The position numbers were made by a program, and so were the translations under genes. The notes under the pieces are model-generated. The model was given only the letters and a program-made list of their open reading frames with translations. It did no database searches and was not told the DNA's origin. Positions 1-38,689 of a stretch of DNA of 38,689 bases are shown here, piece after piece; positions within the stretch are counted from its first letter, which is position 1, and the number at the start of each line of letters is the position of its first letter. This DNA comes from a bacterium (lineage in GTDB: Bacteria; Patescibacteriota; Minisyncoccia; Phycocordibacterales; UBA918), in contig PAMC01000011.1 of NCBI GenBank assembly GCA_002710785.1, forward strand, positions 32,264-70,952, written 5' to 3'.

Positions 1-1227
1 GACGTAACGATCAATAGTCGCCTGGGCATCGTCGCGAGCAGTCTCGAGACTGTTTGGCCAAGACGGCGCAGAGCAGCTATCTGCTGCCAGAGCAGCCCGT
101 CGAGAATCGAAGTTTGATTTAGCAGCGTTAACTCGAGACACAATTTCGTACTGCGCGTCGAGGTAGTCATTGGTGCGTGCAATCGCGTCACGTAATGCTA
201 CTTCACGAGTTGAGGTAGCGAGCCCGGTGTTCATTGGCGATTCTTCGGCTAGTGCGTCGAGGTACGAGCTTGTGCCGTCACTGCCGTATCCGTACTGGGT
301 GTAGCTGCTGTTACCACCAAGCCCCAAGAGGCCGTAGGCCCCGGTGAGCGCCTGCTGCGCGAGTTGCGCCATGAGCGCGCCGATAATCTCGTTGATCTCG
401 TCGGCGGTAATGAGCTGGTCGCGACCAGCACCCAAGGCCCCGTTAAGCTGGTCGGCAATTACGCGGCCTGGCGTGGTAATCGTACAGTTACTTTGGGCAC
501 CACTCTGCGCTTGGGTGTCGCTACACACGCGGAATGAGAGGAAGCCATCGCCAAACTCAAGCAGCTGAATCTCCTCACCTTGTGCGTTGCGAATGGCCGC
601 ATCAAGCTGCATGCTGGCTTCGAAGTACGCTCGGTTAGGGTCATTACTCTCACCTTGAGTGAGCTCAAACCAGCTGGCCCAGCCGCCATCCTCGAAACTG
701 CCCTGGAGGAAGTTCTCCATGTTACCGGTGACGTCATCGAGCGTACATTGCGGCTGGTAGCCGTCGCGCTGCTGCTGATTGTAGTTGGTCGCCAGCGCCA
801 CTCGGACGTCGAGCTCAAACGGGCTACAGAGAAGTGCCAGCTCAGAGCCCAAGAGGGTGTCGCTTACTACTTGGTCGGCCACTGACTGCAAGTGGTTCTC
901 AAGGTCGGTCACAAACGCTGGGCTACCCTGAAAGCCCGAGTTAATCCAGTTGACGATGCTGCGCACCATGCTCTGAATAATGGTGCGCGTGATGCCGTAG
1001 GCAATACCATCGAGCTGAAACTCCTTAATGTTGAGTGCTTGGGTTGCCGCTGAGGTAATGGCGTCGCTCGCAGCCGAGAGTGTACTCTGCACCGCAGTTT
1101 GTGAGCGATCGCTGACGACAGTTACAGCCCGCTGCGCATGTGTTTGTAGGGGCAGCAACAACATCCCTATCAGCAAGATAGCTGCGATATTCTTTACGAT
1201 AGTGTGGCGCGCCGCGGTCATACTCAT
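1..1227 (-). CDS. exported hypothetical protein, first 409 codons (3' end runs off the left edge)
   Basis: Absent from the ORF track because no stop lies in the window. My translation of the minus strand from ATG 1227-1225 stays open to base 1 (MSMTAARHTIVKNIAAILLIGMLLLPLQTHAQRAV...NWINSGFQGSPAFVTDLENHL...). The N-terminus is signal-like. The ATG overlaps the TAA of the upstream gene (TAATG). The short track ORFs at 249-1234 are shadows of this frame. Confidence 0.6.
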   Translation of the reverse strand, partial: MSMTAARHTIVKNIAAILLIGMLLLPLQTHAQRAVTVVSDRSQTAVQSTLSAASDAITSAATQALNIKEFQLDGIAYGITRTIIQSMVRSIVNWINSGFQGSPAFVTDLENHLQSVADQVVSDTLLGSELALLCSPFELDVRVALATNYNQQQRDGYQPQCTLDDVTGNMENFLQGSFEDGGWASWFELTQGESNDPNRAYFEASMQLDAAIRNAQGEEIQLLEFGDGFLSFRVCSDTQAQSGAQSNCTITTPGRVIADQLNGALGAGRDQLITADEINEIIGALMAQLAQQALTGAYGLLGLGGNSSYTQYGYGSDGTSSYLDALAEESPMNTGLATSTREVALRDAIARTNDYLDAQYEIVSRVNAAKSNFDSRRAALAADSCSAPSWPNSLETARDDAQATIDRYV

Positions 1228-2108
1228 TATCTAAATTCTACTACATCAAACACACTGTCTTCAGGCAGGAAGTTAGCACCGCTTTCGTTGGCAGCGGTAA
1301 AGAGGTTAACCACAGCGGCAGCTAACCCGTCGGCATCTTGCTGGTAGCGCTGGAGGCGCAATAGTGAGCGCAGTGGGTCGGTAAACGTTTGCTCCATCGC
1401 CGCTACGCTGGTCGCCAATGCCTGGTAGGCGTTGGTGAGATCGAGGTGTGCTTTCATAAACCGCTCGGGCACCGGCAGGGCTAGCATGTCACGCACCATG
1501 CCCTCGTAGGCCTCGCGGATCGGGGTGAGCTCGGTGAGCAACGCAGCGTCATTCTCTGCTACCGCTTGCTCAAGGATGAGTACCTCGTTTTGTGTCCCTT
1601 CTGGCAGTGGGTAGGCAAACATGATGTCCGCCACGGCGTTAGCGTAGGTACGAATTTGTGCAGCGGTGGCTGGGTAGAGGGTAATGTTTTGCTCGGTGTA
1701 GAGTGGGTCGCGGGTCTCGCGGATGAGGTCTGAGCTCGCCTGTTCAATAAGTGTATTTGGATTACGGCCAAAGGCACCAAACCCTTCGTTGCGGACGTAG
1801 GTCTCAAAAAAGTCGAGCGCAAATTGGTCGGTCAGTGTTTCCGGTTCGGTGTAGGCGGTGGTTGATGTGGGCAGCTCGAGTGGCTCGGTGTTATCCAGGA
1901 GCTCTTGCCAGTCGGGGATGCCGTCGCCGTTACTGTCGGTTACCGGAATGTACTGGCGCAGTGGCGACTCACTCACAAACGAGGGCCCTTCGGCTACTAC
2001 CGGGTTAGCCGCTGGCTGGGGTGTTGGTTGCTGGTAGCGCGCGAGAATAAACGCAGCGGCGACGAGCGCGCCACCAACTAAAATTGCTCCCTTTACGCGG
2101 GTGTTCAT
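1227..2108 (-). CDS. hypothetical membrane-anchored protein (293 aa)
   Basis: Track ORF with an N-terminal hydrophobic anchor (GAILVGGALVAAAFILA). No catalytic motif recognised. Its stop overlaps the start of the downstream gene. Confidence 0.6.
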   Translation of the reverse strand: MNTRVKGAILVGGALVAAAFILARYQQPTPQPAANPVVAEGPSFVSESPLRQYIPVTDSNGDGIPDWQELLDNTEPLELPTSTTAYTEPETLTDQFALDFFETYVRNEGFGAFGRNPNTLIEQASSDLIRETRDPLYTEQNITLYPATAAQIRTYANAVADIMFAYPLPEGTQNEVLILEQAVAENDAALLTELTPIREAYEGMVRDMLALPVPERFMKAHLDLTNAYQALATSVAAMEQTFTDPLRSLLRLQRYQQDADGLAAAVVNLFTAANESGANFLPEDSVFDVVEFR

Positions 2109-2147
2109 TACTACCAGTATACCGCTGGTACACCCCGCATTTAGCCG

Positions 2148-2972
2148 TTACTGACATTCGCGAGCCACCACCGCAACGATGTCATGCCAATTGCTCAGTG
2201 ACACATCTTCGGCTCGTATGCTGGGGTTAAGCTCAACCTGAGCAAAGATTGCGCTGGTGCAGGCTGCACCAAAATGTTGCTTGAAATTATGCTGCAGCTG
2301 CTTACGCTTGTTAGCAAAACCAGCCCGAATTACGTTAAAAAATGTTTTTTCGTCTACGTCGCTAAAGTAGTCGCGGGAGATGTTTCGCACCGCCACAATG
2401 GCTGAGTCAACTGCTGGCGGCGGGGTAAAATGCCCCCGTGAAACCGTCTTATATACAGAAACCTCGCCGTAGGCCTGCAGCGCCAGGGCCAGTAGCGAAC
2501 CCTTGGCGTTTTTGGCGGGCGGCAGCGGTGCTGCCGCCCGCTTCGCCACCTCTTTTTGCACTAAAAATACCAAGTCGCTCGGCTGCACTGGGTGCTCCAT
2601 ACAGACGCGAAACAGGTGGCCCGAGAGGTAGTAGGGAATATTAGCCACTATCTTAAAGTCGTGGTCGCAAAGCCCTAAGCTCGTGAGCGATAGCTCACGA
2701 GCGTCAGCTTCTTCAAGGCGCAACTGTCCAGCTGCTATCTCATTGACAAAGGTTTCTCTGAGCACCGCGATGGCGCGTCGGTCGGTTTCGATGGCGAGCA
2801 CCTGGGCGCCGCGCGCCAAGAGCTCACGTGTCAGCACGCCGGTACCTGGCCCAATCTCGAGCACCGTATCCCCAGCTGTTACCGCTGCAGCGTCGCACAT
2901 CCAGCGGGGTACGATGTCAGAGTTGAGAAAATGTTGCCCGAGTGATTTTTTGTGTCGAAACGACTCAGTCAT
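2148..2972 (-). CDS. rsmA: 16S rRNA (adenine1518/1519-N6)-dimethyltransferase RsmA/KsgA
   Basis: KKSLGQHFL N-terminus, SAM-binding EIGPGTGVLT and NIPY motif in the order typical of the KsgA family. Confidence 0.9.
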   Translation of the reverse strand: MTESFRHKKSLGQHFLNSDIVPRWMCDAAAVTAGDTVLEIGPGTGVLTRELLARGAQVLAIETDRRAIAVLRETFVNEIAAGQLRLEEADARELSLTSLGLCDHDFKIVANIPYYLSGHLFRVCMEHPVQPSDLVFLVQKEVAKRAAAPLPPAKNAKGSLLALALQAYGEVSVYKTVSRGHFTPPPAVDSAIVAVRNISRDYFSDVDEKTFFNVIRAGFANKRKQLQHNFKQHFGAACTSAIFAQVELNPSIRAEDVSLSNWHDIVAVVARECQ

Positions 2973-3106
2973 GCCCGCAGCCTAGCGCAAAAGCTAGACT
3001 TTGCCTAGGTGCTACCAGCTGTGACACAGCCGTGGTGAGTAGCGACCTCACGTTCACACTGCGGCACGGTCGTGCGATACCTCGGTGTGCTGGTGAGGGT
3101 GGGGTA

Positions 3107-5059
3107 CTAGTCGAGGTAGATGGTGGTTTCGTAACCAGAGCTTTGCCCAAAACCGCCCGTGCCCTCAAGTTCCACGTGCTCAGTATCGATGTCATTGAGA
3201 AACGATGACGGAATGTTCACGCGCTGGCTGCCAAAGATGGTACGTAGGTGCGCGTACGTCAGCCAAACTTTTTTCTCGGCTCGGGTAAGCGCCACGTAGA
3301 AGAGTCGACGTTCCTCTTCGTGATCAACGCCACGATCGTCGAGTCGTTCGTGCGGAAAAAGTCCCTCCTCCAAGCCGCTCACAAACACGTACGGAAACTC
3401 GAGCCCCTTCGCCGCGTGTACTGTCATCAGCCGTACCGCGTCACCCCCGTGCTCGCCGAGCTCATCTTGGTCACTTTGCAAGGCCGCGTTCTCTAAGAGT
3501 GCCTCGACCCCTTCCTCCGGGTCGAGTTCGTCAAAGCGCACCGCCAAGCTCACCAGTTCGCGCAGGTTCTCGAGGCGCTCAAGATCTTCCTCGGTCCCGC
3601 TCTTTTTGTAGTGAGTCTCGATGCCCGTACGGCTCATAATGAAGCGCAGCGTCTTTGAGATTGGTTCGATCCGTGCGTGGTCGGTGATGTCCTGCATGAG
3701 CTGGTCAAATCGCGCGACCTTCTCGGCGGTTGCCCCAGCGAGCTCATCGCGCCGCCCCTCAATGAGCTTGAGTGCCGTTACCTTACCAATGCCGCGAGGC
3801 GGCACGTTGACGATCCGCGCGAGGTCGGCGGTGGTGTCGGGGTTGAGTGCCAGGCGCAAAAACGAGAGCACGTCTTTCACCTCTTTGCGTTCAAAGAACT
3901 TGGTACCCAAAACTTGGTACGGCACGTTGAAGTTCAAGAACGCCTCCTCCAAAACCCGCGACTGAAAGTTGGTGCGGAACAGCACTGCAGTATCTGACGG
4001 CCGCGCTCCCTCACTAATGAGCTGCTTGCACTGCAGGGCGATGTACTCCGCTTCGTCGATACCCTGCTGCGCCGCGTAGAGGGTGATTTTCTCCCCGGTC
4101 GCGTTGCTGGTGAAGACGGTCTTCTCGACGCGGTTTTTGTTCTGAGCGATGACCTGGTTGCTGGCGGCGATAATGGTTTGGGTCGAGCGGTAGTTCTCCT
4201 CTAGGAGGATGGTTTTTGCACCAGTAAAATGCCGCTCAAACTGCAAGACGTTGCTGATGTCGGCGCCGCGCCAGCTGTAGATCGACTGGTCGATGTCGCC
4301 CACTACGCAGATATTTGGGTGCTCACCCGCGATTACGCGTGCGATCGCAAACTGTACTTTGTTAGTGTCTTGGTACTCGTCGATGTGGAGGTAGCGGTAC
4401 CGTTCGCGTACGACGTCGCGAATGACTGGGTAGTCGGTGAGGAGCTGCAGTGTCTTTACCAATAGGTCGTCAAAGTCGAGCGCCTTATCGTTGCGCAGAA
4501 TATCGGCGTAGTGCGTCCAGACGGCTGCCGCCACCTGCTCGGGGTACGAGCGGGCATCAGCCGAGAAGTCACTCTGGCTGATCGCGTCTCCCTTCGTCCG
4601 GGAAATAATCGAGAGAATCTTGCGCGGCTCAAACTGCTTTGGGTTGTACCCAGCTTGCTCGAGCGCCGTCTTAATCGCTTTGACGCTATCGCTGCGGTCG
4701 TAGATCACAAAGTGCCGCGGCAAGTTTAGGGTTGCGTGGTGCTCGCGCAGGAGGCGCACACCGAGTGAGTGAAAGGTGGTCACTGTCGGGTAGCTGTCGA
4801 TGATGGCGCGATCGCTCGGCGGAAATTGCTGCAAGAGTGCCATTGCCCGCTCGCGCATCTCCTTTGCCGCCTTGTTCGTAAACGTGACCGCCAAAATGTT
4901 GTGCGGCGCAACACCCTGGTGCACCAGGTGCACAATGCGGTGGGTAATGACACGGGTCTTCCCCGAGCCAGCGCCAGCGAGTACCAAGAGCGGTCCGGTA
5001 GTGTGTAAGACCGCCTCACGCTGCGCGTCGTTTAAGCCTTCAAGGTAGTCGTGCGCCAT
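3107..5059 (-). CDS. uvrD: ATP-dependent DNA helicase, UvrD/PcrA family (650 aa)
   Basis: Walker A AGAGSGKTRV, DEYQDTN (motif II) and overall SF1 UvrD/PcrA architecture. Confidence 0.92.
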   Translation of the reverse strand: MAHDYLEGLNDAQREAVLHTTGPLLVLAGAGSGKTRVITHRIVHLVHQGVAPHNILAVTFTNKAAKEMRERAMALLQQFPPSDRAIIDSYPTVTTFHSLGVRLLREHHATLNLPRHFVIYDRSDSVKAIKTALEQAGYNPKQFEPRKILSIISRTKGDAISQSDFSADARSYPEQVAAAVWTHYADILRNDKALDFDDLLVKTLQLLTDYPVIRDVVRERYRYLHIDEYQDTNKVQFAIARVIAGEHPNICVVGDIDQSIYSWRGADISNVLQFERHFTGAKTILLEENYRSTQTIIAASNQVIAQNKNRVEKTVFTSNATGEKITLYAAQQGIDEAEYIALQCKQLISEGARPSDTAVLFRTNFQSRVLEEAFLNFNVPYQVLGTKFFERKEVKDVLSFLRLALNPDTTADLARIVNVPPRGIGKVTALKLIEGRRDELAGATAEKVARFDQLMQDITDHARIEPISKTLRFIMSRTGIETHYKKSGTEEDLERLENLRELVSLAVRFDELDPEEGVEALLENAALQSDQDELGEHGGDAVRLMTVHAAKGLEFPYVFVSGLEEGLFPHERLDDRGVDHEEERRLFYVALTRAEKKVWLTYAHLRTIFGSQRVNIPSSFLNDIDTEHVELEGTGGFGQSSGYETTIYLD

Positions 5060-5219
5060 AATTGCGCAGCATGATACCGCACATACTTATATATGTATAG
5101 AAACCTAAGCCGGTTTTATTCCGCCATAGCTACCACGAGTAGTCAATGTGCCAACTACTACTGTTTCTAGGCGTATTTTGCGAGTTTTTTGAGTAACTCA
5201 CAGATTCTGTAACCGTCAA

Positions 5220-5247
5220 TTGTGAACACTGCTCGCTTTAGTACAAT
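5220..5247 (+). promoter_or_regulatory. putative sigma70-like promoter for the M23 peptidase gene
   Basis: TTGTGA, 16-nt spacer, TACAAT read directly. A short hairpin (AGAGGC-GCAA-GCCTCT, then TTT) follows in the leader. Confidence 0.35.
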
Positions 5248-5327
5248 TATTGACATCAAGAGGCGCAAGCCTCTTTTCGCTTGGGAGATCCTGCGCCACC
5301 TGCCTGGCCAGCCCACGCGAAGACAAT

Positions 5328-6434
5328 ATGCAATTAGCATCAGCAGATTCTGACGGCTCAAGTAAACGCGGCAGTATAGCTGCCCTCCGTCATGCATATA
5401 CAACTAGCCAGCACGCCCAGTCCGCTCGTGGCGGGGCGCTGAACCAAGTCCAACTCGCAGTTGGCGTACTCGCGGTACTCGTTCCCCTTTCGGTGTACGC
5501 GGGCATACTTACACCAACCCCAACCACGTCTGAGCCAGTTGTGGTGCCCGTACCTGCCACTAGTGCTACCGACGTTCGTCTCTTAGCTGCGCACACCACT
5601 GCCGACCCGAAAGCTGCTCGTGGTGGCGGCGATATTATCGTTGACGAAGGTGCACTCGTGCCTGGTGGTATTGTGGGCGAAGACCTCGTCGATGACACCA
5701 CATACGCCTCCGGCGAAATTAGCCTCTACGTGGTACGCGAGGGCGACACGCTTTCACAGATTGCGGAGATGTTTGAGGTTAACAGCAACACCATCCTCTG
5801 GGCTAACGACATTACTAAAGCCTCGAGCATCCAGCCTGGCGACACACTCGTTATCTTGCCAATTACCGGAGTGCGCCACGTCGTTAAAGAGGGCGACACG
5901 GTTGCATCAATTGCTAAGAAGTACGAAGGTGATGCCGACGAGATTGTTTCCTACAACCAGCTCGCCTCAGCTAACGATATCAGCGTGGGTGACACCGTTG
6001 TGGTGCCGGGCGGCAACATGCAACAAGCTGCATCAGCGCGCAGCGCCAGCCGCGCTACGCCAACGCGCGTCAGTGGTAACGTGGCCGCGAGCAGCAACTT
6101 TGTGCACCCAGCACCAGGCGCAGTGCGCACTCAGGGTATCCATGGCTACAACGCGGTTGACCTGGCTGCTGGGTACGGCACCGCCGTTCGTGCCGCCGCC
6201 GCTGGTGAGGTAATCGTTTCCAAGTCATCGGGTTGGAATGGCGGGTACGGAAACTACATCGTCGTACGCCACAGCAATGGCACACAAACGCTTTACGCAC
6301 ACCTCAGTCGCAACAGTGTGGGTGTCGGTGCCTTCGTCGCTGCCGGCGAGACTATCGGGGCGATGGGTAATACGGGACGGTCGACGGGGACGCACGTTCA
6401 CTTCGAGGTCCGCGGCGCCACGAATCCATTTTAG
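5328..6434 (+). CDS. LysM-domain M23 family metallopeptidase (cell-wall hydrolase)
   Basis: Three LysM-like repeats (YVVREGDTLSQIAEMF, HVVKEGDTVASIAKKY, and others) and a C-terminal M23 signature (GNTGRSTGTHVHFEVR). The track ORF starts at 5250, but those codons cover a leader hairpin, so ATG 5328 (MQLAS) is preferred. The start remains uncertain. Confidence 0.85.
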   Translation: MQLASADSDGSSKRGSIAALRHAYTTSQHAQSARGGALNQVQLAVGVLAVLVPLSVYAGILTPTPTTSEPVVVPVPATSATDVRLLAAHTTADPKAARGGGDIIVDEGALVPGGIVGEDLVDDTTYASGEISLYVVREGDTLSQIAEMFEVNSNTILWANDITKASSIQPGDTLVILPITGVRHVVKEGDTVASIAKKYEGDADEIVSYNQLASANDISVGDTVVVPGGNMQQAASARSASRATPTRVSGNVAASSNFVHPAPGAVRTQGIHGYNAVDLAAGYGTAVRAAAAGEVIVSKSSGWNGGYGNYIVVRHSNGTQTLYAHLSRNSVGVGAFVAAGETIGAMGNTGRSTGTHVHFEVRGATNPF

Positions 6435-6474
6435 GAGCTGAGCGTCGTCGCTACAATAAAAATAACTCTCGCTG

Positions 6475-6502
6475 GAGCACGTGTCCCACTCGTGTTCTTT
6501 TT
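6475..6502 (+). terminator. Rho-independent terminator candidate downstream of the M23 gene
   Basis: GAGCACG / CGTGTTC stem (one G-U pair), 9-nt loop, then TTTTT. Confidence 0.5.
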
Positions 6503-6558
6503 AATTAGGCCCCTCGCTCAGCAACCTAAAATGAATCCGTGGTACTACCAACCCTTTG

Positions 6559-6678
6559 CTAACGCAAAATTAGCGAATAACTTTGTCGTTACAAAATAAT
6601 ATGCAGTCACCGTAGGGTTACCTACGGCTTCTTTATATTATTTCTAGACTCCTCGTTCTTCATCTAATTTTGCGTTAG
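6559..6678. repeat. 15-bp perfect inverted repeat pair enclosing a hairpin, within an AT-rich spacer
   Basis: CTAACGCAAAATTAG at 6559-6573 and its exact reverse complement at 6664-6678. Between them is the hairpin CCGTAGG-GTTA-CCTACGG (6610-6627) followed by a T-rich run. Confidence 0.5.
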
Positions 6679-6706
6679 AAATTAAAACGGATTTAACCTG
6701 GTAAAT

Positions 6707-7315
6707 TTATTGTTTAACTCTATATTGTAGAGCTTCCAGGACATGCTTTGATTTGATGTGGTCTGCATCATCTAAGTCGGCCACCGTCTGTGCGACTTTG
6801 AGCAGGCGGTGGTAGCTGCGGGGTGAGAGGTTTAGTTTTTGGCTGGAGGTTTTAAGGAGCTCCTGGACGTCTGCGGTGAGCTCGAGCGCTTGCTCGATTT
6901 CGCGGGCAGTCAGCTGGCTGTTGGTGCGCACGGTGCGATCGAGCGATTGGTATCGGTGTTGCGCCCGCTCACGTGCAGCTTCAATTTGCTCTCGGGCAGC
7001 CTGAGTTTCTCCATTGCCATGTTCAGTGCGCTTTTCCGTTAAGGTGTCGTAATCGACGTGTGGTACCTCAAGCCACAGGTCGATACGGTCGAGGATAGGG
7101 CCAGAAACCTTCTGTTTGTATGTGTCGGCCATTGCCGCCGCGTAATTAGTTGTCCCGTCCTCAGCGCCACGGTAGGGGTTCATGGCCGCCAGTAAGGCAA
7201 AGTCGGCTGGAAACTCAACGGTGTGTTGTACTCGACTGACCGTTACCACCCGATCTTCAAGTGGTTGACGTAACGCATCGAGGCTACGTCGCTCAAACTC
7301 TGGAAACTCATCCAT
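6707..7315 (-). pseudogene. comM: comM/yifB (Mg-chelatase-like AAA+ competence protein), 3' fragment separated from its 5' part by an insertion
   Basis: Starts MDEFPEFERRSLDALRQPLEDRVVTVSR...AAMNPY, which is the segment that follows HRGVLF(L/M)DE in YifB/ComM proteins. The missing N-terminal half lies at 19366..20337 on the same strand. Confidence 0.85.
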
Positions 7316-7319
7316 AAAC
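7313..7319. repeat. left copy of the 7-bp junction core (att)
   Basis: CATAAAC. Its reverse complement GTTTATG supplies the ATG of the comM 3' fragment. Confidence 0.75.
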
Positions 7320-7573
7320 TATGTCCCACAGTTTTGAATGTGGTCTAATTTGGAATCAGTTACCACTTGTTTACCCTGAACGTACACATTACTCGGTGTA
7401 GAATTTCTCTATGGTTTCAAAATTGAGAGCCTCAGTCATCATAATTATTGTTGGAGTAACCGCTTTTTGGTTAGGAATGCAAGCAGTGCAGTGCCCTGCT
7501 TGCGAATGCACTACACGTTTCGTTAGTGAAACTCTTAAAACCGTACTTTGAGGGACAGACTTTAATGCTATTG

Positions 7574-8239
7574 TCACTCAGTTTTCTCTACCACCTTTAA
7601 GTAGTCCATTATCTTGTATCCAGCTAAGTGCTTGTGTGGGTCAACAAACTTGTACCAAGGTTCCATACGATGCCATGTCTTACCATCCTTCTCCTCTTTA
7701 ACCATCTGAGGTTCAGTCAGTTTCTTGGGTGGAAGAAAATCTTTGTTATCTTTTATCAAATATAAATAGTAGTGTGGTCTACCAGAATCTGCATAAATTA
7801 TTCTAGCGTTTAGTATTCCTTTTTTGACCCATGAACGTAACGTTGGCGTTTTAAGTCCAAACCTGCTTTGCATATCGTAGGGTGAGTATCTGTTTTCGTC
7901 TGTCTTAGCAATTGAGCCTGGGATTTTTCTTTTGTCGATTGCTTTCTGGCAGGTCAGACACTTGATACCCCATTTGTCGTACCAGTTAGTCTCTTCGGTC
8001 GTTGAGTTACCACATATAGCACAGTTGCGTCCATTGCCTGGCAATCTAAAACCCTTTGGTTCATTTTCCAGCCTTCTTTTCCAACCATCCTCCTCCCACT
8101 GGTGTTTTAGTAACAACTCAACAAGACCAACAAGTCTATATCCAGCGTCAGAGGCCTCATCCCACGAAACCTCTTTTTCGCCTTTTTCTTCCATTAAGTC
8201 CTTAAATTCTTGTATGTGTTTATCTGATAGTTTCGTCAT
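7574..8239 (-). CDS. zinc-ribbon plus HTH (MerR/excisionase-like) protein, 221 aa
   Basis: CAICGN...CLTC four-Cys ribbon, then a helix-turn-helix-like segment (FGLKTPTLRSWVKKGIL). The family is not recognised. Confidence 0.6.
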   Translation of the reverse strand: MTKLSDKHIQEFKDLMEEKGEKEVSWDEASDAGYRLVGLVELLLKHQWEEDGWKRRLENEPKGFRLPGNGRNCAICGNSTTEETNWYDKWGIKCLTCQKAIDKRKIPGSIAKTDENRYSPYDMQSRFGLKTPTLRSWVKKGILNARIIYADSGRPHYYLYLIKDNKDFLPPKKLTEPQMVKEEKDGKTWHRMEPWYKFVDPHKHLAGYKIMDYLKVVEKTE

Positions 8240-8296
8240 AGTGTTTGCTTAACGAGTAAACAAACCCTACGCTGTTAGTTGCAGTATACGCTCATT

Positions 8297-8332
8297 ATTG
8301 TGGGACACAATTTACAATTTCAGTCCCACAAT
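8297..8332. promoter_or_regulatory. operator-like inverted repeat upstream of 7574..8239
   Basis: ATTGTGGGAC, 16-nt spacer, GTCCCACAAT (perfect 10-bp arms). The spacer contains tandem ACAATTT ACAATTT with a third copy at 8328. On the minus strand it overlaps a possible TTGTGT-16-TATACT promoter. Confidence 0.45.
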
Positions 8333-9151
8333 TTATGTCTCAACTTCTTCTAAAAGATTGATCGAAACATGATGGTTAAAAACATCATCTATCTCAATCA
8401 GATAAACATGACCACGGTGCAGACTTGCTTTTAGTTCTGGTGATACTGTCGTTTTGATGATTTTACCTTCGTGCTCACCGGAACAAGCCTCAAAACAGAC
8501 TTCAAATTCTTTTTTCAAAAGCTCCCATGCGTATACTCGCATTTCAGCAATGTCTCCAGCTTTAACATCAGAATATATGACCTCCTCTCCATCATATAGA
8601 CGCCTAATAACACGACGGTTTTTTGCCCGGTACTCTTTTTTATTATAGTTTCTTGATTTTTTACCAACCTTAGATAATTTATCGGCTACTTTGTTTTCTT
8701 TACGGCGTTTAAAATCAACACTAACTTGCCCTCCTACAGCTTTTGCTAGTTTAAGGCGTGTTTTATCAATTTTATCCAACAGGTCAGCATCTTTGATATC
8801 TTTGCCTTCGTAGTTTTTCCATTTGTTTTTTCTCCAGCCCTGAATTTTATATGGATTGATTAGCTCTCCATCTGTCACACTGTGTCTGTCGGTGTATATT
8901 TCAACACCTGAAGCTTGTCTTACGATGTCGGGGTTTGCTTTTGCGTATTCAAGCAGACCTTCCATTGCATGAATAATGCTAATCATTTCTAGTCGGTGTA
9001 TACCTCTACCGTCACTTCTATAAAAGTACTGAATTGGTTCAGCATCGATACTGTCAGGAAAAGTTATTTCATAACCACCACCCCCAGTCTGTTGAGGATC
9101 GTAGTCCATTGCTCCGTCACAGTGTATTTGTATCGCATGTGGGTTGTTCAT
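8333..9151 (-). CDS. RNase HI-like protein with an unassigned C-terminal extension of about 105 aa (272 aa)
   Basis: RNase HI catalytic pattern read in the translation: HCDGA (D12), RLEMISI (E55), IYTDRHS (D88), ENKVADKLSK (D157). There is also a basic-protrusion-like GWRKNKWKNYEGKDIKDADL, comparable to E. coli RnhA WKKRGWKT..KPVKNVDLW. Residues from about 170 to 272 have no recognised motif. Confidence 0.7.
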   Translation of the reverse strand: MNNPHAIQIHCDGAMDYDPQQTGGGGYEITFPDSIDAEPIQYFYRSDGRGIHRLEMISIIHAMEGLLEYAKANPDIVRQASGVEIYTDRHSVTDGELINPYKIQGWRKNKWKNYEGKDIKDADLLDKIDKTRLKLAKAVGGQVSVDFKRRKENKVADKLSKVGKKSRNYNKKEYRAKNRRVIRRLYDGEEVIYSDVKAGDIAEMRVYAWELLKKEFEVCFEACSGEHEGKIIKTTVSPELKASLHRGHVYLIEIDDVFNHHVSINLLEEVET

Positions 9152-9209
9152 TTAACTACAATACTTCGATGAAAACACAAAGCAAGTTAACTTTTTATTG
9201 CAATCTGGA

Positions 9210-9233
9210 GGACAACTATTAGGAAAGTTGTCC
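9210..9233. promoter_or_regulatory. operator-like inverted repeat in the divergent control region
   Basis: GGACAACT, 8-nt spacer, AGTTGTCC (perfect) in the 143-bp gap between the divergent genes 8333..9151 and 9295..11094. Confidence 0.4.
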
Positions 9234-9294
9234 CACTATATGTATAGCTAGACATGACAATATTATTATTGTACGTTTCTAGTACGACAGAATC

Positions 9295-11094
9295 ATGGCG
9301 CAGGAAAATCAATTACCAATATATAGGGTTAACAAAGAACACGAAAAACTGCATCAGGCTACGACTTTTGACCAGGTTGTTAACTTAGTGATGCGAAATG
9401 AGCAAGAAAGATTAGAAAGAACTCCTATATCAAAACGTCAAGAAGGAGATGCCTATGTAGAAAAGACCTTGAACGATGACTTAGAATTAAGTGGATATTC
9501 AGTACGCGTATTTCATAAAGCGAGAGTAAACCCAAATCCATGGAATGGTTTCTTTCAGGACGTTGTACAAGATTTGCGTCAGCTTAAAAATGAAAGCCAT
9601 GACTTCATTGTTTTTATTTCAGATGAGCAGTCCGAAAATCAAAACATATACTGTTTTACTGGTGGCTCAGCATTTCATGTGATTTCTGATTTTGCTGACG
9701 AAGATTTTCCAATACAACTTCTGGTTAGATTTATTGACCCAGAAAAAATAAAAACTGCACGAAGCAGAATGTTGACTGGTTCATTTTATGCTAGGAGCAA
9801 TTTTTTTAGAGGTGCACACAGCATATCAGTAGCAGATGCATTTGGTGCGATATGGAAAGACGTGACGGCAACATTAAAAGATGAAGTACGTGCGGACCCA
9901 GATTTTTCATATTTATTTGAGAGTAAACGCGATTTAAACTGTGAAGCAAAGTCTTCTTTTAAACTAAAGAAAAGGGTTGGATTTGAACAAGGTCTTACAC
10001 TCATTAGCAAGCTTGAAACAATTCTTTCCAGAGAATTGACAGCAGATGAGTCAATGGTTCTGGACTTGTTTGAAACTTTTCAAATCATAAAATCAAAACC
10101 AAAAAAAGACGAAGTTAAAGAACGTATTTTGTCCTTAGCTCTATCCTATATAAATGATGAGACTAGCGAATTTGATTTTGATGTTTGCAATGTTGAATAT
10201 GAAAAATACTTTGAGGCTGAAAAATATGTAGTTGCATACAAACAGCATCGTTTTGAGTTCACGTCACATCCTAGCGGTAAAGACATCTTGGACGAACTAA
10301 AAAATTTGGAAGAAAGTCCAACTTCAACTCAAGAATTAGCAAACATTAAAATCAATACAGAAAGTAGTTTGGGTGAATGGCATACAACAAAGGGAACTTT
10401 ATATGACCATCTACATGGTGAAGTTGAATTAAATAATAACGAAAAGTATTTCTTAATTGATAAGAACTTGTACAAGGCCAAAGCTGATTTTCTTGAAAAA
10501 ATGAACCTCAATTTTATTAGTCGATTAAATACGGATGACTTGTTGTTGCACACAGATAACTCTTCCCAATTTATAGATTGGGGGAATATATCTGAAGGAG
10601 AATACAATGAGCTGTACCTACAACAACCTTCATTTGTTGTTGCAGACAGAGTGACTCTAAAAGGCATTGAAGTTTTTGATCTATTGTATTTTGGTCAAGA
10701 CAATAAAATCTATATAGTACAAGTTAAAAATGGACTAGGTTCCTCTACCAGAGATGCTTGCTCACAAATTAGGAACTCAGCAGATGTGATTGAAAACGCG
10801 ATTAATGATGGTCAGACAGAAAAACTTAGAGAGCTATATAGATTGCTTTCACGTACAACAAAGGTTTCATACCATGCAGATCTGCAAAGAATCATGAGAA
10901 CCTTCACTGAAGATGAATTTGTAAACTTGTTTAGAAACAACGAAAGGATTTACCTACTTCTATTTAAGTACCAAGCAAACAACGCTGATTTATCTAGGCT
11001 CGCTTCAAATATTGCCAAGTTTGAAATTTTAAGCACAGCTGATTACATGAGAATGCATAATGCTGATTTCAAAATGCTAAATATTGCCAGCTAA
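9295..11094 (+). CDS. 599-aa protein of unknown function with a PD-(D/E)xK-like C-terminal motif; possibly TIGR04141/DUF6119-like
   Basis: C-terminal EVFDLLYFGQDNKIYIVQVKNGLGSSTRDACSQIRNSADVIENA fits a D-x15-QxK nuclease-like core. The N-terminal IYCFTGGSAFHVISDF..DFPIQLL pattern and overall length match my recollection of the sporadically distributed TIGR04141 family. This is not verified by an HMM. Confidence 0.65.
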   Translation: MAQENQLPIYRVNKEHEKLHQATTFDQVVNLVMRNEQERLERTPISKRQEGDAYVEKTLNDDLELSGYSVRVFHKARVNPNPWNGFFQDVVQDLRQLKNESHDFIVFISDEQSENQNIYCFTGGSAFHVISDFADEDFPIQLLVRFIDPEKIKTARSRMLTGSFYARSNFFRGAHSISVADAFGAIWKDVTATLKDEVRADPDFSYLFESKRDLNCEAKSSFKLKKRVGFEQGLTLISKLETILSRELTADESMVLDLFETFQIIKSKPKKDEVKERILSLALSYINDETSEFDFDVCNVEYEKYFEAEKYVVAYKQHRFEFTSHPSGKDILDELKNLEESPTSTQELANIKINTESSLGEWHTTKGTLYDHLHGEVELNNNEKYFLIDKNLYKAKADFLEKMNLNFISRLNTDDLLLHTDNSSQFIDWGNISEGEYNELYLQQPSFVVADRVTLKGIEVFDLLYFGQDNKIYIVQVKNGLGSSTRDACSQIRNSADVIENAINDGQTEKLRELYRLLSRTTKVSYHADLQRIMRTFTEDEFVNLFRNNERIYLLLFKYQANNADLSRLASNIAKFEILSTADYMRMHNADFKMLNIAS

Positions 11095-12855
11095 GGCATT
11101 ACCTCGTTGCATCAAAGGATTGGATTTAAGGATTTCTTTCCTACGGTCAGATTCGCTTTTGATTTTTACATGCAATACCAGTCGCATATGCTTGCCTTCA
11201 GTTACGCTGGCAGGTGCTGATGTTGGCACTTTCGTGTTTAGTGGAAACTTAAATGCTACTTCTGCATACCCTTTCTTGTGGTAAAGAGTGATTTTTTCGA
11301 CAAAGAGACGTAGGATGTATTGTTGCTCTTCATAAGATAGGTTATCGAGTTTTGTCTGTAGTTTGCTGTACAAAGATTGAATAATTTTGTCTCGGTCTTT
11401 CTGCTCAGTCTTTTTCAGCAACATCTGTGAAAGCTTTTGTTTTTGTATAGTTAAATCCTTTTCATCTTTACATACTTGCTTCATCCGACTGTTATAATCG
11501 TCCTTATCCATCTGTGCTTCAAGATACACCTCCTGAATACGTTGCTTTTTGGTTTTAAGCGTATCAAATTGCTTGTCTAGTTGTACCAGCTCCTTTTTTA
11601 CTTTAGCTTCGTCACTAGTTTTGAATGTATATTCTTCCAGTTGGGGTATCACATTTTTAGGGTCGCTCAGTATTGCCAGAAGTGTGTCCCATATAGGCAT
11701 CAACCTACTTTCAGCACACTGTCCTTCAGGGTTACCGCTATCGTAATCAGTACCAATTCTCTCTAACGCTGGAACGTAAACATGGTAATACTTTCCAAGA
11801 TACGGTGTGACTTTGTCTTTCTTAGGAGACTGATAACCACTTTGTAGTTTTTTGCCAGAGTATCCTGAGTGAAGTAACCCAGCAAAGAGGTAAACCCGCT
11901 TCTCATTTCGTTTCTGGAATCGGCGATTATCTTGTAACTGTTGAATAGCTTTTTTAAAAAGTTCTTGAGAAACAATTTCAGGAACGGTGATTAAGATATG
12001 GTCTTCTTGTGGACGCTGGTGCTGTTCATCAACTACTGCGTTTAAGAACTGAAACGGTCGTTTGTACTTGTTGTAATAGAACGCGCCAGTATAAACCTCA
12101 TTAACTAAGATTCGGTTGATAGTTCGTTTGTACCACTTTCCCCCGACACGATTTTTACCCTTAGCGTTTTTATGCTTCGGGGTAGGTAAGTTTTGCTCAA
12201 TAGCACGTCTAGTTATTTCACGTAGAGAACATTTTTCGTAGACCAGCCATTCGTAGAATTTCTGAACAACCTCAGCTTCTGCTTCATGTTTGACCAGTTT
12301 TTTTGTCTCACTGTCTACTCGGTAACCATACGGCGGTACACCAGTTACCCATTTTCCTTCACGAGCACACTTGAGTCTTCCGTTCATTAGTCTCTCCGTT
12401 ATTAGTCTTCGTTCGTGTTGTGCAAGAACGGCCTTAATGTGTGTCATCAATTCGCCGTTTACAGTCCTAGTCTCGACCTCACGCTCATGAATCGAAAATA
12501 GCTCGATACCCATTTTAGTGAAGTCTTCAACAGTTTTAACACTGTTCAGAAAATTGCGAGAAAGTCTATCTAGAGCATATATAATGACGATATCAAACTC
12601 TTTGAGTTTTGCTGCTTCGAAAAGAGCACTTAGTGCTGGACGCTGTTCAATTGGCAAGTTTCCTGAGAATCCGCCATCTATATAGACATGCTCACTGTTC
12701 AGCATGTAGTTGTTGGATAGACAGCATTTTCTCAATGCCTCCTCTTGTGTTTCTAGGCTCGTACCATTATCTGCTTGGTCTTCGGTTGAAACCCGAAGAT
12801 AAATAGCAGCACGTTTTTGCCTAATGTTGGTAAATGTTTCATTGGTAATGTCCAT
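11077..12855 (-). CDS. large serine recombinase (integrase), 592 aa
   Basis: Resolvase catalytic domain (AAIYLRVSTEDQ with the nucleophile Ser, and YALDRLSRN), recombinase domain (PPYGYRVD), and a long coiled-coil (KKELVQLDKQFDTLKTKKQRIQEVYL...). The expected CxxC zinc-ribbon ligands are replaced (GLLHSGYSGKKL). Confidence 0.9.
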   Translation of the reverse strand: MDITNETFTNIRQKRAAIYLRVSTEDQADNGTSLETQEEALRKCCLSNNYMLNSEHVYIDGGFSGNLPIEQRPALSALFEAAKLKEFDIVIIYALDRLSRNFLNSVKTVEDFTKMGIELFSIHEREVETRTVNGELMTHIKAVLAQHERRLITERLMNGRLKCAREGKWVTGVPPYGYRVDSETKKLVKHEAEAEVVQKFYEWLVYEKCSLREITRRAIEQNLPTPKHKNAKGKNRVGGKWYKRTINRILVNEVYTGAFYYNKYKRPFQFLNAVVDEQHQRPQEDHILITVPEIVSQELFKKAIQQLQDNRRFQKRNEKRVYLFAGLLHSGYSGKKLQSGYQSPKKDKVTPYLGKYYHVYVPALERIGTDYDSGNPEGQCAESRLMPIWDTLLAILSDPKNVIPQLEEYTFKTSDEAKVKKELVQLDKQFDTLKTKKQRIQEVYLEAQMDKDDYNSRMKQVCKDEKDLTIQKQKLSQMLLKKTEQKDRDKIIQSLYSKLQTKLDNLSYEEQQYILRLFVEKITLYHKKGYAEVAFKFPLNTKVPTSAPASVTEGKHMRLVLHVKIKSESDRRKEILKSNPLMQRGNALAGNI

Positions 12856-12994
12856 ATATTTGAACTGGATTTGATTCGATTTCCAGTGTCTTTACAGAAA
12901 TGAGTTCTCGCACTAACTCATCCCTAGAAAGAGACTTGATTCTCTGAATTTCATCTGCTATTAAGTAATCTTTAATGTCATCAATATGGTTCAT
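12839..12994 (-). CDS. possible 51-aa ORF overlapping the recombinase start (candidate accessory factor)
   Basis: My own translation: MNHIDDIKDYLIADEIQRIKSLSRDELVRELISVKTLEIESNPVQIYGHYQ*. It is below the track size cutoff and its TGA lies 14 nt inside the recombinase ORF. No SD and no recognised motif. Confidence 0.25.
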   Translation of the reverse strand: MNHIDDIKDYLIADEIQRIKSLSRDELVRELISVKTLEIESNPVQIYGHYQ

Positions 12995-13104
12995 ATAACT
13001 GGGGAGAGTATCCTAGGCCATGAAATATGGCTCAAAATAACGGTCCTCCAGTTATATAATTCCATATATTGACAACTGTGTAAATACGTTGTGTTATGAG
13101 ACTG

Positions 13105-14883
13105 TTAACTACCACTGGCTAAAGTAAAGGTGTGTTCTCTGCCTTTCTTACCTTTAACAATCAGCTTGTCAGTAGCTAAGTCGTCTAGTGCGTCAGTGAT
13201 GTTACGACCACCGACATCTTCTTCAGTTTGAACTTCGTGGATGATTTCCTTGCGGGTAAGGGTGCCTTGATTGAGAAGCTCAAGGATAGCTTTTCGAGCT
13301 AGTCCCTTTTTAGTCAATCTGCCAGAGCCCATACCTGAAGATTCGAGTAGGATTGGGTCATCGATTTCGTCTTGCCGAATAGTCACCTGGAATGAATCAA
13401 CATTTTTTCCCCTGCGTGACTTCACATGCTCGACATTAAGTGATTTTGTAGTTCCAGTATCATCAGTATGGTCAATTGTGATGTGCGAATCGAGCCGACC
13501 TGAGTATGCTGATGAACCTCGAAGGCTGTGTCCTGAACTGCCATTTGCACCCTTACGATGGTGATGAATAAACAGTACCGCGGCTCCCGCTTCGTTTAGT
13601 AGCTGTAACTGCTCCATGACCGCTTGTGCTTCTTCGGCACTGTTTTCGACACCTGAGTGAACTGCTACAAATGGGTCTATGACCACTAAGCCGATTGACT
13701 TGTCACGAATGGTTTTTGTGATGAGTTCGATGTCGTCTTCGTCATCTACTTTGAAACCATTTTGTGAGTAAAAGAACACAGGAGAGTCTTCGGGGTAAGA
13801 GAGTAGTTTCATCCTACGTCGCATTTCCCAGATACCACTCTCTTCGTCAATCACAAGCACATTTGCTTGTTTAGTTTTGAAGAGGTCAAGGAATGCTTCA
13901 CCAGTTGCAATGCTATTTGCCATACTGAGCATGAACCATGACTTACCACAACCAGGATGACCAGAGAGTGCTGTAATACCTTTTTCAGGTACTAGTCCAG
14001 AGACTAGGAACTGAGGTTTCTCTGACTCTGGCATATTAAGTACCGTAGATACGGTCAGTAGTTCACGTTTCTTTTTGTGAATGGCTTTTTCAGGCTGCTT
14101 TTTATTTGCCAGTGAGGAGTAAATGCTACTCACTTCACTTGATGGCAGGGGTGGATGGTTTTTTGCTTTGTTCCATGCGTGAAGCATGGGGTAGACAACC
14201 TCATTCCAGTTCTTTTTAGGGATGTGATGTAGCAACTTTCCTGTAATGGAAACCATCTTAGTGTGGCGCTCTCCTTGTGTAGAGCCCTGCATGATTGCTT
14301 CCCAGTCAGTTGGTTCAGATTCATTACCTTTTACATACTCGATGAATTCATCTGGCAGAGGCGCTAGCTTGCTAACGTCAAGTGGTTCTACCCATTCGTA
14401 CTCGTTACCATTTGGATGAACGCTTGGTGGAAGAGTAGTGTAAGTTTTATCTGCCCTCAGTTCACCAATGATACCGTGTTTCCTTAGGTCGACAGTTGGC
14501 AAGTTGTCCTTGTCATAGTCATCAGGAACCCGGAAGTAATAATGCCAACCTCCACCCCCGCTCCTAGCCCTGACTGTTTCTGGTAAGTTGAACCTCGCTG
14601 GTTCTTCACCCTCTTCGAGGTCGAGTACGCAGACATCCTCATCAAGGCCGGTTATTAGCCCGACACCAGTTAGCGTATTGCTAAAGGTGTCGAACCAGTC
14701 CCGGATATCTTGCTCAGAAGCAGGTTTCTCTCTCAGACTAGACCACTTGACGAGTGGTTCTTTACCATTCAATGGTACAAGTTTCCAACCGTCAGCTTCG
14801 TAATCCAATGCTGATTCCAGCAACCTATCATGCTTATTGGACATAATCTTTGGCGAAGTAGCCATTATGTAAGTAGTACTCAA
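13105..14883 (-). CDS. bifunctional primase-polymerase (PrimPol) / RepA-like AAA helicase with C-terminal wHTH
   Basis: The N-terminal Prim-Pol pattern is GKEPLVKWSSL...VCVLDLEEG...RSGGGGWHYYF...LPPSVHPNGNEYEW. Walker A is GHPGCGKSW and Walker B is VLVIDEESG. The true start may be ATG 14844 (MSNKHD), which overlaps the upstream stop. Confidence 0.85.
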   Translation of the reverse strand: MSTTYIMATSPKIMSNKHDRLLESALDYEADGWKLVPLNGKEPLVKWSSLREKPASEQDIRDWFDTFSNTLTGVGLITGLDEDVCVLDLEEGEEPARFNLPETVRARSGGGGWHYYFRVPDDYDKDNLPTVDLRKHGIIGELRADKTYTTLPPSVHPNGNEYEWVEPLDVSKLAPLPDEFIEYVKGNESEPTDWEAIMQGSTQGERHTKMVSITGKLLHHIPKKNWNEVVYPMLHAWNKAKNHPPLPSSEVSSIYSSLANKKQPEKAIHKKKRELLTVSTVLNMPESEKPQFLVSGLVPEKGITALSGHPGCGKSWFMLSMANSIATGEAFLDLFKTKQANVLVIDEESGIWEMRRRMKLLSYPEDSPVFFYSQNGFKVDDEDDIELITKTIRDKSIGLVVIDPFVAVHSGVENSAEEAQAVMEQLQLLNEAGAAVLFIHHHRKGANGSSGHSLRGSSAYSGRLDSHITIDHTDDTGTTKSLNVEHVKSRRGKNVDSFQVTIRQDEIDDPILLESSGMGSGRLTKKGLARKAILELLNQGTLTRKEIIHEVQTEEDVGGRNITDALDDLATDKLIVKGKKGREHTFTLASGS

Positions 14884-15265
14884 TGACTTTGTCCATCACT
14901 TTAGACAGGTCAATATTCACACACTTCGGACGGTCGTTGTTGTTTCCATCTTTGTAGTGTGCCCAGAATGTAGCGACTGGATAGCTTCGACCATTCGGGA
15001 ATGCGTAATGTACTGTGAAGTCTTGCTGCTTAAGGTGTCGATGTGAGAATGCTTCACGGTAGGGGCTGTAGTACGTTTCATCATCGACTTTGCTAGGGAA
15101 ATGGATGTGACCTTTCTCCACGAGATATGTCATGGAATTGATGAGTTCTTCGTCATAGAGTTCATCTTCGTCATTGTCCATGAACGCTGCTAATTGCAGG
15201 TCTTCTTCTTCGTTAATGTAGTGAGGAATTGTTTCTCCTGCTTCGTTAGTGGTTTTTGTCGTCAT
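14834..15265 (-). CDS. hypothetical protein (143 aa), acidic N-terminus
   Basis: Track ORF in an overlapping same-strand gene chain with the PrimPol gene. No motif recognised. Confidence 0.5.
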   Translation of the reverse strand: MTTKTTNEAGETIPHYINEEEDLQLAAFMDNDEDELYDEELINSMTYLVEKGHIHFPSKVDDETYYSPYREAFSHRHLKQQDFTVHYAFPNGRSYPVATFWAHYKDGNNNDRPKCVNIDLSKVMDKVIEYYLHNGYFAKDYVQ

Positions 15266-15482
15266 AGATTGTTGTGTTAAGTTTCATAATTTCGTCATGC
15301 AAGTACTTCTTAAACAGCGTGTGTAACGCAACATCGACCTCGCTTTCGCGTCGTTGCTCAACTTGCTGTGTTTCTTTCTCTTGCATGCTGGCATTAAACC
15401 GCAAACAAAATTGACTGATAAGAACTAACGCATAGCTACTTACAACAAAAAAAGCCCTAAAAATAAGGTTATTTTTGTACAC
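15246..15482 (-). CDS. small hypothetical protein (78 aa from GTG, or 46 aa from ATG 15386)
   Basis: Track ORF that overlaps the next gene by 20 nt. The start is ambiguous. Confidence 0.3.
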   Translation of the reverse strand: MYKNNLIFRAFFVVSSYALVLISQFCLRFNASMQEKETQQVEQRRESEVDVALHTLFKKYLHDEIMKLNTTIYDDKNH

Positions 15483-15531
15483 TATAATTTAGTTAAATTA
15501 GTTACTCACAAGCTACTGATTAGCCAGTCTA

Positions 15532-16338
15532 CTAGTCGAGCATTGGGTTGTTAAAAATGAGTCTTGATGGTTTTGCACGGCGCACCCACTCGAACATCAC
15601 TGCACCAGACGGAAGCGTCGTATCCATGTGTTTGCGGAAAGATAAATTGACCGAGTTTTCGATATTCTTTTTAAGTCTGTCTCTCGGAATTTCCTTAAAT
15701 TTCAATTTTGTTCGCAACGTCTTATCAATTTCTGCCACCGTTGCGTCACCACTACCGTTTGTTGCGAGATATATCGCAACAAGAATTTTGAAGTACTTTG
15801 TGTCACGGCTCATAGTTAATGACACCTCTTTTCGTCCCTTGCCTTGAAAAAACTGGTACGAATCATTCATGTACAGGTATCGTCCGTTGTCGTTGGTCAG
15901 TTTCTTAATGACTTCAGAATCGTTGTGTAGAAGATTCTTTTCACGCATTTTGCGCAGAGCACTTATTTTAAGCACCTTTACTACCAAGAACGGTTCGAAC
16001 TCCAGTTCGAGATAAGGGTCTTTTAACCTAATAAATCGGAATGGTACATCGTCTGAATCAGTGAAACGTTTATACCAGTAGTCACTATATGAGTAGAATT
16101 TCAGAATCCCATTTTTCTCAAAGTAGTTCCTGAATGACTCAAACCTTTTGTTTGTCTCATGTGTGACATTTTCATCTGGTAAAAAACGATTGATTAGCAG
16201 TTTGTCTTTACCAGCGATAGTGTCTCGATTCCATCCTGACTGTTCAGCACGGGTATATTCGTTTTCTATATCTGATAGGTAACGAATCAGGATCTCATCA
16301 AACTCAAAGAGAGGTTTATTATGCAAAGTGGCAACCAT
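15532..16338 (-). CDS. hypothetical protein (268 aa), possible wHTH regulator or replication initiator
   Basis: Track ORF. The C-terminal YFKILVAIYLATNGSGDATVAEIDKTL looks like a winged helix. Its start codon sits inside a 39-bp palindrome. Confidence 0.5.
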   Translation of the reverse strand: MVATLHNKPLFEFDEILIRYLSDIENEYTRAEQSGWNRDTIAGKDKLLINRFLPDENVTHETNKRFESFRNYFEKNGILKFYSYSDYWYKRFTDSDDVPFRFIRLKDPYLELEFEPFLVVKVLKISALRKMREKNLLHNDSEVIKKLTNDNGRYLYMNDSYQFFQGKGRKEVSLTMSRDTKYFKILVAIYLATNGSGDATVAEIDKTLRTKLKFKEIPRDRLKKNIENSVNLSFRKHMDTTLPSGAVMFEWVRRAKPSRLIFNNPMLD

Positions 16339-16360
16339 ATATATAGGTTGCCACTTTGCA
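16322..16360. promoter_or_regulatory. 15-bp perfect inverted repeat around a 9-bp ATATATATA centre, covering the start codon of 15532..16338
   Basis: TGCAAAGTGGCAACC at 16322-16336 and GGTTGCCACTTTGCA at 16346-16360, read directly. Confidence 0.6.
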
Positions 16361-16472
16361 CCTTATTTGTAAATTGCCAGAATTACCTATGATTTTATCG
16401 AGGTTGGTATATTACCTCGTATTTCGGCCACTTCATTTAATAGTGGACGTTTTCTAGACAACTAAACGTATC

Positions 16473-17057
16473 CTAGTTTCCGCAAAAGGTACGAGGAGTT
16501 AAACTCACATCGTAATATCCACCATCGTAGGAACAAGTAACCCCAGGTGCAAACTTGTTGCTCGGATATTCACAATACTCAATCGCACCATTGCTTACAC
16601 CTGCTGGTGGGTTAGTTGGGTTTCCTTTCAAGAATGGTTTCAGTCCAACTAACTCAAGTGCTTTGTCACTGTTACGAACTGCACCAGCTTTAGTACAGCT
16701 ACCAAGACTTTTAATTTGCACTTCTACATAGTCTGATATGACACCATCTTTACTCTCAACAAGTAGTTCGTACTCGTCATTTTCAAACACTAAATTACCT
16801 ACACCGTTCAGTGGGGTATCAAATTGCTCTGATAAATTCGACATTGGAACGTCATACAACGTTGCTATTCTTACCAACGGCTCTACAGCAGGCAGGACAT
16901 TTTCCACTTCATCAGTAGTGACACTTTTCTGAGTTGTTGGAGCAGTAACTTCGTCTTCACTAAACACTCCCCATATGAATACTCCTGCTCCAGCTAAAAT
17001 TATTAAACCAACAACTAACTGTGGTATCGAAACTTCCTCGTCTTTTTTGTACTCCAT
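16473..17057 (-). CDS. membrane-anchored extracytoplasmic protein (194 aa, 4 Cys)
   Basis: From ATG 17057: MEYKKDEEVSIPQLVVGLIILAGAGVFIWGVF (TM anchor), then a soluble Cys-containing domain. The track extension to 17159 runs through a structured GC-rich leader and is rejected. Confidence 0.55.
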   Translation of the reverse strand: MEYKKDEEVSIPQLVVGLIILAGAGVFIWGVFSEDEVTAPTTQKSVTTDEVENVLPAVEPLVRIATLYDVPMSNLSEQFDTPLNGVGNLVFENDEYELLVESKDGVISDYVEVQIKSLGSCTKAGAVRNSDKALELVGLKPFLKGNPTNPPAGVSNGAIEYCEYPSNKFAPGVTCSYDGGYYDVSLTPRTFCGN

Positions 17058-17225
17058 AAAAATTGTGATGACTTGTAAGTCGCGGAGTAACAAAAAACTC
17101 CCCGCGAGGTGGTGGCTCGGCCACCCACTGTCAGTTTCCCAACAGGGCCTACAAAGCATCCCTCACGGAGAGGTTTTTACTTTGTAGGACTTGCGGCCAT
17201 ACCTCTGTCTCACAACAAAGGGTTA
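17058..17225 (-). ncRNA. GC-rich structured leader or small RNA candidate
   Basis: Clearly more GC-rich than the surrounding island. Perfect 9-bp stem CCTACAAAG/CTTTGTAGG (17149-17157 / 17181-17189). AGAGGT/ACCTCT is interleaved with that stem in a pseudoknot or alternative-pairing topology. Further hairpins: GGTGGC-TCG-GCCACC and CGCGGAG...CTCCCCGCG. A possible minus-strand promoter, TTTACT-17-TACTAT, lies just upstream. Confidence 0.3.
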
Positions 17226-17422
17226 GGCCATTTCATATTCAGTTGTAACTACATAGTATTTCTTTAGCAGGCAAAAGTAAACTGAGTATAAATTATTAGA
17301 ATTTACTACGGATATTTTCTTGATTGCCACATAGTGAGTGTCTCTCGTATAACTCCAGGGTCTCTCGTGGACCACTCTGAATAAGGTCTTGCCATTTCTG
17401 TAAATTAATACACTATGTAGAG

Positions 17423-18247
17423 ATGAGTATTCCATATATTGAACGAAATCCTACAAATGACGAGGTGCTGCAGATGCAGCTTGCTTTTAGTACTTTTTGT
17501 GACGGTTCTGGTCAAGAAAGAGATGGTAACGGTATGACTCGAGCAGGATGGAGGGATATCGAGAGGATTTTTGCTGAGATTTTAGGAGGTAAGGCCAACG
17601 AAAATAAACATATTTTCGATGTTCTTGTCCCAGATTCAGATAATGAAGATATCATTTACGGAATATCATTAAAATCAAAGCAAATATCTAGGGCATCTGC
17701 AATTGAAGACTTAGAGGAGGAAGGAAGGGTGCATATGGAAATAGCAAATTCTCCTGCTAAATTTTGGGCAGAACTGACAAAGGCTGGTATTTCAGAAAGT
17801 GACTTTAGAAGTAAAAATAAAGCATCAGAAATTGGTCAGATTTTACTTAAAACAATTGACTCGTGGCACCTGGAAGCAAAGACGGCTTTCGAAACACAAA
17901 ATCCTGACAAAAGGTTAGATTTAAATAAAAGTGTTTACATTACCGTATCTTATAGCCCTTTTAGAGATGGAATTGGTCGCTTATATCAAGCCCATTCTTT
18001 CCCACTAACCTTTCCAGAAAATATCAAATGGTCATATATTAGTGACAGATGTTTACGTGGAATGGATCCAACGGATGAAAACAAAACACTAATTGATTGG
18101 TATGGTTTATCAGGTGGGCAGTTCAAATATTATCCCAAGGCAAATACGGCAAATTATAAATCTGCAAGATTCTCCCTACTTGAACCTGAAATAATTTCGA
18201 TTGTTGAAAAAGCGAAGACTTACTGGCCTGAGAAATGGCCTGAATAA
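17423..18247 (+). CDS. putative type II restriction endonuclease (274 aa)
   Basis: Convergent with the C5-methyltransferase, with one base between the two stop codons. IFDVLVPD...YGISLKSK...IEDLEEE fits a PD...SxK...E variant of the PD-(D/E)xK core. The assignment rests on context and a weak motif only. Confidence 0.5.
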   Translation: MSIPYIERNPTNDEVLQMQLAFSTFCDGSGQERDGNGMTRAGWRDIERIFAEILGGKANENKHIFDVLVPDSDNEDIIYGISLKSKQISRASAIEDLEEEGRVHMEIANSPAKFWAELTKAGISESDFRSKNKASEIGQILLKTIDSWHLEAKTAFETQNPDKRLDLNKSVYITVSYSPFRDGIGRLYQAHSFPLTFPENIKWSYISDRCLRGMDPTDENKTLIDWYGLSGGQFKYYPKANTANYKSARFSLLEPEIISIVEKAKTYWPEKWPE

Positions 18248-18248
18248 A

Positions 18249-19346
18249 TTATGGTAATTTATTTTGTCTGATGTTTTTTGCGGTTACTAAAGGTGTTTTA
18301 GAGTTAATGCCATAGGTGTTAATGAGGTGAGAAAACATAACTTGTGCAAGCATGGGTGGTACCGCATTTCCAATTTGTGTAAATTTTTGTTCGGTATTGC
18401 CCTCAAAATGAAAATTGTCTGGAAAGGTCTGAATTCTAGCCGCCTCTCTCCACGATAGCCGTCGTGGCTTTTCAAGAATCTGTCTAGTGGAATCTTTTTC
18501 AAGATGTTCGTATTCATCACTGAAATCCCATCTTTGCTTCCAACCATTTTCCAGATCAGACCAAGTCAGTTTCATTTTTGGGCAAGCTGGATGCAATGTG
18601 ATGTGCCTCCAGTTAGCAACTACGGTGTAAGCTGGCTTGTCCCAGTCTGCTTTTCTGTTTCTTGACATGAAATACCATGAAAAATTACCTTCTTCGTTAG
18701 GTCTTTCGTAGAATTCTCCCTCAGGCCAGAGTGGTAGATCTTTTATCACTTCTCCATGTGATGTGTATGGTAATAAATTAGAGGTTTTTTTTGTAACCTT
18801 CCCATGGGTTTCTTCTGGAAAAACAAATTCGAAATCTAAATCTTTTCGAACCCCCACTAAAAAGATGCGTTTTCTCGATTGCGGAACACCATAATCCTGT
18901 GCATTAACTACTTTGTATGTGACGTTATAGCCAGACTTTCCACTTTTACCAAAAACTTTTAGCTGTTCTGATAGAAAGCTGCCATTTTTTATTTTTGAAA
19001 GCCCTGATACATTCTCTGCAATAAAAAAAAGGGGGTTTACTTGGTTCAACACTCGTGCAAATTGTAAGTATAAGAGTGTCCTAGGATCTTTTTTAGGATC
19101 TCTTTTTCCTCCCATTGAAAAGGATTGGCAGGGATAACCGCCAAAAACAATTTCAGCTTCTGGAAATGAATCGACATTATTTATATCATCAATAATTACC
19201 TCAGTGCCAGGAAAGTTTTTTGATAAAGCTTTGCCAATAACAGGATCTATTTCATTAGCATATACTATATCTACACCACTTTTGTGCGCTGCAATATCCA
19301 TTCCGCCAACACCTGAAAAAAGACTGATTCCTCTAAGTTTTTGCAT
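18249..19346 (-). CDS. DNA (cytosine-5)-methyltransferase
   Basis: Motif I FSGVGG, motif IV GGYPCQSFS, ENV, QSRKRIFLVG, RLSWREAARIQTFPD and GNAVPP, in canonical order. Confidence 0.92.
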   Translation of the reverse strand: MQKLRGISLFSGVGGMDIAAHKSGVDIVYANEIDPVIGKALSKNFPGTEVIIDDINNVDSFPEAEIVFGGYPCQSFSMGGKRDPKKDPRTLLYLQFARVLNQVNPLFFIAENVSGLSKIKNGSFLSEQLKVFGKSGKSGYNVTYKVVNAQDYGVPQSRKRIFLVGVRKDLDFEFVFPEETHGKVTKKTSNLLPYTSHGEVIKDLPLWPEGEFYERPNEEGNFSWYFMSRNRKADWDKPAYTVVANWRHITLHPACPKMKLTWSDLENGWKQRWDFSDEYEHLEKDSTRQILEKPRRLSWREAARIQTFPDNFHFEGNTEQKFTQIGNAVPPMLAQVMFSHLINTYGINSKTPLVTAKNIRQNKLP

Positions 19347-19365
19347 TGAGCTATTATATTACAGT

Positions 19366-20337
19366 TTATAGACAGATAAAAATTAGTCCCTTTTGAGGGA
19401 CTGTTTTCATAAACAGTACCCCGCGGTGAGCCAGCGTAACTTCGCCTGGCTTCGGGTACGTGCCACCACCCACCAAACTGGTGTGGCTTGCGGTGTGGTG
19501 CGGCGAACGAAACGGTGGTGTACGGGTAATGCACTCGTGGTCGATGCGTTCACCAGCAATGGAGTGAATACCAAGTACTTCTAACACGGCGTCAGTATCG
19601 AGTGGTGGCAAAATTGTTTGAAAGGCGCGCGCCAGCATCGTTTTGCCAGTGCCGGGCGGTCCAACCATAAGCACATTGTGCCCACCTGCTGCGGCAATAA
19701 TGAGACCCCGCTTCGCACTCTCCTGCCCGCGAATATCATCGAGATGCACCGCACCGTCATTCCAGCTGGAGGCTATTTCTGTAGCGGGAGCGGGAGTGAT
19801 GGTGACTGGTTGGGGGTGGTTTTGGTCGACGTGGGCGACAACTGCCGCTAAGTCTCTTGCGGGTGTTACCGTGATACCCGATACGAGCGCAGCCTCGACG
19901 GCATTGGCCTCGGGCACGATCACTTCGTCGACACCATGTTCCACCAGCGCTTGTACCGCTGGTAGTACTCCACGTACGGGTCGTATACTGCCATCGAGCC
20001 CTAGTTCGCCGATGTAGGCAGTCCCACCACTGCGCGGCGTAATGTCGCCGTTGGCCGTGAGGTACGCCATGGCAATTGGCAGGTCGTAGAGCGGCCCCTC
20101 TTTCTTGAGATCGGCTGGTGCGAGACTGATGACAATTTTTTGGTTGCTCTGTTTTGGCGACTGAAATCCCGAGTTTTTTATGGCAGCACTGACACGGTCT
20201 TTTGCTTCCTCGACCGCTTTGCCGGCCAAGCCAACAATGGTGAAGGCGTGTAGCCCTCGGCTTAAGTCGGCTTCAATGGTGACAACGCTGCCGGTTGGCA
20301 CCGTTGGTTGTGCGGTTATGGTGCGAGCCACGCTCAT
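19366..20337 (-). pseudogene. comM: comM/yifB 5' fragment (Lon-like N-domain plus Walker A) ending in a 13-aa element-derived tail
   Basis: MSVARTITAQP...LAPADLKKEGPLYDLPIA...MVGPPGTGKTMLA...AHRGVLFM, then KTVPQKGLIFICL* read from island DNA. The break coincides with CATAAAC at 19408-19414. Confidence 0.85.
19408..19414. repeat. right copy of the 7-bp junction core (att)
   Basis: CATAAAC, identical to 7313-7319. It is preceded by the hairpin AGTCCC-TTTTGA-GGGACT (19385-19402). Confidence 0.75.
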
Positions 20338-20394
20338 ACGTAGCAGTCTAGCATGCTCACTCGAAGATGAATGTTTCGTGTAATTTACAGCAAA

Positions 20395-20434
20395 AAAAGA
20401 ATCTTTGTATCATGCATGATACAAAGATTCTTTT
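20395..20434. terminator. 40-nt perfect palindrome, bidirectional terminator-like
   Basis: AAAAGAATCTTTGTATCATG|CATGATACAAAGATTCTTTT with an A-run before and a T-run after. It lies downstream of 20446..22002. Confidence 0.7.
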
Positions 20435-20445
20435 ATTAGCGTGAG

Positions 20446-22002
20446 CTATTTGCGGCGGTTAACCACTTCGCCGATGACGCGGCGGTCGGTGGCGATAAGG
20501 AGGGTGTTGCGATCAATAAAAGTGTAGAGGAGTTCGCTGCCGTCACCCCGGTTCGCAACGCGGATGTCGCGGTTGTTGCTCGCGGTGTCGGTAAACTGAC
20601 TAATTGGGCTGTCACCGAGGAGTGGGCCAAAGTCGCGTACGAGCCCTGACTCCCAGCGGTACATGCCGCCGAGCGCAGTTTCAAACGAGGTAAATTCGAT
20701 AATAATGCCAACGGCAGTTTGCTTAACCCCAATTATGGTGAGGCCGGTGATGTTGCGCTGGAAGGAGCCATCGGCACTGAGCGGCACGACGGTTAGAAAT
20801 TCGTCGATACTCGCCGGGCGGGTGGTGTCGCTTTCGGTGGCGACAATCGGGTACACCTGGGTGACGCCACCACCGGCTCCTGCGATAGCTTGGCGCAGAC
20901 TGGTGAGCAGCGCATCCCCGCTGCCCTGCATGGCCACTGCTTGGGTGCGATCGACTGTGATTGCGCTCGGTACCTCTGGAGCGAGTATGCGGTCCGGGGC
21001 GGAGAGGTACTGGAAGACCCACGTGCTCACCACAACACCAAGCGCGATTGCTGCAATTACCACTGCTGCTACCACCACCCACGAGCGCCAATCACGCGGT
21101 GGCGCTTCGACTGGAGTAGCGCGGTACCGGTACGCGGATGCGGTCTCCTCCTTGGCCTCAGCTTCAGGTGGTGTGGGCGGCGCGGTTGGTTTGGGTGTTG
21201 GTTTAGGTTCGGGAGCTGGTACGGGTATTGGCTCGGGCGTTGGTTCAGGCTTGGGAGTTGGCGTTGGTGCCGGCTCCACTACCGGTGGCACGTCTGCTAC
21301 CTCGGGCGTTGCAACTGGGGTTGGGGCCTCAGACTCGAGTACTGGCTCGGGCGGAGTGGCAACCGGGGATGTGCTGTGGGCCGTTGCTGGCGCGGGCGTT
21401 GGGGTTGGCTCTGTAGCACTCAAACTCGAGCTCCACTGCGGGGTTGGTAACTCCTCAGCCTTGGTGACCTGAAGCGCGTCAGCGGCCGACACCTTTGGAG
21501 CTGCTGCCACTCGTTCGGCAACCGTTTCATAATCGTCAGCTTGTGGTAAGGCGCTGGTGCCCACGGCGCTGCTAATGGTTTCGGCTCGCTTGCTCGGGTC
21601 TTCAATGGTGGGCTGTTCGGGTTCGGCGGTGAGTTCAGTCTTTTTATCCTTAAACCACGACCCCATCGACTGTCCGATCGCCGGAAACAGGCGAAATTTA
21701 TTCCGCTTCTTCTCGCTCACAATCTCACCCACCTCCAGGTCATCACCGGCGATGTCCTCATTCTCGGCAGCGTGCACTTCGGGCACGTCTACCTCCAGGT
21801 AGGTATCTTCGTCGCCACTCGGTGGAGTTACCGCCAGCTCAATGTTTTCTGGCGTTTCATCGGTTGGTGCTATTTTTGCCTGCTCAGTAGTTGGTTCATC
21901 GGGCGCCGCCTCACGTGGCGCGTCCGCCCGCGCTTGCGCTGCCGCAAAATCATCCGCAAAGGTACGGATAGTTGGCACGTTTTGTTCCGGTTTGGAAGCC
22001 AT
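20446..22002 (-). CDS. Pro/Thr/Glu-rich membrane protein (518 aa)
   Basis: Low-complexity PTPKPEPTPEPIPVPAPEPKPTPKP linker, one TM segment (WVVVAAVVIAAIALGVVVSTWVF) and a C-terminal globular domain. Family not recognised. Confidence 0.65.
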   Translation of the reverse strand: MASKPEQNVPTIRTFADDFAAAQARADAPREAAPDEPTTEQAKIAPTDETPENIELAVTPPSGDEDTYLEVDVPEVHAAENEDIAGDDLEVGEIVSEKKRNKFRLFPAIGQSMGSWFKDKKTELTAEPEQPTIEDPSKRAETISSAVGTSALPQADDYETVAERVAAAPKVSAADALQVTKAEELPTPQWSSSLSATEPTPTPAPATAHSTSPVATPPEPVLESEAPTPVATPEVADVPPVVEPAPTPTPKPEPTPEPIPVPAPEPKPTPKPTAPPTPPEAEAKEETASAYRYRATPVEAPPRDWRSWVVVAAVVIAAIALGVVVSTWVFQYLSAPDRILAPEVPSAITVDRTQAVAMQGSGDALLTSLRQAIAGAGGGVTQVYPIVATESDTTRPASIDEFLTVVPLSADGSFQRNITGLTIIGVKQTAVGIIIEFTSFETALGGMYRWESGLVRDFGPLLGDSPISQFTDTASNNRDIRVANRGDGSELLYTFIDRNTLLIATDRRVIGEVVNRRK

Positions 22003-22057
22003 ATCGTTAATACTAGCCTATTAGCTACGCGCGGCTGGCTGTTGTCGACAGGTTAGG

Positions 22058-24178
22058 CTACTCTTGTGGCGCTGCTCCGTTTCGCTTTGCCCACTCGCCG
22101 TCGCGCTGCTTAATGGAGAGGCCAATTTTGTCTCCCTCCACCTTACTCACCACTACCGGCACAACGTCGCCGACTGTAAGTACCGAAGCCGGGTCTTCGA
22201 TCCGAAACGGCGCAATCTCAGAGACATGGATGAGCCCTTCAGAGTGCTCGTCAATTCGAGCAAAGGCACCAAAGTTGGTGAGCGTGGTGACGGTCACCTC
22301 GAGCTCCTCACCCACCTCGTACACTTTGGTGAGAGCAGCGATTTTCTCTTGCGCGGCTTGGGCACTACCATTACGGCCGGTGATGTATACGGTGCCATCG
22401 TCCTCGATAGAAATTTCGTCTACCCCCGTGTCTTCTTTAATGCCGTTCACCGTTTTGCCACCACTACCGATGACGAGGCCAATTTGCTCAGGTTGGATTT
22501 GCAGGCTCACAATTTCTGGCGCGCGTGGCGAAATGGTGTCGCGTGGCGCAGCGATGGTCGCTTCCATGGTTTTTAAAATATGTAACCGCGCTTCGCGCGC
22601 CTTCTCGAGCGCTACCGCCAAAATATGTACGGGCACTGCATCCACCTTGACGTCCATTTGAATAGCAGTCACTCCTTCGGTGGTGCCAGCCACCTTAAAG
22701 TCCATATCGCCGTGCTCGTCTTCGGGACCCTGGATGTCGGTTAAGAGCACGAACTTCTCGCCGTCGATCATGACGCCTGAGGCAATACCAGCAACCGGCC
22801 GGGTAATAGGCACGCCGCCGTCCATGAGTGCAATACTCGAGCCACAGATCGATGCCATTGAGCTTGAGCCATTAGAGGAGAGCGTTTCAGACACCAGGCG
22901 GATGGTGTACGGGAAGTCGCTACCACTCGGGAGCACCGGTAAAAGTGCTTTCTCTGCGAGTGCCCCGTGTCCAATCATGCGGCGGTTAAAGCCACCCACC
23001 CGACCTGTCTCACCTACCGAAAACGGTGGGAAGTTGTAGTGGTGCATGTAGCGCTTGGCACCTTCTTGGGTTTCCATTGTATCGATACGTTGCGCCGCCT
23101 CTGGGCCGGCTAGCGTCAACGCGGTCAACACGTGGGTGTTGCCGCGGTAGAAGATGCCGGTGCCATGCAGTACCGGCGAGATGCCACCCGCTTGGGTAAA
23201 GAGCGGCCGCACTTCGTCGGGGTGTCGGCCGTCGGCGCGCTTCCCGTCGTGTACCACTCCCTGGTGCAGCATAATGTCGACCTGCTCCTCAAAGTAGTTA
23301 CTGAGCGAAAAGCGCTCGGGTACTTCGATGTCTTTGGTAGTCTCCAGCCACACTTCTTTAACCTCCTGGATGCGCCCCTTACCAGCCTGGCCAGAGAAGA
23401 TTGCTTGGTAGAGCTGCTCGCCAAACTCGCTAGCAAAGCGGTTGCTGATTGTCTCGGGTGTCTTGGGGCGGGTAATTTTTTGCTTTGCTTTACCGACCGC
23501 CGTCATAATCTCTTGCTGCCACGCTTCGAGTTGCTGGTGCACCTGGGTAGCAGCTTCGAGAATCGCAACGATGTCATCCTCGGGCACCTCGTAGGCCAAG
23601 GTCTCGATCATGTTGATGCCACCATCTTTCCCGCAGGCGAGCACCTCAAAGGTGAGGTTGCCGGTCTCGCGCTCGACGTAGGTTGGGTTAATAAGGACGT
23701 CGCCCGTCTCGCGTGAGAGACCAATGCGCACGGCGCCAATCGGGCCTCCCCACGGGATGTCTGAGATTGCCAACGCCACGCTGGTGCCGATGACAGCCAA
23801 AATATCTGGGTCGTCTTCGCCCATCGCGAGCACGGTGGCGACAATCTGCACGTCGCGACCGAGCTGGTGGTCAAACAGTGGCCGAATGGTGCGGTCGATA
23901 ATACGGGCGGAGAGTACCGCCTCCTCGCTCGGGCGACCCTCACGGCGCCCAAAGCGGCTACCAAGGATTTGTCCGGCTGCATAAAACTTCTCTTCAAACT
24001 CAACTGAGAGCGGGAAGTACGGCAGGTCGCTCTCACGCTCGCCCATGACGGCGGTCACCAAGACGGCAGTTTCCCCCATGCGCATCAGCACCGAGCCGTT
24101 GGCCTGGTTGGTGAGGTCGGTAATGTCGGCGGTAATAGTTTTACCGGCCACAGTCGTAGAAAAAGATTGCGTTTGCAT
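22058..24178 (-). CDS. pnp: polyribonucleotide nucleotidyltransferase (PNPase)
   Basis: Two RNase PH-like domains, then KH (GSGGKTVNGIKEDTG) and S1 (GAFARIDEHSEGLIHVSEI). Start ATG 24178 (MQTQSF) is preferred over the GTG extension at 24253. Confidence 0.92.
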   Translation of the reverse strand: MQTQSFSTTVAGKTITADITDLTNQANGSVLMRMGETAVLVTAVMGERESDLPYFPLSVEFEEKFYAAGQILGSRFGRREGRPSEEAVLSARIIDRTIRPLFDHQLGRDVQIVATVLAMGEDDPDILAVIGTSVALAISDIPWGGPIGAVRIGLSRETGDVLINPTYVERETGNLTFEVLACGKDGGINMIETLAYEVPEDDIVAILEAATQVHQQLEAWQQEIMTAVGKAKQKITRPKTPETISNRFASEFGEQLYQAIFSGQAGKGRIQEVKEVWLETTKDIEVPERFSLSNYFEEQVDIMLHQGVVHDGKRADGRHPDEVRPLFTQAGGISPVLHGTGIFYRGNTHVLTALTLAGPEAAQRIDTMETQEGAKRYMHHYNFPPFSVGETGRVGGFNRRMIGHGALAEKALLPVLPSGSDFPYTIRLVSETLSSNGSSSMASICGSSIALMDGGVPITRPVAGIASGVMIDGEKFVLLTDIQGPEDEHGDMDFKVAGTTEGVTAIQMDVKVDAVPVHILAVALEKAREARLHILKTMEATIAAPRDTISPRAPEIVSLQIQPEQIGLVIGSGGKTVNGIKEDTGVDEISIEDDGTVYITGRNGSAQAAQEKIAALTKVYEVGEELEVTVTTLTNFGAFARIDEHSEGLIHVSEIAPFRIEDPASVLTVGDVVPVVVSKVEGDKIGLSIKQRDGEWAKRNGAAPQE

Positions 24179-24294
24179 GTTCAACAACGTTAGTTGCTGC
24201 GCACACCTAAGATTTCGAGCGGATGACTGAAACCTCTGCGTGTGCGCAGCCACCTACTAATGTCTCCATCATACCGAGCAATCGACACTTCGCC

Positions 24295-24331
24295 AAAGGA
24301 AAAGGCCGGAGCGTAGCTCCGGCCTTTTCCT
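24295..24331 (-). terminator. Rho-independent terminator after the NYN gene
   Basis: AAAGGCCGGAGC-GTA-GCTCCGGCCTTT stem with T-rich flanks on both strands. Confidence 0.7.
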
Positions 24332-24332
24332 T

Positions 24333-24947
24333 TTACAGGTCGTCCGTATCTGACCCAACCGTTTTTATAGCGCGGGTGCGCGTGGTTTTCTTGGTAGTGC
24401 GTTTGGTCGTTTTGGTGCTGGCGGTTTTACGTACCACTCGACGGCGGCGGATTAAAAACGTCGCCGGATCGTCGTCCATGTCGATAAAATCATCGACCGC
24501 GGCGCGTAAGCCGCTACTGGCGCTCCGCCCGAAGGTAATCGCTTCGACCTGGCAACCAAACGACTTGAGGTACTCCACCGCCGGAATAAAGTCGCCGTCG
24601 CCGGTGGCGAAGACAATAGCGTCTACCTTCGGCGCCATCTTGATGGCATCAACTGCCATGCCGACGTCCCAGTCGGCTTTCTTGGCTCCGCCGTAAAAGA
24701 TTTGTAGATCTTTGGTTTTAATTTCGATGCCGAGTTTCTCGAGCGCTTCAAAAAAGGCGCTCTCCTCCCCACTCTCGGTGTTTACCACGTACGAGACCGC
24801 GCGAATGAGTTGGCGGCCAGCGACTGCTTTCTCGACGACGGCACCGAAGTTAACGCGAGCTTTGTGGAGATTTTTTGCGCTGTGATAGAGGTTTTGGGTA
24901 TCGATAATAACGGCAACCCGTTGGGATGGGTGTTTAACTACACTCAT
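24333..24947 (-). CDS. NYN/LabA-like (PIN-fold) domain protein with a basic C-terminal tail
   Basis: VAVIIDTQNLYHSAK...DWDVGMAVDA...ATGDGDFIPAVEYL matches the NYN (LabA/DUF88) pattern. The tail is RRRRVVRKTASTKTTKRTTKKTTRTR. Confidence 0.75.
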   Translation of the reverse strand: MSVVKHPSQRVAVIIDTQNLYHSAKNLHKARVNFGAVVEKAVAGRQLIRAVSYVVNTESGEESAFFEALEKLGIEIKTKDLQIFYGGAKKADWDVGMAVDAIKMAPKVDAIVFATGDGDFIPAVEYLKSFGCQVEAITFGRSASSGLRAAVDDFIDMDDDPATFLIRRRRVVRKTASTKTTKRTTKKTTRTRAIKTVGSDTDDL

Positions 24948-25013
24948 GAAAAATTGTTAGGTTTCTAATCCTTCGCGCGATTCAATATGAAAATGCTGTG
25001 CGCGTGCTTCTAT

Positions 25014-25052
25014 GATACCACCCCGCGACAAATTTTGCCGCGGGGTGGTATC
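25014..25052. other. 14-bp perfect GC-rich hairpin in the rpsO-NYN intergenic region
   Basis: GATACCACCCCGCG, 11-nt loop, CGCGGGGTGGTATC. No U-run on either strand. Confidence 0.5.
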
Positions 25053-25106
25053 GGTACTCTCGAGTTTTCTAAAGATAGAAAATTGCTGCGGCTGCAAGGC
25101 AGACCA

Positions 25107-25154
25107 GGAAAATATTTCAAGGTGAACTGTGACGTTCAGTGAGAAATATTTTCC
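25107..25154. other. long hairpin about 30 nt downstream of rpsO
   Basis: GGAAAATATTTC ... GAAATATTTTCC (12-bp arms) enclosing an inner TGAAC/GTTCA stem. Confidence 0.5.
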
Positions 25155-25183
25155 GCCAGTCTAACAAAGCAGACGTAGTGATT

Positions 25184-25450
25184 TTATTTCTTTAGACCGA
25201 GTTTTGTGATAAGCGCCTGGTACGCTGACTCGTCTTTACGAGCGAGGTACTTTAGGTGCTTGCGACGGTCTGCCACCATTTGGAGGAGACCACGGCGAGA
25301 GTGAAAGTCTTTCGCGTTTTTCTTCAGGTGCGCTGAGAGCTCGTTGATTTGCTTGGTGAGCAGTGCCACCTGCGCCTCTGGTGAGCCTGTGTCAGAATCG
25401 TGACGGCGCGCGTCCTTCATCGCATTTGCTTTCTTTCGTTTTGATAGCAT
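25184..25450 (-). CDS. rpsO: 30S ribosomal protein S15
   Basis: HDSDTGSPEAQVALLTKQINELSAHLKKNAKDFHSRRGLLQMV is the S15 signature. ATG 25450 gives the usual length of about 88 aa. Confidence 0.92.
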   Translation of the reverse strand: MLSKRKKANAMKDARRHDSDTGSPEAQVALLTKQINELSAHLKKNAKDFHSRRGLLQMVADRRKHLKYLARKDESAYQALITKLGLKK

Positions 25451-25651
25451 AAATACTAAGCAAGTGATGGTGCCAAGCACGTAGATACACAGCCGAAACT
25501 GTCGCGCCTACCACCGCAATAACCCGCGAAGGTTCGCACACTATAGCATAATTGTGAGATTTTTCAAGTTCTGCGATAGAGTGCTGCCTTTGTCAAAGCA
25601 CCGCCGGGGGCCAAAGGCTCCCGGCGGTGCTTCTTAAGCTCCAGTGTCTCA

Positions 25652-26659
25652 CTAGAGATTAATCTCAATGTCTGACTCGGCTCGCAGCTCGTCGAGGTAG
25701 GCCTCGATAATATCTTGCTGCTTCTGCTGTTCAATTTGTGCCACAATCGCGTCGCGCACGGTCTCAAGCGGCGGCATCTCTTGTCCGGCTGCCACCAGCC
25801 CATCGTACACTTCAGCAATCTCTTCCTGAGACACGTCGATGGTCTCTGGGAGTACGTCGTTAGCGAGGAGTGCGTCAACGTTAAGCTGCTCACTTACGTC
25901 GTTTTGGAGGTTTTCGCGGTCAAGCCCGAGGGAGGTGAGCTCTGCGTCGAGCCCCTCAGCACCACCAAACTGAGACTCTAAGAGCTCAATGCGCTCGGCA
26001 ATCTCTTCATCGGTCGCATTGTAGCCAGCGGCTGCAGCCGCGTTTACCAAGAGTCGAGTGTTAATCAGTACTTCAAGTGCCTGGTTCTCAAGCGTGCGTC
26101 GGATTTCTGGATCTTCAATATCCAACCCCTGGGCCACCCCACCAACCAAGGTTTGCTCAACGTTTTGCTCAAAAAGTGCCTGATCAATCGCTACACCCCC
26201 AACGGTCGCGATCGGGTTTGGGTACTCACCTGGCCCTGGTTCGTTGTTGGTGATTACGGTGTAGAGCTGCCAAATAATAAGTGCGGTTACCATACCAGCG
26301 ATAAAGGCAATCAGCGGTCGGCGACTGCCTGTTTCTGCCTCAGTGGCTGCTGCCGCGAGGATGCTGTCCGACGCTTTCTTTTCAGCAGCGGGAGTTTCTT
26401 TTTTGGCCGGTGCCTCGGTTTTAGCAGCTTCTTTTGGCGCCTCCTTCTTTTCAGCTGCTGGCTCTCCGTCGGCTTTTTTTATCAGCGCAGTTTCTGTCTT
26501 TTGGGCAACCGCTGGCTTTTCCGCTTCGGTTGCCTTTATTACTTCCTTCCCTGATTTTGCGCTCTCGTTGGTTGGGAGCGCTGGTGTAGTTGGCTTAGTC
26601 TCAAGCTTTGCCGACTCCGCCGCGTTCGTGTTTTTGTTTTTCTCGTCCATACGATCCAT
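25652..26659 (-). CDS. membrane-anchored SurA-N-domain-like chaperone (no PPIase domain seen)
   Basis: Lys/Glu/Ala-rich N-terminus, TM segment (LIAFIAGMVTALIIWQL), then a helical region (VGGVAIDQALFEQNVEQTL...IIEAYLDELRAESDIEI) resembling SurA_N-type proteins. Confidence 0.55.
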   Translation of the reverse strand: MDRMDEKNKNTNAAESAKLETKPTTPALPTNESAKSGKEVIKATEAEKPAVAQKTETALIKKADGEPAAEKKEAPKEAAKTEAPAKKETPAAEKKASDSILAAAATEAETGSRRPLIAFIAGMVTALIIWQLYTVITNNEPGPGEYPNPIATVGGVAIDQALFEQNVEQTLVGGVAQGLDIEDPEIRRTLENQALEVLINTRLLVNAAAAAGYNATDEEIAERIELLESQFGGAEGLDAELTSLGLDRENLQNDVSEQLNVDALLANDVLPETIDVSQEEIAEVYDGLVAAGQEMPPLETVRDAIVAQIEQQKQQDIIEAYLDELRAESDIEINL

Positions 26660-26735
26660 TATCGGTTATGTCAGTAGCCTAGCACGTGTACTCCGACTGT
26701 CATCTTCACGAGCAGCTAATCGTGGGCTCTAATCA

Positions 26736-26769
26736 AAACAGCCGGTGGGCGCACGCCCACCGGCTGTTT
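26736..26769 (-). terminator. Rho-independent terminator after the csp gene
   Basis: ACAGCCGGTGGGCG / CGCCCACCGGCTGT stem, followed on the minus strand by TTTTG. Confidence 0.75.
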
Positions 26770-26784
26770 CGTGTCGAGTACTGC

Positions 26785-27108
26785 TTACGCAGTCTCTTCC
26801 TCAGTTGCCTCTGGAGCAGCTTCCTCCGCTGCTTCTTCGGCTGGAGCTTCCTCGGTAGCTGGTGCTTCTGCTACTTCTTCAGCAGCTGGAGCTGGCGCGT
26901 CGCTTTTAGCTACGTCTACGGCGGCTGGACCTTTTGGACCATCCTCTACCTCAAAGGTAACCGCGTCACCCTCGCGCATATCGTCGAAGATAACGTCACC
27001 AATGACTGAACGAGCGTGGAAGAAAAGATCCTTTTCACCACCCTCAGCTGGAGTAATAAAACCGAAGCCCTTGTCTTCAATCATTTTTGCAATCGTACCG
27101 GTTGCCAT
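26785..27108 (-). CDS. cold-shock domain protein with a 40-aa Ala/Glu-rich tail
   Basis: The translation shows RNP1-like KGFGFI and RNP2-like DLFFH within MATGTIAKMIEDKGFGFITPAEGGEKDLFFHARSV. The tail is APAPAAEEVAEAPATEEAPAEEAAEEAAPEATEEETA. Confidence 0.88.
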   Translation of the reverse strand: MATGTIAKMIEDKGFGFITPAEGGEKDLFFHARSVIGDVIFDDMREGDAVTFEVEDGPKGPAAVDVAKSDAPAPAAEEVAEAPATEEAPAEEAAEEAAPEATEEETA

Positions 27109-27324
27109 AAATGTGTTGTGTTAGGAATGGACGACGTACGTCGTACATACATATGTGTGTAATCCAAAACCTTCTTCACCTGACCTTACTTCTTTGTGGT
27201 GTTGCCGAGCGGGCAGACACCGAAATATTCCAAGAGGAGAACTGCTTTGACGGCAGTAGTAAAGCACGTTTGGGTAAAAATACAAGGTTTGCACGCGCGT
27301 TCATTTTGCGTACAGTACACCCAT

Positions 27325-29754
27325 ATGAAATTACTGGGAACAACACTACGAGGTTTTTTTATTACCCTATTACTCGCGTTTGCTTTGCCGACCGCTGCCC
27401 AAGTCGAAGATTGCGGCAACTACATCTACATTGAAGATGGCCAGCGCTTTGAAGAACCGATCAGCGACTGCGACAACCCATTCGGAGAGCTCAATCCCAA
27501 TTCCAATCTAGAGGTGTATTTTGCCGGTACTCAGATTACCGAAAGCGCTGAGCTTCCCCTGCTTAGTGTGTCGGGTGAATTTACAACAGTAAACGCCGAT
27601 GCGTTCGATATATCTTTCGATCTCTATCGTCACGTGGAGGACGGTTACATCGTCCCTGAATTTTTCGGTTCGTATACGTTTAGCGCAACGGGCACATACA
27701 CGCTCGTGGTGTATGAGTTTGGTGAGCCAATTTTGGGTTGGCAGCAGTGGTTGCGCGATCAACTCATACCGACCGCGTACGCTGCCGAAGGCGACATCAC
27801 TGCGATCACCTTCACGGTAGTTGAGTCAGCGCCGGAACCCACTGGCGCCTCCAATGTCCTCTTCCTCCCCGGCATTAAAGCCAGCCGATTGTATGAAGAT
27901 GGGTTGGTTGGCTCAGATAGATTGTGGGAGCCAAATAATAATGGTGACGTACTCCAGCTGGCTTTAGATGAAAGCGGTGATTCAATTAATGATATATACA
28001 CCAGTGATATTCTTGAAGAAATTTTTGGCGTCGATAATGTATACAAGGAATTTTCTGACCGAATGGATGATTTAGTGGCTACCACATCCGAAGCGCAGAT
28101 TGCGGCCTGGATACCTTTCCCGTACGACTGGCGTCAGAGTGTCTTCGATGTCGTAGAGAACGGCACGCAGTATCAAGACGGCCTCCGTTTTCCCGTTGAT
28201 GCACTAGAACAACTAGCTGAACAATCTTTAAGCGGCCAAGTCACCATCATTGCCCACTCCAACGGTGGTCTACTTGGCAAAGCTCTCATTTCTGAGCTTG
28301 AGCGACAGGGTAAGGTGGATCTGGTCGACCACTTTATTATGATAGGTACCCCCCAATTAGGTACACCAAAATTGCTTGCTTCTGCGTTACATGGCTATAA
28401 GGAGGAATTGGCATATGGATTAATTGCGTCTGATGAGACCGTTCGTGGCATTATTCGCAATATGCCGGGCGCGTATGGGTTACTACCAGGCGAAGCCTAC
28501 TTCGACAGCCGCAATGATATTGTCATTGGGTTTGACGCGTCTGAGACCACCGCACCGTTTCGTGAGGTATACGGTAACGCCGTTACATTTGATGAGTTAG
28601 ACGACTTTCTACTTGGTGGTGACGGTCGAGGCCGAGCTGAAACTGCCAATGAGGCGGAAATCCTAAATGAGATTTTACTCACAAAGGCCAATCAAGAGCG
28701 ATTATTGCTCGATAATTGGGTTGCTCCAAGCAACGTCAACGTGTATGAAATCGTAGGTACCGGAATTGATTCTATCTCTGGTTTTGAGTACCAAGAATTT
28801 CCTACGTGGCGATGCCTTCTTGGGGTTTGTAGACAAAGTTCGAAGATTTACGAACCAATCCCGTATGTCACTCAATTTGGTGATGAGACCGTTGTTGGTA
28901 ACTCGGCGGATGGTGGTGAAAGTGATGCAACTTATTACGTTGATCTTAACCGCCTCGACGATGAAGTCGGTGAGTTCCGCACCCACAAGGACCTAACTGA
29001 TGCCACGCCTGTACTGAACCTCGTGACGTCTCTCTTGTTGAACGAAGATAACCCAATTATTCCATTTGTGTCGCAAGACCGACCCGAGTATGCCGACGAC
29101 CGTGCGATGCTTTCAACCCACTCCCCGGTCTACTTTTTCGTTACTGATACGTCAGGCAATCGTACTGGTCGCATTTCTTCAGTCGAGAGTGTTGAAGAAA
29201 TCTCCGGCAGTCAGTATTTTGAGTTTGGCGGCAGCCACTTTGTCATTCTTCCCAATGATGTTGACTATACTGTTACGATTCTTGGTGAAGACGAGGGAGG
29301 TATGACGTTCAGGGCAGCTAAGTTACTCGGCGAAACTCAAACCGAGACGGCTCGAGTGAACGTTGCCACCACTTCAGCTAGCACAACTATCACATTTACT
29401 GCTACTGCAGGAGAATTCTCCGACCTTGAAGTTGATGTTGAGGGTGATGGTCAACTCGACTACATCGTCACTCCGGAGGGTGACGTCACAATCATTGATA
29501 ACGCGGTTACGTACGAGACGCTGCGTGCAGCCATTAAAGAAGAAGTGGAGAATCCTCAGTACCGTCGAGTACTGCTCTCGCTCACTCGACTTGCAGAACG
29601 GTTTAGTGAGCGACCCGGCCGCTATGCTGCACGCATCGAAGCGCGTTTACTGAATCGGCTACTCTGGATCACTCAGTATTTGGCAACCGTCGATAATACC
29701 GCTGATTGGCCACAAATTATTGCTACAATAGAAGCATTAAAGTCGTATGAATAA
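27325..29754 (+). CDS. secreted alpha/beta-hydrolase (lipase/esterase-like), about 809 aa
   Basis: Signal peptide from ATG 27325 (MKLLGTTLRGFFITLLLAFALPTAAQ). Nucleophile elbow VTIIAHSNGGLLG (GxSxG type). Large C-terminal beta-rich region. The track start at 27196 is an upstream extension. Confidence 0.75.
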   Translation: MKLLGTTLRGFFITLLLAFALPTAAQVEDCGNYIYIEDGQRFEEPISDCDNPFGELNPNSNLEVYFAGTQITESAELPLLSVSGEFTTVNADAFDISFDLYRHVEDGYIVPEFFGSYTFSATGTYTLVVYEFGEPILGWQQWLRDQLIPTAYAAEGDITAITFTVVESAPEPTGASNVLFLPGIKASRLYEDGLVGSDRLWEPNNNGDVLQLALDESGDSINDIYTSDILEEIFGVDNVYKEFSDRMDDLVATTSEAQIAAWIPFPYDWRQSVFDVVENGTQYQDGLRFPVDALEQLAEQSLSGQVTIIAHSNGGLLGKALISELERQGKVDLVDHFIMIGTPQLGTPKLLASALHGYKEELAYGLIASDETVRGIIRNMPGAYGLLPGEAYFDSRNDIVIGFDASETTAPFREVYGNAVTFDELDDFLLGGDGRGRAETANEAEILNEILLTKANQERLLLDNWVAPSNVNVYEIVGTGIDSISGFEYQEFPTWRCLLGVCRQSSKIYEPIPYVTQFGDETVVGNSADGGESDATYYVDLNRLDDEVGEFRTHKDLTDATPVLNLVTSLLLNEDNPIIPFVSQDRPEYADDRAMLSTHSPVYFFVTDTSGNRTGRISSVESVEEISGSQYFEFGGSHFVILPNDVDYTVTILGEDEGGMTFRAAKLLGETQTETARVNVATTSASTTITFTATAGEFSDLEVDVEGDGQLDYIVTPEGDVTIIDNAVTYETLRAAIKEEVENPQYRRVLLSLTRLAERFSERPGRYAARIEARLLNRLLWITQYLATVDNTADWPQIIATIEALKSYE

Positions 29755-30151
29755 GTGGCGCAAGTTTAACATTGCATTATTGCTGACATTCGCTGGCCTT
29801 TATCTGTTTACAAATTGGTATTGGTCGGCGATCTGTGCCGTACAGGGCTGCGAGGCTGATTTTAGACGAGGTCTTTTAGCGACTTGGAAACAAATTAGTC
29901 TCTTCGTCCCTTTTTTTGCTGCGGGCTTTCTGATACTGCCGGTGCACTATTTTCGGGCGTACATTATTAAAGTGGTTTCATGGCTTCTACCCATTAGCAC
30001 CATCGTTATTGCTAGCTCTGACCCGATTCCCCGCGGATTCTTCTCGCTTACTCGTGAGGAGATGGTTAACCTATGGGCTGCAATTTGGTTAGTCATTACC
30101 CTCCTCTTCATCGCCTACCACTACCACCGCACCAAAGAGTTAGCAAAATAA
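29747..30151 (+). CDS. small polytopic membrane protein (134 aa), translationally coupled to the hydrolase
   Basis: ATGAATAA overlap with the hydrolase stop. About 4 hydrophobic segments. Paralog of 31090..31527 (shared NWYWS..CAV, HYFR and TREE...TLLFIAY.Y.RT motifs). Confidence 0.7.
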   Translation: MNKWRKFNIALLLTFAGLYLFTNWYWSAICAVQGCEADFRRGLLATWKQISLFVPFFAAGFLILPVHYFRAYIIKVVSWLLPISTIVIASSDPIPRGFFSLTREEMVNLWAAIWLVITLLFIAYHYHRTKELAK

Positions 30152-30171
30152 ATTTGTTGTATATAAAAAGC

Positions 30172-30200
30172 GACCCCGCCGCGCAGTGCATGGTGGGGTC
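30172..30200. terminator. hairpin between the cassette-1 membrane gene and a minus-strand ORF
   Basis: GACCCCGCC ... GGTGGGGTC (9 bp: one G-U on plus-strand RNA, one A-C mismatch on minus-strand RNA). An A-run precedes it on the plus strand, so a U-run follows it on the minus strand. Confidence 0.45.
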
Positions 30201-30230
30201 TCTGGTTAGGGGTGGGTATTTCCCCCTTTC

Positions 30231-30584
30231 TCAGGGGCGATTTCGCTCCTCGGACGGTTTTATGAACCACCAAGCGGTTCTTGCGAGTCGCTGTGCGGCG
30301 ACGCAGCCCATCGCGAGTGCCAAGAGTACAGCCGGGATGATGAGCCAGCTTACCACCCCGGTCGCACTTCCGAGGGTCATCCACCATCCGACGGCGACAG
30401 CCAAGGTGCTGACGCAGAAGAAGGTTGTGAATGTTGCCCACCAGGCGAACTGCCTGGCACCCACTCCCCGCGTATAGTCGTCACCGTTGTACCTGACCGC
30501 GAAGATTCGGCGGGACGCAGAACTGGTCAGCTCGACCAAGACACTGTCGTGCAAGAGATCCCTAACACCGAGTGGTTCACCCAT
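30231..30584 (-). CDS. possible small two-TM protein in a GC-rich patch
   Basis: The C-terminal half of track ORF 30231..30710 is hydrophobic (FAWWATFTTFFCVSTLAVAVGWW, VVSWLIIPAVLLALAMGCVAA). A minus-strand terminator-like hairpin lies downstream. The start is uncertain (ATG 30584 chosen). It overlaps the antisense strand of a decayed hydrolase fragment. Confidence 0.35.
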   Translation of the reverse strand: MGEPLGVRDLLHDSVLVELTSSASRRIFAVRYNGDDYTRGVGARQFAWWATFTTFFCVSTLAVAVGWWMTLGSATGVVSWLIIPAVLLALAMGCVAAQRLARTAWWFIKPSEERNRP

Positions 30585-31130
30585 GCCCGCAGCAGTTACG
30601 TCATCGTGCCGATCGACCTTGACTACACTGTTCATATCAGCGGTTATGCAGACGGCACCATGACGTTTACCAGTCACCAAATCACCAACACTGAGCAAAC
30701 CCTGCAGCACAAGGTGCCAGTGAATAGCATTACTGGTAGTACTACGGTAACTATCGAGTACGCCTCGCAGTCATTTGCGCCTCTGGCAGTTGACGAAGAT
30801 GGCGATGGCGGTTTTGAGTACCAACTTACGCTCACTGGTGAAAAAATCGTCGCTACTTCAACTAAACCTGCAACGTACGCAGGGTTGTACCAATTAGTAG
30901 CATTGTCAATCGATGATACCCGCGCGGTCGAGTTACTCTCCGGACTCCTGCGTCTGACTTAACGCTTTAATAAAAAAGCGGACAGTCGATATTTTGACGT
31001 AATCGAGCACCGGTTACTTACAAAAGCAGCCAGCATCATCTCGCTCTTTGCCGAGCGTAGTATACTGAGTAGCGAAAACGCAGCTACCCTTGAAGAGTAT
31101 GTTAACCAGCTTCAGCAAAAAATATTTTGA
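30456..31130 (+). pseudogene. decayed C-terminal fragment of a paralog of hydrolase 27325..29754
   Basis: My frame translation GTHSPRIVVTVVPDREDSAGRRTGQLDQDTVVQEIP...VIVPIDLDYTVHISGYADGTMTF...DEDGDGGFEY aligns with STHSPVYFFVTDTSGNRTGRISSVESVEEIS...VILPNDVDYTVTILGEDEGGMTF...DVEGDGQLDY. There is an in-frame TAA at 30960-30962, and homology continues after it (RFNKKADSRYFDVIEHRLL versus RFSERPGRYAARIEARLL). The N-terminal 600 or so codons are absent. Confidence 0.65.
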
Positions 31131-31527
31131 TAATTGGCGCTTATTTAATTTTGGCTTATTAATCTTTGGACTAATTTTATTTCTGGGAGCAGATTGGTAC
31201 TGGTCAAATGTTTGTGCTGTAGATATTTGTAGTGTTTATTTTATAGATGCATACCTTGCTCCGACACTAAATTTTGGAATAATAATTGCCGCAGCGGCTA
31301 CGCCTTTCTTAGTGTTACCAAACCACTATTTCCGCACTTGGGTGCTGTGGGTTTTTGCTCCATTGACCGCCCTAGCCCTTTACCGGGTTAGCACTATCGA
31401 CCCAAATTCTTCCAACATGTTCGCCGACACTCGCGAGGAATTTGTTGCTGGTCTTCTCGTACCATGGCTCATCGTCACCCTTCTCTTCATTGCTTATTAC
31501 TACTACCGTACGAGAAAATTGAGTTAG
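31090..31527 (+). CDS. small polytopic membrane protein, paralog of 29747..30151
   Basis: Clear alignment with the cassette-1 protein. The ancestral ATG position reads TTT GAT here, so the start is uncertain; the track start at 31090 adds 14 aa. Confidence 0.6.
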   Translation: MKSMLTSFSKKYFDNWRLFNFGLLIFGLILFLGADWYWSNVCAVDICSVYFIDAYLAPTLNFGIIIAAAATPFLVLPNHYFRTWVLWVFAPLTALALYRVSTIDPNSSNMFADTREEFVAGLLVPWLIVTLLFIAYYYYRTRKLS

Positions 31528-31579
31528 TATTCAGTTTAGTCTAGAAACAGAGAAATTTATTTTGATACAGTAAGGGTGT

Positions 31580-32710
31580 ATGCATCACTCACTGTTTTTC
31601 TTGGCCACTTTTGTCACAATTGTTAGTTCAGTCGGGTTTTATTATTACTACATCCAACCAACAAAAGCAGAAGTTGTGATACACAACGCCACAGAGCAAA
31701 CATCTCCCAGCAGCAATCTGGTTATTGATGCACCTACTTTTTCCAGTTCAACCACCTCGACAGATGATATAGCTGAACCAGTGGTGGCGCCAGAACGACC
31801 AGTAAATGTTGTGCCAACTGAAGCAACGGATATTTCAAGAAAACCGGAGTCGATATCTGAGCCCAATTCTAATTCTGAGTATGTACCCGCACAAGCGCTT
31901 AAAGCTGAATTGGATAACGAATCAGTAGAGCCAATGTTGGCTGAGCCCGAGCCAAGTGTTAGCCAAGAAGAGCTATTCCCCGCTCTTTTTATTAAACTCA
32001 TCAACGAAGAGATATCTACTGAAGAAATTGAAGCGCTAGTACCAGGAGATGATTTTTACGACTTTATCTTGGCTGAAGATTGGTTAGCATACGCCAACTA
32101 TCCCGTAGTGCCCCTACCGGAACCTGTTCGGTATCGAACGTCGAGTTCTGACTATCGTTCGTTCAATAACTTGTTACGCTACCAGGTGTCTGCTGATGAA
32201 GGATATAATCTAGCTCTGTACGCTGTCGATGTTGATCAAAACGTATCTGGTGAAGTTGCTCTAAACTCTGAATTGCGCCGTGCGTATAGTCAGGTAAAAG
32301 ATATTTCACGCGCTGAGTGGGTTGGTCGAGGTATTCAGGTTGACGATAATCCGCCACTCGAATTTACGATCATGATGAAGGGTTCGCGGGCGACGTTGGC
32401 CCAAATTGATCACTTATATTACTTAGAAGGCGCTACTGAAAAAGAATCAACAACTATCTTGAGTACGCCCAATATGCTGGCCTCGGCAACGGTCGTAACA
32501 GAAAACAATAAAATTGATATCTATAAATGGCGTGTTGATTACGACGCTGATGGTCAAATAGATTTCTTAATCAGTCATGATGGTAGCGACAAAAAGCAAG
32601 CACAGCAGATAGTTGATTTTGTACTCGAGCACGATTTATTGATTACAGAAGAACGTGAAATGCTACAAACAAATTACGACAGCATTGTGGACGCGCTAAC
32701 TGCTTCGTAA
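31580..32710 (+). CDS. membrane-anchored hypothetical protein (376 aa)
   Basis: N-terminal TM segment (LFFLATFVTIVSSVGFYYYYI), Ser/Thr/Pro/Glu-rich linker and a C-terminal globular part. No motif recognised. Confidence 0.6.
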   Translation: MHHSLFFLATFVTIVSSVGFYYYYIQPTKAEVVIHNATEQTSPSSNLVIDAPTFSSSTTSTDDIAEPVVAPERPVNVVPTEATDISRKPESISEPNSNSEYVPAQALKAELDNESVEPMLAEPEPSVSQEELFPALFIKLINEEISTEEIEALVPGDDFYDFILAEDWLAYANYPVVPLPEPVRYRTSSSDYRSFNNLLRYQVSADEGYNLALYAVDVDQNVSGEVALNSELRRAYSQVKDISRAEWVGRGIQVDDNPPLEFTIMMKGSRATLAQIDHLYYLEGATEKESTTILSTPNMLASATVVTENNKIDIYKWRVDYDADGQIDFLISHDGSDKKQAQQIVDFVLEHDLLITEEREMLQTNYDSIVDALTAS

Positions 32711-32734
32711 ATTCTCAAGCTACGGGTTTAGATC

Positions 32735-32756
32735 TTGGTATCATGCATGATACCAA
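32735..32756. repeat. 22-nt perfect palindrome sharing a 16-nt core with 20407-20422
   Basis: TTGGTATCATGCATGATACCAA between convergent genes. The core GTATCATGCATGATAC is identical to the one in the 20395-20434 palindrome. Confidence 0.7.
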
Positions 32757-32765
32757 AATACAAAA

Positions 32766-33476
32766 TTAGATTATTAGTGACTTAGGGAAGCGAGTTAGGT
32801 TTTTAGGGCCGTCTTCGGTTACCAAAATGAGATCTTCGATGCGTACACCGCCAATATTTTTATAGTACAAGCCGGGCTCGATGGTTACCACATCCCCAAC
32901 CTGAAGGATATCCTTGCTGTTGCGGCCAATACGGGGTTTGTCGTGAAGTTCTTTTGAGACACCGTGTCCGACACCGTGTACAAAGCCTTCGGCGAAAGGA
33001 AACTCTGTCCCCGCGCCCCTTGTCTCGTAGCCCGCTCTCTTAAAGTGTTGCTCAACTGCATTTTGAATATCGATACAGGACACATCAGGCGCGACCATGG
33101 CAATGGCTAGCTGTTGCGCCGCGAGTACGGTTTCGTACATTTGCTGCAGTTTGGCTGATGGCTCTCCAATACAGACCGTACGGGTCATGTCTGCAAAGTA
33201 GCCCGTGTTTTTTGAGCGAGGGTAGATATCAATGACGATCGGATGACAAGGCTGGAGTGGACCTTTCCCTTCCTCGTGTGGCTCAGCACTTTGTGTGCCG
33301 CCGGCCACGATGTGTTGCTTGGGAGACTCACAACCGTGCGCTGCGAGCACCTCATCAATAATTTCGTGCGCCCGCTCTGCCGTTGGCGTCTGATCGCTCT
33401 CTAAATACTCTACCACCGCCGCCATCGCCGCCTCGGTAGCTCGCTGCACTTCGGTAATTGCCGCAACTTTGTCCAT
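32766..33476 (-). CDS. M24 family metallopeptidase (Xaa-Pro peptidase-like, catalytic domain only)
   Basis: Metal ligand pattern DIYPRS..GYFADMTRT, HGVGHGVS.ELHD, VTIEPGLYY, GVRIEDLILVT. Confidence 0.85.
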   Translation of the reverse strand: MDKVAAITEVQRATEAAMAAVVEYLESDQTPTAERAHEIIDEVLAAHGCESPKQHIVAGGTQSAEPHEEGKGPLQPCHPIVIDIYPRSKNTGYFADMTRTVCIGEPSAKLQQMYETVLAAQQLAIAMVAPDVSCIDIQNAVEQHFKRAGYETRGAGTEFPFAEGFVHGVGHGVSKELHDKPRIGRNSKDILQVGDVVTIEPGLYYKNIGGVRIEDLILVTEDGPKNLTRFPKSLII

Positions 33477-33479
33477 TAA

Positions 33480-34106
33480 TTATGCAACGGTAAACGTATT
33501 TGCTGCCAAGGCGATAAATTTTTCTTTTCCGGCGGTGTCGATTGGTCCGACGGCTTCATAGTGCATTGGGTAAATAGTACCAATACTCTTAAATTGCTGA
33601 GCAAACGCATGTGCCGCTTCAGCGTTAAAGGTGAAGTGTCCACCAACGGGTAACATCGCGATATCTACGTCTAACTCACCAACTGGCATACCTGATGCGG
33701 TGTACATATCGCCCGCGAAGTAAATTGTCGTGTCGTCGACGACAATTAAGAAACCAAAATTTTGCGCTGGCACTTGTGGGGCGTTTGGTCCGTGGTCGAC
33801 CTCAAACGGTGTAACGGTAAAGCCGTTTGTCTCCACGGTATCGCCCGCCTTTAATTCTTCAATAGTCAGACCAGTGGCGTGAAGAGCAACAGCACATTCT
33901 GCCCCTGTGTAGACGGTTGCTGGAGCTAAAGCAGTGACGTGTTCTGCTGAGCAGTGGTCGGCATGAATGTGTGAAACTAACATTGCGTCGACCGTAACAT
34001 CGGCCAGTCTTTCAGCTGGTGTGAGTGCGCCGATGTCGACAGCTAACGTTTCCCCTACATTACTAGTGATAATAAAGCCAGATTGTTCAAATTGTGCGAT
34101 CTCCAT
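33480..34106 (-). CDS. MBL-fold metallo-hydrolase
   Basis: VSHIHADH (HxHxDH) motif and overall length of about 208 aa. Confidence 0.8.
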   Translation of the reverse strand: MEIAQFEQSGFIITSNVGETLAVDIGALTPAERLADVTVDAMLVSHIHADHCSAEHVTALAPATVYTGAECAVALHATGLTIEELKAGDTVETNGFTVTPFEVDHGPNAPQVPAQNFGFLIVVDDTTIYFAGDMYTASGMPVGELDVDIAMLPVGGHFTFNAEAAHAFAQQFKSIGTIYPMHYEAVGPIDTAGKEKFIALAANTFTVA

Positions 34107-34218
34107 TTCGCTATTGTATCAAAATGGAGCCGAAAGGCTCCTTTAGGTGTTTGCTCAGTGTTTTGCTCTCGCCATCGCAAAAACTAGGCCAAAACGCAAT
34201 GTTTGATACACTGTGCAC

Positions 34219-35022
34219 ATGAAAATCTACTCCTGGAACGTAAATGGCATCCGTGCGGTGGAGAAAAAAGGCCTACTAGAGCCGTTTTTGCGCGAGCACC
34301 AGCCAGATGTCTTGTGTATTCAAGAAACCAAGGCCCAGGAAGAGCAGGTTGACGGCCAATTTTTGGAGAAATACGGCGAATATGAGCAATATTGGCATTC
34401 TGCCGAGCGAAAAGGCTACTCTGGCACGGCCATTTTTACCAAAATACCGCCAGAAAACGTGGTTTTTGGGATTCCGGAAGACCTCAAGCACAAGTACGAG
34501 CTTGATGATACCTACGGCGATACCACTAAGGAGGGTCGAGTAACCACCGCTGAGTTTGAGCATTTCTACGTCTCCACCGTCTATACCCCCAACGCTAAAG
34601 ATGATTTAAGCCGCATTCCGATGCGCCAACACTGGGACCCAGCGTACTTAGAGTACATGCAGCGCTTAAACGAGGAAAAACCAGTCATCTACTGCGGCGA
34701 CTTTAACGTGGCGCACACCGAAATCGACCTGGCACGTCCGAAACCGAACGCAGGCAAAAAGGGGTTTACCGAAGAGGAGCGCAGCGGGTTTGACGCCATG
34801 CTCGCCGCTGGGTTCGTCGACACCTTTCGCTTGTTTGAGAAAGCGGGCGGCCACTACACCTGGTGGAGCCAGATGGGAGGGGCCCGAGCACGTAACGTTG
34901 GCTGGCGCATCGACTACGTGATGGTCGCTGAGGCGCTGGTACCGGTTGTGAAGCGGGCCAATATCCACCCCGACGTGATGGGCTCCGACCACAGTCCCGT
35001 TTCGGTTGAGATTGCGCTCTAG
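34219..35022 (+). CDS. xth: exodeoxyribonuclease III
   Basis: MKIYSWNVNGIRA, CIQETK, GDFNVAH and SDHSPV motifs of the EEP/Xth family. ATG 34219 is preferred to GTG 34213. Confidence 0.9.
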   Translation: MKIYSWNVNGIRAVEKKGLLEPFLREHQPDVLCIQETKAQEEQVDGQFLEKYGEYEQYWHSAERKGYSGTAIFTKIPPENVVFGIPEDLKHKYELDDTYGDTTKEGRVTTAEFEHFYVSTVYTPNAKDDLSRIPMRQHWDPAYLEYMQRLNEEKPVIYCGDFNVAHTEIDLARPKPNAGKKGFTEEERSGFDAMLAAGFVDTFRLFEKAGGHYTWWSQMGGARARNVGWRIDYVMVAEALVPVVKRANIHPDVMGSDHSPVSVEIAL

Positions 35023-35094
35023 GGAGCGTCAACAAATAGCGCCAATAACACCACGAAACACAAAAAAAGCAAGTATATACCCTATGTTACCAAT

Positions 35095-35121
35095 AAAACC
35101 GCTCTGTTGAGCGGTTTTATT
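35095..35121 (+). terminator. Rho-independent terminator of xth
   Basis: AAAACCGCTC-TGTT-GAGCGGTTTT, then ATT. Confidence 0.75.
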
Positions 35122-35201
35122 GCAATTCTCAAGGAGTTGTCTTTTATAAAGGACACGATTTAGGACAAGCACTCGGGTAATCCACAGTTGTCCCCAGGTA
35201 C

Positions 35202-35235
35202 TGTCCTTTACAACATTTTGTAAAGGACATAGTAT
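35202..35235 (+). promoter_or_regulatory. promoter with an embedded 11-bp inverted repeat operator
   Basis: TTTACA (35207-35212), 17-nt spacer, TAGTAT (35230-35235). The perfect inverted repeat TGTCCTTTACA / TGTAAAGGACA (35202-35212 / 35219-35229) spans the -35 box and spacer. A related imperfect palindrome TGTCTTTTATAAAGGACA lies at 35138-35155. Confidence 0.45.
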
Positions 35236-35286
35236 ATGTGCAGGCCCAGAGAGGGCAAGATGAGTTTGACAATCGTATACTTCCTC

Positions 35287-35335
35287 TGAGTCGGAACGAG
35301 TACCGAAGTAGTAGAGCGCTTCGCTACTCCTTCCG
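35287..35335 (+). repeat. structured motif, copy 1
   Basis: TGAGTCGGAACGAGTACCGAAGTAGTAGAGCGCTTCGCTACTCCTTCCG. Lower stem CGGAACGAGTA/TACTCCTTCCG (one C-C mismatch), upper stem CGAAG/CTTCG, loop TAGTAGAGCG. Preceded by ATCGTAT and 8 nt. Confidence 0.7.
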
Positions 35336-35488
35336 CCTTGGAGGAGGCATACACGTAGAGCGACGCGATGATTTTCACCACGTCAGTCAGACACGCTTAA
35401 ACCGATCTTTCGAATAGAAGAAAAGTATATACCTCCAATTACTTTCTTCACCATACGTTCAACATTCCCACCTATCGTATTCGGCCCG

Positions 35489-35537
35489 TGAGTCGGAACG
35501 AGTACCAGAGTAGTAGAGCGCTCTGATACTCCTTCCG
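35489..35537 (+). repeat. structured motif, copy 2
   Basis: TGAGTCGGAACGAGTACCAGAGTAGTAGAGCGCTCTGATACTCCTTCCG. Identical to copy 1 except the upper stem CAGAG/CTCTG (two compensated pairs) and one junction base. Also preceded by ATCGTAT and 8 nt. Confidence 0.7.
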
Positions 35538-35712
35538 GCTCATGACAGCGAACATCCGGTTCGCGCAGTTACACTCACTAAGAGAGTAACGATCATTGAA
35601 GCCGAGTACAACGAAGAGATGAGTTATGTCACTGGGTTTAAGTTTCGAAGTGAAACGCCCAATAATGCGAACCTAATGGTTCACGACAATGTAGAGCTCA
35701 CTCACCACTCAA

Positions 35713-35779
35713 GGCCGGAAGGCACCGGAGCTGATACACCCACCACTTTATCAGCCCCGATTCCTTCCGGTCTTTTTTA
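35713..35779 (+). terminator. strong Rho-independent terminator
   Basis: Long imperfect hairpin (outer CCGGAAGG/CCTTCCGG, inner GAGCTGATA/TATCAGC) followed by TCTTTTTTA. Only an A-run precedes it on the minus strand, so it is plus-strand specific. Confidence 0.8.
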
Positions 35780-35890
35780 TTTTACTTGCCTTTTCCGCCC
35801 CTAAAGCGAATAATACTAAGTAAAATAGGGAGTATTTACCTAGTTGACCTGGTAAGTTGTCCCAATACACACTTTTAGTTTTTTGGCTTT

Positions 35891-37369
35891 TTACCCCACT
35901 TTATGCTCACGCTCGATGGCTTTGATGGCGGCAGCTTCCTCGGCGGCTTGTTTTTCCTTACCTTTTTCGGCCAGCGCCTCTAAATCGCTTATTTCTAGGG
36001 CTAAAAGCTCCTCGGTGCGGGTGTCCAGGTACTCTTCGGTGTTATTTTCAGGGGTTTCCAACACCTCTTCAAGCAGTGCGTGCAGTATAAAACCAAGCTT
36101 TTTCCCCGGTTTTTCCCCAAACTTATCCATAATGTGGTCGCCATTGGTTTTGAGCATTTTGACCGAAATTGGGTCACGCCGGGCCTGATCGACCATGGCT
36201 TTGTACTTGCGAAAGCGAAACGGCTGCTCTTTGGGTCGACCGGTGCCGATGCGGTCGCAGACGCGTAAATTGAGCAGATCTTCGATATTTTCCTCGCCAA
36301 TCCGAACAATGGTGCGGCGCACGGCCGAAAGCGTAATTTCGTCAGGATCAGCGAAAAACATGTGCCAACGCACCAATTTCTCGACTTTTTCGGCTGTTTC
36401 ACGTGGCATCTTAAGACGCTGCATGATTTTACGCGTCATTTTTGCCCCCACTACCTCATGTCCAAAGAAGGTATAACGCTTTGTTTTACCCCCTTCCCGG
36501 CGGGTCGCAGGCTTGGCAATGTCGTGCAAGAGGCCAGCCAGCCGCAATTCGAGCTCAAAACCCTTATCTGCAGCTGCCTGAGCAGTCCGCAGATTGTGCT
36601 CGTAGACGTCAAAATCGTGAATACCACCTTGTTCGCAGCCAATACCCTCCTTGAGCTCTGGAACGACAAAATCGAGAATACCCAGCCGCTCAAGCATAAC
36701 AATCCCCTGCAGTGGCGTAGTTGAGCCAATAATTCGCAAAAATTCGTCGCGCACACGCTCGATAGCAATGTCCTTTAGAAGTTCATGGTGCTCGGCAATT
36801 GCCGTCAGCGTCTCATTTTCGATGGCAAAATTAAGCTCAGCCGCTAGGCGCACGGCGCGCATCATGCGCAGCGCGTCCTCACTAAAGCGCTCGACCGGAT
36901 TACCAACCGTTTTAAGCCGTTTTTTGCCAATATCCCCCACTCCGTCGAATAAATCGACCAGTTTTTCTTCCTGAGGGCGCCAGGCCATGGCGTTAACGGT
37001 AAAATCGCGTCGTTTAAGGTCTTCTTCGAGCGACACGCCGAAGGTAACGCTGTCGGGTCGGCGGCGGTCGCTGTAGCCGCTCTCGGCCCGGTAGGGCGTA
37101 ACCTCAACTACTTTATGGGTCTCATCATCAACCGCTTCATTTATTACCCCAACGGTGCCGTAGTCGTTATTGCAGTAAGTTTCGTCTGGTCCAAATAGCT
37201 CTTGAATTTCGGTGGGTGTAGCGTTGGTGGTGATGTCCCAGTCTTTGGGGGTTTTGCCGATGCAGAGGTCGCGCACGCAGCCACCGACTAAATACGCCTC
37301 AAAACCTGCTTTTTCTAGGGTTTCTGCGACGTTTAGGACGGGCTGTGGAATCTGGGTGCGCGTAATCAT
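35891..37369 (-). CDS. cca: CCA-adding tRNA nucleotidyltransferase with HD domain
   Basis: GGCVRDLCIGKTPKDWDITT head domain and HD motif LLHDIAKP. 492 aa. Confidence 0.88.
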   Translation of the reverse strand: MITRTQIPQPVLNVAETLEKAGFEAYLVGGCVRDLCIGKTPKDWDITTNATPTEIQELFGPDETYCNNDYGTVGVINEAVDDETHKVVEVTPYRAESGYSDRRRPDSVTFGVSLEEDLKRRDFTVNAMAWRPQEEKLVDLFDGVGDIGKKRLKTVGNPVERFSEDALRMMRAVRLAAELNFAIENETLTAIAEHHELLKDIAIERVRDEFLRIIGSTTPLQGIVMLERLGILDFVVPELKEGIGCEQGGIHDFDVYEHNLRTAQAAADKGFELELRLAGLLHDIAKPATRREGGKTKRYTFFGHEVVGAKMTRKIMQRLKMPRETAEKVEKLVRWHMFFADPDEITLSAVRRTIVRIGEENIEDLLNLRVCDRIGTGRPKEQPFRFRKYKAMVDQARRDPISVKMLKTNGDHIMDKFGEKPGKKLGFILHALLEEVLETPENNTEEYLDTRTEELLALEISDLEALAEKGKEKQAAEEAAAIKAIEREHKVG

Positions 37370-37396
37370 AGTGGCTGTATTGTAGCAGAATTATGA

Positions 37397-37425
37397 TTGC
37401 CTTTTTACGCTCAGCAACGTATAGT
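37397..37425 (+). promoter_or_regulatory. promoter of tRNA-Arg
   Basis: TTGCCT, 17 nt, TATAGT, ending 9 nt before the tRNA 5' end. Confidence 0.55.
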
Positions 37426-37434
37426 ATTGTGCCT

Positions 37435-37506
37435 GCACCCATGGTGAAATGGATATCACAACTGACTTCGGATCAGTCGTTCTGGGTTCGAGTCCTGGTG
37501 GGTGCA
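37435..37506 (+). tRNA. tRNA-Arg (anticodon UCG)
   Basis: Folded by hand. Acceptor GCACCCA/TGGGTGC, D-arm GTGA-AATGGATA-TCAC, anticodon arm ACTGA-CTTCGGA-TCAGT, T-arm CTGGG-TTCGAGT-CCTGG (two G-U pairs). No encoded CCA. Confidence 0.8.
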
Positions 37507-37548
37507 CAATGTAAAAGAGCGTCAGATGGCGTTCTTTTTCATTTTCCA

Positions 37549-37577
37549 TTGCCGTTTCCGGGATTATAGTCTATAAT
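37549..37577 (+). promoter_or_regulatory. promoter upstream of tRNA-Gly
   Basis: TTGCCG, 17 nt, TATAAT. It predicts a leader of about 70 nt before the tRNA. Confidence 0.55.
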
Positions 37578-37652
37578 CGGCAGCACTGTTTGTAGCGAAT
37601 GGCGCGGACGTACTGCAAAATCGCCCAAAAACAGCTCTAAAACTTAATATTT

Positions 37653-37723
37653 GCGGCCATAGTTTAGTGGTAAAACGTATCGTTGCCAACGATAAGTCGG
37701 GGTTTCGATTACCCCTGGCCGCA
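37653..37723 (+). tRNA. tRNA-Gly (anticodon GCC)
   Basis: Acceptor GCGGCCA/TGGCCGC, D-arm GTTT-AGTGGTA-AAAC, anticodon arm TATCG-TTGCCAA-CGATA, T-arm GGGGT-TTCGATT-ACCCC. No encoded CCA. Confidence 0.9.
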
Positions 37724-37732
37724 CAAATCGGT

Positions 37733-37776
37733 AAACAACAAAATAACTACCCGAATGGGTAGTTATTTTGTTGTTT
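37733..37776 (+). terminator. terminator after tRNA-Gly
   Basis: 20-bp perfect stem AAACAACAAAATAACTACCC-GAAT-GGGTAGTTATTTTGTTGTTT. Confidence 0.8.
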
Positions 37777-38017
37777 AGCACCTGAACTGCTCTGCTTGCG
37801 GGCAGCTTTGTGAGCCGGAGACATGTTTTTTTGCGCCTATACTAGCGCAAAAACGGTCGAGGCCGGGTGAGAAGTGCTGGGAGCACTTCGCAAGAGGTTG
37901 CCAGCTGCGTTAGCAGCGACAACCTAAATAGCTTCTGTAAGGAGGAAGTTCTTATGAGCGTAAGCGAATTAGAAACTTGACCCCAAGTAAAAGAGTTAGC
38001 CTGCACCAAACAGCAAC

Positions 38018-38317
38018 TTAACGTTGAACTTTAGCTAACTCACTAATTTTCTTGGCCATCTCAACATCCGTATCAGTGATTTGGTTACCAACATCATGGG
38101 TACAGAATGAGAATGATACCTTGGTGTATGAACAACAAAATTCCGGATGGTGATTCATTTGCTCCGCTAGCACCCCTACCTTCTGTATGAAATCCATAGT
38201 GTCTGCGAAAGTTTTAAAGGTATATGTTGCTTCTAACTGATTTCCGTTCACGGACCACCCAGGTAGTTCTTTAAGGTTGGCATTGATCTGGTCTAGGCTC
38301 AAAACCGCGTGTTTCAT
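38018..38317 (-). CDS. pterin-4-alpha-carbinolamine dehydratase-like protein
   Basis: LPGWSV...MNHHPEF...THD pattern and the 99-aa length typical of the PCD/DCoH family. Confidence 0.8.
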   Translation of the reverse strand: MKHAVLSLDQINANLKELPGWSVNGNQLEATYTFKTFADTMDFIQKVGVLAEQMNHHPEFCCSYTKVSFSFCTHDVGNQITDTDVEMAKKISELAKVQR

Positions 38318-38473
38318 GTGAAAATACTAGCATAAATACAGCTTTTGGGGATAACTGTGGAAAACTCAGTGTATAAGTGGATAAAGGACAATGTTTACAT
38401 GTCGCATATGTTAAATTATAATCATAATTATAGCTGTATTTGTTGCTTTTATAGTAGAAATTAAAAATATAAA

Positions 38474-38487
38474 CGTTTCACGTGAAA
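38474..38487. promoter_or_regulatory. 14-bp perfect palindrome abutting the yraN start codon
   Basis: GTTTCACGTGAAAC ends 1 nt before ATG 38489. Confidence 0.4.
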
Positions 38488-38488
38488 C

Positions 38489-38689
38489 ATGTTACAGGGC
38501 AGTAAAAAAGGTAAAAAGAATAGAATCGGTGCGATTGGGGAGGAAATTGCTCGGCGTTTCATGAGAAACAGGGGTTTTTTGTTATTACAGCAGAACTATT
38601 GGCAAAAATGGGGCGAAATAGATCTCATTATGCAAAAAGACGCTTCTGTGCACTTTGTAGAGATTAAAACCGTTTCCCATGAAACAAAA
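38489..38689 (+). CDS. yraN: YraN/UPF0102 family endonuclease-like protein, first 67 codons (runs off the right edge)
   Basis: My translation: MLQGSKKGKKNRIGAIGEEIARRFMRNRGFLLLQQNYWQKWGEIDLIMQKDASVHFVEIKT. The G..GE..A, GEIDLI and FVEIK motifs are characteristic of the family. Confidence 0.75.
   Translation, partial: MLQGSKKGKKNRIGAIGEEIARRFMRNRGFLLLQQNYWQKWGEIDLIMQKDASVHFVEIKTVSHETK

Follow-up and report, generated by a model that had tools for sequence, protein, structure and literature searches.

An integrative element that splits comM in a CPR bacterium carries spare attP sites with differing central dinucleotides

In a bacterium belonging to the candidate phyla radiation (CPR, Patescibacteria), the comM gene is found in two pieces that lie far apart in the same stretch of DNA (38,689 nucleotides analysed as a whole, hereafter the window). 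What separated them, by which reaction, and how does an element bound to a site within a protein-coding gene follow the variation of that site? The gene is interrupted exactly within its Walker B codons (VLF|MDE) by an integrated element of 12,095 bp (7320..19414), the G+C content of which is 39.5%, the flanks having 56% and 51%. The N-terminal part (19415..20337, minus strand; residues 1-308) comprises the Lon/ChlI domain and Walker A. Its open frame continues inside the element up to position 19366, and the resulting ORF (19366..20337, minus strand) reads ...AHRGVLFM followed by 13 residues encoded by the element. The C-terminal part (6707..7315, minus strand; residues 309-511) begins with MDEFPEFERRSLDALRQPLED, its ATG being codon 309, and covers the D/E of Walker B onward together with Mg_chelatase_C. 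Joined in silico, 6707..7319 and 19415..20337 make 1536 nt in frame, coding for a colinear ComM of 511 residues. On this rejoined protein the Pfam Mg_chelatase match (2-205 of 207) runs uninterrupted over the joint, with ChlI and Mg_chelatase_C on either side, and identity to intact 511-aa proteins reaches 83-85% across 100% of the length. The original prediction had proposed that comM was split without loss by a 12.1-kb AT-rich element, with a shift in composition at the junctions, that both halves remained ORFs and that removal of the element would restore the gene; each of these features is found, at the coordinates just given, the restoration being shown in silico.

Uninterrupted comM genes in relatives had been named beforehand as a check, and they do exist. 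Intact copies, that is, empty sites, are present in relatives sharing the gene order; with one of them (L001) synteny is kept on both sides (SurA_N, NYN, PNPase, unknown, comM, LysM-M23, UvrD, KsgA). The rejoined gene aligns without gaps, at the nucleotide level, with the intact comM of L001 and of a second relative, L002, in which the sequence at the site, GTACTGTTTATGGATGAGTTTCC, is identical to the reconstructed attB. The restored attB expected upon excision, likewise reconstructed, is GGGGTACTGTTTATGGATGAGTTTCC.

The sequence at the breaks calls for some care. CATAAAC occurs three times in the whole window, and two of these occurrences are the junctions (7313-7319 and 19408-19414). Because the count alone is not significant (5.1 expected by chance for a 7-mer), the motif is evidence only through its placement at both breaks. 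It had been predicted as a junction repeat, and it is indeed there; it is nevertheless not the mechanistic unit, since the 7 bp are a microhomology between attP and attB within which the exchange involves 2 bp. To find the core in related loci we anchored the junctions on the comM codons and on the GGGAC/GTCCC arms, as the longest shared substring caught chance repeats. The bases shared by attL and attR then reduce to exactly 2 bp in three relatives (L006, L014 and L016), at the centre of an inverted repeat TGTGGGAC-N16-GTCCCACA. In the window, attL (B-P'; 19394..19425) reads, in comM orientation, CGCGGGGT ACTGTTT AT GAAAACA GTCCCTCA, with its central AT at 19409-19410, while attR (P-B'; 7299..7330) reads TGTGGGAC ATAGTTT AT GGATGAG TTTCCAGA, with its central AT at 7314-7315; both lie inside the CATAAAC motifs. 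Rejoining the ends of the element reconstructs the attP junction as TGTGGGACATAGTTTATGAAAACAGTCCCTCA. Inferred from these junctions, the true crossover is 2 bp long and falls on bases 1 and 2 of ComM codon 309. This codon specifies the residue that closes the hydrophobic run of the Walker B motif (hhhhDE). Its neighbours are nearly invariant (TTY before, GAY GAR after), but the codon itself varies among hosts: among the 120 nearest intact ComM proteins, residue 309 is Met, Val or Leu, rarely Ala or Cys.

The same target is used throughout the family. Our comparison set consisted of about 45 related loci (15 from genomes and about 30 from metagenomes). comM is broken at residues ~306-316 in all 15 genome loci that encode a large serine recombinase (LSR) with 39-83% identity to that of the window, and likewise in the about 30 further metagenome loci. 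Wherever the flanks of an LSR relative could be read, they were those of comM, interrupted at the same codon. Other targets remain possible, because several longer contigs with an LSR of the family have no comM within reach (L118, L120, L132, L142 and L150).

The enzyme likely to be responsible is encoded by the element itself. This LSR (11077..12855, minus strand; 592 aa) has the Pfam Resolvase and Recombinase domains (catalytic domain PF00239, E 1.9e-33; PF07508, E 2.4e-19), and its R21, S23, D96, R97 and R100 are invariant among 40 family members. The family profile aligns to the SPbeta integrase over residues 69-525 (E 1e-29) and also to the A118 C-terminal domain (290-527). In an AlphaFold2 model (pLDDT 80), long helices span residues 416-503, and the best Foldseek matches of this model are full-length SPbeta, Bxb1 and PhiC31 integrases (E 2e-20 to 2e-13). 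The zinc-ribbon family PF13408 was not matched, nor could we make out the customary four Cys. The clade stands apart, at 32% identity or less to the next tier of LSRs. That all relatives with readable flanks are in comM at the same codon, with junctions sharing only a 2-bp core, is the signature of a serine recombinase; together with the catalytic residues and the fold, this supports the proposal that the element was inserted by its own LSR. Excision by serine integrases requires, in addition, a recombination directionality factor. None was recognisable among the small ORFs of the element, and such factors share no common family.

The junctions are not the only places where the inverted repeat is found. 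The window contains five matches to it (three mismatches at most) where 0.20 would be expected, all between 7299 and 17214, one of them being attR itself. The other four are intact. A site with central TT (AA on the plus strand; 7549..7580) is the counterpart of the attP used by L006, with 28 of 32 positions identical. Another, with central GT (AC on the plus strand; 8299..8330), has both arms perfect with respect to the consensus. The spacer, centre and right arm of the site with central CT (AG on the plus strand; 9206..9237) are those of sites at 13089 in L006 and 6262 in L103; it forms a conserved island of 32-36 bp amid flanks that cannot be aligned, and this conservation would point to selection on unused sites. 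The last one, attP-like, has a central TG (CA on the plus strand; 17183..17214), which would fit a Cys codon 309, rare but observed. A scan for promoters and terminators around attR and these sites returned nothing above chance. The original prediction did not mention an internal array of attP sites.

Such arrays are a family trait. Each element has, besides the site it used, one to four further intact sites with differing central dinucleotides, making two to five parallel attP per element with the same arms (TGTGGGAC-N7-XY-N7-GTCCCACA). In all, 26 matches were counted in 895 kb of family loci and none in 998 kb of control loci. The central dinucleotides are CT, GT, TT or AT, rarely TG or GC, and match Leu, Val, Met, Cys and Ala codons at position 309. 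The second base is T in 34 of 39 unique internal sites, while the first varies. The rare TG and GC sites, few in number and with one to three arm mismatches, are accounted for since C and A residues do occur at ComM 309; ill-fitting dinucleotides appear at a few weak internal sites (GG in L105, TC in L142). Within each of 26 elements out of 26 the dinucleotides are mutually distinct, a result that shuffling does not approach (mean 14.4, maximum 22, in 200,000 trials). In the related loci compared, the site that was used always matches the codon of the host. Sites left intact in one element are, furthermore, those used in another: the intact AT sites of L004 and L006 match the reconstructed attP of the window (28/32 for L004), and the intact CT site of L017 is the used attP of L016 (32/32), the two elements, the LSRs of which share 91% nucleotide identity, being circularly permuted exactly as predicted. 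The palindromic AT site is the only centre through which inverted integrations occur (3 of 8 insertions with AT, 0 of 24 with other dinucleotides; Fisher p=0.011). As the loci are phylogenetically related, both the shuffle and the Fisher statistics overstate independence.

What does the element carry between these sites? A replicase, presumably a primase-helicase by its domain matches (Prim-Pol, PriCT_1 and AAA_25; 13105..14883, minus strand), is accompanied by a type II restriction endonuclease (17423..18247, plus strand; PADLOC REase_II, E 3.9e-34) and its partner, a C5 cytosine DNA methyltransferase (18249..19346, minus strand). An RNase H-like domain protein of 272 aa (8333..9151, minus strand) is encoded between the CT and GT sites, and a 221-aa protein (7574..8239, minus strand) between the GT and TT sites, with homologues equivalently placed in L003 and L004. 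A 228-aa protein (16473..17159, minus strand) is common to L004, L005 (95% identity) and L006, while a 599-aa protein (9295..11094, plus strand) had no match in any family library searched. Indeed, the ORFs of 599, 268, 228, 221 and 143 aa are without matches in PADLOC, PHROGs, NCBIfam and Pfam. Across the family, the cargo is mostly made of restriction-modification and defence genes. We found no PHROG or Pfam match to capsid, portal, terminase, tail or lysis genes in the window element, and no phage structural gene among the 134 ORFs of 16 related elements, so that the identity of a temperate phage was rejected. A viral origin is also unsupported because scanning IMG/VR with the LSR gave only distant LSRs (28% identity or less) and no close relatives. 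The predicted likeness to serine-integrase phages holds for the large serine recombinase and for the precise split of a competence gene. The analogy with AbaR islands, also in the original prediction, is correct for the target gene, comM, and fails for the machinery, since AbaR islands are Tn7-like transposons: no transposase domain was found in the window element, and its two ends are marked by att sites that share a 2-bp core, which led us to reject that identity as well. Nor is it an integron-like cassette array, as its only recombinase is a serine recombinase and its sites are inverted repeats of the LSR type; cassette boundaries of that kind are further ruled out because the central dinucleotides all differ. 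Judged from its gene content, the element is a non-viral integrative element, predicted to be replication-competent.

Could the internal sites be scars of serial or tandem insertions, in a composite island akin to stacked SCC elements or to an integrated multimer? They do cut the element into gene-sized modules, some of which are present or absent between relatives (the restriction-modification module, which in the window is bounded by the AT and TG sites, is missing in L004), and the LSR has weak NCBIfam matches to the CcrB/CcrC recombinases of SCC. Yet under serial insertion all boundaries should share one central dinucleotide, and it is always different (26/26 elements). In the compact relatives L012, L013, L134, L140 and L141, where the sites follow the LSR gene directly, a spacing of 50-100 bp leaves no room for remnants; the sites stand out by their conservation from the diverged sequence around them, and in other hosts they are the very attP that was used. 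The scores of the Ccr matches fall well short of the curated cut-offs (113 bits against 900), and with the boundary dinucleotides all different an SCC-type composite island was rejected. We consequently give little credit to an origin by stacking. That the palindromes are recombinase operators or other regulatory binding sites, or generic repeats with an incidental resemblance to attP, seems to us even less plausible. LSRs bind such inverted repeats, to be sure, and all four sites are located in short gaps or at gene junctions; but this would explain neither the constancy of T as second central base next to a variable first one, nor the mutually distinct dinucleotides of every element, the match to the codons at ComM 309, and the orthologous sites that form split attL and attR in other hosts. 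A regulatory role of the sites besides integration is not excluded.

We favour, with good confidence, an account in which an LSR element entered comM by recombination between attP and attB, its array of attP sites serving differing alleles of codon 309. In serine integrases, att pairs that differ only in their central 2 bp recombine only when these match, and a palindromic centre loses directionality. Entry would be catalysed by the LSR, with the 2-bp crossover in codon 309, and the attP matching the resident comM allele would be the one used, because LSR products are ligated only with matching central dinucleotides. Mismatched dinucleotides would also keep the sites of the array from recombining together. 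In the window, the AT site would have been used (the host codon is ATG) and the TT, GT, CT and TG sites would have stayed intact; being palindromic, AT would allow integration in either direction. This choice of the matching site would make it possible for one element to integrate across hosts with different target codons. That an orthogonal set of attP, one per spelling of codon 309, thereby lets a single recombinase work in differing hosts is probable, although the widening of host range remains an inference. The ability of the unused sites to function is likewise inferred from comparison alone, without a recombination assay. Insertion would abolish the helicase function of ComM, and this plausibly shields the element from curing by transformation, if ComM has in CPR bacteria the role that we infer.

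Excision, should it take place, would need the unidentified directionality factor and would restore comM exactly. This invites the hypothesis of a reversible switch of the kind known from Listeria comK and phage phi10403S, where the element would leave on cue, restore comM and integrate again. LSRs are established drivers of such switches in Listeria, Bacillus and Anabaena, and the exact split with both halves still open would be in keeping with it. The Listeria prophages A118 and phi10403S, which reside in comK (active lysogeny), resemble the present element in that an LSR splits a competence gene precisely; they are, however, complete phages with regulated excision, whereas ours lacks phage genes and evidence of excision. 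Neither an excised form nor a restored attB from the same population was found, the genome and metagenome scans resting on the LSR profile; no fetched contig had the terminal repeats of a free circular form, and no directionality factor was recognised among the small ORFs. (Two contigs with intact sites but without comM, L140 and L142, are too short or ambiguous to be called episomes.) The open frame of the 3' half appears to be a by-product, since its ATG is simply host codon 309, which is Leu or Val in other hosts. Finally, the restriction-modification and defence cargo is more in line with a selfish or defence island than with a switch under host control, and we regard the switch as unlikely.

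Compared with systems already described, the target is familiar. Of the site-specific LSRs predicted in one survey, 12.4% target genes of the Mg-chelatase/ComM family, and competence genes are enriched among LSR targets (Durrant et al., 2022; PMC10083194). Those elements share with ours the LSR-borne, site-specific insertion inside the comM/yifB coding sequence; they were each assigned one attP (PMC10083194), as opposed to two to five in the present family, which differs further by its CPR hosts and by an LSR clade whose identity to the next tier does not exceed 32%. Insertion of LSR elements in comM is thus itself known and common, and what is new in this respect is a clean CPR example. In Wolbachia, LSR integration of the sr1WO prophages of phage WO splits a magnesium chelatase gene, the halves of which flank the prophage (PMC9203015). 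There too an LSR disrupts a Mg-chelatase/comM homologue, but phage WO is a full tailed prophage and our element has no virion genes. We know of no multi-attP array described for phage WO. In Gram-negative bacteria, comM harbours AbaR/Tn6022 in Acinetobacter and integrase islands in Aggregatibacter, Mannheimia, Francisella and Pseudomonas (PMC4774983, PMC12378983). The likeness lies in the target gene and in the proposed benefit, that of blocking curing mediated by transformation (PMC4774983, PMC12378983), while AbaR is a Tn7-like transposon, the other islands use another integrase family, and the insertion sites in the gene and the host phyla differ. The closest parallel to the array is artificial: orthogonal att sites of PhiC31 and Bxb1 were engineered by altering the central dinucleotide (Colloms et al., 2014; PMC3936721). 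As in the present family, one integrase there serves several attP/attB pairs that differ in their central 2 bp; those sets are man-made, and this one is apparently natural, is encoded by a single element and corresponds to the alternative codons of a host gene. The open-access literature that we searched held nothing relevant on natural multiple attP sites or on comM insertions in CPR bacteria, and an attP array matched to the spellings of a variable target codon has apparently not been described before.

Elements with serine integrases are commonly taken to have a single attP each, and the requirement for matching dinucleotides has been viewed as a limit to target range, exploited only in engineering. 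A natural attP array, if the present interpretation is true, would show how an element can track drift in a protein-coding target. It would be the natural counterpart of engineered orthogonal att-site sets, a previously unrecognised route to a wider host range for site-specific elements, and would comprise a natural example of a palindromic centre losing orientation as well as a ready choice of compatible sites for a single compact integrase. For CPR bacteria, which are little studied and in which to our knowledge the full extent of few mobile elements has been established, these loci suggest that disrupting comM is a strategy widely followed by restriction-modification and defence islands. 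Since CPR bacteria are believed to rely on DNA uptake, we infer that these hosts may tolerate the loss of a recombination helicase better than that of the uptake machinery.

The two comM open reading frames, the two CATAAAC copies and the step in composition all lie where the original prediction had put them, and taking out the insert (7320..19414; 12,095 bp, 39.5% GC, between flanks of 56% and 51% GC) restores the gene as foreseen: 6707..7319 joined to 19415..20337 gives a 1536-nt frame encoding a 511-aa protein. The Pfam Mg_chelatase match runs uninterrupted over the joint (positions 2-205 of 207), and the nearest database proteins are intact 511-aa ComM/YifB, 83-85% identical over 100% of the length. 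Two of these relatives, L001 and L002, were recovered with their contigs. They share with the window the gene order SurA_N, NYN, PNPase, unknown, comM, LysM-M23, UvrD, KsgA. Their comM aligns without gaps to the rejoined gene, and the uninterrupted comM expected in relatives is indeed there, the L002 sequence being identical to the predicted empty site. The break falls inside the Walker B motif, between VLF and MDEFPEF.

Other features of this region deserve mention. The UvrD helicase beside comM in L002 (4831-7884, 1017 aa) carries an intein (Hint/Intein_splicing domains), unlike those of the window (3107-5059, 650 aa) and of L001. To the right of the conserved block, GC falls to 42-50% (27000-33000), in a stretch encoding an 852-aa LCAT-like lipase/acyltransferase (27196-29754) and a 376-aa unassigned ORF (31580-32710), and at the far end to 37.6% (38001-38500); this low-GC DNA may also have been acquired. 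There are tRNA-Arg and tRNA-Gly genes at 37435 and 37653.

The insert encodes a large serine recombinase (LSR) of 592 aa (11077..12855, minus strand). Its invariant catalytic residues are present, the recombinase-family profile aligns with the SPbeta integrase over nearly the full length, and an AlphaFold2 model (pLDDT 80) best matches the SPbeta, Bxb1 and PhiC31 integrases. Its clade comprises about 75 protein clusters, at least 34% identical, from CPR/Patescibacteria assemblies; LSRs of the next tier reach no more than 32% identity, and a search of IMG/VR gave nothing above 28% identity. In one subclade (L016 10402-12154; L017 10013-11777; P0167-P0191) the LSR lies in two frames: a +1 shift at aa ~361-372 separates an ORF of about 362 aa from one of about 230 aa. 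The end point of the first part is common to many independent database proteins of about 360 aa, which could reflect programmed frameshifting, an enzyme made in two parts, or decay. Many relatives have, immediately upstream of the LSR, a 140-160-aa ORF with the resolvase catalytic domain only (L009, L016, L127, L128, L134, L141 and L150, at about 10001-10450), which the window element does not have.

The choice of target is common to the family. In every one of the 15 genome loci whose LSR is 39-83% identical to that of the window (assemblies labelled Saccharibacteria, Kaiserbacteria, Nomurabacteria, Paceibacterota or Parcubacteria), a comM fragment starts or stops at aa ~306-316, and about 30 more metagenome loci show the same break; those without a comM match are mostly short contigs. 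When att sites were aligned by anchoring on comM codons, a common plan emerged. The attR layout is TTTGTGGGAC, 7 nt, codon 309 and GAY GAR; that of attL is TTY, codon 309, 6 nt and GTCCCACAAA. It follows that attP is an almost perfect inverted repeat around a 16-nt spacer, with bases 1 and 2 of codon 309 at its centre. Shared bases between attL and attR number 7 in the window, down to exactly 2 in L006 (TT), L014 and L016 (CT), and only the central dinucleotide is common to all loci, which is what a serine recombinase should leave. CATAAAC, the 7-bp repeat present at both breaks as claimed, is thus microhomology about a crossover of 2 bp (AT, at 7314-7315 and 19409-19410). The predicted circular junction finds independent confirmation in an intact AT site of L004, 28/32 identical to the window's reconstructed attP.

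Some insertions depart from this plan. The divergent L010 (13769/4485), whose LSR is 39% identical and oriented opposite to comM, has other att arms (CCGAC-N10-GTCGG) and TAG as shared core; the restored gene would imply AGT (Ser) at codon 309, unusual for the Walker B hydrophobic position. comM is also split by LSRs of a second clade, only distantly related (27-30% identical to the LSR of the window), at aa ~220-225, after GHN(L/V)L and immediately ahead of the Walker A GPPGxGKT (L020 5098/11554, from an assembly labelled Gammaproteobacteria; L164 2279; L165 4537; L167 5600). Two LSR clades thus target sites flanking the two nucleotide-binding motifs of comM.

The attP consensus has five matches in the window at up to 3 mismatches, versus 0.20 expected, all inside the element: one is attR, and four are intact sites (7549, 8299, 9206, 17183), each in an intergenic gap or gene junction. 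Read in comM orientation, their central dinucleotides are TT, GT, CT and TG; the site used has AT. In 895 kb of family loci there are 26 intact attP-like sites; 998 kb of unrelated loci have none. T stands second in the central dinucleotide of 34 of 39 unique internal sites (first base C in 17, T in 12, A in 5, G in 5), and hydrophobic codons all begin with NT. The 120 closest intact ComM proteins have M, V, L, A or C at residue 309, which also explains the few TG (Cys) and GC (Ala) sites. Used and unused dinucleotides are mutually distinct in 26/26 elements; in 200,000 shuffles the number of all-distinct elements averaged 14.4 and did not exceed 22. As the loci are related, this statistic and that on orientation below overstate independence.

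Spare sites of one element correspond to used sites of another. The intact TT site of the window matches the attP used by L006, and AT sites resembling the reconstructed attP of the window remain intact in L004 and L006. L016 and L017, whose LSRs share 91% nucleotide identity, integrated in different hosts via CT and TT respectively; the attP used by L016 is identical to the intact CT site of L017, and the two are circularly permuted exactly as different attP use predicts. In seven elements the unused CT site is a conserved island of 32-36 bp within unalignable flanks, which speaks for selection acting on that site. In all TT, CT and GT insertions the LSR has the direction of comM; inverted insertions occur only via the palindromic AT (L003, L107, L115; 3/8 vs 0/24, p=0.011), in line with the established rule that orientation depends on the central dinucleotide alone.

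Besides the LSR, the insert carries genes for a replicase (Prim-Pol/PriCT/AAA_25), for a type II restriction enzyme together with a C5 methyltransferase, for an RNase H-like protein of 272 aa (8333-9151, minus strand) and for several proteins matching no family; we found none for virion proteins, lysis or conjugation. A 599-aa protein (9295-11094, plus strand) has no match in Pfam, PHROGs, NCBIfam or PADLOC; its gene adjoins and diverges from that of the RNase H-like protein, the CT spare site lying in between. The cargo of 16 related elements is mostly methyltransferases, restriction enzymes, Shedu and Rep_O or Prim-Pol replicases, and no phage or transfer genes were found across them. The family thus has the appearance of small, plasmid-like integrative islands for restriction-modification and defence and, its cargo being defence-rich, the 599-aa protein may be an undescribed defence gene. 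A 228-aa protein of unknown function (window 16473-17159; L005 ~6197) is 95% identical between two elements whose LSRs are only 52% identical, which suggests that elements have recently exchanged modules.

The LSR insertion in comM, as first noted, is of a known kind, because such insertions are common: Mg-chelatase/ComM homologues are the target of 12.4% of predicted site-specific LSRs, with competence genes enriched among targets (PMC10083194), LSR insertion into such a homologue is described for phage WO in Wolbachia (PMC9203015), and mobile-element insertion in comM is well known in Gram-negative bacteria (PMC4774983, PMC12378983). In the open-access library searched, we found no natural multi-attP array described. 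To our knowledge, orthogonal central-dinucleotide sets exist only as engineered tools; those are man-made, whereas the distinct-dinucleotide attP array of this family appears to be natural.

The analysis establishes that the insertion at the Walker B codon is precise and of the LSR type, and that each element has several conserved attP with distinct dinucleotides, the site used being that which matches the host codon; all that concerns spare sites is comparative. Neither a free circle nor a restored attB from the same population nor a directionality factor was found; excision would restore comM, and would require that unknown factor. Loss of ComM may keep the element from being removed by transformation, an argument already made for insertions of other elements in comM (PMC4774983, PMC12378983). 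We infer, from comparative evidence, that the array would let a single recombinase enter comM alleles that differ at the crossover, while mismatched centres would also block rearrangement between the sites of one element.

Follow-up and report, generated by a model that had tools for sequence, protein, structure and literature searches.

Positions 35242-35779 (+) of the window, by which we mean the whole stretch of 38,689 nucleotides that was analysed, are very probably a real stand-alone gene for a structured non-coding RNA. The best overall explanation of the locus, to which we give a probability of about 0.6, is that this gene specifies an RNA whose most likely mode of action is that of a trans-acting scaffold or decoy and whose transcription would be tightly controlled. 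The 5' neighbour of the locus is xth (34213-35022, +; Pfam Exo_endo_phos) and the 3' neighbour is cca (35891-37369, -; Pfam PolyA_pol head plus HD), and these two genes converge on the spacer. The features of the spacer are as follows.

35091-35122, + strand: intrinsic terminator hairpin of xth, a 14-bp perfect stem followed by TTTTATTG
35138-35155, no strand: upstream palindrome O1, TGTCTTTTATAAAGGACA, a candidate operator conserved in orthologs
35178-35196, + strand: tandem DnaA-box-like 9-mers (TTATCCACA boxes), TAATCCACA and TTGTCCCCA with a G between them, from orthologous promoters
35202-35229, no strand: gapped palindrome O2, TGTCCTTTACAA-CATT-TTGTAAAGGACA, which overlaps the -35 hexamer and the spacer
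35207-35235, + strand: promoter, -35 TTTACA, 17-nt spacer and -10 TAGTAT, a scan match with hexamers conserved in alignment A1
35242-35779, + strand: predicted non-coding RNA transcript of ~538 nt, from fold, conservation and covariation
35244-35256, + strand: P1 hairpin, GCCC-AGAGA-GGGC, from covariation
35257-35398, + strand: P2, closed by a 3-bp base helix AAG/CUU, from the fold and mutual-information pairs 19-79, 23-76 and 24-75
35284-35343, + strand: hairpin copy 1, a duplicate of P4 inside P2, from repeat comparison and orthologs
35399-35416, + strand: conserved linker J2/3, family consensus CCYUAAAGAGnUCnUUCCAMAA
35417-35449, + strand: P3 hairpin, GAAGAAA/UUUCUUC, with UACCUCCAA in its loop (ACCUCC at 35431-35436), from independent folds
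35450-35473, + strand: conserved linker J3/4 (..ACGUUCAACAUUCCCACCU), from the family alignment
35487-35544, + strand: hairpin copy 2, the P4 arm (GUGAGYCG..CUCCUUCCGGCUC), from ortholog alignment
35546-35600, + strand: two small hairpins, at about 35549-35565 and 35570-35593, from the single-sequence MFE fold only
35608-35703, + strand: 3' junction domain, a closing helix of about 35616-35625 with 35694-35703 around two hairpins
35711-35779, + strand: terminal hairpin with a CACCAC-type loop, conserved in sequence, which together with the U-tract is the terminator, from alignment and fold

Since the xth terminator lies upstream of the promoter, transcription of xth is separate from that of the RNA and the hairpin is the upstream boundary of the unit. 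The Leu_leader and RNAI models of Rfam match only by their terminator part and solely on this hairpin. We infer that transcription of the RNA starts near 35242. The 26-nt-arm hairpin at 35711-35774 followed by TTTTTT is the intrinsic terminator of the RNA, whose 3' end is 111 nt short of the stop codon of cca, without any overlap with that gene. The folding energy against dinucleotide shuffles has z = -10.6 on the + strand versus z = -8.0 on the - strand. The ORFs in the spacer are short, 59 aa (35238-35417) and 61 aa (35619-35804), and neither has a Pfam match or keeps its frame and length in 33 orthologs, where the ORFs vary in frame, length and position, the longest in L004 being 6 aa. Of the general marks of a bacterial sRNA or ncRNA gene, three were found here, namely, its own conserved promoter together with its own conserved intrinsic terminator, a secondary structure with compensatory changes, and no conserved reading frame. 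A preliminary description of this DNA had placed the promoter at the same coordinates, where a promoter scan recovered it, and had pointed to a strong plus-strand terminator and to the lack of a credible ORF between xth and cca; both of these observations hold. Its proposal of an independent structured + strand RNA of ~540 nt agrees with the synteny, the covariation and the G-U strand bias described below.

The preliminary description had also suggested that syntenic xth-cca spacers from related genomes be compared. A homologous RNA of 318-545 nt occupies this position, in the same orientation, in ~44 sources, which are the window, 40 species genomes of Paceibacteria/CPR and 3 metagenome contigs; every family member is known from a metagenome-assembled genome or a metagenome contig. 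With a sequence profile, a single same-strand copy was detected in the window, in 40 of the 70 genome loci and in L071-L073, and a covariance model of the 3' domain recovers the identical set of 44 sources. In the more distant xth-cca loci (L037, L039, L040, L042-L058, L060-L062, L064-L070) neither the profile HMM nor covariance model R1 found a homolog. In more distant relatives a different structured sequence occupies the spacer and the promoter-plus-RNA unit is inverted, yet it is still between xth and cca. In viral contigs the P1 motif gave 64 matches, all by chance, and none of them fits the family profile. The predicted RNA family is restricted to one lineage of the Paceibacteria (CPR/Patescibacteria) and is always present as a single copy between xth and cca.

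Known families were searched with the 4227 covariance models of Rfam 15 at the family gathering thresholds, and the locus was searched also at E <= 10. In the whole window the gathering thresholds gave only LOOT and two tRNAs, none of them at the RNA locus. At E <= 10 positions 34900-36000 gave terminator or hairpin look-alikes only, far below threshold, and 15 related loci gave tRNAs, LOOT and noise and nothing else. Thus, the Rfam search that had been recommended for the locus matched no known family, and in the literature we found no description of a CPR/Paceibacteria RNA of such kind. The predicted xth-cca RNA represents a new family of ncRNAs that counts 44 members and is without a match in Rfam 15. 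Two resemblances were considered and rejected. A T-box or other cis-regulatory leader does not fit because the downstream gene, cca, is convergent, the terminator looks constitutive and there is no T-box match. The base of P4, GAGCCG...CGGCUC, is similar to domain V of group II introns, but there is no Intron_gpII match and the length and shape of the arm are wrong.

The predicted fold of the RNA is modular and consists of P1, a variable P2, P3 with the UACCUCCAA loop, a variable P4, a three-way junction and the terminal hairpin, and invariant A/C-rich single strands connect the helices. In P1 the second pair changes from C-G to U-G to U-A in L006-L009, L014, and L017. P2 can be as short as 3 bp plus a GNRA loop, as in L005, L006, L007, L017, and L038, or as long as ~140 nt while the linkers are fixed; its base helix covaries, and in the window P2 is greatly expanded and contains hairpin copy 1 plus a small hairpin. 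P3 forms in 33 of 34 independent single-sequence folds, its stem being made of at least 12 different sequences, and UACCUCCAA is near-invariant in its loop across the family. The ACCUCC loop is missing in L014 and there are variants of it in L009 and L015, and therefore the motif is not absolutely required. In P4, 94% of the cells are paired, both sides change in 11 of the 19 pairs and none of 500 shuffles matches this. The 3' junction domain opens with the family motif ACAACG(U/A)AGAG; its 41 pairs are 88% paired as against 36-51% with slid partners, and 29 of them change on both sides. Of the 34 pairs predicted for the terminal hairpin and P2, 26 have compensatory changes. The ratios of G-U pairs to A-C mismatches, 58:29 and 19:5, are in keeping with the + strand as the RNA strand. 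When global MAFFT alignments, either of the whole RNA or of its 5' domain, were folded with RNAalifold, only P1, P2, and the terminal hairpin were recovered. P3 is missed because MAFFT sets it out of register, and it was therefore judged from the independent single-sequence folds and from stem tables.

Among the other explanations, the one that survives best, although it is unlikely, is a base-pairing trans-acting sRNA in which the UACCUCCAA loop and a CCCACC linker would seed on G-rich (GGAGG-like) mRNA sites and control translation or stability. The C-rich motifs are invariant, unpaired and shown in a hairpin loop, and the RNA gene has its own promoter and terminator. Moreover, GGAGG-type motifs are rare near start codons in this genome and, therefore, such sites could be specific targets. 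On the other hand, a length of 320-545 nt, many covarying helices and several long invariant linkers are atypical for seed-type sRNAs, and sites complementary to the P3 loop (TTGGAGGTA targets) are not in excess in the window, 11 being found when 7.0 +/- 2.5 were expected. The mRNAs of the window appear to be leaderless and without SD sites; an SD-like motif is present in 1 of 28 window genes as compared to a background of 9%, and -10-like boxes are found 7-12 nt upstream of start codons. Such mRNAs remove the usual target site, and since the window genes are without SD sites the anti-SD-like P3 loop is unlikely to target ribosome-binding sites.

It is very improbable that the RNA is a catalytic or self-acting large RNA, that is, a ribozyme or an RNA-only assembly as suspected for other large ornate bacterial RNAs. 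Its large size, the invariant junction nucleotides between covarying helices, the varying length of the peripheral helices and its retention in very small genomes speak for this, but the mutual-information scan gave no pseudoknots and no convincing long-range or tertiary pairs that would support a compact three-dimensional fold, the candidate C21-G84 resting on two sequences. The structure looks like local hairpins strung on A/C-rich linkers and it does not resemble any Rfam ribozyme model.

There is only a slight chance that the RNA is a highly divergent housekeeping RNA (RNase P RNA, 6S, SRP RNA or tmRNA) that the Rfam models missed in CPR. In favour of this, the RNA is conserved in reduced genomes as a single copy and in synteny, and it is like rnpB in its length range, in having a conserved core with variable peripheral helices and in being present once per genome. 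However, none of these models matches at E <= 10. RNase P (P1) and 6S require end-to-end pairing, whereas the ends of this RNA fold locally without mutual pairing, the 5' end as the P1 hairpin and the 3' end as the terminator hairpin. RNase P RNA was also rejected because the P4 strands (CR-I and CR-V), GGAAAGUCC and ACAGAA..GGCUUA, are absent. For tmRNA, the only genes that ARAGORN reports in the window are tRNA-Arg and tRNA-Gly, with no tmRNA or tRNA-like domain at the locus, and no tmRNA in 13 related loci, and for 6S and SRP RNA the folds are, unlike theirs, a series of local hairpins. In addition, a housekeeping RNA should be recognisable in sister clades, but the family is limited to a single clade. 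Motifs, Rfam and ARAGORN are thus in accord with the preliminary description, in which no RNase P, tmRNA, SRP or T-box signature had been seen.

The promoter region carries conserved elements of its own. Palindromes (TGTCCTTTA..TAAAGGACA) that are conserved in orthologs lie on both sides of the promoter, and DnaA-like boxes with at most one mismatch, assigned by a match to the 9-mer consensus alone, are present at -62/-52 in 34 of 34 orthologous promoters as compared to 5% of control windows. The level of the RNA would probably be set at transcription initiation. The candidate regulators would be DnaA, at the two tandem boxes directly upstream of the -35 hexamer, and a factor that binds the two TGTCCTTTA/TAAAGGACA palindromes, where one palindrome overlaps with the core promoter. 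We give an even chance to control of the RNA gene by a palindrome-binding factor and DnaA. Since relatives have the AT-centred palindrome in further intergenic places too, it is perhaps a general element and no dedicated operator. The boxes and the recurring palindromes would also suit a DNA-level element (a DnaA-box locus, an origin-like, datA- or DARS-like element, or a palindromic repeat region) with incidental RNA features. This is extremely unlikely because there are just two boxes, within 110 bp upstream of the conserved body, and that body is 320-545 nt long with strand-specific covariation tolerant of G-U pairs, a promoter and a U-tract terminator. A replication origin, considered on account of the boxes, found no support; DnaA box counts across the window are at chance expectation, the skew profile is uninformative, and in the complete genome CP060229.1 the locus is at 0.30-0.31 Mb of 0.99 Mb. 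In the window, the flanking genes converge and do not diverge.

Just as hard to credit is a cis-acting element, either a long 3' UTR of xth or an antisense or terminator module for cca. The position between convergent genes is in its favour, and so is the terminal hairpin, which is palindromic enough to score on either strand in profile and covariance-model searches. Against it are the perfect xth terminator upstream of the promoter, the distance that the RNA keeps from cca, the lack of a U-tract after the hairpin on the minus strand, and the inverted promoter-plus-RNA unit that distant relatives keep between xth and cca. Least probable of all are small proteins, such as one from the 59-aa GTG ORF that starts at the 5' end of the transcript and would be translated leaderless, because, even though the genome appears to use leaderless mRNAs and many orthologs have an ORF of 23-77 aa that begins only a few nt from the predicted transcription start, these ORFs do not all read the invariant GGCCCAGAGAGGGC in one frame (GTG CAG GCC in the window, GTG ACA GGC in L034), the lengths and ends of the ORFs vary with no ORF longer than 6 aa in L004, the ORF crosses P2 with its length of ~10 to ~140 nt, there is no Pfam match, and the substitutions in the helices are compensatory and not codon-periodic.

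In the reading that we prefer, that of a trans-acting scaffold or decoy, the role of the covarying helices would be to present the invariant single-stranded motifs to a protein or possibly to another RNA. The candidate contact sites are the P3 loop, J2/3, and J3/4 and, in this lineage, also the two copies of the UAGUAGAGCG hairpin loop. That the RNA acts as a protein-binding scaffold or decoy is proposed tentatively, at somewhat less than even odds. The nearest parallel for the P3 loop is in OLE RNA (RF01071, Bacillota), which is likewise large and lineage-restricted with covarying helices joined by conserved nucleotides. OLE RNA has a CCUCCU anti-SD mimic that is bound by ribosomal protein bS21 (PMC12054373). 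The near-invariant ACCUCC of the window RNA is the same as the anti-SD core of 16S rRNA, but it is exposed without a pairing partner in the P3 hairpin loop, whereas the mimic of OLE is part of the paired P6. OLE is membrane-associated through OapA and there is no such gene near the window locus. There is no homology between the two RNAs in sequence or structure, and the window host shows no SD usage. Membership in the OLE family was rejected because its covariance model gives no match.

It is improbable that this is a large CPR-specific RNA coupled through DnaA to replication initiation and acting on a non-SD translation apparatus, or else a new catalytic or assembly RNA. In one version of the DnaA-coupled reading the ACCUCC loop, which is like the 16S tail, would capture a ribosomal protein or the 30S subunit. 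In the same reading, the xth-cca slot of the sister clades, as at L045, L046, L051, L060, and L067, would have a different structured RNA that is preceded by the same promoter module, and if this is the case then the slot is a fast-evolving but functionally conserved RNA locus across the Paceibacteria.

CPR/Patescibacteria genomes are ~1 Mb or less and have very little non-coding DNA, and a structured RNA gene of 0.3-0.5 kb with an elaborate conserved promoter is kept despite such small genomes. Large structured bacterial RNAs are rare and several of them proved to be ribozymes or the cores of RNA-protein complexes. With 44 members and clear covariation, this family is ready for Rfam curation and for experiments. 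Three questions can be tested at this locus, namely, the combination of DnaA-like boxes and palindromic operators in one promoter, an anti-SD-identical loop in a genome without SD sites at its genes, and a second, different structured RNA at the same slot in sister clades. These questions of promoter, loop and slot bear on growth-related regulation and on translation start in uncultured CPR organisms.

The hairpin in the P4 arm is part of a direct repeat of 67 nt (35272-35338 and 35474-35540) with 84% identity and a spacing of 202 nt. Sequence comparison bears out what had been described of its 49-nt core, which occurs twice with exactly 5 differences, four of which preserve pairing by converting CGAAG/CTTCG to CAGAG/CTCTG. 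TGAGTCGGAACGAGTACC is confined to the two repeat sites in the 38.7-kb window, where 0 are expected, so that the search for further copies that had been proposed gave none in the window. In the metagenome scan the duplicated element was found only within the RNA family (L071, L072, L073, and L075); a match in L074 is by chance in a GC-rich coding region. A REP- or MITE-like mobile hairpin was rejected because there are only two copies in 38.7 kb and the metagenome copies are inside the RNA. Copy 1 is seen only in the window and in the metagenome contigs L071, L073, and L075. As read from these comparisons, copy 2 is the ancestral P4 arm and copy 1 is a recent, lineage-specific insertion into P2, and this predicted insertion goes back to the ancestor that the window shares with the L071, L073, and L075 genomes. 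Thus, the duplicated hairpin of the preliminary description is a real repeat but it does not belong to the core of the RNA, copy 1 being found in one lineage only. Three compensatory variants of its upper stem are now in existence. The preliminary description had also taken the change between the two copies as covariation showing selection on RNA structure, and such selection is upheld by abundant covariation in the helices across the orthologs. Quasi-palindrome template switching and gene conversion are alternative sources of compensatory change between two copies, and since either is possible, the two-copy change is weak evidence alone and the ortholog covariation is decisive. A second repeat reported earlier, AAGTATATACC at 35071 and 35423, was found at both positions by sequence search. 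The copy at 35423 belongs to the P3 loop and the one at 35071 is in the 3' tail of xth. In L071, the closest relative examined, AAGTAGTATGG is in place of the latter, and the pair is therefore probably due to chance.

Stand-alone RNA genes with a regulated promoter, an intrinsic terminator and short conserved single-stranded motifs on hairpins whose number varies by duplication are known from CsrB/RsmZ, CrcZ, and RNAs of the 6S/Ms1 type, and in these respects the window RNA is like them. Unlike them, it has no repeated GGA loops, no A-rich Hfq/Crc motifs and no 6S rod with a central bubble, and its motifs are mostly single-copy, only the UAGUAGAGCG hairpin being doubled, and that in one sublineage. 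It is also comparable to ROOL, GOLLD, raiA, HEARO, and LOOT, which were discovered by comparative genomics and have well-supported folds and a biochemical function still to be found. Their models do not match the locus even at E <= 10 and, unlike the window RNA, they have no tie to xth-cca or to a promoter of this type, with its DnaA boxes and palindromes. A LOOT RNA is itself present in the window at 17111-17229 (-) and, thus, the genome has other orphan structured RNAs.

The locus lies between two genes that converge on it:

34213-35022, plus strand: xth, with the Pfam domain Exo_endo_phos
35023-35890: xth-cca spacer, 868 bp
35891-37369, minus strand: cca, with PolyA_pol head, RNA-binding and HD domains

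The spacer contains short ORFs only, and the two longest on the plus strand, of 59 aa (35238-35417) and 61 aa (35619-35804), have no Pfam match. This agrees with a preliminary description, made from the sequence alone, which found no credible ORF here. That description had also pointed to a promoter-like TTTACA-17-TAGTAT at 35207-35235, which the promoter scan reported too, and to a plus-strand terminator, which is a hairpin with 26-nt arms at 35711-35774 and TTTTTT directly 3' of it. RNA folding of 35236-35782 gave a z-score of -10.6 on the plus strand versus -8.0 on the minus strand. Its claim that the RNA belongs to no known family also stands: Rfam 15 gave no match for the RNA locus at gathering thresholds and only terminator or hairpin look-alikes at E <= 10. 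ARAGORN found neither a tmRNA nor a tRNA-like gene in the spacer, and full-text literature searches turned up no description of the RNA family.

With the cca protein as query, 70 loci were collected from species-representative genomes, nearly all of them CPR/Patescibacteria MAGs labelled Paceibacteria, Parcubacteria, Nomurabacteria, Kaiserbacteria or 'Saccharibacteria', and the retrieved proteins have amino-acid identities of at most 77%. In about 60 of the 70 loci xth and cca converge just as they do here, with spacers of 300-2700 nt, and sequence searches showed that the spacer is conserved well above neutral expectation. The ortholog profile found exactly one copy of the RNA in the window and one in each of 40 loci out of the 70 (L001-L036, L038, L041, L059 and L063), always on the strand running from xth to cca, and three metagenome contigs (L071-L073) also contain it. 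A 3'-domain covariance model, R1, recovered the same 44 sources on the same strand; on the opposite strand it found only palindromic echoes of the terminator hairpin, and it had no match in the more distant loci. From predicted start to terminator the members measure 318-545 nt, the window copy being the longest. The P1 15-mer also turns up in 64 viral contigs, in all of them by chance. MAGs named Cryomorphaceae, Rhodoferax and Saprospiraceae hold contigs with a CPR-type cca locus (L020, L053 and L063), probably because of binning errors in public assemblies, and L020 and L063 contain the RNA as well.

The RNA is built from the following helices, arms and linkers:

P1: GCCC-AGARA-GGGC, invariant in most members
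P2 base: 3-bp helix RRG/CYY, middle pair covarying (GAG/CUU, GCG/CGU, AGG/CCU)
P2: variable arm with many compensatory changes
J2/3: conserved linker CCYUAAAGAGnUCnUUCCAMAA
P3: hairpin presenting UACCUCCAA
J3/4: conserved linker AACGUUCAUAACAUCCCACC
P4: variable arm with conserved base GUGAGCCGCAAAGAG...CUCCUUCCGGCUCG
3' domain: motif ACAACGUAGAGCUU opening the closing helix GAGCUU/AAGCUC, which encloses two hairpins, then a long terminal hairpin and U-tract

The second pair of P1 goes from C-G to U-G (L007, L008, L009, L017) and to U-A (L006, L014), and the covariation in the P2 base is among the strongest mutual-information signals. P2 ranges from 3 bp with a GNRA loop (L005, L006, L007, L017, L038) up to about 140 nt in the window. 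Of 34 sequences folded singly and independently, 33 formed P3, whose stem takes at least 12 distinct sequences, including UUGAGU/ACUCAA, GUUAGA/UCUAAC, GCGAUU/AAUCGC, AGGUUGU/ACAACCU and UAGAAUU/AAUUCUA, while the window stem is GAAGAAA/UUUCUUC; its ACCUCC loop is missing only from L014 and is variant in L009 and L015. For P4, 94% of cells are paired versus 31-47% in slid controls, and both sides change in 11 of 19 pairs, a level reached by 0 of 500 shuffles; in more distant members unrelated sequences replace distal P4 with pairing kept. The 41 pairs of the 3' domain are 88% paired versus 36-51% when slid, and 29 of them change on both sides. In the terminal hairpin the internal loops are conserved and the apical loop is of the CACCAC type. 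A mutual-information scan of the 44 sequences recovered these helices and no convincing long-range pairs. An isolated tertiary pair candidate, C21-G84 in model columns (window about 35260 and about 35402), which crosses the P2 base helix, is U-A in L016 and L035, and two events are too few for judgement.

G-U pairs exceed A-C mismatches (58:29 and 19:5), which together with the orientation of promoter and terminator places the RNA on the plus strand. ORFs on the RNA strand vary among orthologs in frame, length and position, so the locus is non-coding; measured against the invariant P1, the window and L034 have different frames, and the longest such ORF in L004 has at most 6 aa. A conserved unit in 44 sources, covarying helices and a promoter and terminator of its own show that the locus is an independent, conserved, structured ncRNA gene whose family is not represented in Rfam 15. 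The earlier finding of an independent structured RNA was real and correctly interpreted, and the RNA defines a new family of large structured ncRNA that is specific to one clade.

In the window one hairpin of this RNA is duplicated:

35284-35343: hairpin copy 1, inside P2
35487-35544: hairpin copy 2, the orthologous P4 arm

The copies fall in a 67-nt direct repeat (35272-35338 and 35474-35540) with 84% identity. Its 49-nt cores, the 202-nt spacing and the five differences, four of them compensatory in swapping CGAAG/CTTCG for CAGAG/CTCTG, are as previously described. A check for further copies of the element found the 18-mer TGAGTCGGAACGAGTACC nowhere else in the window (0 expected). From P1 to the ACCUCC loop there are 188 nt in the window versus about 105-110 nt in most orthologs. 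A metagenome scan with the loop-plus-stem pattern of the hairpin returned five contigs (L071-L075), of which L074 was rejected as a chance match within a GC-rich coding region. In L071, L073 and L075 the family RNA includes both copies, spaced 222 nt; L072 has a single copy, located where P4 is, and its P2 is ordinary. The duplication therefore goes back to one event, in the common ancestor of the window and the L071 group.

The upper stem is paired in every case, as CGAAG/CUUCG in window copy 1, L072 and L001, as CGGAG/CUCCG in both copies of L071, L073 and L075, and as CAGAG/CUCUG in window copy 2, and the loop UAGUAGAGCG is identical across all six distinct hairpins. Similarity between the copies is lost within about 10 nt on each flank, and an ATCGTAT flank common to both is seen in the window only. 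The covariation between the two copies had been read as selection on RNA structure. The changes are real and selection is backed by the orthologs, but the paralog comparison alone is no proof because matched changes could also come from quasi-palindrome template switching or gene conversion; both L071 copies have the same upper-stem variant. It is the ortholog data that carry the argument for selection. In the window lineage the extra hairpin doubles the count of UAGUAGAGCG loops on offer. The 11-mer AAGTATATACC also occurs twice in the window, at 35071-35081 in the xth 3' tail and at 35423-35433 within the P3 loop, probably by chance since the xth-tail copy differs in L071 (AAGTAGTATGG).

A conserved module precedes the RNA, in this order:

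35138-35155: palindrome O1, TGTCTTTTATAAAGGACA
35178-35186: DnaA-box-like 9-mer, TAATCCACA
35188-35196: second such 9-mer in tandem, TTGTCCCCA
35202-35229: gapped palindrome O2, TGTCCTTTACAA-N4-TTGTAAAGGACA, overlapping the -35 hexamer
TAGTAT: -10 hexamer, the last element

Each of the 34 orthologous promoters tested has, at about -62 and/or -52 of the RNA strand, a box that departs from TTATCCACA by no more than one mismatch; among random 110-nt windows drawn from these loci, the share with such a box is only 5%. We infer that a palindrome-binding factor and DnaA may control transcription of the RNA. The palindrome and tandem boxes appear to be regulon-type elements, not unique to the RNA, because the palindrome recurs in several relatives and tandem boxes precede a Pterin_4a gene of the window. 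In L006 (1466-1502), L008, L009, L013, L015, L017 and L038 the 18-bp palindrome TGTCCTTTATAAAGGACA, often as two adjacent copies, is at another intergenic site 2.5-3.7 kb upstream of the cca start, next to tRNA-Pro in L006; this site is either the start of another small transcript or a general protein-binding site. The similar promoter at window 38320-38392 (minus strand) has an TGTCCTTTA half-site overlapping TTATCCACT, then tandem boxes TTTTCCACA-G-TTATCCCCA and then a -10 TAGTAT located 6 nt 5' of the ATG of the Pterin_4a gene (38018-38317; 99 aa, pterin-4a-carbinolamine dehydratase), which suggests a small regulon with a common DnaA-like box motif. A replication origin is unlikely here: there are two boxes only, the flanking genes converge on the spacer, box counts in the window equal chance expectation, and the position is about 0.31 of the closed genome CP060229.1.

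An SD-like motif at -20 to -4 was found for 1 of 28 likely window genes versus a 9% background. Most window genes have a -10-like hexamer 7-12 nt ahead of the start codon, which implies that their mRNAs would be leaderless or near-leaderless. The anti-SD motif is reported to be absent from 16S rRNA in about half of Parcubacteria (PMC9297842). The P3 loop ACCUCC is exactly the anti-SD core, yet the genome that carries it makes no use of SD pairing. Sites complementary to the loop are not enriched within the window. Ribosomal protein bS21 binds OLE RNA at a CCUCCU anti-SD mimic (PMC12054373), and the likeness to the ACCUCC loop would be a functional analogy and not evidence of membership.

Our tentative reading, with a probability of about 0.4, is that the RNA would act in trans as a scaffold or decoy for a protein partner. 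Its variable peripheral helices, invariant A/C-rich linkers and loop motifs, strict single-copy synteny, which is kept even in very small genomes, and elaborate promoter fit this better than they fit an sRNA that base-pairs through a short seed, which we consider unlikely. A catalytic RNA, a divergent housekeeping RNA, a DNA-level element, a cis element and a coding role are each very improbable.

The xth-cca spacer and the palindrome/DnaA-box module are also retained in more distant Paceibacteria, whose cca is 55-60% identical. In five of them the module is inverted, adjoins cca and drives another structured sequence, about 350-500 nt long, which has a terminator of its own (AAACCGCG..CGCGGTTTT) and runs in the opposite direction to the window RNA:

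L045, 2225-2720, plus strand
L046, 1975-2400, plus strand
L051, 5525-5960, plus strand
L060, 5585-6060, plus strand
L067, 5590-5944, plus strand

Among these five members, 27 of 80 predicted pairs have compensatory changes, and Rfam gave no match for the sequence, which is either an extremely diverged homolog or a replacement. The spacers of L056, L058 and L062 and of L042, L043, L061 and L066 hold yet other downstream sequences, and their promoters have direct repeats of TGTCCTTTAC. The genome also has one more orphan structured RNA, LOOT (RF03000), at window 17111-17229 on the minus strand with 71.9 bits versus a gathering score of 46.4. It is inside a segment at about 7000-19000 with a GC content of 34-46% versus 52-60% on both sides, which may be horizontally acquired or otherwise atypical.
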